This document shows, in pieces, positions 1 to 64,000 of a DNA stretch of 64,000 nt. Position numbers and translations under genes: made by a program. Position 1 is the first letter of the stretch. The number at the start of each line of letters is the position of its first letter. Source of the stretch: Squalus acanthias (lineage: Eukaryota); the NCBI GenBank assembly GCA_030390025.1, contig CM059431.1, positions 138,758,001-138,822,000 of the forward strand, read 5' to 3'. Below the pieces are notes generated by a model that saw only the letters and a list, made by a program, of their open reading frames with translations, did no database searches and had not been told where the DNA came from.

Positions 1-789
1 AGACCCAGTGAGTCCGTTGTAAGGTGACCTTGACCAACCTTCAATGGCCCAATACAGATTTTCACAGTTCACAGACTCTTCACATCACTGAAAAAACTTC
101 ACCATAACTTCCACAATTATCTACCATCATCTTTTCCATAAGCCTTTTAGCTGATCTAATGGCAGCCTTCGTTTTCTTTAGTTGTTTCTTACACTCAACT
201 CTGTTTAGCTCAGTGTTAGATGCCTTTAATTTTTGCAAACATGTTTGATTACATCCTATTTGTCTTTCTACCTGACACAATGCAGAAGCGCAATTCACAG
301 AGTTCAGAGAATACAGAAGCTGCCGCAGCTGACCTGGGATTAACTGCATTGAAGTTGTGGGGAAATGATATAATTAGCGCTATATAACACCCTGAGGAAC
401 ACAACACAATAAAAGTAATATTATCAATCAATTTGAACATGTTAGAATCAAAATAATGAAACAGAAATGTAACAAGTCCGGAAAAGATTCTATCTCACAG
501 TTTTTAATGTGAGAACTAACGAGGGAAAAACCTTTTGAAGCACCTCGAGGCTGATATAGTCCAACTTGAACCACGTGGTACAGGTAGATGCAGTCGATAC
601 CGTCGAGCAGTGGGAGGGGGCCGTTGTTTGTAAGGCCGACCAGCTATATAAAAATAAACAGTCCTTCCAGCTAAACAGTCTGTGGTAGAGTACTCAGGGA
701 TATAAGTGAACACCTGTTACTGTTTATCAATAACTTAGGTTCTTCAGTGCCAGTGTTGTAGGATTGAAGGCAATCTCCCCTCCATAAAG

Positions 790-1610
790 GTTATATTTGT
801 TTCCGGATGGAGAGCGGTGGAAAGAATGGGAAAGATGTCGCTATATTTGTAAAGGAAATTAACCGCTCTAGAAAACGCCGACGTCAGAAAATCAGTTACA
901 GACTGAACTATTTGGATCCAGTCAGTTCAAGGTAACAATCCCAAATGAATCCCTCTCACCTGTTACAGTCCCCAGGACAAGGAGTCCTTTCTGACGAGGC
1001 ACTCTGAACACAAATTAATAAATATACTGGATGGGACTAGGTGCAGTTGGACCAGTAGACTGGCACTGGGCTAGCCCAAGGCGGGCTTTGCCCAATGTGA
1101 TAAAATGCAGCAAGCTTCACAACCGTCACTGACTGAGAGGCGAAACCGGGACAGGAATCCATACCTGCACCGCCCAATGGATCAGAAGCGCAGCAGCTTA
1201 ACCACTTGGCCACCGTAAGTAAACTGAGATCAATTTGAAGTGGATGAGTGGAATGACTCCGGACTCGTCCAATGGAACCAGCACGAAATAATCTCTTCAA
1301 CTGTTTCCTCCCTTGTGAGGGCACAACTCCTATACGACTATAGAGATCATCCGCTCAAATAGAGATGTGTACAAAGTAGAATTAAATCATAATCCGGTTT
1401 TTTATTATCTCTAAAGCAATCAATGGCCTGCTATGGCCAAGAGTCCTGGGATGGCCATTGGATTGGGAAATGTCTGTATTATGGACGATTTTAGTTTCCT
1501 GACATTCTTTGTGAATCATCCGGCGCAGAGGCCACAACAGGCGAAAGGTTTTTTGACGTTATTAAAGTTTGTGTCTTAACACAGCGATTTAGAGTCGAAA
1601 CTAGAGATAG
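790..1610 (+). mobile_element. Highly degenerate, interrupted CR1-like endonuclease remnants
   Basis: Translated patches GYICFRMESGGKNGKDVAIFVKE (~790-860), CIMDDFSF (~1475) and GERFFDVIK..LTQ (~1540) resemble the CR1 APE motifs seen intact at 48272-48940. Intervening DNA is unassigned. Confidence 0.4.
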
Positions 1611-2276
1611 TCCAAAAAAAGAAATCACACAGCAGGCGAGGATAGAGTTACTGTCAAAACAAATCAAGCAAAGAGCAGAAGTTCCGGGTATAAATTCTCA
1701 GCGAGATGTCGTCTGGACCACTCTATTACATCACGATCAATTCACCAGCAAGACGGGAATAAGAGTGCGTGCTCTGCGAAAAGTTACAGTCAAACCTTGA
1801 ACATCCCTCAGGCTGTAGAAAGCCTACTTCTGTCCAATCCTGCCCAGTGTCCATCGAGCCTGGCGCGCCCTGATTCAGACACACATCAAAGGGCCGCAAA
1901 TTATCGAAAACCGAGCTAAAAAAGTCTCCCTTGCTATATTTGCTGAGACTGTCTGCAAATCTGTGGAATCCAAACCACGGAAATAAAGCACTTTAGACTC
2001 CACCAGAGATACTTGCAGAGCGTAAAAGACAGGATTATTTTGTATATTTGCAACTCTGCTCTGTGGGCGTGCAGCAGGCCAGGGAGATTTGCCACTATTC
2101 AATCTAAGAGATGATCCTGTTAGACAGAGTCAATCGCACTTAATCCAAACAAACATGAAACCAGATTTTCACATTAGAGAGTAGCTTATGCAAAAAAAAT
2201 GTTGAAAAATGGGAACCATCCATGGACGTGATTATAAATCTACCAACATTATTAATAAAGCTGTCTCCCCTTCGTT

Positions 2277-2943
2277 ACAAGTTTGCTGATGATACAATGC
2301 TAGGTGGGAGAGTAAGCTGTAAGGAGAACACTAAGAGTCTGCAAAGGGATATCGATAGACTAAGTGAGTTGGCAGTATTGTGGCAGATGGAGTATAATGT
2401 AGCAAAATGTGAGGTTATTCACTTTGGTAGGAAGAATAGGAAAACAGATTTTTATTTAATGGCGAGCATCTTTCAAATGTTGGTGTTCAGAGATTTGGGT
2501 GTCCTCGTGCAAGAAACACAGAAAGCTAGCATGCAGGTACAGCAAGCAATAAGGAAGACAAATGGCATGTTGGCCTTTTTTGCAAGGGGGTTGGAGTATA
2601 AGAGCAAGGAAATCTTGCTACAATTGTACAGGGCCTTGGTGAGACCACACCTGGAGTACTGTGCACAGTTTTGGTCTCCTTATCTAATATACTTGCCTTG
2701 AAGGCGGTGCAACGAAGGTTCACTAGATTGATTCCTGGGAAGAGAGGACTGTCCTATGATGAGAGATTGTGTAGAATGGGCCTATACTCTCTGGAGTCTA
2801 GAATAATGAGAGGTGACCTCATTGAAACATACAAGATTCTGAAGGGGTTTTACAGGATAGATGCTGAGAGGTTGTTTCCCCTGGCTGTAGTGTCTAGAGC
2901 TAAGGAGCATAGTCTCAGGATAAGCGGTAGGCCTTTTAAGACT
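2277..2943 (+). mobile_element. CR1 LINE RT C-terminal fragment (frameshifted)
   Basis: KFADDT, CEVIHFG, LVRPHLEYCAQFWSP and VQRRFTRLIPG motifs across ORFs 2222-2701 and 2671-3123. Confidence 0.9.
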
Positions 2944-3770
2944 TTACAGCTGCAAAACTGGCATCTATCCGACATTGTGGAAATCTGCCCAGGTATGCCC
3001 TGTCCACAAGAAGCAGGACAAATCCAACCCGGCCAATTACTGCCCCATCAGTCTTTGCGTAATCATCAGCAAAGTGATGGAAGGTGTCATCGACATTGCT
3101 ATCACGCACTCACTCAACACTAACCTGCTCACCAATGCTCAGTTCAGGTTACGCCAGGTCCACTGGGCTCCATACCTCATTACATCCTTGGTCCAAACAT
3201 GGACAAAATATCTGAAATCAGCGGTGATGTTAGAGTGACTGCACTTGACATCAAGGCAGCATTTGACCGAGTTTGGCATCCAGGAGCCCGAGTAAAACTG
3301 AAGTCAATGGGAATCAGGGGAAAAACTCTCCACTGGCTGGAGTCATATCTAGCACAAATGAAGATGGTTCTGGTGATTGGAGGTCAATCATCAAAGCCCC
3401 AGGACAACGCTGCAGGAGATCTTCAGAACAGTTTCCTAGGCCCAACAATCTTTAGCTACTTCATCAATGAACATCCCTCCATCATAAGGTCAGTATTGGG
3501 GATGTTCCTTGATGATTACAGAGTGTTCAGTTCCATTCGCATCTCCTCAGATAATGAAGCAGTCCCTGCCCGCATGCAGCAAGACCTAGACGGCATTCAG
3601 GCTTGACCTGATAAGTGGCAAGTAACTTTCGCGCCACACAAGTAACAGGCAATGACTATCTCCAACAAGGTAAAGTTTAACCACCGGCCCTTGACATTCA
3701 ACGGCATTACCATCACTGAATATCCCTCCATCAATATCCTAGGGTTCACCATTGACCAGAAACTTGACTA
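2944..3770 (+). mobile_element. Second LINE family (CR1/L2 group) RT fragment
   Basis: CPVHKKQDKSNPANYCPISL, ALDIKAAFDRVWH, LGPTIF and FLDD motifs with frameshifts. The same family recurs at 40526-40815. Confidence 0.85.
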
Positions 3771-3899
3771 TGATGCTCTGCTCATTATAATAGATTGATC
3801 GCTGCAGCCCAACGTCCTCCCCCTCCCCCCTCCCCCCACCCCCGCAACCCAAAATGGACCAAACTACCTATATGCATCTGGCTGATAGGACTGGCCAGC

Positions 3900-4980
3900 A
3901 TGGACTTGTTATTACAACAACGTTCATTTATGTAGTGCATGTAATTAATAAAACGCCCCAAGGCGCTTCCAATGAGCGTAATCAGACACAAAAGGACACG
4001 GAGCCAAAGAAGGAGACACGCGGACAGGTGACCAAAATCGTGATCAGAGGTCGGTCTTAAGGACAGTGTTAAAGGAGAGCAGAAATGCAGAGTTTCAGGG
4101 AGGGAATTTCCGTTTTTAGAGCCGTTGCAACTAAAGGCACGGCTGGCATTGTAGGTCGAAGACAGTGGAGGATGCACAGGAGGACATTTTGGCTCATCCA
4201 AGAATGGAGGGCAGACAAGCTATTTGACAACACAGAGACAGTGGATGAGTTGAGAGAGTTGGTGGTGAGGAAGAGTTGTGTGTCTACAGCACACACGTGG
4301 AATCTGATGTTGTGTTTCCGGCTGATGTCGCGAAGGAGCAGCATGTAGATGCGAAATAGAAGGATCAAAGAGGATAACCTTTGGGGTTAGAGGTAACGGT
4401 GCGAGAGCGCGAAGATAAGCCATTGCAGGATATTCTCTGGCTCAGGCTGCATAGGTTAGAGTGGAACCAGGCGTGGGCTGTTCCACACAGATGGAAAATG
4501 TAGGAGAGGCGTGGAGAAGGATGGAGTTGTCATCCGTGTCAAAGACGGGAAGAATGAAAGGGGACAGTGCACCATGGTCACAGTCACAGAGAATATAATT
4601 TGTGACTTCAATAAGGGCCGTTTCAAGTGCTGTGCAAAGGCAGAAAAATGATTGGAGAGATTCAAACAGGGAATTACGGGAAAGATGGAGACGAATTTGG
4701 GAGGCGACAATAAGTTCAAATACATTTGACAGGAATATGATGTTGGAGATGGGGCGGTAGATTGCAAAAGTCAGAGGGGTCAAGTGTGGATTTGTCAGGA
4801 GGGAGTGATGGCGGCAGTTCTGAAAGAGAGGGGGACAGTACCAGAGCAGATGGAACCCTTCACAATATCAGATAGCATGGGGCTGGGAAGAGGAACTGGA
4901 TGGTCAGCAGTTTAGAGGCAATGGGGTTCAGGAACCAGGAAATGGTTTTCGGGGACAACATGAGATTGGACCGTCCACGA
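3900..4980 (-). mobile_element. L2-type LINE 3' portion, degenerate
   Basis: Minus-strand YRPISN..FLSNVFE..VASQI, ETALIEVTN and FHVCAVDTQLF are degenerate L2 RT motifs. Confidence 0.7.
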
Positions 4981-4989
4981 CGGGTTATG

Positions 4990-7511
4990 GGGGAATTCAC
5001 GGGAATACAGTAAGTGTTTAATTAAATTACAGGACAGGTAAATTTAGGGGAAGGCAGCAACTCTTTATTTAAAAATAGAATAAACGAGACCTTAGGGGAA
5101 TACAACAATTGCTTACTTATCAGGAGAATAACGGGAACTATACGAACACAGTGACTGTGTCATTAGATATAGAGGACAGGAAATATTTAGGTTAACACAG
5201 TGACTGTGTAATTAGAGATAGAGGACAGGAAACATTTAGGTGAACACAGTATCTCTGTAATTAGAGATAGAGGACAGGGTAATTTAGGGGAACACAGTAA
5301 CTGTGTAATTAGCGATAGAGGGCAGGGTAATTTAGGGGAACACAGTAACTGTGTAATTAGAGATAGAGGACAGGGTCATTTAGGGGAACACAGTAACTGT
5401 GTAATTAGAGATAGAGGACAGGGTAATTTCGGTGAACACAGTAACTGTTTAATTAGAAATAGTGGACAGGGTAATTTAGGGGAACACAGGAACAGTTTAA
5501 TTAGAGATAATGGACAGGGTAAATTAGGGGAACACAATAACTGTTTAATTAGAGATAGAGGACAGGATAATTTAGGGGAACACAGTAACAATTTAATTAG
5601 AGATAGAGGACAGGGTAATTTAGGGGAAGACAGTAAATGTAATTAGAGATAGAGGACAGGGTAATTTAGGGGTACACCGTAACTATGTAATTAGAGATAG
5701 AGGACAGGGTAATTTAGATGAACACAGTAACACTGTAATTAAAGTTAGCCGACAGGGTAATTTAGGGGAACACAGTAACCGTGTAATTAGAGATAGAGGA
5801 CACGGTAATTAGGGGATCACAGTAACTGTGTAATTAGAGATAGAGGACAGGGTAATTTAGATGAACACAGTAACACTGTAATTAAAGTTAGCCGACAGGG
5901 TAATTTAGGGGAACACAGTAACCGTGTAATTAGAGATAGAGGACACGGTAATTAGGGGATCACAGTAACTGTGTAATTAGAGATAGAGGACAGGGTAATT
6001 TAGATGAACCCAGCAACTCTGTAATTAGAGATAGAGGACAGGGTAATTTAGGGGAACACAGTAACTGTGTAAAAAGAGATAGAGGACAGGGTCATTTAGG
6101 GGAACACAGTAACTGTGTAATGAGAGATAGAGGGCAGGGGAATTTAGGGGAACACAGTAACTGTGTAATTAGAGACAGAGGACAGGGTCATTTAGGGGAA
6201 CAGAGTAACTGTGTAATTAGAGATAGAGGACAGGGTAATTTAGGGGAACACAGTAACTGTGTAATTAGAGATAGAGGGCAGAGTAATTTAGGGGAACACA
6301 ATAACTGTGCAATTAGAGATAGATGGCAGAGTAATTTAGGGGAACACAGTAACTGTGTAATTAGAGATAGAGGACAGGGTAATTTAGGGGAAGACAGTAA
6401 CTCTGTAATTAGAAATAGTGGACAAGGTAATTTAGGGGAACACGGTTACAGTTTAATTAAAATAATGGACATGGTAATTTAGGTGACTACAGTAACTGTG
6501 TAACTAGCGATAGAGGACAGGGTAGTTTAGGTGAACACAGTAACTGTGTAATTAGAGATAGAGGACAGGGTAATTCAGGCGAACACAGTAACTGTGTAAT
6601 TAGAGATAGAGGACAGGGTAATTCAGGCGAACACAGTAACTGTGTAATTAGAGATAGAGGACAGTGTGATTTAGGGGAGCACAGTAACTGTGTAATTAGT
6701 GATAGAGGACAGGGTAATTTAGGGGTACACAGTAACTTTTTAATTAGAAATAGTGGACAGGGTTATTTAGGGGTACACAGTAACTGTTTAATTAGAAATA
6801 GAGGACACGATAATTTAGGGGAAGACAGTAACTGTTTAATTAGAAATAGAGGACAGGGTAATTTAGGGGAAGACAGTAACTGTGTAATTAGAAATAGAGG
6901 ACACGATAATTTAGGGGAAGACAGTAACTGTTTAATTAGAAATAGAGGACAGGGTAATTTAGGGGAAGACAGTAAATGTAATTAGAGATAGAGGAAAGGA
7001 AAATTTAGGGGAACACAGTAACTGTGTAATTAGAGATAGAGGACAGGATAATTTAGGGGTACACAGTAACTGTTTAATTAGAAATAGAGGACACGATAAT
7101 TTAGGGGAAGACAGTAACTGTTTAATTAGAAATAGAGGACAGGGTAATTTAGGGGAAGACAGTAACTGTGTAATTAGAAATAGAGGACACGATAATTTAG
7201 GGGAAGACAGTAACTGTTTAATTAGAAATAGAGGACAGGGTAATTTAGGGGAAGACAGTAAATGTAATTAGAGATAGAGGAAAGGAAAATTTAGGGGAAC
7301 ACAGTAACTGTGTAATTAGAGATAGAGGACAGGATAATTTAGGGGAAAACAGTAACAGTGTAATTAGAGATAGAGGACAGGGTAATTTAGGGGAACAGAG
7401 TAACAGTTTAATTAGAGATGGAGGACAGGGTAATTTAGGAGAAGACAGTAAATGTAATTAGAGATAGAGGACAGGGTAATTTAGGGGAACACAGTAACTA
7501 TGTAATTAGAG
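4990..7511. repeat. 48-bp satellite, left block (~50 units, degenerate left edge)
   Basis: Tandem unit gagatagaggacagggtaatttaggggaacacagtaactgtgtaatta. ORF-track translations repeat every 16 aa. Confidence 0.97.
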
Positions 7512-7512
7512 G

Positions 7513-7620
7513 TCATGATGTGGAGATGCCGGCGTTGGACTGGGGTGGACAAAAGTGAGAAGTCGCACAACACCAGGTTATAGTCCAACAGCTTTATTTG
7601 AAATCACAAGCTTTCGGAGC
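7513..7620 (-). mobile_element. Penelope-type terminal repeat/SINE-like fragment, left part (split by the Tx1 element)
   Basis: catgatgtggagatgccggcgttggactgggg...caacaccaggttatagtccaac...gctttcggagc, with AATAAA on the minus strand. Continues at 14745-14819 with a hammerhead motif. Family assignment is by recognition, not search. Confidence 0.65.
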
Positions 7621-8593
7621 TGCTGACTGAGGAGCAGCAGCAGCAGAGTGGTGGTCTCTGTGACCAGGAAGAGGAGAAGGAGAACAGTTGGCAGACCACC
7701 ACCAACATATCCACAACCACAACAACTGAGGTGCCTGGAGAGAGGGGACAGGAGAGGAGAAAGAAAAGAAAGGAAGGCCAAGGCCAATAACACCAGAGGA
7801 GAGGCCTTTCCACACTGCCTCCTCAATTGGCCTCCATTTTAGGAGAGGGAGAGAGGGGAGAAAACAACAAAACATCATCTGTTTGGAAGGAGGAAGGAAG
7901 GAAAGAACAGCTACAGGTGGGTGTGATTCTGGGGCACTCTCCCAGAGACTTTGTTTTGTAGGTGGGGGGAGGAAAGAAGAAAAAGAAGAAGGCCGGAACA
8001 TCCAAGGGGTGTGTGTGTGTGTGTGTGTGGCTTCTGTAAAAGCTAGGCCGCACACACCATATTAAACACCCCTTTCCCATTGCCTGACCTGGGACAGCTG
8101 GAGCTGCCTAGGTGAAGTCCCCAATTAATTTATTCTTATTGGGCATCGTTAAGACCTGGTGCAGGACTGAGCCTGGGCATCTCCAGCTATCCCAGGTGAA
8201 GACATCTTCTCCCCCCACCAGAAGACCACCACCAAAGACTTTTATTACATCGGAGAGTGCACCCCCCCTGCCAACACCCACCCACCCACCCACCATCCTG
8301 AGTGGCGACCCTGCCCTTGCGGCTTCCCTCCTTCCCACCCCCTCTCTCTCTCTCTTTGTCTCTTGTCTCTCTCTGCCTCTCTCTCTAAGAGGCACCTCAA
8401 TCTATTTTAATTAAGTACCTATTGAGCAGAGGGGAGAAGGCCCCTCTCCCAATTAATTCATATAAAGGGAGAGGTGTGCCTTCAATTTAAGAGCTCCCTC
8501 TGCTCAGGGGAAAACAGAAACAAAAAACCGAGGCCATTAACACCTTCAGGCCTGTGACTTGGGGTGAGTGTAGCCCTTAAAGACCAACCCATC

Positions 8594-10752
8594 ATGGCGA
8601 CCACATCTTCGCCGGTGGCGGGGGCAGCGAGGACATACGCGAGCGTGGCAGCCGCGGCCACGGCCGCAGCCACGAGTCCTCCTGTTACCCCGTCACCTTT
8701 TACCCTCCTTACGAGGAAGAATGGGGTCAAGAGCTACACTCACCCCAACATGACAATAGAGGCGTGCGTAAAAGCCATGGCTGGGGTTGTCGGCCCTTCA
8801 GCCATCGTCGCCGCCTCTAAAATGTACGGCAAGGCTGTGTTCTTCCTGGGGTCGGAGCGGGCGGTGTCCCTGGCCATCGAGAAGGGGCTCACCGTGGGCG
8901 GGACCTTCCTGCCGGTGGACCCCCTTGAGGCCACCGCGCAAAGGATTGTGGTTTCCAACGTCCCGCCCTTTGTTCCGGGTGAGCTCCTCCTCCCCCACCT
9001 ACGTCAACTGGGGGAGGTGAGGTCGGGGATCACACCCATCCCGCTCGGCTTCCGGGAAGCCAGCCTTCGGCACGTCTTCTCCTTCCGGCGCCAGCTTTTC
9101 GTCCGGCTGGCGCGGGAGGAGGACGCGGATGGCGCGTTCACGGTGCTCCACGGGGGGACCGCCCACCGCGTCTTCTGGACCTCGGACGGCGTGCGGTGCT
9201 ACGCCTGTAAGGAGGTGGGGCACGTCCGCAAAAACTGCCCCGCCTCCAAGGCCGCCACGACACCTGGCGCGGCCAGGGTTGGCGCCGCCGCCCCCCCTCC
9301 GCCTGATACTGTCCGTGCGTCGACGGCGACGGATGCGCGGTCGAAATCGGAGGCCAACACCACCACGGCCTCCGGCGGGGAGGAGGGAGAGCGTCCGGGG
9401 GGAAGGAAGGCGCGTAGGAAAAATAAACACCTAAGGGCGGATCCCCTCATGGAGGAAACATCAGAGTTGACCGAACTCACGCCCGAGTACATCGCGGAGT
9501 TGGTCGGGACGCATGAGACTGGGGGGGTCCTCGTGCCCGGGCCCGTGACCGTGACCGCAACTGCTGAGGCAGCTAAATCAAGACCTGCGGCCGGGCTCGG
9601 GCCCGAGGGGCCCAAGAAACCCAGTCGTCAGAAGGGGGCAGAGAGGGAGGCCCCAGCAGACATGGAGGCCTCCCCCTCTCCGGGCCCCAACTTGTTAAAA
9701 AGAAAGCTCCGCCCCCAGCAGGAGGACTGCGAGGAGGAAGGTCCCTCCGCAAAAGGGGGGCAGTCGCCCGCCGCGGGTGCTGCGCCCCACCCCACCACCG
9801 TCATCGTCGCGCGCGATCGGCAGGGGTCGTCTGTCCCTCGGGAGGGTGAGACAGCCGAGTCTGTCCGACCTGTGCCTCCCGGGGATGGGGAAGAGACCCT
9901 GCCCGTGGGGGGGGGGCGCGGAACAACCCGCGGAGGGAAATGTAGTTCCGGAACCGTTGCTCCTCGCCGGGTCGGGCGTCCTGGGGACTGGGGCGGGCGA
10001 GGCCAAAGAGGCTGAAGCCGAGCCCGCCTTTTATAACCCAGACATCTCCCAGGGACTGCTCGACCTGGTGGAGGAGTGTAGCAGTCCCCGGCCCGCTGGG
10101 TCGGAGGTTGGTGGCGGGGAGACGGAAAGCCCCCTGACTCCGTCTCTGTTGTTGGCGCCGGACGTGCTGGAGGAATTTGGGATTATTTTCTCCCCGGTTT
10201 CTCCGGTCGCCCCGGCGCCTGAGGCGGGGGGGGGGCCCCGAACCGCCGCCGCCGCCTCCCGGCCCGGCGCCCCTGAAGGAGCCCAGGGTGGACTCCTCTG
10301 CCACCGATCCTGGGGGTGGGATCGTGACGGAGGCGGGGCCGGCCGGTGCGGCCGAGCCGTTCGCTGCACCCTGTGCGACGGACGGGTCGGCCGCCGGTGA
10401 CGACCTCCCGGAGGAGGACGGGGACTCGGTGGTGGGCATCGAGGACGATTTGGAGTCCATCGGCAACGAGGTGATGGACGCCCTCGTGCCCTTCACCGAC
10501 TCTCCCCTCATCCCCGTAGGGGAACTCCGGGATTTTATGGCCATGAGCCAGGGTCGTCACAAGAAGATCCGGCTGGCCCTCGACAAGTGGTCGGAGCTGG
10601 CGCTGCTCGTCGTGTCCGTCCGCGCCGCCGTTAAAATCATGGGCGCGGACAAGGACGTTGGCCGGCTCGAGCTGCGTCGGCTCAAGAGTTTCCACACTGG
10701 GCTGCTGAGGGAGTGGCGGTCGTCAGTGACCGCGCTCCCTCCCCTCCGTTAG
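8594..10752 (+). CDS. Tx1 ORF1 gag-like nucleic-acid-binding protein (two apparent +1 frameshifts)
   Basis: ATG at 8594 (MATTSSP..RTYASVA), SNVPPF motif, CYACKEVGHVRKNC zinc knuckle. Three consecutive frames join into ~718 aa if one G is removed from each G10 run (9907-9916 and 10226-10235). Confidence 0.8.
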
Positions 10753-10777
10753 GTAGAGGTTGCACTATGCTTCTGAG

Positions 10778-13700
10778 ATGAAGATAACCATAGCCAGCCT
10801 CAACATCAACGGCAGCAGGGAGGCGCGCCGTAGATTCAATAACTTCTCGGTCCTTCGGGACGGGAAATATGCGGTGTGCTTCCTGCAAGAAACCCACACC
10901 GTTCCGGGAGACGAGGCCACGTGGCTCCTGGAGTGGCAAGGAGGGGTCAGCATGAGTCACCTCTCTAACAATTCCTGCGGGGTGGCTGTCTTGCTGGCCC
11001 CGCATTTTCAGCCGGAGATCTTGAGGGTCAAGGAGCACGTGCCGGGCCGCTTGCTCCAGGTCACTGTATGCCTGGGAGGCGTGCCGCTCCATTTAGTGAA
11101 CGTGTACGCCCCCCGGACCGGTGCGCAGCAAGTGCGCTTCTTCGGAGAAGTGTCCGCTCTTCTGGGCTCCATCGACGTGGGCGAGTGCGTCATCCTCGGG
11201 GGGGATTTCAATTGTACCCTCGAGGCGCGGGACCGGTCGGGTCCCCCGCGAAGCCCGGCGGCGATGGAGAAGTTGCGGGACCTGGTCGGGTCCTTCGACT
11301 TGGTGGACGTCTGGCGAAATCTCCATCCCGACTCCAGCGCCTTCACGAGCGTGAGGTCTGGAGGAGGAAGGTCCAGAATCGACCGCCTTTACATTTCCCG
11401 GGCGTACGTCTCCTGCGTTCCGGCGGCTTCCATGCGGCCGGTGCCGTGCACGGACCACCACCTGGTGTGGGCGGAGCTCGCTCCGCTGCGCGCGCGGGGG
11501 GGGTCCGCGTACTGGCATTTTAACAACCTGCTGCTGGAGGACACGCGGTTCCGGGATTCGTTTCGCCGGTTCTGGGCCGACTGGAGAAGGAAGCGGGGAG
11601 GCTTCCCCTCCTTGAGGCTATGGTGGGACGTGGGCAAGGCTCACGTCCGCGTCTTCTGTCAGGAGTACGCGAAGGGGTCGACCAAGAGGCGGGAGGCCCG
11701 GGTCGGGCGATTGGAGAAAGAAGTGCTCGACCTGGAGTCCCGTCTCGGTCAAGTCGTCGAGGACCCGGCCCTGCGGAAGGTGTACGAAGAGAAGAAGGGC
11801 GCGCTGAAGGACCTGCAGCTGGTCGGGTCCCGAGGCGCGTACGTGAGGTCGCGGATCCAGTTCCTGCGGGACCTGGACCGCGGCTCCCCCTTCTTCTACT
11901 CGCTGGAAAAAAGACGGGGGGTCCGTAAGCAGCTCTTGGGGCTGCTGGCCGACGACGGATCTCTGGTCTCGGATCCGGAGGGCATCAGCGCGGAGGCCCG
12001 GGCCTATTACGGGGCTCTGTTCTCTTCGGATCCGTCCAGCGAGGATGCGCGCAGAGTTTTGTGGGAGGACCTGCCGAAGGTCGGCCCGGAGGGCGCCGAG
12101 AATTTAGAAGCTCCGCTAAGCCTGGCGGAGCTGACCGGCGCCCTGCGCCAGCTCTCGAGGGGCAAGTCCCCGGGGCTGGACGGGCTGACCGTGGAGTTCC
12201 ACAGGGCGTTCTGGGACGTCTTGGGGGACGACTACGCGCGGGTCCTGGGGGAAAGTCTGGCGACCGGGGAGATGCCCCTCTCTTGGCGCAGGGCGGTCAT
12301 CGTCCTGCTGCCCAAGAAGGGCGATCTCCGCCTACATAAGAACTGGCGCCCGGTCTCCCTCCTCAGCATGGACTACAAAATTTTCGCCAGGGCTATGTCT
12401 GCTCGCCTTGGCACCGTGCTGGCCCGCATGATCCACCCCGACCAGTCCTACACGGTCCCGGGCCGGAGTATCCACGATAACATCCATCTGGTCCGGGACC
12501 TGGTCCACCATTCCCAGAGGGCTGGTCTGTCGGTCGCCTTCCTTTCCCTGGATCAGGAGAAGGCGTTCGACAGGGTGGATCACGAGTATCTTTTCGGGAC
12601 TCTGCGCGCATTCGGGTTCGGGACGCATTTCGTCGCCCGGATCCGACTTCTGTACGCCGCCGCGGAGTGTCTCATTAAAGTTAACGGGTCTTTGACGGCG
12701 CCCCTTCGCTTCGGGAGGGGGGTGCGTCAGGGATGCCCCATGTCCGGTCAGTTATACGCCGTTTGCGTGGAGCCTTTCCTGCGCCTCTTGCGGAAGAGGT
12801 TGACGGGACTGGCTCTGCAAGGGCCGGGCGTGGAGGTGGTCCTCTCGGCTTACGCCGATGACGTGCTCCTCGCGGTCACGGATCCCGTCGACTTGCGGAG
12901 GATGCGAGAATGCCAGCAGATTTACTCGGACGCATCCTCCGCCAAGATCAACTGGGAGAAATGTTCTGGACTCCTGGTGGGCCCATGGCGGGTGGACTCC
13001 CTGCCGGAGGAGTTCGGGCCTTTCGCCTGGAGCACCACGCACCTCCTCTACCTGGGAGTCTACCTCAGCCCGGCCGAGGACGCCTGGCCGGCGAACTGGC
13101 AAGAGCTGGAGGCCAAAGTCACCGCTCGCCTAGGGCGCTGGACAGGACTGCTCCGAGTGTTGTCCTACAGGGGTCGAGCGCTGGTCATAAACCAGCTGGT
13201 GGCCGCCATGTTGTGGTACCGGTTGGTCACTTTGATCCCTCCCCCTGCGTTTGTCGCCAAGATGCAGAAGAAGCTCGTCGACTTCTTCTGGGACAAAAGG
13301 AAGCACTGGGTCTCTGCCGCGGTTTTGAGTCTCCTGCTTAGGGAGGGCGGTCAGGCGCTGGTGTGCCTTCGCACCCAGGCGGCGACTTTCCGTCTTCAGA
13401 CGCTGCAGAGATACCTGTACGTGGAGAATCCTCCTAGGTGGCGTGCGCTGGCGACGTATTTCTTCCGCTAGCTGCACGGCCTCAATTACGACACGCAGCT
13501 CCTGTTTGTGAGAGTGGGTGGCACGCGTGCCAGCCTGCGGGAGCTGCCTGTCTTCTACCAGGAACTGCTATGGGTTTGGAACAGCGTCGCCTCCGAGCGC
13601 AGTTCTCCCCCGTCAGGAGCGGCGGCCGTCCTTCGGGAGCCGCTGTTCAGGAATCCGCACCTCCACGACCGCGGGTTCGGCTGGCTGGCGGAGGGCAGGG

Positions 13701-14677
13701 CTGTGCCCGGTAAGGTGACCAGAGTCGGGGACCTGCTCGATGGCGGAGGAGCAGGCTGGATGGCGCCAGAGGAGTTGGCGAGGCGCATGTCCTGGGTCAA
13801 CGTCCGGCTCACGGTCAAAGCCATCGAGTCGCTAAAAGTGGCACTGGGCCCCGTCTCCACTAGGTGTGTCGAGGAGGCTCAGGCACGTGGGGCGATCCCG
13901 TCCGAACTGACCCCCGTTCGGACGGAATTCCTTATCGGCGCCCGGCCCCGAATCCTCCCTCGGGAGCCGCCGCCTCACCACTTGAGCCTTCTCGGAGAAA
14001 TGCCCTCCGTGCCCTTTCAATCCGCACGGAGGCGTTTCCTGTACGGGCTGCTCCTGCACACTCTCCACTTTGCCATCTTCGTCTGCCGTCCGGACACGCC
14101 TTGGCGTACCATCCTGCCGTCCGGCGGAGGCGAAGGTCCCCATTGGAAGGCTCTCTACGCGGGAGTCTTCCCTTGTTCTATTGGGGACTTGGCCTGGAGG
14201 GTGTTGCACGGAGCAGTCCCGTGCAATAGGATTTTAAGTAGGTTTACGGACTCCCAGGCTGCTTGCCATTTCTGCGGCCTGGAGGAGTCCGTCTATCACA
14301 TTTATATTGAGTGTGAGAGGTTGCAGCCCCTCTTTCATTATTTGAAGGGACTGCTCCTCAATTTCTGGTTGCACTTCAGCCCCACGCTCCTGATCTACGG
14401 TCACCCGGTGCGGAGGGGAGCGGGTAGGTCGGAGGACCTCCTCGTAGGACTGCTCCTGGGCCTGGCCAAGAAAGCCATTAATTGGTCCAGGCAGCGGGCG
14501 GTCGAGGGGGTCGTTCGGCCCGATTGCCTGCCTCTCTTCCGCGGCCATGTTCGCGCCCGGGTGGCCCTGGAGATGGAGCACGCGGTGTCCGCCGGCACGC
14601 TTGAGTTTTTCCGCGACCGGTGGGCGCCGCGGGGGCTGGAGTGCATCGTCACCCCGGACTTCCAAATTTTGATTTGA
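10778..14677 (+). CDS. Tx1 ORF2 endonuclease/reverse transcriptase with one in-frame stop (TAG 13469-13471)
   Basis: APE motifs SLNING, LQETH, GGDFN, RIDR, TDHH. RT motifs GKSPGLDG, LDQEKAFD, GVRQGCP, YADD. C-terminal CHFCG..ESVYHIYIEC. ORF 13508-14677 is in the same frame as 10760-13471. Confidence 0.93.
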
Positions 14678-14744
14678 TTTATTAAGTTTCATTTAAAGTT
14701 TTAATTGATTTACAGTAAATTTTGATTTGTTCAACCAAAAAGAG

Positions 14745-14819
14745 CAACACCAGGTTATAGTCCAACAGATTTATTTAATTTTACAAGCTTTCGGAGCAGT
14801 TCGCTCCTTCGTCAGGTAA
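14745..14819 (-). mobile_element. Penelope-type terminal repeat fragment, right part
   Basis: Repeats the last 53 nt of 7513-7620, then completes the motif with agttcgctccttcgtcaggtaa. Confidence 0.65.
14781..14819 (-). ncRNA. Minimal type-I hammerhead ribozyme motif
   Basis: Minus strand reads UUAC-CUGACGA-A-GGAGC(GAACU)GCUCC-GAAA-GC-UU-GUAA: core boxes CUGANGA and GAAA, 5-bp stem II, palindromic loop-less stem III (AAGCUU), 4-bp stem I (UUAC/GUAA). Confidence 0.7.
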
Positions 14820-14834
14820 GTTTAGCAGTTTAGC

Positions 14835-17800
14835 ATTTAGGGGAACACAGTAACTGTTTAATTAGAAATAGTGGACAGGGTAATTTAGGGGAACACATGA
14901 ACAGTTTAATTAGAGATAATGGACAGGGTAAATTAGGGGAACACAGTAACTGTTTAATTAGAAATAGTGGACAGGGTAATTTAGGGGAACACAGGAACAG
15001 TTTAATTAGAGATAGAGGACAAGGTAATTTAAGAGAACACAGTAACTGTGTAATTAGAGATAGAGGACAGGGCAATTTAGGGGAAGACAGTGAATGTAAT
15101 TAGAGATAGAGGACAGGGTAATTTAGGAGAAGAAAGTAAATGTAATTAGAGATAGAGGACAGGGTAATTTAGGGGAAGACCGTAATTATGTAATTAGAGA
15201 TAGAGGACAGGGTAATTTAGGGGAAGACAGTGAATGTAATTAAAGATAGAGGACAGGGTAATTTAGGGGAACACCGTAATTATGTAATTAGAGATAGAGG
15301 ACAGGGTAATTTAGGGCAACACTGTAACAGTTTAATTAGAGATAGAGGACAGGGTAATTTAGGGGAAGACAGTGAATGTAATTAGAGATAGAGGACAGGG
15401 TAATTTAGGGGAACACAGTAACGGTGTAATTGGAGATAGAGGACAGGGTCATTTAGGGGAACACAGTAACTGTGTAATTAGAGATAGAGGACAGGGTAAT
15501 TTAGGGGAACACATGAACAGTTTAATTAGAGATAATGGACAGGGTAAATTACGGGAACACAGTAACTGTTTAATTAGAAATAGTGGACAGGGTAATTTAG
15601 GGGAACACAGTAACAGATTAATTAAAGATAATGGACAGGGTAAATAAGGGGAACACAATAACTGTTTAAATAGAGATAGGGGACAAGGTAATTTAGGGGA
15701 ACACAGTAACTGTGTAATTAGAGATAGAGGACAGGGTAATTTAGGGGAACACAGTAACAGTTTAATTAGAGATAGAGGACATGGTAATTTAGGAGAACAC
15801 AGTAACTGTGTAATTAGAGATAGAGGACAGGGTAATTTAGGGGAAGACAGTAAATGTAATTAGAGCTAGAGGACAGGAAAATTTAGGGGAACACAGTAAC
15901 TGTGTAATTAGAGATAGAGGACAGGGTAATTTAGGGGAACACAGTAACTGTTTAATTAGAGATAGAGGACATGGTAATTTAGGAGAACACAGTAACTGTG
16001 TAATTAGAGATAGAGGGCAGGGTAATTTAGGGGAACACAGTAACTGTGTAATTAGAGATAGAGGACAGGTTAATTTAGGGGAACACAGTAACTGTGTAAT
16101 TAGAGATAGAGGACAGGGTCATTTAGGGGAACACAGTAACTGTGTAATTAGAGATAGAGGACAGGGTAATTTAGGGGAACACAGTAACTGTGTAATTAGA
16201 GATAGAGGACATGGTAAATTAGGGGAACACAGTAACTGTGTAATTAGAGATAGAGGGCAGGGTAATTTAGGGGATCACAGTAACTGTGTAATTAGAGATA
16301 GAGTACAGGGTAATTTAGGGGAAGACAGTAACTCTGTAATTAGAAATAGTGGACAGTGTAATTTAGGGGAACACAGTAACAGTTTAATTAAAATAATGGA
16401 CAGGGTAATTTAGGGGAACACAATAACTGTTTAATTAGAGATAGTGGACAGGATAATTTAGGGGAACACAGTAACTGTGTAATTAGAAATAGAGGACAGG
16501 GTCATTTAGGGGAACACAGTAACTGTGTAATTAGAGATAGTGGACAGGGTAATTTAGGTGAACACAGTAACTGTTTAATTAGAAATAGAGGGCAGGGTAA
16601 TTTAGGTAAACACAGTAACTGTGTAATTAGAGATAGAGGACAGGGTAATTTAGGGGAACACAGTAACTGTGTAATTAGAGATAGAGGACAGGGTAATTTA
16701 GGGGAACACAGTAACTGTGTAATTAGAGATAGAGGACAGGGTAATTTAGGGGAACACAGTAACTGTGTAATTAGAGATAGAGGACAGGGTAATTTAGGGG
16801 AACACGTGAACAGATTAATTGGAGATAATGGACAGGGTAAATTACTGGAACACAGTAACTGTTTAATTAGAAATAGTGGACAGGGTAATTTAGGGGAGCA
16901 CAGTAACAGTTTAATTAGAGATAATGGACAGGGTAAATAAGGGGAGCACAATAACTGTTCAATTAGATATAGAGGACAAGGTAATTTAGGGGAACACAGC
17001 AACTGTGTAATTAGAGATCGAGGACAGGGTAGTTTAGGTGAACACAGTAACTGTGTAATTAGAGATAGTGGACAGGATAATTCAGGCGAACACAGTAACT
17101 GTGTAATTAGAGATAGAGCGCAGGGTAATTTAGGGGAACAAAGTAACTGTGTAATTAGAGATAGAGGACAGGGTAATTTAGGGGAACACAGTAACTGTGT
17201 AATTAGAAATAGAGGACAGGGTCATTTAGGGGAACACAGTAACTGTGTAATTAGAGATAGTGGACAGGGTAATTTAGGTGAACACAGTAACTGTTTAATT
17301 AGAAATAGAGGGCAGGGTAATTTAGGTAAACACAGTAACTGTGTAATTAGAGATAGAGGACAGGGTAATTTAGGGGAACACAGTAACTGTGTAATTAGAG
17401 ATAGAGGACAGGGTAATTTAGGGGAACACATGAACAGATTAATTGGAGATAATGGACAGGGTAAATTACTGGAACACAGTAACTGTTTAATTAGAAATAG
17501 TGGACAGGGTAATTTAGGGGAGCACAGTAACAGTTTAATTAGAGATAATGGACAGGGTAAATAAGGGGAGCACAATAACTGTTCAATTAGACATAGAGGA
17601 CAAGGTAATTTAGGGGAACACAGTAACTGTGTAATTAGAGATAGAGCATAGTGTAATTTAGATAAACACAGTAACTCTGTAATTAGAGATAGAGGACAGG
17701 GTAATTTAGGGGAACACAGTAACTGTGTAATTAGAGACAGAGCACAGGGTAATTTAGGGGAACACAGTAACTGTGTAATTAGAGATAGAACAGGGTAATT

Positions 17801-20800
17801 TAGATGAACACAGTAACTGTGTAATTAGAGATAGAGGACAGGGTAATTTAGGGGAACACAGTAACTGTGTAATTAGAGATAGAGGACAGGGTAATTTAGG
17901 GGAACACAGTAACTGTGTAATTAGAGATAGAGCACAGGGTAATTTAGGGGAACACAGTAACTGTGTAATTAGAGATAGAACAGGGTAATTTTGATGAACA
18001 CAGTAACTGTGTAATTAGAGATAGAGGACAGGGTAATTTAGGGGAACACAGTAACTGTGTAATTAGAGATAGAGGACAGGGCCATTTAGGGGAACACAGT
18101 AACTGTGTAATTAGAGATAGAGGGCAGGATAATTTAGGGGAACACTGTAACAGTTTAATTAGAGATAGAGGACAGGGTAATTTAGGGGAAAACAGTAACA
18201 GTTTAATTAGAGTTAGAGGACAGGATAATTTAGGGGAAGACAGTAAATGTAATTAGAGATAGAGGACAGGGTAATTTAGGGGAACACAGTAACTATGTAA
18301 TTAGAGATAGAGGACAGGGTAATTTAAGGGAACACAGTAACTATGTAATTAGAGATAGAGGACAGGGTAAATTAGGGGAACACAATAACTATATAATTAG
18401 AGATAGAGGACAAGGTAATTTAGGGGAACACAGTAAATATGTAATTAGAAATAGTGGACAGGGTAAATTAGGGGAACACAATAACTGTTTAATTAGAGAT
18501 AGAGGACAAGTTAATTTAGGGGAACACAGTAACTATGTAATTAGAAATAGTGGACAGGGTAATTTAGGGGAGCACCGTAACAGTTTAATTAGAGATAGAG
18601 GACAGGGTAATTTACGGGAAGACAGAGAATGTAATTAGAGATAGAGGACAGGGTAATTTAGGGGAACACAGTAACTATGTAATTGGAAATAGTGGACAGG
18701 GTAAATTAGGGGAACACAATAACTGTTTAATTAGAGATAGAGGACAAGTTAATTTAGGGGAACACAGTAACTATGTAATTAGAAATAGTGGACAGGGTAA
18801 TTTAGGGGAACACCGTAACAGTTTAATTAGAGATAGAGGACAAGTTAATTTAGGGGAACACAGTAACTATGTAATTAGAGATAGAGGACAGGGTAATTTA
18901 GGGGAACACAGTAAATGCGGAATTAGAGATAGAGCACAGGGTAATTTAGATAAACACAGCAACTCTGTAATTAGAGATAGAGGACAAGGTAATTTAGGCT
19001 AACGCAGTTACTATGTAATAAGAAATAGTGGACTGGGTAAATTAGGGGAACACAGTAACTATGTAATTAGAAATAGTGGACAGGTTAATTTAGGGGAACA
19101 CAGTAACAGTTTAATTAGAGATAGAGGAGAGGGAAATTTGGGGGAACACAGTAACTATGTAATTAGAGATAGAGGACAGGGTAATTTAGGGGAACACAGT
19201 AACTGTGTAATTAGAGATAGAGGACAGGATAATTCAGGCGAAAACAGTAACTGTGTAATTGGAGATAGAGGACAGGGTAATTTAGGGGTACACAGTAACT
19301 GTGTAATTAGAGATAGAGCACAGGGTAATTTAGATGAACACAGTAACTCTGTAATTAGAGATAGAGGACAGGGTAATTTACGGGAACATAGTAACTGTGT
19401 AATTAGAGATAGAGGACAAGGCCATTTAGGGGAACACAGTAACTGTGTAATTAGAGATAATGGACAGGGTAATTTAGGGGAACACAGTAACAGTTTAATT
19501 AGAGATAATGGACAGGGGAATTTAGGGGAAGTCAGTAAATATAATTAGAGATAGAGGACAGGGTAATTTAGGGGAACACAGTAACTATGTAATTAGAGAT
19601 AGAGGACAGGGTAATTTAAGGGAACACAGTAACTATGTAATTAGAAATAGTGGACAGGGTAAATTAGGGGAACACAATAACTGTTTAATTAGAGATAGAG
19701 GACAAGGTAATTTAGGCTAACGCAGTTACTATGTAATTAGAAATAGTGGACTGGGTAAATTAGGGGAACACAGTAACTATGTAATTAGAAATAGTGGACA
19801 GGTTAATTTAGGGGAACACAGTAACAGTTTAATTAGAGATAGAGGAGAGGGAAATTTGGGGGAACACAGTAACTATGTAATTAGAGGTAGAGCACAGGGT
19901 AATTTAAATGAACACAATAACAGTTTAATTAAAATAATGGACAGGGTAAATTAGGGGAACACAATAACTGTTTAATTAGAGATAGAGGACAATGTAATCT
20001 AGGGGGACACAGTAACTGTGTAACTAGAGTTAGAGGACAGGGTAGTTTAGGTGAACACAGTAACTGTGTAATTAGAGATAGAGGGCAGGGTAATTTAGGG
20101 GAACACAGCAACCGTGCAATTAGAGATAGAGGAATGGGTAATTTAGGTGAACACAGTAACTGTGTAATTAGAGATAGAGGGCAGGGTAATTTAGGGGAAC
20201 ACAGTAACTGTGTAATTAGAGATAGAGGGCAGGGTAATTTAGGGGAACACAGTAACTGTGTAATTAGAGATAGAGGAGAGGATCATTTAGGGGAACACAG
20301 TAACTGTGTAATTAGAGATAGAGGAAAGGATAATTTAGGGGAACACAGTAACTGTGTAATTAGAGATAGTGGACAGGGTAATTTAGGTGAAAACAGTAAC
20401 TGTTTAATTAGAAATAGAGGGCAGGGTAATTTAGGTAAACACAGTAACTGTGTAATTAGAGATAGAGGACAGGGTAATTTAGGGGATCACAGTAACTGTG
20501 TAATTAGAGATAGAGGACAGGGTAATTTAGGGGAACACATGAACAGTTTAATTAGAGATAAAGGACAGGGTAAATTATGGGAACACAGTATCTGTTTAAT
20601 TAGAAATAGTGGACTGTGTAATTTAGGGGAGCACAGTAACAGTTTAATTAGAGATAATGGACAGGGTAAATAAGGGGAACACAATAACTGTGTAATTCGA
20701 GATAGAGGACATGGTAGTTTAGGAGAACACAGTAACTGTGTAATTAGAGATAGATGACAGGGTAATTTAGATAAACACAGCAACTCTGTAATTAGAGATA

Positions 20801-23800
20801 GAGGACAGGGTAATTTAGGGGAACACAGTAACTGTGTAATTAGAGATAGAGCACAGGGTAATTTAGGGGAACACAGCAACTGTGTAATTAGAGATAGAAC
20901 AGGGTAATTTAGATGAACACAGCAACTCTGTAATTAGAGATAGAGGACAGGGTAATTTAGGGGAACACAGTAACTGTGTAATTAGAGATAGAGGACAGGG
21001 GAATTTAGGGGAAGACAGTAAATGTAATTATTAATAGAGGACAGGGTAATTTAGGGGAACACAGTAACTATGTAATTAGAGATAGAGGACAGGGTAATTT
21101 AGGGGAAAACAGTAACAGTTTAATTAGAGATAGAGGACAGGATAATTTAGGGGAAGACAGTAAATGTAATTAGAGATAGAGGACAGGGTAATTTAAGGGA
21201 ACACAGTAACTATGTAATTAGAAATAGTGGACAGGGTAAATTAGGGGAACACAATAACTATATAATTAGAGATAGAGGACAAGGTAATTTAGGGGAACAC
21301 AGTAACTATGTAATTAGAAATAGTGGACAGGGTAATTTAGGGGAGCACCGTAACAGTTTAATTAGAGATAGAGGACAGGGTAATTTAGGGGAAGACAGAG
21401 AATGTAATTAGAGATAGAGGACAGGGTAATTTAAGGGAACACAGTAACTATGTAATTAGAAATAGTGGACAGGGTAAATTAGGGGAACACAATAACTGTT
21501 TAATTAGAGATAGAGGACAAAGTAATTTAGGGGAACACAGTAACTATGTAATTAGAAATAGTGGACAGGGTAATTTAGGGGAACACCGTAACAGTTTAAT
21601 TAGAGATAGAGGACAGTGTAATTTAGGGGAACACAGTAACTGTGTAATTAGAGATAGAGGACAGGGTCATTTAGGGGAACACAGTAACTGTGTAATTAGA
21701 GATAGAGGACAGGGTAATTTAGGGGAACACAGTAACTGTGTAATTAGAGATAGAGGACAGGGTAATTTAGGGGAACACAGTAACTGTGTAATTAGAGATA
21801 GAGGACAGGGTAATTTAGGGGAACACAGTAACTGTGCAATTAGAGATAGAGGACAGGGTAATTTAGGGGAAGACAGTGATTGTAATTAGAGATAGAGGAC
21901 AGTGTAATTTAGGTAAACACAGTAACTGTGTAATTAGAGATAGAGGACAGGGTAATTTAGGGGAACACAGTAACTGTGTAATTAGAGATAGAGGACAGGG
22001 TCATTTAGGGGAACACAGTAACTGTGTAATTAGAGATAGAGGACAGGGTAATTTAGGGGAACACAGTAACTGTGTAATTAGAGATAGAGGACAGGGTCAT
22101 TTAGGGGAACACAGTAACTGTGTAATTAGAGATAGAGGACAGGTTAATTTAGGGGAACACAGTAACAGTTTAATTAAAATAATGGACAGGGTAATTTAGG
22201 GGTACACAATAACTGTTTAATTAGAGATAGAGGACAGGGTAGTTTAGGTGAACACAGTAACTGTGTAATTAGAGATAGAGGACAGGATAATTCAGGCGGA
22301 CACAGTAACTTTGTAATTAGAGATAGAGCACAGGGTTATTTAGGGGAACACAGTAACTGTGTAATTAGAGATAGTGGACAGGGTAATTTAGGTGAACACA
22401 GCAACTGTTTAATTAGAAATAGAGGGCAGGGTCATTTAGGTAAACACAGTAACTGTGTAAATAGAGATAGAGGACAGGGTAATTTAGTGGAACACAGTAA
22501 CTGTGTAATTAGAGATAGAGGACAGGGTAATTTAGGGGAACACAGTAACAGTTTAATTAGAGATAATGGGCAGGGTAAATAAGGGGAACACAATAACTGT
22601 TTAATTAGAGATAGAGGACAAGGTAATTTAGGGGAACACAGTAACTGTGTAATTAGAGATAGAGGACAGGTTAATTTAGGGGAAGACAGTAAATGTAATT
22701 AGAGATAGAGCACAGGGTAATTTAGATAAACACAGCAACTCTGTAATTAGAGATAGAGGACAGGGTAATTTAGGGGAACACAGTAACTGTGTAATTAGAG
22801 ATAGAGGACAGGGTAATTTAGATGAACACAGTAATTCTGTAATTAGAGATAGAGGACAGGGTAATTTACCGGAACATAGTAACTGTGTAATTAGAGATAG
22901 AGGACAGGGCCATTTAGGGGAACACAGTAACTGTGTAATTAGAGATAGAGGGTAGGGTAATTTAGGGGAACACAGTAACAGTTTAATTAGAGATAATGGA
23001 CAGGGTAATTTAGGGGAACACAGTAACAGTTTAATTAGAGATAATGGACAGGGGAATTTAGCGGAAGTCAGTAAATGTAATTAGAGATAGAGAACAGGGT
23101 AATTTAGGGGAACACAGTAACTATGTAATTAGAGATAGAGGACAGGGTAATTTAGGGGAAAACAGTAACAGTTTAATTAGAGATAGAGGACAGGATAATT
23201 TAGGGGAAGACAGTAAATGTAATTAGAGATAGAGGACAGGGTAATTTAGGGGAACACAGTAACTATGTAATTAGAGATAGAGGACAGGGTAATTTAAGGG
23301 AACACAGTAACTATGTAATTAGAAATAGTGGACAGGGTAAATTAGGGGAACACAATAACTGTTTAATTAGAGATAGAGGACAAGGTAATTTAGGCTAACG
23401 CAGTTACTATGTAATTAGAAATAGTGGACTGGGTAAATTAGGGGAACACAGTAACTATGTAATTAGAAATAGTGGACAGGTTAATTTAGGGGAACACAGT
23501 AACAGTTTAATTAGAGATAGAGGAGAGGGAAATTTGGGGGAACACAGTAACTACGTAATTAGAGGTAGAGGACAGGGTAATTTAAATGAACACAGTAACA
23601 GTTTAATTAAAATAATGGACAGGGTAAATTAGGGGAACACAATAACTGTTTAATTAGAGATAGAGGACAATGTAATCTAGGGGGACACAGTAACTGTGTA
23701 ACTAGAGTTAGAAGACAGGGTAGTTTAGGTGAACACAGTAACTGTGTAATTAGAGATAGAGGACACGGTAATTTAGGGGAACACAGTAACTGTGTAATTA

Positions 23801-26800
23801 GAGATAGAGGGCAGGGTAATTTAGGGGAACACAGCATCCGTGCAATTAGAGATAGAGGAAAGGGTAATTTAGGTGAACACAGTAACTGTGTAATTAGAGA
23901 TAGAGGAAAGGGTAATTTAGGTGAACACAGTAACTGTTTAATTGGAGATAGAGGAAAGGGTAATTTAGGTGAACACAGTAATTGTGTAATTAGAGATAGA
24001 GGGCAGGGTAATTTAGGGGAACACAGTAACTGTGTAATTAGAGATAGAGGAAAGGGTAATTTAGGTGAACACAGTAACTGCTTAATTAGAGATAGAGGGC
24101 AGGGTAATTTAGGTAAACACAGTAACTGTGTAATTAGAGATAGAGGACAGGCTAATTTAGAGGTAGACAGTAACTGTTTAATTAGAGATAGAGGACAGGG
24201 TAATTCAGGGGAACACAGGAAGAGTTTAATTAGATAAGAGGACAAGGTAATTTAGGGGAACACAGCAACTGTGTAGTTAGAGATAGAGGTCAGGGTAATT
24301 TAGGGGAACACAGTAACAGTTTAATTAGAGATAGAGGACAGGGTAATTTAGGGGAAGACAGTAAATGTAATTAGAGATAGAGAACAGGGTAATTTAGGGG
24401 AACACAGTAAATATGTAATTAGAGATAGAGGACAGGGTAATTTAGGGGAAAACAGTAACAGTTTAATTAGAGATAGAGGACAGGATAATTTAGGGGAAGA
24501 CAGTAAATGTAATTAGAGATAGAGGACAGGGTAATTTAAGGGAACACAGTAACTATGTAATTAGAAATAGTGGACAGGGTAAATTAGGGGAACACAATAA
24601 CTGTTTAATTAGAGATAGAGGGCAGGGTAATTTAGGGGAACACAGCATCCGTGCAATTAGAGATAGAGGAAAGGGTAATTTAGGTGAACACAGTAACTGT
24701 GTAATTAGAGATAGAGGAAAGGGTAATTTAGGGGAACACAGTAACTGTGTAATTAGAGATAGAGGGCAGGGTAATTTAGGGGAACACAGCATCCGTGCAA
24801 TTAGAGATAGAGGAAAGGGTAATTTAGGTGAACACAGTAACTGTGTAATTAGAGATAGAGGAAAGGGTAATTTAGGTGAACACAGTAACTGTTTAATTGG
24901 AGATAGAGGGCAGGGTAATTTAGGGGAACACAGTAACTGTGAAATTAGAGATAGAAGAGAGGATCATTTAGGGGAACACAGTAACTGTGTAATTAGAGAT
25001 AGAGGAAAGGGTAATTTAGGTGAATACAGTAACTGTTTAATTAGAGATAGAGGGCAGGGTAATTTAGGTAAACACAGTAACTGTGTAATTAGAGATAGAG
25101 GGCAGGCTAATTTAGGGGTAGACAGTAACTGTTTAATTAGAGATAGAGGACAGGGTAATTCAGGGGAACACAGGAAGAGTTTAATTAGATAAGAGGACAA
25201 GGTAATTTAGGGGAACACAGTAACAGTTTAATTAGAGATAGAGGACAGGGTAATTTAGGGGAAGACAGTAAATGTAATTCAAGATAGACGACAGGGTAAT
25301 TTAGGGGAACACAGTAACTGTGTAATTAGAGATAGAGGACAGGGTAATTTAGGGGAACACAGTAACTGTGTAAATAGAGATAGAGGACAGGGTAATTTAG
25401 GGGAACACAGTAACTGTGTAATTAGAGATAGAGGACAGGGTAATTTAGGGGAACACAGTAACTGTGTAAATAGAGATAGAGGACAGGGTAATTTAGGGGA
25501 AAACAGTAACAGTTTAATTAGAGATAGAGGACAGGATAATTTAGGGGAAGACAGTAAATGTAATTAGAGATAGAGGACAGGGTAATTTAGGGGAACACAG
25601 TAACTATGTAATTAGAGATAGAGGACAGGGTAATTTAAGGGAACACAGTAACTGTTTAATTAGAGATAGAGGACAAGGTAATTTAGGCTAACGCAGTTAC
25701 TATGTAATTAGAAATAGTGGACTGGGTAAATTAGGGGAACACAGTAACTATGAAATTAGAAATAGTGGACAGGTTAATTTAGGGGAACACAGTAACAGTT
25801 TAATTAGAGATAGAGGAGAGGGAAATTTGGGGGAACACAGTAACTACGTAATTAGAGGTAGAGGACAGGGTAATTTAAATGAACACAGTAACAGTTTAAT
25901 TAAAATAATGGACAGGGTAAATTAGGGGAACACAATAACTGTTTAATTAGAGATAGAGGACAATGTAATCTAGGGGGACACAGTAACTGTGTAACTAGAG
26001 TTAGAGGACAGGGTAGTTTAGGTGAACACAGTAACTGTGTAATTAGAGATAGAGGACACGGTAATTTAGGGGAACACAGTAACTGTGTAATTAGAGATAG
26101 AGGGCAGGGTAATTTAGGGGAACACAGCATCCGTGCAATTAGAGATAGAGGAAAGGGTAATTTAGGTGAACACAGTAACTGTGTAATTAGAGATAGAGGA
26201 AAGGGTAATTTAGGTGAACACAGTAACTGTTTAATTGGAGATAGAGGGCAGGGTAATTTAGGGGAACACAGTAACTGTGTAATTAGAGATAGAATAGAGG
26301 ATCATTTAGGGGAACACAGTAACTGTGTAATTAGAGATAGAGGAAAGGGTAATTTAGGTGAACACAGTAACTGTTTAATTAGAGATAGAGGGCAGGGTAA
26401 TTTAGGTAAACACAGTAACTGTGTAATTAGAGATAGAGGGCAGGCTAATTTAGGGGTAGACAGTAACTGTTTAATTAGAGATAGAGGACAGGGTAATTCA
26501 GGGGAACACAGGAAGAGTTTAATTAGAGATAATGGACAGGGTAAATTAGGGGAACACAATAACTGTTTAATTAGATAAGAGGACAAGGTAATTTAGGGGA
26601 ACACAGTAACAGTTTAATTAGAGATAGAGGACAGGGTAATTTAGGGGAAGACAGTAAATGTAATTCAAGATAGACGACAGGGTAATTTAGGGGAACACAG
26701 TAACTGTGTAATTAGAGATAGAGGACAGGGTAATTTAGGGGAACACAGTAACTGTGTAAATAGAGATAGAGGACAGGGTAATTTAGGGGAACACAGTAAC

Positions 26801-28230
26801 TGTGTAATTAGAGATAGAGGACAGGGTAATTTAGGGGAACACAGTAACTGTGTAAATAGAGATAGAGGACAGGATAATTCAGGCGAACACAGTAACGGTG
26901 TAATTGGAGATAGAGGACAGGGTAATTTAGGGGTACACAGTAACTGTGTAATGAGAGATAGAGGACAGGGTAATTTAGGGGATCACAGTAGCTGTGTAAT
27001 TAGAGATAGAGCACAGGGCAATTTAGGGGAACACAGTAACTGTGCAATTAGAGATAGAACAGGGTAATTTAGATGAACACAGTAACTCTGTAATTAGAGA
27101 TAGAGGACAGGGTAATTTACGGCAACATATTACTGTGTAATTAGAGATAGAGGACAGGGCCATTTAGGGGAACACAGTAACTGTGTAATTAGAGATAGAG
27201 GGCAGGGTAATTTAGGGGAACACAGTAACAGTTTAATTAGAGATAATGGACAGGGGAATTTACGGGAAGACAGTAAATGTAATTAGAGATAGAGGACAGG
27301 GTAATTTAAGGGAACACAGTATCTATGTAATTAGAAATAGTGGACAGGGTAAATTAGGGGAACACAATAACTGTGTAATTAGAGATAGAGGACAGGGTAA
27401 TTTAGGTGAACACAGTAACTGTGTAATTAGAGATAGACGACAGGGTAATTTAGGGGAACACAGTAACTGTGTAATTAGAGATAGAGGGCAGGGTAATTTA
27501 GGGGAACACAGCAACCGTGCAATTAGAGATAGAGGACAGGTTAATTTAGGTGAACACAGTAACTGTGTAATTAGAGATAGAGGAAAGGGTAATTTAGGTG
27601 AACACAGTAACTGTTTAATTAGAGATAGAGGACAGGGTAATTTAGATGAACACAGCAACTCTGTAATTAGAGATAGAGGACAGGGTAATTTAGGGGAACA
27701 CAGTAACTGTGTAATTAGAGATAGAGGACCGGGTAATTTAGGGGAACACAGTAACAGTTTAATTAGAGATAGAGGACAGGGTAATTTAGGGGAACACAGT
27801 AACTGTGTAATCAGAGATAGAGGACAGGGTCATTTAGGTGAACACAGTAACTGTGTAATTAGAGATATTGTACAGGGTAATTTAGGGGTACACAGTAACT
27901 TTTTAATTAGAATTAGTGGACAGGGTAATTTAGGGGTACACAGTAACTGTTGAATTAGAGATAGAGGACACGGTAATTTAGGGGAATGCAGTAACTGTTT
28001 AATTAGTAATAGAGGACAGGGGAAGTAAGGGGAACATTTTAACTTTTTTATTCGAAATAGAGGACAGGAGAATTATGGGGAATGCTGTAACTGTTTAATT
28101 ATAAATTGGGACCAGGGGCAACATAAACTATCTATTTAGAAGTAGGGTCATGGAAAGATATTAACCGTTCAATAACAAATAGTGGGCACAGGAATGCCAG
28201 GAGAACACAACAACTGTTCAATAAAAATAT
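14835..28230. repeat. 48-bp satellite, main block (~270 units, 46-bp variants, degenerate right edge)
   Basis: Same unit as 4990-7511, continuous for >13 kb; decays from ~27960. Confidence 0.98.
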
Positions 28231-28231
28231 C

Positions 28232-28355
28232 AAAATAGAGCGATTGCTGGAAATCTGAAATAACAACAGAAAATGCTGGAAACACTCAGCAGGTCAGGCC
28301 GCATCGAGGAGAGAGAAAGAGAGTCAACGTTTCGGATCGAACCCTTCGTCATAAT
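28232..28355 (-). mobile_element. Penelope-type terminal/SINE-like fragment with decayed hammerhead motif
   Basis: gctggaaacactcagcaggtcagg...gagtcaacgtttcggatcgaacccttcgtcat. Minus strand gives aUGACGA-agggttcgatcc-GAAA-cgtt (first core C mutated). Homologous to 51090-51219. Confidence 0.6.
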
Positions 28356-29344
28356 TGGAAAGTATAGGGAAGAGAGATTTTTAAGTATTGGCTGTTTAAT
28401 TCGAAACGTGGGCGAGAATCACAACCATAAGGGGTGGAATTTGACACTCTAATGTAATGGTTAACTTTGCTTTCTATTTTACTTTTTGATTTTGGCTGAT
28501 GTGGTTCATTACAAATCGACTTCTCACGATTGTAGCTGGGTGCAGATGCATCGCATCTGAGTCTGATGGAGTGAAAACCTGTGCCTGAACCCTGACTGGT
28601 ACCTTAAGTACTGTTGGTCGTCTGACTCCAATTAAATGAGAATGTGCCTGTTACACAGAATTACTCGCAACTCATAATCACTGCCCCTGAAGCTGGATGG
28701 CAGCCGGATTGGCAAAGCCTGGTCTCCACAGAGACTTGAAACCAAGTGGAGTTTGGCTTTTACAGAAACTCAGGATCAAGTGGAACTTTGAAGAGCGACG
28801 TGTAAAGGGGGCACTTGATCACAATTAATAAATGAAGCTCATTCACAAAGTACTGAAGCTATTGTTAGCGAAAGGTATTCAATCAGGTTCTTGTACAATG
28901 AAGTGAGGTAGCACAGGTATTTTTAGCACACAATATATGCAATAGTACTTAAACATACAATTAAAGCTACTAACCACAATCACAGCTGCTGATTGTTGGT
29001 TGGGGATTCAAACGTGTTGTAGTTCTGAATTCAGTATCTTGGACCATTGCGAATGCTCATTCCAAACTGTCACATTTCCACTGCCTCTTCATATCAATCC
29101 TCACAATTTTGCATTATCTAATCAAATAGAAGTGAAAATACAACTCCATATAAGGAAAATTTAACGGAGTCATCTTTTTATAATAAATGATAGTTTCATT
29201 TATTAAAGAGCACGTTTTCCTTTGGGCTGACACGCAATTTACCTAAGTTCATTATATTACCAATAATTTCACACTTGTTCCTTTAATTGCAATTCGACCA
29301 ACTGAATATTTTAATTATAACTCTTTCTTTATTTCTGCACCATT

Positions 29345-29690
29345 TGTACCAATTAACTCGCCCAGGTTCCTTAGGCAGCACATCCCAAACCCGCAAACTT
29401 TTCCACCTAGAAGGACAAGGGCAGCAGGCCCAGGGGAACACCACCACTCAGGTTCCCCTCCAAGTCTCACACTATCCTGACTTGGAAGTTTATCGCCGTT
29501 TTTTTCATCACCGTTGGGTCAAAATCCTGGAACTCCCTCCCTAACAGCACTCTAGGAATACCTTCACCACAGGGACTGCAGCGGTTCAAGAGGGTGGATC
29601 ACCAGCACCTTCTTAAGGGCAATTAGGGACGGGCAATAAATGCTGGCCCTGCCAGCGCCGCCCACATCCCATGAACGAATAAAAAAATGA
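29345..29690 (+). mobile_element. LINE 3' end fragment with A-rich tail
   Basis: gggtcaaaatcctggaactccctccctaacagc...ggcaataaatgctggcc...atgaacgaataaaaaaa. The reverse complement of this family appears at 41255-41640 and 57660-57850. Confidence 0.75.
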
Positions 29691-30569
29691 TGATGACAGT
29701 CCAGATGTTTATCTTTAAATAATTAACAGATTTCCAACACTGTTATCAAATGATTAAAGTTCTCTGAAATGTATGAATCAGTTTACAATGACATGTCTTT
29801 AATTACATTTCTTCTTACTGCAACCTGAATCTGACCATTGCTGCAGGGTGAGCCCTCGCTCCTCAGCTCAGTGCTACTTTAAATTGACTGCTTAACAGGC
29901 AAAGGCTAAAGGTTAACATTACTACAATATTAAGATAAACCAATACAGTATAATATTATCAGACTTCAGGACCGTCTGATTCTCCCTTCCCGTATAGTGC
30001 CCTCTGTCGTAGCATTAGAGTATTTAAGGTCAGCATTCAACTATATCTCATCAGCAACGTATATCTATCGCGGTCTATTCTTTTGTGCATATCTCTACCG
30101 ATGGGTTTTACACATTAAACTCTCCAGAGCCACATTAACCTTTTCAAGTAGGGTTGTTTTCAGCATGATTGACCGTGTCTTGGACCTGTTCGCCATGGAA
30201 TCTTCATCATGAATATCGCAGGCTAGCTGCTTTTGCACAACACGTCACTTCTGCACACACAGCGATAATCCAAGATCATGCAGCGCAATACATCCGACAC
30301 AAAACATTCCTGCCCTTTCTGTCAATCCGGGGGGGGGGGGGAGGGCGGATTCTTTAGGTGTTAAATTTTAAGATAACAACTACTTTCTTCTCATTATTCA
30401 GTTTAAGCAAGAACACAACCATCTCCAACGGAAAGCTATCAATTAAACATCTTAACTAAAATGTATGGACTTTCACGAGATTTGCATTGATTCCAGACTT
30501 ATATCTTTTGGCGAGTCGTGCAAAGGTGACTTACGTTAAGAAGGGACGTGATAGTATATGTAGAATGAG

Positions 30570-30830
30570 ATAGTTTCCATTAGTTGAGGATCAAGAACTA
30601 ACTGCCACAACTAAAAGGATAAATGGAAGAGATTTAGAACTGAGTGCAGGATAACCCTCTTTACACGGAGAGTTGTGAGGCTGTGGATTGGATATAACAA
30701 TGAATAAAAATAGGTTGATGGGATGCTGAGATAAGGCGGGTAAAGTGAATGGAACTATTTTCTCCGGTGCAGTGTAAACGCGGACACGGACTGGTTCGGT
30801 AAAATTATCTGTCCCTTGTTTTCAATTCTA
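30570..30830 (+). mobile_element. Old CR1 3' end remnant
   Basis: tttccattagttgagg..agaact..tttagaactgag..tttacacggagagttgtgaggctgtgg resembles the CR1 ORF2 end at 63417-63535. Confidence 0.55.
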
Positions 30831-31382
30831 CAACATTGTGATGACCAGTTGAGATTTTCAGTAAATATCTGTGAACAAAGATGTCTAATGTCTCATTGAC
30901 GCGTCAAGTTCCTAAAGTCTCCATCATCAGACACTGATCAGGAGACAGGCCCCGTTCTATTGGTCCAGGAGTCAATGGGGGGCGGAGTCTGATGGGGAGA
31001 CCAGCGCCTGCAACATTCACACCGAGATCACAGAATTATAGATAACCACAATTGTAACACATTGTTTCTACACTAAAGGAAACTTTAATTATTAATTAAA
31101 GTGGAGCGTCTCATTCCAGTGCCTGCGGTGTGAGGCAGTTAACGCTGGGGCCCATATGTTCCACTGCACTGCTGAAGCTCAGTCATGGCTGTTCTCTTTG
31201 AATTTTGAGCGGGAAATGCGCTGTTTTAGGAGAAATTGATTATGTTCACCGGGGAAAACAGCAGACATCAGACACACGGCACAAATTGGGAGAAATGTTT
31301 TCTGATCCTTTTTATTTTCACAACAGCAAAGCATAGTATTTGAACTCTAGTTTGGACCGGGATCTTTGTTTTATGTTTTCAT

Positions 31383-33094
31383 TTATTTGCAAATAAATGT
31401 CCAAGGTGTTTTCATCGCCTGTTTCAGCTCTTCCCTGAATTTAGTTTGAGTAGCTGCATAAATACACGTGTTTGTACAGGAACTCAAATACATGAGAATA
31501 TATCCGGTTTCAGTGGCAATATAGGCAGGGGCGGCATAATCGCCTCGGTAATCCGCGGTGTTTTTCAGTCTGGTAATTAAATTAGTAACGCTAGTTGTCA
31601 GCCACAACAGTATGAAACTGGCCGATAGAGTGAACAGTAAAATGATGGATTTCCTTCGGTTTTTCATCTCTGGATCGCTCTGATTCTCACTACTGTGACC
31701 CCGGAGTCCCCTGCGGGCTCGACTGGCCACTATAATACGTCTGGCTGTCAAACAATTAAACAGTAATATCAAAGCAAAACTAAGCCAAGAAAAACAAATG
31801 CTACGTAACCAGGAAAACGCCACTCCTACAGGCGATGAAGAAAACTCCGCTCTGGGTCGGCAACCCCAGTGAACATTGTTAATTATTCTCTCAGGTTCAA
31901 ATGCAAACCAAAACACGAGGCTCTGTAAACAGATCAGGACAGAGACCGTTGTTATAACCGCGGCCGCAGTTCTCACTCTGCAATACTTGGTTTTAAACTT
32001 CTCACAACATATAGCTACAAATCTGTCAAATGCGAACGAGACTGTGAACCACGCCGACAAATACACGGTGACACATTGCAGGTATATAATGATCTTACAA
32101 ACGGCAGTTAACGACAGGAATGAATGTGGAAAGTGATAACGTAAAATGCGGTTCACTAATATATTGATGATCATGACCAGTAGATCTGCTGTTGCCATGG
32201 CCACTATGTAGACAGAGATACATTTGGAAAGGCCGCAGTTTCCTCTGGAGAGAATCACGATTGTCAGTAGGTTCGCTGTGAGAAAGAGGGACAAGAGGTA
32301 AGTAACGGGGTCATTCAGATAAATCTCGCAGGTTATTGTGGGGAAATGTTCGGATGTGTCCCTATTTAGTGTTATGCGCACGGATTTTTTCATTAATATA
32401 GGCAATGGTGAAGACACTTTACTTAAAATAATGACATCACTGAACGTTCAATATCGAGGGACTGAAAATCCACCGTCCGTCCAGCAAACTTCAGTCAAGT
32501 ATTAAATATAATTACACAGCAATTAATGGAAAGATATAATTCAAATAAAACATTCAAATGCGATTAAAGAAAACGTTCACATTATACTCAAACGCTGCCG
32601 AGAGGAGGGGACACCTTCCTGAACGGAAATTATTTCCTAAAATACCTTTCAAAATCCCCTGTTGGGTGGAAGTTTCTGCAGTCCGAATTATTATTAAGTT
32701 AATGTAGAAAGGGAACAACGGCACAAATTATGTGATTACAATGGGCACTGAGCAACACATTCTTAATGAGCTATGTGTTGTTGGAGATGCCGGGGAATCA
32801 ACCTCGCCCTCCCTCAGTATAGGGAGGAACATTGAGCGCCCGGTGCCCGCGATCTAGCGACCAGAACAGCGCCTCAGCGGTCGCGCGACCGACTAGGATT
32901 GCCGTTGATTTTCACCGACTGATCCCGGTGAATAAATGACTCTGCAATGTGGACATTCTGGGAATCTGTTACATTAACACTGTGATAGTCAACAGGCATT
33001 AGGCAACAGGCTACATTGACTTACCGGGAATGCCAAATGCTGCGAGTATATGGTAGTAAATGTCCCGTAACTGCAGAATTATTGGCCGTACCAT
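31383..33094 (-). CDS. Class-A GPCR, GPR139/GPR142-like orphan receptor, 2 exons (33094-33025, 32275-31383), 320 aa
   Basis: Exon 1 MVRPIILQLRDIYYHILAAFGIP ends G|gtaagt. Acceptor ctcacag|CG restores (P)ANLLTIVILSRG. Seven hydrophobic segments with MATADL, FDRFVAIC and SSCTNTCIY. The spliced ORF is intact. Confidence 0.9.
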
Positions 33095-33172
33095 TGTTTT
33101 GAAGATTTGTGCGAATTCAGCGCAGCTTTACAATTCCGACTGGAGTATTTCTGAGATCCGTAAATGCTCCTC

Positions 33173-33180
33173 CTTTATAG
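33173..33180 (-). promoter_or_regulatory. Putative TATA box of the minus-strand GPCR
   Basis: CTATAAAG ~80 nt upstream of the ATG. The equivalent CTATAAAT sits at 56562-56569 in the paralogue. Confidence 0.55.
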
Positions 33181-33536
33181 ATGAATCGGTGGCGCAGTGA
33201 GATAATCAGGTTGCACAATAATTGGCGTTAGTTCCAGTCACTTAACAAACAAGGGGCGATTTTCAACCTCAGTGCGCCCGGGCCTCCACTGGGGAAATTG
33301 AACAGTTCAGTCCATGAAACTCCGTCCATTAAAATCAATGAACCGAAAGTAATCCCAAAGGAAATGGACTCTACGCATGTCCAGTAAACACTGAAGGATA
33401 AAGCAAACGTCCCCCCGGACACTGCGGTGATTTCTTGGAGCCTCGTCTTAATTTGGTGAATTCGTCACTCATCCATTGCACAATTAAAATTTGTTTTGTA
33501 CTTTGGTGATGAATGATGTTGAATCGGCTCTTACTT

Positions 33537-34680
33537 TACTGGTGGTGACTCTACTCTAACATTACTGCTGGTGACTCTACTCTAACATTACTGGTGGTGT
33601 CCCTACTCTAACATTACTGGTGCTGACTCTACTCTAGCATTACTGGTGGTGACTCTACTCTAACATTACTAGAGGTGACTCTACTCTAACATTACTGGTG
33701 CTGACCCTACTGTAACATTACTGGTGGTGACCCTATTCTAACATTAATGGTGGTGACCCTACTCTAACATTACTGGTGGTGAGCCTGCTCTAACATTACT
33801 GCTGGTGACGCTACTGCACCATTACTGGTGGTGACTCTACTCTAATATTACTGGAGGTGACTCTACTCTAACAGTACTGGTGGTGACACTACTCGAACAT
33901 AAATGGTGGTGAGCCTACGCTAACATTACTGGTGGTGACCCTGCTCTACCATTACTGGTGGTGACCCTGCTCTAACATTACTGGTGGTGACCCTAATCTA
34001 ACATTACTGGTGGTGGCTCCACTCTAACTTTACTGGGGGTGATTCTACACTAAAATTACTGGTGGTGACCCTGCTCTACCATTAGTGGTGTGGACCCTAC
34101 TCTAACATTACTGGTGGTGACCCTACTCTAACATTACAGGTGGTGACCCTACTCTAACATTCATGGTGGTGACGCTACTCTAACATTACTGGTGGTGACC
34201 CTACTCTAACATTACAGGTGGTGACCCTACTCTAACATTATTCGTGGTGACCATAATCTAACATTACTGTTGGTGAACCTACACTAACATCACTGGTGGT
34301 GACCCTACTCTAACATTACTCGTGGTGACTATACTCTATCTGTACTGTTGGTGACCCTACTCTAACATTACTGTTGGTGCCTGTACACTAACATGACTAG
34401 GATTGACCCAACTCATACATTACTGGTGGTGACCCTACTTTAACGTAACTGTGGGTGGCCCTACTCTAACATTAATGGCTATGCCTCATTACTGCTTGTG
34501 AAACTACGATCATATTACTGGTTCTTACTTGGCTCTAATATTACTGTAGGTGACCCTAATCTAACATTGTTCGCGGTGATCCGATTCTAATATTGTTGGT
34601 AGTGACTCTTCCCAAATGTTACTACTGGTAACAATACTCTAAGCTTTTGGGTGGTGATTCCTCTCTACCATTACTGCTGT
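33537..34680. repeat. 26-bp minisatellite (~44 units)
   Basis: Unit ggtggtgaccctactctaacattact; degenerates after ~34480. Confidence 0.95.
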
Positions 34681-34684
34681 TGAC

Positions 34685-35858
34685 TTTTTTTTTATTTGTT
34701 CACGGGATGCTGGTGTCGCTGTCAAGGACAGTCTTTATTCCATATTTGGACAAAGCTGTAATGAAATCTGGAGCCACGTGATCGTGGCGGATCCCAAACT
34801 GAGCATCGGATAGCAGGTTATTGATCAGCAAGGGACGCTTGATAGCAATGGCGACGACACCTTCCATCACTTTGCTGATAATTGAGAGTAAGGTGATGAG
34901 GCCTAAATTGGGCTGATTTTGATTTCTCCTGCTTTTTGTGGACAGGACATTCCGGGGTAAATTTTCAATATGTCGGTAGATGCCAGTGTTGTAGTTGTAC
35001 TAAAACAACTTGTCTAGAAGTGCAGCTAGATCTGGATCACAAATCTGCAGCACCACAGCCCGGAGGCTGTCGGGCCACAGACTTTGCTGTAACCAGCGCG
35101 CTCAGTCGTTTTTTGATGTCACGTGGAGTGAATCGAATTTGCTGAAACTGACATTGTGATGGTGGCGACCTCAGGAGCAGGCCGAGATGGATCATCCCCT
35201 CGGCAATACTGGCTGGAGATGGCTGCGAATGCTTCAGCTTTTTCTTTTGCACTCCCATGCTTGGCTCCGTCGGCATTAAGGATGGGGATATTAATGGTGC
35301 ATCCTTTCCTAGTATTTGTTTAATTATTCACCGTCATTAAAGATTGGATGTGGCAGGACTGCAGAACTTCATCTGATGCGTTAGGTGTGGGATCACTGAG
35401 CTCTGTCTACAGCAATGTGCTTCCGTTGTTTAGCATGCATGTTGTCCTGTGTTTTAGCTTCCCCAGATTGGAAGCTCATTTTTAAGATACGCCTGGTGCT
35501 GCTCCTGCTTTGTTCTTCTACACTCTTCATTGAACCAGGGTTGGACCCCTGGCTTGATGGTAACAGCAGAGTGAGTGATATGCCGCACCATGAGTTTACA
35601 GATTGAGGTGGAATACAAATCTGCTGCTGCTGATAGCCCACGCGCCTCACGGAGTCCAGCTTTGAGCTGCTAGATCTTTTCTGAATCTATCCCATTTAGC
35701 ACGGGATTCCATCTCCAGAAGGACTGTGCGCTGGTCACTGCTACCATTGCTGTCATGGTCAGATGCATCTGCAACAAGTAGATGGTAAGGATGTGGTCAA
35801 GTAGTTTTTTCCCTCATGATTGTTCTCTCACCACCTGCCAAAAGCTCAGTCCGGCAGC
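34685..35858 (-). mobile_element. LINE (second family) fragments with internal deletions
   Basis: Starts with a reverse-complement tail (ttttttttatttgttcacgggatg). Minus ORF contains QFQQIRFTPRDIKKRLSAL. Confidence 0.75.
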
Positions 35859-35859
35859 C

Positions 35860-36545
35860 AACGTCCAAGGCTCCTCCATCACCATCCCTGGGTATCTGCT
35901 GTCCCACCAGCAGGACAAACCTCCAAGAGGTGCCAGCACAGTGGTATACAGTCGTGAAGGTGTTGTACTGGGAGTATTCTACATTGACATCGGACCTCAT
36001 GCAGTCTCTTGCCATCAGGTCAGTCATGGGCAAGGAATCCTAATGCTGATTGCCACCTACCGGCCTCCGTCAGTGATGGATCAGTACTCTTTCATGTTGA
36101 ACACCACTTGGAAGAAGCACTGAGGGTAGCAATGGCACAGAGTGTTCTCTGGAAGGTGGACTTAAATGTCCAAATCCAAAACTGTCTCAGTAGCACCACT
36201 ACTGACCGAGTTGGCCGACTCCAGAAGTACATAGCTGCCAGACTGAGCTTGGGGAAGGTTTTGAGAGAAATAACACGAGGGAAAACCTACTTGAACTCGT
36301 CCTCAACAATCTACCTGTCTACAGGCATCTGTTCATGGTAGAATATTTAGGAGTGACCACCGCACAGTTCTTGTCGAGACGAAGTGCCGTCTATACACTG
36401 CGGACAACCTCCAATTTGTCGTGTGGCACTACCACCTTGCTAAAAGATTCAGAACAGATTTAGCAGCTCAAAACTTAGCTTCTACGAGGCGCTGTGGGCC
36501 ATCAGCAGCAACAAAATTGTATACCACCACATTTTGTAAAGTCAT
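35860..36545 (+). mobile_element. LINE (second family) endonuclease fragment
   Basis: SSITIPGYLLSHQQD, LIATYRPPS and VEHHLEEAL are APE-type motifs. Confidence 0.75.
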
Positions 36546-36617
36546 GGTGCAAGATTATCATGGATTAATTTGATTTTAGAATATTGATTTAACATCTTAT
36601 AATAATAAATATCTATA

Positions 36618-37650
36618 ATCATAGAATCATAGAATGGTTGCAGCACAGAAGGAGGCCATTAGGTCCATCGAGCCCGTGCTGGCTCTCTGCAAGCGCACTT
36701 CAGCTAGTCCCTCTCGCCGTCCTTTCATCGTAGCCCTGCAATTGTTTTCCTTCAGGTACTTACCCAATTCCATTTTAAAAGCTCCGATTGAGTCTGCCTC
36801 CCCCAGCCTTTCAGGCAGTGCATTCCATATCCTAACCACTCGCTGCATAAAAAAGTTATTTCTCATGTCGTTTTTGTTTCTTTTGCCAATCATCTTAAAT
36901 CTGTGTCTTCTGGTTCTCGACCCTTAAGCCCATGGGAACAGTTTGTCACTATCTACTCTGTCTAGACACCTCATAATTTTGAATATATCTGTCAAATCTC
37001 CTTTCAACCATCTCTGCTGAAAGGAGAACGACCCTAGTGTTTCTAGTCTATCCACGTAACTGAAGTCCCTCGTCACTGGATTATTCTCGGAGTTATTTTC
37101 TGCAACATCTCTAAGGCCTTCACAGTCTTGCTGAAGTGCGGCGCCCAGAATTAGACAAATATTTCAGTTTATGCCGAACCAGTATTTTATAAAGGTTCAT
37201 TATAACTTCCTTGCTATTGTACTCTATGCCTCTATTTATGAAGCCCAGAATTTCGTATGTTTCTTTAACCGCTTTCTCAACCTGCCCTTCCAGCTTCAAC
37301 TATTTGAGCACATATACCCTCAGGTCACTCTATTCATGCACCCACTTTAGAATTGTACCCTTTCGTTTATATTGCCTCTCCTCGTTCTTCCTAACAAAAT
37401 GTAACACTTCGCACTTTTCTGCGTTAACTTTCATCTGCCACGTGTCCGTCCATTTCACCAGCCTGTCTATGTTTTCTTGAAGTCTATCACTATCCTCCTC
37501 ATTGTTTACTATACTTGAAAGTTTTGTGTCAGTCGCAAATTTAGAAATTGTTCCCTGTATTCAGAAGTCCAAGTCATTAATATATATCAAGAAAAGCAGT
37601 GGTCCTAGTACCGATCTCTGGGGAACAACGCTGTGTAACTGCCTCCAGTC
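36618..37650 (-). mobile_element. CR1 3' fragment
   Basis: (atcataga)n tail at the left end. Minus ORF contains NFFMQRVVRIWNALP. Confidence 0.88.
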
Positions 37651-38192
37651 CAATCATCTGTCATGAGGTTATAATCGTGTGTATGAATTAAAAGTAGAAA
37701 TCTGTTATCATCATATTTATGCAATGGTAACCTGAATTATATATGACATGTAATCATTTTGCTTACACATAAAACTATGTGAGTTAACTGCATCCATAAA
37801 GCCTGGGTGAGAAAAAGGATTGCTATCGCCGAATAGGGAGGCTGTAGGTGAAAGGTAGACATTAACCACAGTAAGGATGAGATATGGAGAGCAGCTAGCC
37901 GGGGAAGCAGGGTCAGGTGTAGCTGTATTGGAATGTTATGATGTCTGCAGTGAAACTAAAACATAAGCTTTTCACACAAACAGCAAGGACGGCATATCTC
38001 TGCACTCTGGAGACATGTTCCGTTGTGTTGCCATAACGACCCCAAATATGAGTCTTGATGGTCAAAAACAGATGATGTAAGTGTGTCATAAGTGTAGAAC
38101 TTGCGTAAGCCAAGTTGCTGCAGACGTGGAATCTCTGTGATTGGATTGGAGGGTTTGGGTGTAAGCCAGCGTTTGGTTCAGTAAGACTCCAT

Positions 38193-38378
38193 GGCCTCAA
38201 AATTCGTCTCGGACGGAGGGGAAAAACGGGCGGTATCGGATCGGCCGCCAGTTATACGCAGCGCCTGATATTCAGTTCTATTGCAGTCAATGGATCTGAA
38301 TTTCAGGCGTTGTGTCCAACGGGTGGCCGATCCGATATCGCCCGTTATTCGTCACCGCCCGAGACGAATTTCTAGCCC
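38193..38378. mobile_element. Palindromic MITE with Harbinger-like termini
   Basis: Left arm aaattcgtctcggacggaggggaaaaacgggcggtatcggatcggccgcc matches the reverse complement of the right arm at 43/50. Inner arms cgcctgatattcag/ctgaatttcaggcg. The right terminus reads gggctagaaatt on the minus strand. Confidence 0.8.
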
Positions 38379-38557
38379 TTCGAAAGGTTTTGAATGAGAG
38401 TAAGGGCATAACAAGGGCATCTTACCAGCCACACATTGTAGAAGATTTCAGGACGATTCAAGGAGACACGCGGGAGACAAATAGAGAAGAGGGACCAGAG
38501 ACACAGGATGCTGCTTAATCACGGTTGTCCTTCTACCCAAATGATAACGGGGTAGTA

Positions 38558-39750
38558 CGAACATACAAACATTCAAATTAGGAGCAGGAGTAGGCCACTC
38601 GGCCCCTCGAGCCTGCTCCACCATTCAATAAGATCATCGCTGATCTGATTACTCCACATTCCCGCCTACCCCCAATAACCTCTCACCCCCTTGCAAATGA
38701 AGAATCTATCCACCTCTGCCTTAAAAATATTCAGAAACACTGATTCCACCGGCCTCTGATAAACAGTGAATTCCAAAGACTTGCGACCCTCTGTGAGAAA
38801 AAAATTCACCTCATCTCTGTCTTAAATGGGCGATCCGTTACATTTACACAGTGACCCCTAGTTCTAGATTCTCCCACAAGTGGAAACATCCTCCAAATCC
38901 ACCCTGTCAAGACCCCTCAGGATCTTATATGTTTCAATCAAGTCACCTCTTACTCTTCTAAAATCCAGCGGATACAAGCCCAGCCTCTCCAATCATTCCT
39001 CTTAACACAACCCACCCAATCCAGGTATAGTCTAGTAAACCTTCTCTGAACTGCTTCCAACGCATTTATATCCTTGTTTAAATAGGGAGACCAGTACTGT
39101 CCACAGTACTGCAGATATGGTCTCACCAATGCCCTGTATAACTGAAGCATAACCTCCCTACTTTTGTATTTAATTCCACTCGCAATAAACTATAACATTA
39201 TATTAGCTTTCCAGTCACTTGCTGTACCTGCATACCTACCTTTTTGCGATTCATGCACTAGGACACCCAGATCCCAGAGCTCTGCAATCTCTCACCATTT
39301 AGATAATATAGTTCTTCTTTAATCTTCCTGCCAAAATGGACAATTTCACATTTTCCCTCATTACACTCCATTTGCCAGATCTTTGCCCACTCACTTAATC
39401 TATCTATAAACCTTTGTAGCCTCTTTGTGTCCTCTTCACAATTTACTTTCCTACCTATTATCAGCAAATTTAGCGTCCATACCTTCGGTCCCTTCATCCA
39501 AGTCATTTATATAAATTGTAAAAAGTTGAGGCCCCAGCACTGAGCCCTGTGGCACACCACTCGTTACATATTGTCAACCAGAAAATGACGTGTTTCTGCC
39601 TATTCTCTGTTTCCTGTTAGCTAGCCAATCTTCTATTCATGCCAATATGTTACCCCCTACAACATGAGCTTTTATTTCCCGCAATATTGTCACCTTATCA
39701 AATGCCTTCTGGAAATCTAAGTACAGTATATCCATCGGTTCCACTTTATC
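38558..39750 (-). mobile_element. CR1 3' fragment
   Basis: CR1 3' hairpin (ggagcaggagtaggcc..ggcccctcgagcctgctcc). Minus ORFs contain LVRPYLQYCGQYWSP and CEIVHFG. Confidence 0.88.
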
Positions 39751-39879
39751 CCCTTTATATACGTCTCAAATGTCCTCTGCAAACTGCTGCTCGAATACTG
39801 TAATGTATAATGTCCTACTTGTTCTGCATAATGATAAATTACTGCCCCAGTACGTTTCAACGAATCATTTGGAAAAAGT

Positions 39880-40815
39880 ATCCCTTTGGAATCTTATAAT
39901 GGCACGGCATAGCCATCACTCTGCCATTACCATCAAGCCAGCGGAACATTCAAGGTTCAATGAAGAGCGTAGATGAGCATGCCAGGAGCAGCACCAGGCG
40001 TACCTGAAAATGTGGTGTCAACCTGGGAAGCTAAAGCACAGGTCTGCATGCATGCTAAATAGAGGTGCCTCATGCTAAAGAGTGAGCTAAGCGACCCCAC
40101 AACCAATGGATCAGATCAAAGCTCTGCAGTCCTGCCAGATCCAATCATGAATGGTGGTGGACCATTAAACACCTAACCGGAGAGGAAGGCTCCATGAACA
40201 TCTCCATTCTCAATGGTGGCAGAGCCCAGCACGTGAGTGCAAAATACAAGGCTTAAGAGTTTGCAACCATCTTCAGCCAGAAGTGCCGCGTGCATGATTC
40301 ATCTCGGTCTCCTCCTGAGGTCTCGAACGTTACAAATGTCAGTTTTCAGCAAATTACATTTACTCCTCGTGATATCAAGCAACTGCTCAGCGCACTGGAT
40401 AAATTAAGTCTATGGGCACCGACAACAACCCGGCTGTAGTTCTGAATACTTGTGATCCAGAACTAGCCACGCCTGCAGCCAAGCTGATCCAGTAAAGCTA
40501 CAACACCAGCATATACCCGACAAAGTTGAAAATTGGCCAGGTATGCCCTGTCCACAAAAAGCAGGACAAATCCAATGCGGCCAATCACCGCCCGATCAGT
40601 CTACACTCAATCATCAGCAAAATGATGGAAGGTGTGGTCGACAGTGCTATCAAGTGGCACTTACTCACCAATAAACTGCTCACCAATGCTCAGTTTGGGA
40701 TCCGCCAGGTCCATTCGGCTCTAGACCTCATTACAGCCTTGGAACAAACATGAAATAAAGACCTGAATCTGAGAGATGAGGTGAGAGTGCATGCCCTTGT
40801 CATCAAGGTAGCGTT
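39880..40815 (+). mobile_element. LINE (second family) internal ORF2 fragment
   Basis: CPVHKKQDKSNAANHRPISL; homologous to 2944-3260. Confidence 0.8.
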
Positions 40816-40839
40816 TATCAGCCCAGGTCTGAATGTTGT

Positions 40840-41095
40840 TCACTCTCCACCCTATTCAAAACCATGTGACTTCTTGTGAGAGACCAAAACCCAAATAGAA
40901 ACCCAGGCCAATTTGGGGAAAACATTCTGGGAAATTCCTCCCCGACCCATCTAGGCGATTGAAACTACTCCAGGTGATCCCTCTGGTCCTGGATTCCCGG
41001 CAGTACCTCCCTTTTGTAAGCAGGATCTCCACCCCAGACAGAAACAGGTCCAGGTCTCTCTTGAGGGATTTAAGAGAGTCGGCGTCCTCTCTTCT
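40840..41095 (-). mobile_element. 3' end of another CR1-like family
   Basis: Minus frame EDADSLKSLKRDLDLFL resembles the CR1 ORF2 C-terminus (EANSLNRFKKELNIFL). Confidence 0.5.
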
Positions 41096-41254
41096 GTGGG
41101 GAAAGAAATACTTCCTCAAGGATCTGGACAGGGCAAGGATCAGCTCAAAGTCCAAATCTGCGACTTGCTAAAATCAAACAATGAACTTCTACCTCATCGG
41201 TTGTAAGTTAATACCATGGGTATAAAAAGCAAGATTTACACCGACTTTAAAATT

Positions 41255-41638
41255 AATGCGTCAGAGTTGGCGTCACAGGGAAGGCCAGCAATGATTGCCC
41301 ATCTATAGTTGCCCTTGAAAAGATGCTGTGAGCTGTCTTCCTGAAGCGCTGCAGCCCATATGGTGAAGGTGCTTCCTCAGTATTGTTAAGTACGCATTTC
41401 CATGATTTTTGCCCGGTGAGTGAACGTTGATATATGTCCAAGTCACTATGTTGTGTTCTTGAATGGGATCCTGGACGCGATAGTGTTCCCAAGCTGTCTG
41501 CTATCCTTCTACTAGGCAGTAATGATTGCGAGTTTGGGAGGTGCTGTGCAAGAAGCCTTGGCGAGTTGCTGCAGTTCTTCCTGAAGCTAGTCCACACTGC
41601 GGAGACGGTGCGCCAGTGATGGAGGGTGTGGCTGTTTA
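41255..41638 (-). mobile_element. LINE (second family) 3' end
   Basis: Reverse complement of the 29345-29690 segment. Confidence 0.7.
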
Positions 41639-43633
41639 ACATAGAACCATAACAACAGGAGTAGACCATTCATCCCCGTCAGCCTGCTTCACCATTCAAT
41701 TATAGCACGGCTGATCGGTACCCTAACCATATCTACCCGCTCCCGCTCGATATACTTGGATACCCTTGGCTAGCAAAAACCTATCGATCTCTGATTTAAA
41801 CTTATTGGCCCAGAATTTTCAATCAGTGGCGAAGTGAAGGCTTTCGCCGCTGGCCCGGAATTAAGCTTCACACAACGATTTTGCCAACTCTAGGTGGAGA
41901 AGTTCGGGTTTTCCAACATTCAAATCAAATGTACTGCATTTTGTGAGAGAGATTTCCACACTTCCACTACCCTTTATTGAAGAATTATTTCCGACCTTCT
42001 CTATTAAAATGCCCAGCTCTGATTGAAAGTTTATGTCCCCTATCCTAGAATCGCCCAATAGTGGAAATGTTTCTCTCTACCCTGTCAATTCCTTCCAAAA
42101 CTCTAAAATTCTCAATTTATTTCAACGTTAACCTTCTATATTCCATGGAATAGAAGCCTAGTTTATGTAATCTCTCCTCATAATCTAACCCTTGGAGCCC
42201 CAGTAACATTCTGGTGAATCTGCGCTCCAATCCTTCATGGATCAATATATCCTTTCTAATGTACAGTTCCCCGCGCTGTACGCAGTACTTCAGATGTGGT
42301 CTAAGCAGGGCTTTGTATAGCTGTAGCAAAACATCTTACCCTTTATAGTATAGCCCACTGGTTGCAATTTGCTGTCATTCCATTAGCCGTTTTGATTATT
42401 TTTTATCTGACTATTACATTTTAGTAATCTTTGCACATGGACCCCTAAATCTCTTAGGACCTCCACTGTTCCTATATTTTACAAATACTCAGATCTATCC
42501 TGTTTTGGTTCAAAATGTATACTCACACACTTAGGTGTATTGAAATCCATCTGCCACAGTTTAGCTCCTCACTCAATCTATCAAGATTTATTCGTAATTT
42601 TATGCTCCGACTACATTACTTACTGTGCTACCCATCTTTGTTTCATCGACAAACTTGCATATGTGGGTCTTGATATTGTTATAAGTCATTAATAAATAAA
42701 GTGAATAGTTGAAGGCCCAGCGCACATCCTTGTGGATCACCACTAGTCACTTCCGTCCATTTCGAGTACATACTCATTATTCCTACTCTCTTCTGCCGCC
42801 TAACCATTGTCCTAACCAGGACATTAATTTACCTTCAATTCCATGAAGTTTCATTTGAGCAAAATGTCTCTTTGGTAGAACCTTCTCGAATGCCTACTGG
42901 AATTCTATATAAACTAACCCATCTACATTTCCCTCTCTACCACTTTAGTTTCTTCCTCAATAAAATCAATTAGTATCGTTATACCTGACCTACTAATTAC
43001 AAATCCACGTTGGCTCTCGCTAGTCAGCTCAATATTGACTGAGTGCTCACTCAGTCATTAATTATAGATTCCAATAAATTCCCTGTAACACAAGTTAACT
43101 AAAAGGTCCATAATTTCCTGGTTTCTTTCTCACAACTTTCTAAAGTAGTAGAGTTACAGCTATAATTTTCTAATCTAAAATGATAATTCCTGAATACCGA
43201 TTGCGTTGGAAGATTATGGCTAACACAACTGCAATTTACTCACCTACTTTCTTTAAAACTCTAGCAGGAAATCTTCAGATCCTGAGGAAGTCTTCCATTT
43301 AAGTGCCATTATTTTTTTGTAATACTGTTTTCTTGCTTACGTTAACTTTAGTGAGTTCCAGTCCTTGATTCATTACTAGTTTCGCTGGAATGTTAGGTAC
43401 ATTATCCCCTTCCCCTACTGTTTTGACAGACACACGTTAATAATTATTTGCATTTGCAATATTACCCACATATACTTCTGAATTAATCTCATTACCCTTG
43501 ACCATATCTTTTTCTTCTAATATAATTGTAAAAACGTTTCGTGTTACTCTTGGTAATCTACAAAAGTTTATTTTCGTACTCCTTTTTGAAGCTCTTACTA
43601 TCATTTTTTCTTCCTTTGTTGCTTTCGAGTCAT
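41639..43633 (-). mobile_element. Degenerate CR1 ORF2
   Basis: acatagaaccataac tail plus CR1 hairpin at the left. Minus ORF contains LYKALLRPHLKYCVQ and ERRFTRM. Confidence 0.8.
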
Positions 43634-43992
43634 AGGGGTAGAAATTAGGTCGCGCCCCATTTGGGGCGCAAATATCGTCCGCGCGCAAATATTAGCGCCT
43701 GGCGCTAATTATCGGCACTGACAGGAAACTTCACTTTTACCGCCCCGGGAGGTGAGTGGAGCGCTAAATTAGGCGCTGCACACCTCTCTTAAGGCGCAAA
43801 GGCCTAGGAGTGAGGCGCTACCTCAGCGCACGAGCGCAGCGCAGCTGCTGCCAGTTAGCGAGGGAACACAGACACACTGGCGCCGGACACTTCTTAAAGC
43901 GGGGGGGGGCCACTTGCTCCCCAGCCACACCCTGCTCATTGCAGCCTTGAATCTCAGCCTGGAGAGACCTGTAATCCATTTTGCTGCCAAGC

Positions 43993-46228
43993 ATGGAGAG
44001 GGTGAGAGAACGCGCTCATCACTTCACCGAGCGGGCCTTGGATGCTCTGGTTGACGCAGTGGAGCGCAGACGATGCATGCTGTTCCCGGAGAGTGGCAGG
44101 AGGCCTTTCCCACGCGAGTTCAGAAGAGTGTGGAGGGAGGTAGCTCAGAGCGTCTCCTCCAGGAGCATGGTGCCCAGGACCCATGTCCAGTGCCGCAAAA
44201 AGTTCAACGACCTCACTCGGGTCGTCAGGGTGAGTGGCTTTTTCTCAATACCTCTCCATCCCTCCATCTCAACCTCACTCTATGGCCAGAGGGTCTTAAA
44301 ACCCCAATGCACAACACTCATGCAACACCTATGGCCCTTTCATCAAACACACACACACATTCCACACTTTGCATACAGTAAGGGCTATTCACCTATGGGA
44401 GGCACATCAGGCAAGACCATGGCTGCATATTGTAAGGGCTATTCACCTATGGGAGGCACATCAGGCAAGACCATGGCTGCATATTGTAAGGGCTATTCAC
44501 CTATGGGAGGCACATCAGGCAAGACCATGGCTGCATATTGTAAGGGCTATTCATCTATGGGAGGCACATCAGGCAAGACCATGGCTGCATATTGTAAGGG
44601 CTATTCACCTATGGGAGGCACATCAGGCAAGATCATGGCTGCATATTGTAAGGGCTATTCACCTATGGGAGGCACATCAGGCAAGACCATGGCTGCATAT
44701 TGTAAGGGCTATTCACCTATGGGAGGCACATCAGGCAAGACCATGGCTGCATATTGTAAGGGCTATTCACCTATGGGAGGCACATCAGGCAAGACCATGG
44801 CTGTATATTGACTCAGATGCTGTCCTTTTTCTTGCAGGCTAAGCTGGCTCATAATCGGAGACAGCAGCAACGGACGGGTGGAGGGCGGCTTCAGCTGCAA
44901 CCCCTCAGCGATCTGGAGGAGCGCGTCCACAGGATTGTGGCAAGCCGGGTGATCGGTCCCGTCGCCACTGGAGACGCCGACCCCGTTGTGGACAGCAATG
45001 GTAAGGTCATCACCTTTTTGTCCTCTGTCCTTCCACTTGTCCCTCACAATACCAGCCTTTGACACTTTCAATCCAACTTGCTAACTCGCTGCACTTATTC
45101 CTCCCTTACTGCCACCCTGTCCTCACGCTAAAGCCACTCTTGTACCTCCCTGCTTTCAGATGGTGATTCACCAGCTGAGGAGATGGTCCCTGAAGCTGCC
45201 ACTGGGAGTGATGCTGCAGCTGAGGAGGAAGAGGAAGCCGGAGCATCAGTGCCACCCTCTCCCGAGGAAGCCCATGGCCACACTGGGAACACGCCTTCCC
45301 CGGAGGGGAGCAGGGGGGAAGGGGCTGATGATGGTGAAGTTCCAGGACCCAGCGGGCTGCAGCAACGCCATTGGGGGGGGAGGGAAGAACGGGGGAGCAG
45401 GGGGGAAGGGGCTGATGATGGTGAAGTTCCAGGACCCAGCGGGCTGCAGCAACGCCATGGGGGGGGGGGAGGGAAGAACGGGAGCCTTCTCCCCAGAGGG
45501 AGAGTATGCCAGACACTCCTAATGCAATGGACGCAGAGGAGGAGCGGCTGATTGCAGAAATGAACAGCCAGGCGGTGGGCATGCACACTGAGCTCATGGG
45601 TGCAGTGGGAAGGGTGCCCGAATGCATTGAGGCACTGGCAAGGAGTGTGGAGCACTTCGCTGTAGCACAGGCGGATGCCACACTAAAGCTTACTGCTGCA
45701 ATTCAGTCACTGGCTGCCAGGAACCCATCTGAGACTGCTCTCATGCAGACTCAGATTGAGGCCACGCGAGCACTGACTGCTGCCATCCTCGATGGTTCGT
45801 GCACATGTCCCCGGGGCTGTCACCGCGCCGCAGCAGGCCAGCAATCTGTTCTCCGGCAAATTGCTCCGGATGCTGAAGTGCTGCCCCGTGGGAGTGCCAG
45901 TGTGTCGGGCGAGCAGGGAGTTGCTGTCCTCTCTCACGATGACAGCATTCCTGCTGCCAACACTGTCACTTCTCCACTGCACTTGCCACCGCCTGTAGGA
46001 CAGACTGCTGCCGCCCATGCAGAGTTGGTGCAGTCTGCAGCCGGGCCCTCCAGGCCCAGAAGTGGTCGAGGCCGTCCTTCAGGGGCATCTGCAGTGTCAG
46101 GGTCTGACAAGCAGCAGCCTTCCACCAGCCTTGCTGCAGCCACTGAGGTCCCATTACGGAGGAGCAGTAGGGTTAGAAGGGGGGAAGTGCGCAAGGGAAG
46201 GAGATCACCCTCGAAGGGCAAAAAGTAG
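43993..46228 (+). CDS. Harbinger Myb/SANT-like DNA-binding protein, 3 exons (43993-44229, 44838-45000, 45160-46228), one frameshift at G11 45459-45469
   Basis: FTERALDALVDAV..WREVAQSV..RTHVQCRKKFNDL | AKLAHNRRQQQRTGGG is a trihelix/Myb signature. Canonical gtgagt/cag and gtaagg/cag splice sites with matching phases. Basic NLS-like C-terminus. Confidence 0.8.
44371..44810. repeat. 54-bp tandem repeat x8 in intron 1 of the Myb gene
   Basis: taagggctattcacctatgggaggcacatcaggcaagaccatggctgcatattg recurs at 44379, 44433, 44487, 44541, 44595, 44649, 44703 and 44757. Confidence 0.97.
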
Positions 46229-46522
46229 GAGGTGTGCCAAAATGCTGGTCATTTTTTTATTAAAGGCCGAGGTTCATGGCCCAACTTTTGTTTAGTGTTT
46301 TGGACATTATCTCCAGGTTGTGAGAACCAGTTATGTTATTGACTGTTTTTTTGTGTTTATTTCTATGAGTTTGTCATGAGGAATTGACACACACAGAGTT
46401 TGTACAATAAATAAGTTTCTGTATTCAAAATATACATGGCTGGTGGTTGGAATTATTGGTGCCTTGGCCGGCTTAGGGGTTGCGTGCTGGGTTGATTCGT
46501 GTTTGTAGCACTGGCAGGGGCC

Positions 46523-47683
46523 CTAGAAGCGGCTTGCTATTAGTCGTTGACGGACGGCCCTTGCAGTTTGACCATTGTGGGCCGCCCTCCTGCCTTGGTG
46601 CTGCTGCTGATCATCGTCCTCGGCCTGTTCCTCCTCTTCCTCCTCCTCCTCTTGTGGTGCTGCAAGGCCTGGTGGCATTGGCTGCGTCCTGAGGATTGCC
46701 ATGTTGTGCAACATGCAGCACACCACTACGAATTTGGAAACTTGCTCAGGCGAGTACTGCAGGGCTCCTCCGGAATGGTCCAGACAGCGGAATCGTTGTT
46801 TGAGCACGCCGATTGTGCGCTCAATAATGTTCCTCGTTGCTTGTTGGCTTTCCTGGTACCGCAGCTCAGCAGGGGTGTTTGGCGCACGGAGCGGTGTCAT
46901 CAGCCAGGTGCTCAATGCGTACCCCTTGTCCCCCAGAAGCCAACCAACTGGCTGATGCGGTGCCTCGAAAATTTCTGCCACAGTACTCTGGCGCAGGATG
47001 AAAGCATCGTGGCAGCTGCCCGGATAGTGGGCATTGACAGCGAGAATCACCTGTCTGTGGTCACAGACCAACTGCACATTCAAGGAATGGAACCCCTTTC
47101 TGTTCCGGAACTCCTCTGCATTCTCTCGCGGAGCACGCAAAGCCACATGCGTGCAGTCAATGGCGCCCTGCACCATGGGGAAGCCCGCTACCCTCGCAAA
47201 GCCCATAGCACGGTAATGCTGCTTGTCTGGGGTCATAGGGAAGGAGATGAAGTCTCGTCTCCTTGTGAAGAGGGCATTGGTGACCTGCCGGATGCAGCGA
47301 TGCACCGCAAACTGGGAGATATTGGCGAGGTCCCCAACAGCAGCTTGGAATGAGCCAGTGGCGTAGAAGTTCAAAGCCACTGTGACCTTCACTGCCACCG
47401 ACAGAGACGTCCTGGACCTCAGCTGAGGCTGCAGATCTGGCTGCAGCAGGTGGCAGAGCTCAGTGACCACCTCCTTGCTGAATCGCAGCCTTCGCAAACA
47501 CAGCTCCTCGGACATGTGGATGTAGGAGAGCTGTTCACGATATACCCTGGGAGGGTAAGCTCTCCTGTACATGCGCCTGATGGCCCTCCTCCGTCTGGCC
47601 ATCATTGCCACTCTCTGTCTGCGTCTCACTCTCCTCCGATTGAGCTGGAGCAGGACGACGCCCCCAATCATTGCAACCCCCAT
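46523..47683 (-). CDS. Harbinger DDE transposase (HARBI1-like), intact 386 aa
   Basis: GAIDCTH, NRKGFHSLNVQLVCD, YPGSCHDA, LLGDKGY, RNIIERTIGVLKQRFRCL and CCMLHN motifs; single open exon. Confidence 0.95.
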   Translation of the reverse strand: MGVAMIGGVVLLQLNRRRVRRRQRVAMMARRRRAIRRMYRRAYPPRVYREQLSYIHMSEELCLRRLRFSKEVVTELCHLLQPDLQPQLRSRTSLSVAVKVTVALNFYATGSFQAAVGDLANISQFAVHRCIRQVTNALFTRRRDFISFPMTPDKQHYRAMGFARVAGFPMVQGAIDCTHVALRAPRENAEEFRNRKGFHSLNVQLVCDHRQVILAVNAHYPGSCHDAFILRQSTVAEIFEAPHQPVGWLLGDKGYALSTWLMTPLRAPNTPAELRYQESQQATRNIIERTIGVLKQRFRCLDHSGGALQYSPEQVSKFVVVCCMLHNMAILRTQPMPPGLAAPQEEEEEEEEQAEDDDQQQHQGRRAAHNGQTARAVRQRLIASRF

Positions 47684-48015
47684 ATTCTCTTTGCCAGAAA
47701 AGTAATGAGGTACAGCAACGAAAGTAGCAGCAAAGTTAGGATGAACTAGGCAAAACTACCTCACAAAGCGTTGAGTCAATGTAGAAGTCTCTCTCTCTCT
47801 CTCTCCGAATCTCTCTCTCTCTCTCAGAACGAGTGGTGCATAAATGTCGACCACAGAAAAAGACAGGAAGAGGCCCCCTTTAAATAGCGCCCCCCCCAGC
47901 CCCACACCGATTGATAACGTTCCAGTCTTCCGGTCGTTGGAAGCGCCAGGTGGTAAGGCAGGGAGCGCCACTCAATTTCCGCTCCGGGGCGCCCCAAGGG
48001 CGTTGCACCACGGAA

Positions 48016-48023
48016 TGACGTCA
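48016..48023. promoter_or_regulatory. Palindromic CRE site upstream of the transposase
   Basis: TGACGTCA ~330 nt upstream of the transposase ATG, with a TATTTAAA-like box on the minus strand at ~47878-47885. Confidence 0.35.
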
Positions 48024-48194
48024 CAATCTGCGCGCGCAGGTGGTCGCAGCGGTACATTTTAGCGCCGCCGCACAATCTCAAGTTAAGTTCTCGAGCGGCG
48101 CAAACAGCGCTGCGCCCGGGCGTTAGCGCCTTAACGCCCCATTAGCGCCCATTTAAGGCGCTAACGGGAGGCGCAACCAACTGAATTTTTACCC

Positions 48195-51089
48195 CTTTGT
48201 GTCTTAATGCAAGGAGCATTCGGAACAAGGTGGATGAATTAGCTGCGCAAATAGAGGTAAATTAATACAATTTGATTGGGATTACAGAAACATGGCTCCA
48301 GGGTGGCCAAGGCTGGGAACTCAACATCCAGGGGCATTCAATATTTACGAAAGATAGGCAAAAAAGAAAGGGAGGTGGGGTAGCATTGCTGGTTAAAGAG
48401 GGGATTGGCACAATTGAAAGGAAGGATATTAGCTCTGATGATTCGGAATCTGTATGTGTAGAACTGAGAAATAAAAAGGGGCAGAAAACGTTAGTGGGAG
48501 TGGTACATAGACCTCCAAACAGTAATGCACAGATTGGGGATAGCATTAAAAGGGAAATTAGAGAATCATGCAGTAAGGGCACAGCAGTCATCATGAGTGA
48601 CTTTAATGTACATATAAATTGGGCTTACCAAATTAGTAAAAATACTGTGGAGGAGGAATTCCTAAAATGTTTACCGGATGGTTTTCTGGAACAATATGTC
48701 GAGGAACCAACCAGAGATCAGGCCATCTTAGACTGGGTATTATGTAACGAGAAAGGATTAATTAGCAATCTTGTTGTACGAGGCCCCTTGGTTCAGAGTG
48801 ATCATAATATGGTAGAATTCTTCATTAGGATGGAGAGTGAAGTAGTTGAATCGGAGACTAGGGTCCTGAATTTAAATAAAGGAAACTACGATGGTATGAA
48901 GCGCGAATTGGGTAGGATTGATTGGGGAATTTCACTCTAAGGGTTGACGGTGGATAGGAAATGGCAAACATTTAAAGACTGCATGGATGAACTACAGAAT
49001 TTGTTCATCCCATGTGGCATAAGAATAAAACAAAAAGGGTGACTCAACCGTGGCTAACAAGGGAAATTAGGGATAGCATAAGATCCAAGGAGAGGGCATA
49101 TAAATTGGCCAGAAAAAGCGGTAACCCTGAGGATTGGGACCAGTTTAGGATTCAACAAAGGAGGACAAAGGGATTAATTAAGAAGGGGAAAATAGAATAT
49201 GAAAGTAAGCTTTCAGGGAACATAAAACCTGACTGTAAGAGTTAATATAGATATGTGAAGAGAAAAAGATTAGTGAAATCAATTGTAGGTCCCTTGCAGT
49301 CAGAAGCGGGGAAGTTGTAATGGGGAACAAAGAAATGTCGAACCAATTAAATGCATATTTTGGTTCTGTCTTCCCAACGGAGGACACAAATAACCTCCCA
49401 GAGATGTTGGAGCAGATAAGGTCTGATGAAAGGGAGGAACTGAAAGAAATCAGTATTTGCAGGGAAATGGTGTTAGGGAAATTGAAGGGATTGAAGGATG
49501 ATAAATGCCCAGGGCCTGATAATCTACATCCTAGGGTACTTAAGGAAGTGGCCCTAGAAATAGTAGATGCATTGCTGATCATCTTCCAACATTCGATGGA
49601 ATCTGGAACTGTAGCCATGGATTGGAGGGTAGCTAATGTTACCCCACTATTCAAAAAGGGAGGTAGAGAGAAAGTGGGGAATTACAGACCGGTAAGCCTG
49701 ACATCGGTAGTGGGGAAAATGCTAGAGTCCATTATAAAGGATGTAATAGCTGAGCACTTGAAAAACAGTGACAAGATCGGACAAAGTCAACATGGATTTA
49801 CAAAAGGTAAATCCTGCTTGACTAATCTACTGGAACTTCTTGAGGATGTAACTGGGAAAATAGATAAGGGAGAACCAGTAGATATGGTGTATTTGGACTT
49901 TCAAAACGCTTTCGATAAGGACCCGCATAAGAGATTAGCGTGTAAAGGTAAGGCACATGGGATTGGGGGCAAGGTATTGACTTGGATAGAGAACTGGATG
50001 GCAGACAGAAAGCAAAGAGTAGGAATTAATAGGTCTTTTTTCCGAGTGGCAAGCAGTGACTAGTGGGGTACCGCAGGGATCGGTCCTTGGACCACAGCTA
50101 TTCACAATATACATTAATGATCTAGATAAGGGAACTAAATGTAATATCTCCAAGTTTGCAGATGACACAAAGCTGGGTGGGAGTGTGTGCTGCGAGGAGG
50201 ATACCGAGAAACTCCAGGATGATTTGGACAGGTTGGGTGAGTGGGCAGAAGCGTGGCAGATGCAATATAACGTGGCTAAATGCGAGGTTATCCACTTTGG
50301 TGTCAAAAACAGAAAGGCAGACTATTATCTGAATGGCAATAGATTGGGAGAAGGGGAAGTGCAACGAGACCTGGGTGTCCTTGTGCACCAGTCGCTGAAG
50401 TTAAGCATGCAGGTGCAGCAGGCGGTGAAGAAGGCAAATGGTATGTTGGCCTTCATAGCGAAAGGGTTTGAGTATAGGAGCAGGGATGTCCTGCTGCAGT
50501 TGTTAAGGGCCTTTGTGAGACCACACCTTGAGTATTGTGTGCAGTTTTGGTCGCCTTATCTGAGGAAGGATGTTCTTGCCATGGAGGGAGTTCAGCGAAG
50601 ATTCACAAGGCTGATACCTGGGATGGCAGGAATGACATATGAGGAGAGATTGGGTCGATTGGGCTTATACTCGCTGGAGTATAGAAGAATGAGAGGGGAT
50701 CTCATCGAAACATATAAAATTCTGACAGGTCTGGACAAACTAGATGCAGGAAGAATGTTCCAGTTGGTCGGAGAGTCCAGAACCACGGGTGATAATCTAA
50801 GGATAGGTGGTAAGTCATTTAGGACATAAATAAGGCGGAATTTCTTCACTCAGAGAGTGGTGAACCTGTGGAATTCTCTACCACAGAAGGTAGTTGAGGC
50901 CAAGTCATTAAATATATTCAAGAATGAGTTAGATATATTTCTTAAAGCTAAAGGTATCAAGGGATATGGGGAGAAGGCAGGTACAGGGTACTGAGTTTGG
51001 ATGATCAGCCATGATCTCATCGAATGGCGGAGCAGGCTCGAGGGGCCGAATGGCCTACTCCTGCTCCTATCTTCTATGTTTCTATGTTT
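48195..51089 (+). mobile_element. CR1 LINE, ORF2 nearly complete but disrupted
   Basis: [30 protein letters not shown] and KFADD motifs. 3' hairpin and ttctatgt tail. Same subfamily as 59795-63750. Confidence 0.93.
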
Positions 51090-51219
51090 GCTGGAAATAC
51101 TCAGCAGGTCAGGCAGCAACTGTGGAGGGAGAGAGAAACAGAGTTAATTCAGCTTGATGACCTTTCGTCAGATTCTGGCAAGGTTCTGACGAAAGGTCAT
51201 CGACCTGAAACGTTAACTC
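51090..51219. mobile_element. Penelope-type terminal fragment with inverted (head-to-head) repeat
   Basis: gagttaattcagcttgatgacctttcgtcaga (51141-51172) is a decayed reverse complement of tctgacgaaaggtcatcgacctgaaacgttaactc (51185-51219). Confidence 0.65.
51182..51218 (+). ncRNA. Minimal type-I hammerhead ribozyme motif
   Basis: GGUU-CUGACGA-A-AGGUC(AUC)GACCU-GAAA-CG-UU-AACU: intact core, 5-bp stem II, palindromic AACGUU stem III, stem I GGUU/AACU. Confidence 0.7.
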
Positions 51220-52603
51220 AGTGGTGGGGAAAGTTTCAGAAACAATAATCAAGGAAAAATTATTGGGCACTTAGAGAGGTTTAAGCTCATTAAGGAGAAC
51301 CAACACGGATTTGAAAAAGGCAGATCGTGTTTGATAAATCTATCTGAAATTTGTGATGAAGTAACAGAGAGGATTGATGAAGGGAATGCAATGGATGTTT
51401 ACTGCATGTATTTTCGGAAGGCGTTTGACAAAGTACCACTTAGAAGGGTAGTTAACAAAATTGAGGTTCATGGAATAGGTGTGTCAGTGGCAGCTTGGAT
51501 AATGAATTGGCTTAAGGACAGAAAACAGCGAGTTTTGGTGAATGCCTGTTTTTCAGACTGCAGTATGGTAGACAGTGGTGTTCTCCAAGGGTCGGTGATG
51601 GAGCCACTGCTTTTTTGATATATATAAATGACTTGGATATTGGAATACAGAGTAGAGTTTCTACATTTGCCGATGACACCAAATTTGGTGGCGTGGCTAA
51701 CAGTGAGGGTGCTATCAATCGACTGCAAAAGGATGTAGAAATGCTGGCAGAATGGGCGGACAAGTGGAAGATAGAATTTGATACAGAGACGTGTGAGGTG
51801 ATGCATTTTGGCAGAAGGAACAAGGAGAAGCAATATACACGGAATGGCACAGTTTTGAAGAATGTGCAGGGACAGAGGGACCTAGGAGTTAACGTGCATA
51901 GTTCCATGAAGGTGTAAGATCTTATTGTGAGCGTGGTGAGCAAAGCATATGGAATCGTGTGCTTCATAAAAAGAGGTTTTGAGGGCAAAAGTAGAGAAGT
52001 TGTGCTGAACAGTTATGAAGCGCTGGTTAGGCCACAACTGGAGTATTGCGTCATGTTCTGAACACCACATTTGAGGAAGGATGTAAAGTCCTTTGAGAGG
52101 GCGCAGAGGAGATTTACCAGAATGGTTCCGGGGATGGGGGATCTTAGCTACAAGGACAGGTTGGAGAAGCTGCACTTGTTTTCATTAGAGCAAAGAAGGT
52201 TGAGGGGTGATTTGATAGAGGTGTACAAGATTATGAAGGGTTCGGATAGGCTAGACGGGGAAAGGCTGTTCCCACTAATTGGTGGTACAAGGACTAGGGG
52301 ACACAGATTTAAGGTTTTGGGCAAGGTATGCAGGGGGGATGTCAGGAAAAACATTTTTCCGCAGCGAGTGGTGAGTTCGTGGCATTCACTGCCGACGGAA
52401 GTGGTGGAGGCGGCGACACTCAATGTTTTCAAGGGAGACTGGATAAGTACTTGAGGGAAATAAACTTGCAGGGGATAGCGCGGGGGAATGGGACTGACTG
52501 AATTTCTCTACAGAGAGGCGGCACGGACTCGTTGGGCTGAATGCTCTCCAGCTGTGCCGTATGAGTCTATGAATATGACTCTATGACTCTATGACTCTAT
52601 GAA
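51220..52603 (+). mobile_element. CR1 3' half (different subfamily)
   Basis: FRKAFDKVP, TFADDTK and AQRRFTRMVPG motifs; (ctatgact)n tail at 52560-52600. Confidence 0.9.
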
Positions 52604-52629
52604 TCCTGCATCTAAATATTTTTTTCTTA

Positions 52630-55600
52630 TGTAGAGTAGGGTTATCATCAGAAATGTTAAAGTGTCGTAATGAACTGGAAAGTTAATGTATAGTCATCAA
52701 CAATAATGTTAGAATAGGGTTACCATCAAAAGTGCTAGAGTTTGCTGACCACCAGTAATGAGAGTGTAGACTCGCCATCGGTAATGTAACTGTACCATCA
52801 CCAAAAGTAATTTTAGACTAAGGTCACCACCAATGACATTACAATATAGTCACCAGAAGCAATGATAGAGAGGTGTCACTACCAGTAACGATACAGTATA
52901 GTCCTCACCAGTAGGATAACAACCAGCAATGCTAGAAGAAAGTCCTCAAAACTTATGTCAGTGTATGGCCATTACCATTAATGTTAGAGTCGGGGGATCA
53001 CCAGCAAATTTACAATAAGGCTACGACCAATTATGTTAGAGTAGGGTGACCACCAGTAATGTTAGATTAGAGTCACCACCAGTAATGGTAGACCAAAGTC
53101 ACCACCAGTAATGGTAGAGTAGAGTAACCATCAGTAATGTTGGAGTAGGGTCACCACCAGTAATGTTAGAGTAGCGTCACCACCAGTAATGCTATACTGG
53201 GGTCACCACCAGTAATGTTTCAGTAGAGTCACCAACTTTAATGTTAGAGTAGGGTCACCACCACTTATGTTAGAGTAGGGTCACCGCCAGTAATGTTAGA
53301 GTAGGGTCACCGACAGTAATGGTATACTTGGTTCATAACCAGTAATGTTTGAGTGGGGTCACTGCCAGTCATGTTTGATTAGAGTCACCACCAGTAATGT
53401 TAGAGTAGGGTCACCACCACTTATGATAGAGTAGGCTCACCACCACTTATGTTAGAGTAGGGTCACCGCCAATAATGTTAGAGTAGGGTCACCGCCAGTA
53501 ATGTTATACTTGGTTCATAAACAGTAATGTTAGAGTAGGGTCCCCGCCAGTAATGTTAGACTGGCGTCACCACCAGTAATGTTATAGTTGGTTCACCTCC
53601 AGTAACGTTACAGTAGGGTCACCGCCAGTAATGTTAGAGTAGGGTCACCGCCAGTAATGTTATACTTGGTTCATAAACAGTAATGTTAGAGTAGGGTCCC
53701 CGCCAGTAATGTTAGACTGGCGTCACCACCAGTAATATTATAGTTGGTTCACCTCCAGTAACGTTACAGTAGGGTCACCACCAGTAATGTTAGAGTAGAG
53801 TCACAACCAGTAATGTTAGCTTAGAGTCACCACCAGCAATGTTACAGTAGATTCAACACCAGTAATGTTAGAGTAGGGTCACCACCATTTATGTTAGAGT
53901 AGGGTCACCACCAGTATAATTACAGTAGAGTCGCCACCAATACTGTTACAGTAGGGTCACTACCAGTAAAGTTAGTGTACGGTCACCCCCATTACAGTTA
54001 TATGTTGCTCCACCTGCAGTAATGTTAGAGCAGGGTCACCACCAGTAATTTTAGAGTAGAGTCACGACCATTAATGTTAGAGTAGGGTCTTCACCATTAA
54101 TGTCGGAGTAGAGTCACCACCAGTAATGTTAGATTAGGGTCACCATCAGTAATATTAGCGTAGGGTCACCACCAGTAATGTTAGAGTAGGGTCACCCCCA
54201 GTAATAGTAGCATAGGGTCACCACCAGTAAAGTTTGAGTAGGGTCACCACCAGTAATGTTAGAGTCGGGTGACCAACAGTAATTTTAGAGTAGTGTCACA
54301 ACCAGTAATTTTAGAGTAGGGTCACCACTAGTAATGTTAGTGTAGGGCCACCGCCAGTAATGTTAGGATAGGGTCACCACCAGTATTGTAAGAGTAAAGT
54401 CACCAACAATAATGTTAGAGCAGAGTCACTACCAGTAATGTTACAGTATAGTGACTACCATTAATGTTAGGGTATGGTCACCACCAGTAATTTCAGAATA
54501 GAGTCAACTCCAGTAATGTTAGCGTAGGTTCGACACCAGTAATGTTAGAGTAGGGTCACCACCAGTAATGTTAGAGTAGGGCCAAGGCCAATAATGTTAG
54601 AGTAGGGTCATTACCAAAGTCAGCACTATTAATGTTAGAGTAGGGCCACCGCCAGTAATGTTAGAGTAGAGTCACCACCAGTAAAATGTGAGTAGATTCA
54701 CCACCAGTAATGTTACAGTAGGGTCACTACCAATAAAGTTCGGGTACGATCAACACCAGTACCGTTAGAGTTGGTTCACCTCCAGTAACGTTAGAGTACG
54801 GTCACCACCATTAATGTTAGAGTAGGGTCTCCACCAGCAATGTTAAAGTAGAGTCACCACCATTAATTTCAGATTAGGGTCACCACCAGTAATGTTAGAG
54901 TACAGTCACCTCCAGTAGTGTTAGAATAGTGTCACCACCAGTAATGTTTGTGTAGGGTCACCATCAGTAATGTTAGAGTAGAGTGACCACCAGTAATGTT
55001 AGAGTAGGGTCACTGTAAGTAATGTTAGTGTAGCGGCAGCAGCAGTAATGTAAGAGAAGAGTCAACACAATAATTTTAAAGTAGGGCCACCGCCAGTAAT
55101 GTTAGAGTACAGTCACCTTCAGTAATGTTACAGTAGAGTCACCACCATTAATGTTAAAGTAGAGGCACCACCAGTAATGTTAGAGTAGAGTCACCACCAT
55201 TAATGCTAAAGTAGGGTCACCATCAGTAATTTCAGAGTAGAATCACCTCCAGTAATGATAGAGTAAAGTCACTGCCAGTAATGTTAAAGTATGGGCACCA
55301 ACAGTAATGTCAGAGAAGAGTCACCACCATTAATGTTAAAGTAGGGCAACCGCCAGTAATGTTAGAATAGTGTCACCACCAGTAATGTTAGAGTAGAATG
55401 ACCACCAGTAATGTTAGAGTAGGGTCACTGTATGGTCACCACCAGTAATGTTAGAGTAGAGTCACCACTAGTAATGTTGCATAGGGACACAACCAGTAAT
55501 GTTAGATTAGAGTCACCACTATTAATGTTAGTGTAGGGCCACTGCCATTATGTTTGAGTAGAGTCACCACCAGTATAATTAGAGTAGAGTCACCACCAGT

Positions 55601-56270
55601 AATGTTACAGTAGAGTCACTACCAGTAAAGTTATTGCACGGCCACCACCAGTATTGTTTGATTTGGTTCCCCAACAGTACTGTTAGAGTAGGGTGACCAC
55701 CAGTAATGTTAGAGTAGGGTGACCACCGGAAATGATAGAGTAGGGTTACCGCCATTAATTCTAGAGTAGGGTCACCACCAGTAATGTTGGAGAAGAGTCA
55801 CAACTATTAATGTTAGAGTAGTGCCACCGCCAGTAATGTTAGAGCAGAGTCACCACCAGTAATGTTAGAGTAGGGTCAGCACTAGTAATGTTAGAGTAGG
55901 GTCACCGTCAGTAATGTTTGAGTAGGGTTACCATCATTATGTTAGAGTAGAGTCAGCACCAGTAATGTTAGATTTGGGTTACCATCAGTAATGTTAGAAT
56001 ACGATTACCAGCAACAATGTCAGAGTGGGTCTTCGCCAGTATTTTTTGGTTGCGTTACCAGCGGTACTGTTAGAGTATAATCACCACCAGTAACGGTAGA
56101 ATATTATCACCACCATTAATGTCAGCGTAGCATCATCAAGATTAATATTAAAGTAGGGTAACCGCCAGCAATGTTAGAGAGGCGTCATCACTAGTGATGT
56201 TAGCGATGAATCATTGCCAGTAATGTTAGCGATGAATCATTGCCAGTAATATTAAAGTGGAGTCATCACT
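52630..56270. repeat. 26-bp minisatellite (~140 units), reverse orientation to 33537-34680
   Basis: Unit agtaatgttagagtagggtcaccacc, the reverse complement of the 33.5-kb unit; degenerate edges. Confidence 0.95.
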
Positions 56271-56644
56271 ACGTATCATTACAATAAAAAAACAAACTTA
56301 GGTTATGCAATGGATGAGTGAAGTTTTCACCGAATGAATTTGAGGCGTCAAGAGCCTAACGCAGAGTGCAGGAGGGATGTTCCATTCAGCGTTCAGGGTC
56401 CAAGCGCAGGGGACATTCCCTCTGGGATTACTTTCCATACAATTTCCCCATTGGCGGCCCGGCGCACTGAAGCGGAAAATCGCCCCTTGTTTGTTAAGTG
56501 ACTGTAACTAACGCCACTTATTGTGTAACATGGTTTTTTTCTGACCGGGGCACGGATTGTTCTATAAATGGGGAGTATTTGCCGAACTCAGTAACACTCC
56601 AGTCCGCACCGTAAAGCTGGACAGATTTCGCACATTTTTTAAAA

Positions 56645-59308
56645 ATGGAACTGCCAACAATTTTACAGATAAAGCAAATGTACTACCCAGTTCTCGCAAC
56701 CTTTGGGGCTCCCGGTAAGTCAATGTATTCTGTTCTCGAATAGCTGTTGTTTATCTTAGTGCTAATGTAACAGATTCCGAGCATGTCCTCATTGCAGAGT
56801 CATTGATCCACCGGGGTCAGTCGGTGAATATCAGCGGGAATCCGACCAGTCCGCGCGGCCGCTGAGGCCTGTTCTGGTCGCTCGATCGTGGCCACCGGAA
56901 GCTCAACCTTCCTCCCTATACTGAGGGAGGGCGAGGCTGATTCCCCGGCCCCTCCAACAGTACATAGATCACTAAAGAATGTGTTGCTTAGTGTCCATGA
57001 TAACGATTTTATCAGTACCGTTGTTCCCTGTCTACATTAAGTTGATAATTCCTTGTACTGCAGCCACCTCCACCCATCAGAGGACTGTGGAAGATATTTG
57101 GAGCAATAATTGCTGCTCAGGGAGCTGCTCCCCTCCCCTCGGCTGCAAAGAACCTGCGCGGCTCCACCAGCTCCCGCTCTGTTAACGAGCAGCTTCCTCG
57201 GGGCCATTATAAATAGAAAAAGCGCAGAGTTTCGACCTACAGCGAATGTTTGTGTTCCACCTGAATGTATTATTTGAATTCATATCTTTCCAGTAATTGT
57301 TTGTAAATTCTGTTGAATACAGCTGACATCTGATGCCGCTCCCGAGATCACCCTCGCCAATTAAACCGATGAGATTAAATGTAAAATTCCATCGATTGCT
57401 CCCTGGGGCCGCTGTAGTAACTCATCAAATTGGCTCGGTGCATCACATGGTCCCAGCCTCATGGTGGGATGTTTTCAGCGCTCCACACTGCAGTGGAATG
57501 TGTGTTTGTGTGTATGTAAGGCAATCCGCTTCTTTATTGGCTCGGTATATGAACAAGTTACAGAACCATCCAAGGTTGCCCTGTAGTGGACTTTAATCTG
57601 TAACTGTACCATTCCTGCGAGGTATTGCGGCTTGACCATAACCGCAGCGTTGAAGTGTGATTTTTTAAAATTCGTTTATGGGATGTGGTAAGGCCAGAAT
57701 TTATTGCCCATCCCTATTTGCCCTTGAGAAGGTGGTGCTAGCCGCCTTCTTGAACCTCTGCAGCCCGTGTGGTGAAGGTATTCCCTGAGTGCTGATAGGT
57801 AGGCAGTTCCAGGATTTTGACCCAGCGACAATGAAGGATCGGCGATATACTGAATGGAGCCTCAATGAATTCTAAACATAAGCTTTCAACATGAAACGTT
57901 AACTTTGTTTCCCTCTGCAAAGATGATTCATATCCTGCTGAGTATTTCCAGTATTTTCTGTTTTTATGCATGAATATAGTGTCAGTGGCGATAGCGATGG
58001 CGATTCATTCGGAAGAGATGGATCATGAACGGCTGATCCGAGATCCCCCGTTTCACACTGTCGCCCAAAGTAAAAATTCCCCTCCGTTGATCTATCATTG
58101 TCTGTCTGTCGGTGCTGTTGGGGGTCGCTATCCGATACCATTGCCGATACTGAATACGAGTGACCTTCCCAGCACCAACCTCCACCCACCGGCTTGACAC
58201 AGTCTGACTGAAGTGTGCTCGATATTGAGTGTTTAATGATTACTTTCGTTTGAAACATATATTGTCAACGCTCGCCTATATTATGAAAAGAATCCGGGTA
58301 CATAACCCTCAGTAGGAACACATCGGTTCATCTCCCCACAATACGCTGTAAGATTTAGCCGAGTTTCCCCATTACTTACTCTTGTTCCTCTTTCTTACAG
58401 CGAACTTATTGACAATGGTGATTCTCTCCAGAGGAAAATGCAGTCTTTCCAAATGTATCTCTGTCTACATGGTGGCCATGGCAACAGCAGATCTACTGGT
58501 CATGATCCTCAATGTAATCCTATATCACATTTTGAGTAAACACTTCCCATATTCATTCCTGTCCTACACTGCCGTTTGTAAGTTCATGATGTACATGTCT
58601 TGTACCAACCTGGATATGTCGGTGTGGTTTACCGTCTCCTTCACATTTGACCGATTTGTAGCTATATGTTGTCAGAAGTTTAAAACAAAGTATTGCACAG
58701 TGAGAACTGCGGCCTCGGTTATAACAACGGTCTCTGTCCTGAGCTATTCAGAGAACATCCCCTATTTGTTTGCCTTTGAACACAAACAAATAATCAACAA
58801 TGTTCCCTGGGGTTTCCGCCCCAGTGCGGCCTTTTATTCATCGCCTGCAGGTGTAGCCTACTTCCGCTTACAAAACATTTTAAACCCATATCTTCCTTTT
58901 GTTTTGATATTACTGTTTAATTGTTTGACAGTCAGGCGTATTTTAGCTGCCAGTAGAGCCCGCAGGGATCTCCGGGGTCACAGCAGTGAGAATCAGAGCG
59001 ATCCAGAGATGGAGAACCGAAGGAAATCCATCATTTTACTGTTCACTGTATCGGGCAGTTTTGTATTGTTGTGGCTGACAGCTGCCGTGAGTTTTGTATT
59101 TAACTCCCTGGCCGTGCATCACCGATCCGATTATACAGACCCTGCATACATCGCCACTGAAACCGGATATCTACTCATGTATTTGAGTTCCTGTACAAAC
59201 ACGTGTATTTATGCAGCTACACAAACTAAATTCAGGGAAGAGCTGAAGAAGGTGGTGAAATCTCCTTGGACATTTATTCGGATGTTGATTAAAAAAATGA
59301 AAAATTAA
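56645..59308 (+). CDS. Class-A GPCR, GPR139/GPR142-like orphan receptor, 2 exons (56645-56714, 58401-59308), 325 aa
   Basis: Exon 1 MELPTILQIKQMYYPVLATFGAP ends G|gtaagt. Acceptor cttacag|CG gives ANLLTMVILSRG. Same phase-1 intron and motifs as the paralogue; spliced ORF intact. Confidence 0.9.
57660..57968. mobile_element. Intronic insertions: LINE 3' end (minus, ~57660-57850) and Penelope-type end fragment (plus, ~57885-57968)
   Basis: Homology to 29500-29690 (reverse complement) and to 51090-51219/28232-28355 (gaaacgttaac..cctgctgagtatttccag). Absent from the paralogue's intron. Confidence 0.65.
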
Positions 59309-59471
59309 ACTAAAGCTTCCTTTAACTGGAGTAATATTACAGCCCGTGTTCCATTTTAGAATGGCCGTCTTACCGTTCGGACGAAATCCGATTGTTGCTG
59401 TTAAAATGAACAGGTATCAGAAAACCTTTCTTCCTTTTTGTGCCGTGTGTTTTGTGTCTGCTGCTTTCCCT

Positions 59472-59795
59472 GGGTCAGCCGTGGCTCAGCTGGTAGCAAC
59501 CTCGTGGGAAGTTTGTAGCTTCAAGTCCCGCTCCAGAGACTCAATAACTTACCATAATCTAGGCTGACACACCAGGCTGAGGGAGTGCTGCACTGTCGGA
59601 GGTGCCCTCTTTCGATGAGACGTTAAATCGAGACTCCGTCTGGCCTCTCAGGTGGACGTAAAAGATCATTTGCAATATTTCGAAGAGGAGCAGGGTGTAA
59701 TCCGGGGTGTCCCAGCCAATATTTATCCCTCAATCAACAGCACTAAAAAACTAATTATCTGGTCATTATTACATTGCTGTTTGTGGGGGCTTCGT
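59472..59795 (+). mobile_element. tRNA-derived DeuSINE (SacSINE1/AmnSINE1-related), 3' truncated
   Basis: A-box-like tggctcagctgg and B-box-like cttcaagtccc, followed by the Deu-domain-like core gctgcactgtcggaggtgccctctttcgatgagacgttaaatcgag. Confidence 0.75.
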
Positions 59796-60678
59796 GTGCG
59801 TAAACCATGTGTGCGGGAGGTGTATTCAGCTGCAGCTACTGACAGACCGCATTGCGGCGCTGGAGCTGCGGATGGATGCATACTGCAGCATTCGCGATGC
59901 TGAGGAGATCGTGGATAGCACGTTTAAGGAGTTGGTCACACCGCAGGTAAAGGGTGTACAGGCAGGAAGGGAATCGGTGACCACCAGGCAGAGTAATAGG
60001 CGTAGGCAGGTAGTGCAGGGGTCCCCTGTGGCCATCCCCCTCTCAAACAGATATACTGCTTTGGATATTGTTGAGGGAGATGGCTTATCAGGGGAAGACA
60101 GCAGCAGCCAACTTCCTAGCACCGTAGGTGGTTCTGCTGCACAGGATGTGAGTAAAAAGAGTGGGAGAGCTATAGTGATAGGGGATTCTATTGTAAGCGG
60201 AATAGATAGGCGTTTCTGCGGCCGCAAACGAGACTCCAGGATGGTATGTTGCCTCCCTGGTGCAAGGCTCAATGTTGTCTCAGAGTGGCTACAGCGCATT
60301 TTGGAAGGAGAGGGTGAACAGCCAGTTTTCGTTGTGCATATAGGTACCAACGATATAGTTAAAAAACGGGATGAGGTCCTAAAAGCAGAATATAGGGAGT
60401 TAGGAGGTAAATTAAAAAATAGGACCTCTAAGGTAGTAATTTCAGGATTGCTACCAGTGCCACGTGCTAGTCAGAGTAGAAATAGAAGGATATTTCAAAT
60501 GAATACGTGGCTAGAGGAATGGTGCAAGGGGGAGGGATTCAAATTCCTGGGGCATTGGAACCGGTTCTGGGGGAGGTGGGACCAGTACAAACCGGACGGT
60601 CTACACCTGGGCAGGGCCAGGACCGATGTCCTAGGGGGAGTGCATGCTGCTTGTGCTCTGGGGGAGGGTTTAAACTAA
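59794..60678 (+). CDS. CR1 ORF1 with SGNH/GDSL esterase domain (N-terminus truncated)
   Basis: Partial zinc finger CGRC plus coiled coil, then GDS, PGA, HIGTND and DGLH blocks. Confidence 0.85.
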   Translation: MCVNHVCGRCIQLQLLTDRIAALELRMDAYCSIRDAEEIVDSTFKELVTPQVKGVQAGRESVTTRQSNRRRQVVQGSPVAIPLSNRYTALDIVEGDGLSGEDSSSQLPSTVGGSAAQDVSKKSGRAIVIGDSIVSGIDRRFCGRKRDSRMVCCLPGARLNVVSEWLQRILEGEGEQPVFVVHIGTNDIVKKRDEVLKAEYRELGGKLKNRTSKVVISGLLPVPRASQSRNRRIFQMNTWLEEWCKGEGFKFLGHWNRFWGRWDQYKPDGLHLGRARTDVLGGVHAACALGEGLN

Positions 60679-63600
60679 AGTGGCAGTGGGTTGGGAACCT
60701 GAGCAGGGAGACAGAGGAAAGGGAAGCAAGGATGAAAGCAAAAGACAGAAAGGAGAAAAACAAAAGTGGCAGTCAGGGAAAATATCGTTTGAAATCAAAC
60801 ATGGCCACAGTAAATATTAATTCTAATAGATCTAAGAGCGTTAAAAAAACAAGCCTGAAGGCTTTGTGTCTTAATGCAAGGAGCATTCGGAACAAGGTGG
60901 ATGAATTAGCTGCGCAAATAGAGGTAAACGAAAATGATTTGATTGGGATGACCGAAACATGGCTCCAGGGTAGCCAAAGCTGGGAACTCAACATCCAGGG
61001 GTACTCAATATTCAGGAAAGATAGGCAAAAAGGAAAGGGAGATGGGGTAGCATTGCTGGTTAAAGAGGGGATTAACACAATTGAAAGGAAGGATATTAGC
61101 TCTGATGATGTGGAATCTGTATGTGTTGAACTGAGAAATAACAAGGCGCAGTAAACGTTAGTGGGAGTGATATACAGACCTCCAAACAGTCACATGGAGG
61201 TTGGGGATGGCATTACAAGGGAAATTAGAGAAGCGTGCAATAAGGGCACAGCAGTCATCATGGGTGACTTTAATGTACATATAGATTGGTCTAACTAAAT
61301 TAGTAACAATACTATGGAGGAGGAATTCCCGGAGTGTTTACGGGATGGTTTCCTGGACCAATATGTCGAGGAACCAACCAGAGATCAGGCCATCTTAGAC
61401 TCGCCATCTTATGCAATGAGAAAGCATTAATTAGCAATCTTGTTGTGCGAGGCCCCTTGGGTCGGAGCGATCATAATATGATATAATTCTTCATTAGGAT
61501 GGAGAGTGAGGTAGTTGACTCAGAGACTAGGGTCCTAAATTTAAATAAAGGAAACTACGATGGTATGAGGTGCGAGTTGGGTAGGATTGATTGGGGAATG
61601 TCACTCAAAGGGTTGACGGTGGAAAGGCAATGGCAAACTTTAAAAGACCGCATGGACGAACTTCAGAATTTGTTCATCCTAGTTTGGCATAAGATTAACA
61701 CAAAAAGGGTCACTCAACCGTGGCTAACAAGGGAAATTAGGGATAGCATAAGATCCAAGGAGAGGGCCAGAAAAAGCAGTAACCCTGAGGACTGGGACCA
61801 GTTTAAGATTCAACAAAGGACGTCAAAGGGATTAATTAAGAAGGGGAAAATAGAATACGAGAGTAAGCTTGTAGGGAACATAAAAACTGACTGTAAAAGT
61901 TTTTATAGATATGTGAAGAGAAAAAGATTAGTGAAATCAAGCATAGGTCCCTTGCAGTCAGAATTAGGGGAACTTATAATGGGGAACAAAAAATGTCAGA
62001 CCAGTTAAATACATATTTTGGTTCTGTCTTCACAAAGGAGGACACAAATAACCTCCCAGAGATTTTGGGGAACATAGGGTCTGATGAAAGTGAGGAACTG
62101 AAAGAAATCAGTATTTGTAGGGAAATGGTGTTCGGGAAATTGAAGGAATTGAAGGCCGATAAATCCCCAGGGCCTTATAATCAACATACTTGGGTACTTA
62201 AGGAAGTGGCCCTAGAAATAGTAGATGCATTGCTGATCATCTTCCAACATTCGATGGAATCTGGAACAGTACCCATGGATTGGAGGACAGCTAATGTTAC
62301 CCCACTATTCAAAAACGGTGGCAGAGCGAAAACGGGGAATTACAGACCGGTAAGCCTGACATCGGAAGTGGGGAAAATGCGAGAGTCCATTCTAAAAGAT
62401 GTAATAGCTGAGCACTTGTAAAATAGTGACGGGATCGGACAAAGTTAACATGGATTTACAAAAGGTAAATCATGCTTGACTAATCTACAGGAATTTTTTG
62501 AAGATGTAACTGTTAAAATAGATAAGGGAGAAGCAGTGGATGTGGTGTATTTGGACTTCCAAAAGGCTTTTGATAAGGTCCCGCATAAGAGATTAGCGTG
62601 TAAAGTTAAGGCACATGGGATTGGGGGCAAGGTATTGACTTGGATAGAGAACTGGTTGGCAGACAGAAAGCAAAGAGTTGGAATAAACGGGTCTTTTTCC
62701 GGTTGGCAGGCAGTGACTAGTGGGTTACCACAGCGATCGGTCCTTGAACCCCACCTATTCACAATAGAAATTAATGATCTAGACAAGGGAACTAGATGTA
62801 ATATCTCCAAGTTTGCAGACGACACAAAACTGGGTGGGCGTGTGTTCTACGAGGAGGATGCCCAGAAACTTCAGTATGCTTTGGACAGGTTGGGTGATTG
62901 GGCAGAAGCGTGGCAGATGCAATATAACGTGGATAAATGCGAGGTTATCCACTCCGGTGTCAAAAACCAAAAGGCAGATAATTTTCTGAATGGCAATAGA
63001 TTGGGAGAAGGGGAAGTGCAACGAGACCTGGGTGTCCTTGTGCACCAGTCGCTGAAGGTCAGCACGCAGGTGCAGCAAGCCGTTAAGAAGGCAACTGGTA
63101 TGTTAGCCTTCATAGCGAGAGGTTGTGAATACAGGAACAAGGATGTCTTGCTGCAGTTGTACAGGGTCTTGGTGAGACAACACCTTGAGTACTGTGTGCA
63201 GTTTTGGTCGCCTTATCTGAGGAAGGATGTTCTTGCCATCGAAGGAGTTCAGCGAAGATTCAACAGGCTGATGCCTGGGATGGCAGGAATGACGTATGAA
63301 GAGAAATTGGGTCGATTGGGCTTATACTCGCTGGAGTTTAGAAGAATGAGAGGGGATCTCATTGAAACTTATAAAATTCTGACAGGACAGGACAAACTAG
63401 ATGCAGGAAGGATGTTCCCGATGGTCGGGGAGTCCAGAACCAGGGGTCACACTCTAAGGATAAGGGGTAAGCCATTTAGGACAGAAATTAGGAGGAATTT
63501 CTTCACCCAGAGAGTGGTGAACCTGTGGAATTCTCTGCCACAGAAGGCAGTAGAGGCCAATTCATTAAATAGATTCAAGAAGGAGTTGAATATATTTCTT

Positions 63601-63750
63601 AAGGCTAAAGGGATCAAGGGATATGGGGAGAAAGCAGGGACAGGGTACTGAATTTGGATGATCAGCCATGATCGCATTGAATGGCGGAGCAGGCTAGAGG
63701 GGCCGAATGGCCTACTCCTGCTCCTATCTTCTATGATTCCATGATTCTAT
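59795..63750 (+). mobile_element. CR1 LINE, near full length (5' end clipped), ORF2 disrupted
   Basis: ORF1 followed by APE (CLNARSI, GMTETWL) and RT (KFADD) segments with stops/frameshifts. 3' hairpin and ctatgatt tail. Confidence 0.94.
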
Positions 63751-64000
63751 AAACCTGCTGACAAGGATGGTGCTGATGTTGTTTGGCGAACCGACCTCTA
63801 CCTAGTGGAGGGTGAACGCCAACTCTCCGACACCTCCTCTTACCTCCAGCTGGACCATGACCCCACTACCGAACATCAAGCCACCGTTTCCAAGACCGTC
63901 ACTGACCTCATCTCCTCTGGAGAACTTCCGTCCACGGCCGCCAACGTCATAGCTCCCCAACCCCGCTCAGCTCGCCTCTACCTTATTCCCAAGATCCACC
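63751..64000 (+). mobile_element. Penelope-like element RT N-terminal fragment (runs off the window)
   Basis: Open frame KPADKDGADVVWRTDLY...DPT...RLYLIPKIH matches the PLE motifs KPADKG and YxLPKIH. Not in the ORF track. Confidence 0.85.

What the first reader, a model, noticed from the sequence alone, without database searches (positions are those of the whole stretch)
7513..14819. Tx1 retrotransposon inserted into a hammerhead-bearing Penelope-type repeat, with a 53-bp imperfect flanking duplication
Seen: the Tx1 element is not inserted in the satellite itself but in a ~130-bp repeat embedded in it. Its flanks are caacaccaggttatagtccaacagctttatttgaaatcacaagctttcggagc (7568-7620) and caacaccaggttatagtccaacagatttatttaattttacaagctttcggagc (14745-14797), identical at 48/53. 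The 5' junction falls exactly at the stem-II arm/loop boundary of the antisense hammerhead motif. Known: Tx1-clade LINEs are often sequence-specific for multicopy targets (U2 snRNA, 5S rDNA, tRNA arrays, other transposons, microsatellites). Inference: this may be a family targeted to Penelope/hammerhead terminal repeats. The duplication is long, and 5 mismatches (4 within 6 nt) look excessive for a TSD of so young an element. One flank may therefore have travelled with the element RNA from a donor locus (homology-assisted joining, or co-mobilisation of the target fragment). I cannot verify from here that this is undescribed.
Basis: partly seen in the sequence, partly recalled or inferred. Interest (0 to 1): 0.82.

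Follow-up and report, generated by a model that had tools for sequence, protein, structure and literature searches.

The report
Penelope-targeting LINE with captured target leader
A young Tx1-type jumping gene lands at one exact base in the tail of another jumping gene (a Penelope-like element), and the odd 53-letter flanking repeat is really a normal 13-15-letter landing scar plus a piece of the landing site that the element now carries at its own front end and seems to use to finish each insertion.

Summary
The 53-bp imperfect duplication is real (48/53). The element is a young Tx1-clade LINE (ORF2 55% identical to Xenopus Tx1L); 24 of 28 other loci found with an element-only query sit at the same base of a Penelope-like element's (PLE) pLTR, antisense, and the 4 others share AACAC. 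The 53-mer is not one TSD: 5'-truncated and leaderless copies show 13-15 bp; the other ~38 bp on the left is a PLE-derived leader carried by the element (left = PLE type A, right = local type B; same pattern at 4 more solo loci, reverse at 1), ending in a fold-back remnant of the hammerhead, which explains the junction at stem II. New here: tandem truncated units at one locus share their truncation point (8/10 pairs vs 2/200 between loci) though most differ in haplotype, and array neighbours share leaders (16/17) more than tails (11/17). Best reading: 5' joining is guided by homology to whatever lies just downstream of the nick. The scan noted this family's targeting at least nine times on other DNA of this genome. 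A PLE target was not found in the papers searched; Repbase/Dfam could not be checked.

The parts
5144..7511 (+). 48-bp satellite array, left part
7513..7568 (-). 3' tail of a Penelope-like element (pLTR end), upstream half of the target. Carries G at 7555 (-14), seen in only 138 of 13,860 exact type-B PLE ends
7569..7583 (+). True target-site duplication, left copy (13-15 bp, starts AACAC)
   Evidence: 5'-truncated copies join 13-14 bp in (run X1 joints at 7581 and 7582); leaderless full-length copies join at 15 bp
7584..7622 (+). Element-borne 5' leader: antisense PLE pLTR of type A, spanning the poly(A)-signal region, hammerhead stem I 3' arm, cleavage site and stem II 3' arm
7623..7638 (+). 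Inverted (sense) remnant of the hammerhead core and stem II 5' arm; the fold-back junction. No complete ribozyme on this strand
7639..8593 (+). 5' UTR of the Tx1 element
8594..10015 (+). ORF1, 473 aa, CCHC zinc knuckle
10778..14677 (+). ORF2: APE endonuclease, RT, C-terminal zinc domain; interrupted in this copy by a private stop at 13469-13471
14678..14745 (+). 3' UTR; AT-rich, ends without a poly(A) tail
14746..14760 (+). True target-site duplication, right copy; first nick inferred on the bottom strand between 14745 and 14746
14761..14828 (-). Rest of the local PLE target, type B, 5'-truncated just past the hammerhead
14781..14820 (-). Minimal type-I hammerhead motif of the PLE (core, bulged A, stem II, palindromic AGCU helix III; stem I covaries between PLE types)
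14835..28101 (+). 48-bp satellite array, right part

Best explanation
A young, site-specific Tx1-clade LINE that parasitises a far more abundant Penelope-like element. Shown from copies: it inserts antisense at one base of the PLE pLTR, 39 nt from the hammerhead cleavage site; the default duplication is 13-15 bp; most full-length copies carry a ~55-nt 5' leader captured from a folded-back type-A PLE end; every insertion regenerates the site, so head-to-tail arrays grow. Inferred: the APE domain nicks the bottom strand before AACAC and primes reverse transcription; the top strand is then cut about 14 nt further on by default, but when the new cDNA is homologous to the DNA just right of the nick the two pair and the 5' joint is made inside that homology. 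At an empty PLE the homology is the leader: an early crossover leaves the element's type-A leader on the left (this window: 5 mismatches = the A/B differences), a late one copies the local target (type-B leaders). At an occupied site the homology is the resident element, so the new unit takes over the resident's leader or truncation point while its 3' part comes from a new donor.
For: Targeting: 24 of 28 other loci from an element-only 3' query are on target, the 4 off-target all begin AACAC (30 of 40 scored hits fetched, window and one duplicate removed); 709 + 98 exact junction 35-mers, 0 reversed controls. Target is a PLE: right flanks run into an antisense RT + Cys-linker + GIY-YIG-type ORF. 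Short TSD. Leader is carried: of 8 solo pairs read at both ends, 6 have 1-7 mismatches, all at +23 or later, none in +1..+22; 5 mismatches are not expected from 0.46% divergence (P 1.5e-4); of 6 solo insertions with a type-B right flank, 5 have a type-A left; type B is 98/807 of 3' junctions but 8/241 of leaders (P 1.6e-5); the TTGA variant is in 8 of 32 leaders vs 1 of 74 PLE ends. Homology-guided joint: same truncation point in 8/10 within-locus vs 2/200 between-locus pairs, with different family haplotypes in neighbouring units at L002, L025, L034, L035, L037; neighbours share leader in 16/17 but tail in 11/17 pairs, 6 vs 1 discordant; type-B leaders cluster in arrays that end on type-B targets.
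Against: No RNA 5' end was seen: only contigs were available. Leader variants do not track the 5'-UTR tree, so the leader is not simply inherited. Tails of neighbours also match more than chance (22/32 vs 0.37 expected), so local duplication or same-donor bursts contribute. In 2 of 7 A-left/B-right loci (this window and L102) the flank upstream of the nick is also not B-like, which needs a longer carried segment or later conversion. L030 is 5'-truncated yet has ~40 bp of type-A sequence on its left. 2 of 8 solo pairs are identical and uninformative. Samples are top-scoring hits, not random.
Confidence: 0.7

Rival explanations
1. Same targeting and carried leader, but ordinary joining: the RNA begins within the TSD, its cDNA anneals only to the 14-nt overhang, and shared truncation points, shared leaders and type-B leaders come from later unequal crossover and gene conversion between direct repeats and between the ~1000 near-identical copies.
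For: Neighbouring tails match above chance; neighbours L077/L081 and L066/L072 cluster in the 5'-UTR tree; L043 units differ at one site only; the non-B upstream flank of this window and L102 fits conversion.
Against: Neighbouring truncated units differ at many family-wide variants along their length while keeping the junction to the base (L002, L025, L037), which would need near-complete conversion of each unit in copies about 0.5% old; the asymmetry (5' shared, 3' different, 6 vs 1) is not predicted by conversion.
Confidence: 0.2
2. A genuine 53-bp TSD from a widely staggered second nick at the stem-II hairpin of the displaced top strand, with the mismatches arising afterwards.
For: Long staggers exist (126 bp for R9, PMC6895275 passage); left equals right in L083, L087 and in the B/B loci, so this outcome does occur in a minority.
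Against: The window's mismatches are exactly the A/B subfamily differences; truncated and leaderless copies have 13-15 bp; 5 of 6 solo B-target loci have an A left.
Confidence: 0.06
3. Chance insertion into a very abundant repeat, or passive amplification of one Tx1-in-PLE composite by the PLE machinery.
For: The target is abundant (13,722 exact copies of one type-B 46-mer).
Against: Single-base precision in 807 exact junctions across PLE types A and B; independently truncated copies use the same site; off-target copies keep AACAC.
Confidence: 0.02

Closest known systems
Tx1L of Xenopus laevis (ORF2 = YTX2_XENLA, P0007)
   Same: ORF2 55% identical over the full 897-aa query, endonuclease domain 47%; site-specific insertion into another transposon (Tx1D, a non-autonomous piggyBac; PMC4494074 passage); Tx1L endonuclease nicks almost only its target in vitro (PMC1950540 passages).
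   Different: Target is a retroelement's pLTR, not a DNA transposon; carried target-derived leader and shared truncation points are not described in the passages read. The primary Tx1L paper (PMC85248) was not held.
Crocodilian Tx1-Mar families and SINEU (Kojima 2015, PMC4494074)
   Same: Tx1 families with preference for Mariner, Harbinger or LTR elements; tandem insertions sandwiching a TSD; a SINEU-2B 5' extension weakly similar to the Mariner target.
   Different: No PLE target is mentioned ('penelope' 0 hits); old, 85-87% identical copies versus ~0.5% here; the extension there is a minor variant, here the majority form.
R1 and R2 of Drosophila/Bombyx (PMC2718515, PMC6895275)
   Same: 14-bp TSD, arrays built by insertion into the TSD, target sequence on the RNA 5' end that anneals and gives precise junctions.
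   Different: There the carried target lies upstream of the nick and gives a deletion or no duplication; here it is the sequence downstream of the nick, giving an apparent long imperfect TSD and a regenerated site. Different clade and target (28S rDNA).
Penelope-like elements with minimal hammerheads (PMC4209133, PMC8557442)
   Same: The target: pLTR with minimal type-I hammerhead, bulged base before helix II, palindromic helix III, inverted 5'-truncated copies, tail; Cys-rich RT-EN linker as in Neptune/Nematis.
   Different: Here the PLE is the host; no tree was built, so its clade is not assigned.

Membership tests
Tx1 clade non-LTR retrotransposon | ORF1 with CCHC knuckle; ORF2 with APE endonuclease, RT and C-terminal zinc domain | tested here: met
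   (zf-RVT 25.6 bits, just under its 27.5 cut-off)
Tx1 clade non-LTR retrotransposon | RT phylogeny places it in the Tx1 clade | tested here: inconclusive
   No tree with named clades; nearest named protein is Tx1L ORF2 at 55% over 100%
Tx1 clade non-LTR retrotransposon | Target preference (>20% of flanks of one kind, Kojima's criterion) | tested here: met
   24 of 28 loci; criterion from PMC4494074
Tx1 clade non-LTR retrotransposon | TPRT hallmarks: fixed 3' end, 5' truncations, TSD | tested here: met
Tx1 clade non-LTR retrotransposon | Specificity set by the endonuclease | not testable with these tools
   Needs a nicking assay; pairing of a read-through RNA 3' end could also explain AACAC
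Tx1L/Tx1-Mar (DNA-transposon-targeting families) | Target is a piggyBac, Mariner or Harbinger element | tested here: not met
   Target runs into a PLE ORF
Penelope-like element (the target) | Single ORF with RT followed by GIY-YIG endonuclease | tested here: met
   428-aa C-terminal part in L017: RVT_1 E 4.5e-5; atlas neighbours at 0.96 carry HTH_animal, RVT_1, GIY-YIG in 14-32% of members; Pfam GIY-YIG itself did not hit, PDB nothing significant
Penelope-like element (the target) | pLTR with minimal hammerhead, inverted 5'-truncated copies | tested here: met
   description
Penelope-like element (the target) | Hammerhead self-cleaves (as a dimer) | not testable with these tools
   Only motif, covarying stem I and fold z -3.07
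Ribozyme-processed LINE (R2-like 5' end) | Complete self-cleaving ribozyme on the element's sense strand at its 5' end | tested here: not met
   No hammerhead core + GAAA in 7569-7900 sense; no Rfam match; other ribozyme classes not modelled separately

The most novel reading that the evidence does not exclude
An APE LINE whose second-strand step is programmed by homology: its captured antisense leader (and any cDNA matching DNA right of the nick) dictates where the top strand is joined, so the element rebuilds its own landing pad and refreshes the leader from new PLE subfamilies; the same leader, which can pair over 41 nt across the host PLE's hammerhead cleavage site (-50.7 kcal/mol), may also block the host's ribozyme, making this a hyperparasite that both targets and silences a Penelope element.
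Probability: 0.2. Interest if true: 0.78.

Novelty: new variant of a known kind. Interest (0 to 1): 0.52.

Why it matters
How APE-type LINEs make their 5' joint and second strand is still open (PMC6895275, passages). This family gives a natural marker experiment: target and leader come in distinguishable haplotypes in about a thousand copies ~0.5% diverged, so the crossover point of each 5' joint can be read from the genome and then tested in vitro. It adds a retroelement pLTR to the list of Tx1 targets, warns that long imperfect 'TSDs' can be captured leaders, and offers an intact, vertebrate, single-base-specific APE enzyme related to Tx1L.

Tried and rejected
Rfam over the window: no ribozyme family. 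A working hammerhead in the Tx1 leader: no core + GAAA on the sense strand; the junction hairpin is not more stable than shuffles (z -1.59). Linkage of leader variant to 5'-UTR haplotype: not seen in a 30-locus tree of low resolution. Reading TSD-internal mismatches (L008, L059, L107) as evidence of RNA-templated correction: dropped, about that many are expected from age. Two of 10 small stretches fetched for 3' ends missed the end (L092, L093) and 4 further pairs had a tandem neighbour on one side; these were left out of the 8 solo pairs. In the census L032 was missed by the script's pattern and counted on target by eye. Sequencing runs: all contigs, 'RNA' only guessed, so no statement on transcription or start site; they show the element across all 30 bins in 4 runs of 4 coded organisms, and one run repeats the short-TSD joints, but the target junction in other organisms was not resolved. 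PDB search of the PLE ORF: nothing. Comparing the nick motif with Tx1L's: strand orientation unclear in the passage, not used. Only a few kb of paired flanks could be fetched, so pairing of ends rests on 15 read pairs, 8 upstream flanks and coordinate matching of partly listed hits (100 of 233, 100 of 709).
Full report
Observation. Between them lies a 7.1-kb two-ORF LINE whose ORF2 is 55% identical over its whole first 897 aa to Xenopus Tx1L ORF2, the nearest named protein among the 120 listed. This copy has a private stop at 13469-13471 (54 of 55 units read C) and differs from the majority allele at 0.46% of sites; the median of 56 units is 0.5%. The window lies in a 3.7-Gb genome; that it is a cartilaginous fish is my inference, not a tool result.

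Target. An element-only 3' query had 1261 candidates, 40 scored, 30 fetched. Leaving out the window and one duplicate, 24 of 28 loci continue into the same target sequence and the other 4 begin AACAC (L032 counted by eye). Exact 35-mers joining element tail to target occur 709 (type A) and 98 (type B) times, reversed controls 0. Right flanks run on, antisense, into an ORF with an RT motif, a Cys-rich linker and a GIY-YIG-like end (the GIY-YIG and linker labels are from recalled motifs, backed by atlas neighbours, not by Pfam). The target holds a minimal type-I hammerhead whose stem I covaries between PLE types (CTTAC/GTAAA 31, TTCAC/GTGAT 15, TTTAC/GTAAT 6 in the loci) and matches the description of PLE hammerheads (PMC4209133, passages). 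The target is abundant: 13,722 exact copies of one type-B 46-mer.

The 53-bp duplication has two parts. 5'-truncated copies are joined 13-14 bp into the target (L002, L008, L037, L059; separators in L006, L025, L034, L035), off-target copies have 8-14-bp TSDs, and one truncated copy (L030) is an exception with ~40 bp of PLE sequence on its left. Run X1 shows joints at 7581 and 7582. A leaderless full-length form joins at 15 bp (4 of 30 loci; 27 exact matches). So the TSD is 13-15 bp. The rest of the left 53-mer belongs to the element. Of 15 end pairs examined, 8 were solo on both sides with the long leader: mismatches 5, 7, 3, 1, 0, 0, 3, 2, all at +23 or beyond. The window's five are the A/B subfamily differences. 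Of 6 solo insertions with a type-B right flank, 5 have a type-A left (window, L067, L101, L102, L107) and 1 type B (L105). Genome-wide, one leader variant is type A 233 times and type B 8 times, a second variant type B 3 times (its type-A count was not taken); 8/241 against 98/807 gives P 1.6e-5 (patterns differ, so this is approximate). A TTGA variant is in 8 of 32 leaders and 1 of 74 PLE ends. The leader ends in an inverted piece of the hammerhead, read more clearly in copies such as L077 and L086; PLE copies in these loci show the same fold-back at stem II (L048), and inverted 5'-truncated copies are typical of PLEs (PMC8557442, passages). Inference: the leader was captured from a folded-back type-A PLE, which is why the junction falls at stem II. 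It is not a working hammerhead.

How the 5' joint is made. Because each insertion regenerates the site, arrays are common: 47 of the first 100 listed type-A junctions lie in 15 arrays. Two patterns point to homology-guided joining. First, tandem truncated units in one locus share the truncation point (8 of 10 within-locus pairs, 2 of 200 between loci), yet in five of six such loci neighbours carry different family-wide haplotypes. Second, neighbouring full-length units share the leader label in 16 of 17 pairs but the tail label in 11 of 17, six pairs discordant one way and one the other. Type-B leaders also gather in arrays ending on type-B targets (C11, C3591, C3645). One rule covers all: after priming at the bottom-strand nick, the cDNA pairs with whatever homologous sequence lies right of the nick and the joint forms there. 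This step is inferred. Against it: tails of neighbours also match above chance (22/32 vs 0.37), leader variants do not follow the 5'-UTR tree, and in this window and L102 even the flank upstream of the nick is not type-B-like (G at -14 in 138 of 13,860 type-B ends), while L067, L101, L103, L104 and L107 keep a B-like upstream flank. Later conversion or a longer carried segment may explain those two. No RNA end could be observed.

Comparison. Tx1 families that target other transposons are known: Tx1L in Tx1D, Tx1-Mar in Mariner, others in Harbinger and LTR elements, with tandem insertion and one weak target-like 5' extension (PMC4494074: passages and part 3 of 5). R1 has 14-bp TSDs, arrays built in the TSD, and in some species upstream target on the RNA that anneals (PMC2718515, passages); R2 uses 27 nt of upstream target for a recombination-like joint, and the second half of APE-LINE integration is called unresolved (PMC6895275, passages). 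Different here: the target is a PLE pLTR, and the carried target lies downstream of the nick. Other papers seen: PMC1950540, PMC11167929, PMC8869645 (passages); bioRxiv 10.64898/2026.07.22.740005 (part 1 of 5). PMC85248 was not held; Kojima and Fujiwara 2004 is known to me only through PMC4494074; no supplements were read, and those of PMC4494074 list further Tx1 targets. Nine searches listed no paper whose title, abstract or read passages describe a PLE-targeting Tx1; Repbase and Dfam, where such a family would most likely be recorded, were not available.

Earlier notes of this scan report the same family and target on other DNA of this genome (nine distinct notes shown, 19 fitting). They agree but are not independent; a word search for the leader and shared-truncation reading found none.

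Verdict. Real and non-random: a new variant of a known kind. Targeting and the split into short TSD plus carried leader are well supported (about 0.9); the homology-guided joint is the best but unproven mechanism (0.7). Interest 0.52.

Noticed in passing
L068, L070, L073, L076, L082 5' junctions; 27 places: A leaderless 5' end whose first bases are the reverse complement of part of the fold-back junction of the long-leader form; L082 is a mosaic of both.
   Followed up: partly
run X1, joint window 7582 to 13790: A truncated form joined 14 bp into the target at contig depth 427, far above the 5' part of the element: possibly an amplified non-autonomous derivative in coded organism A.
   Followed up: no
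L071, downstream of the 5' junction: Very long branch in the 5'-UTR tree and no 3' end at the expected distance; may hold a nested second element, as note e1-8036630 describes elsewhere.
   Followed up: no
L030 (= L041) 5' junction: 5'-truncated copy with ~40 bp of type-A PLE sequence, a fold-back and a purine run on the left but a type-B-like right flank.
   Followed up: no
window 5144-7511 and 14835-28101: The PLE fragment sits in a 48-bp satellite whose phase skips 15 bp across the insertion.
   Followed up: partly
window 31383-32447 (-) and 58352-59308 (+): Two intronless GPCR-like ORFs, inverted to each other, each near a 26-bp minisatellite (33528-34606, 52974-56266); label from recalled motifs.
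   Followed up: no
window 43975-47755: Convergent ORFs that look like a Harbinger transposase (46523-47755, -) and its Myb/SANT partner (43975-, +) with a 54-bp repeat; label from recalled motifs.
   Followed up: no
window 48266-50829 and 59755-63651: Two decayed CR1-like LINE copies (label recalled).
   Followed up: no
L058; L006, L007, L012, L033, L049, L056: Many right flanks are PLE inverted repeats, offering two targets face to face; L058 has Tx1 copies inserted in both, tail to tail.
   Followed up: partly
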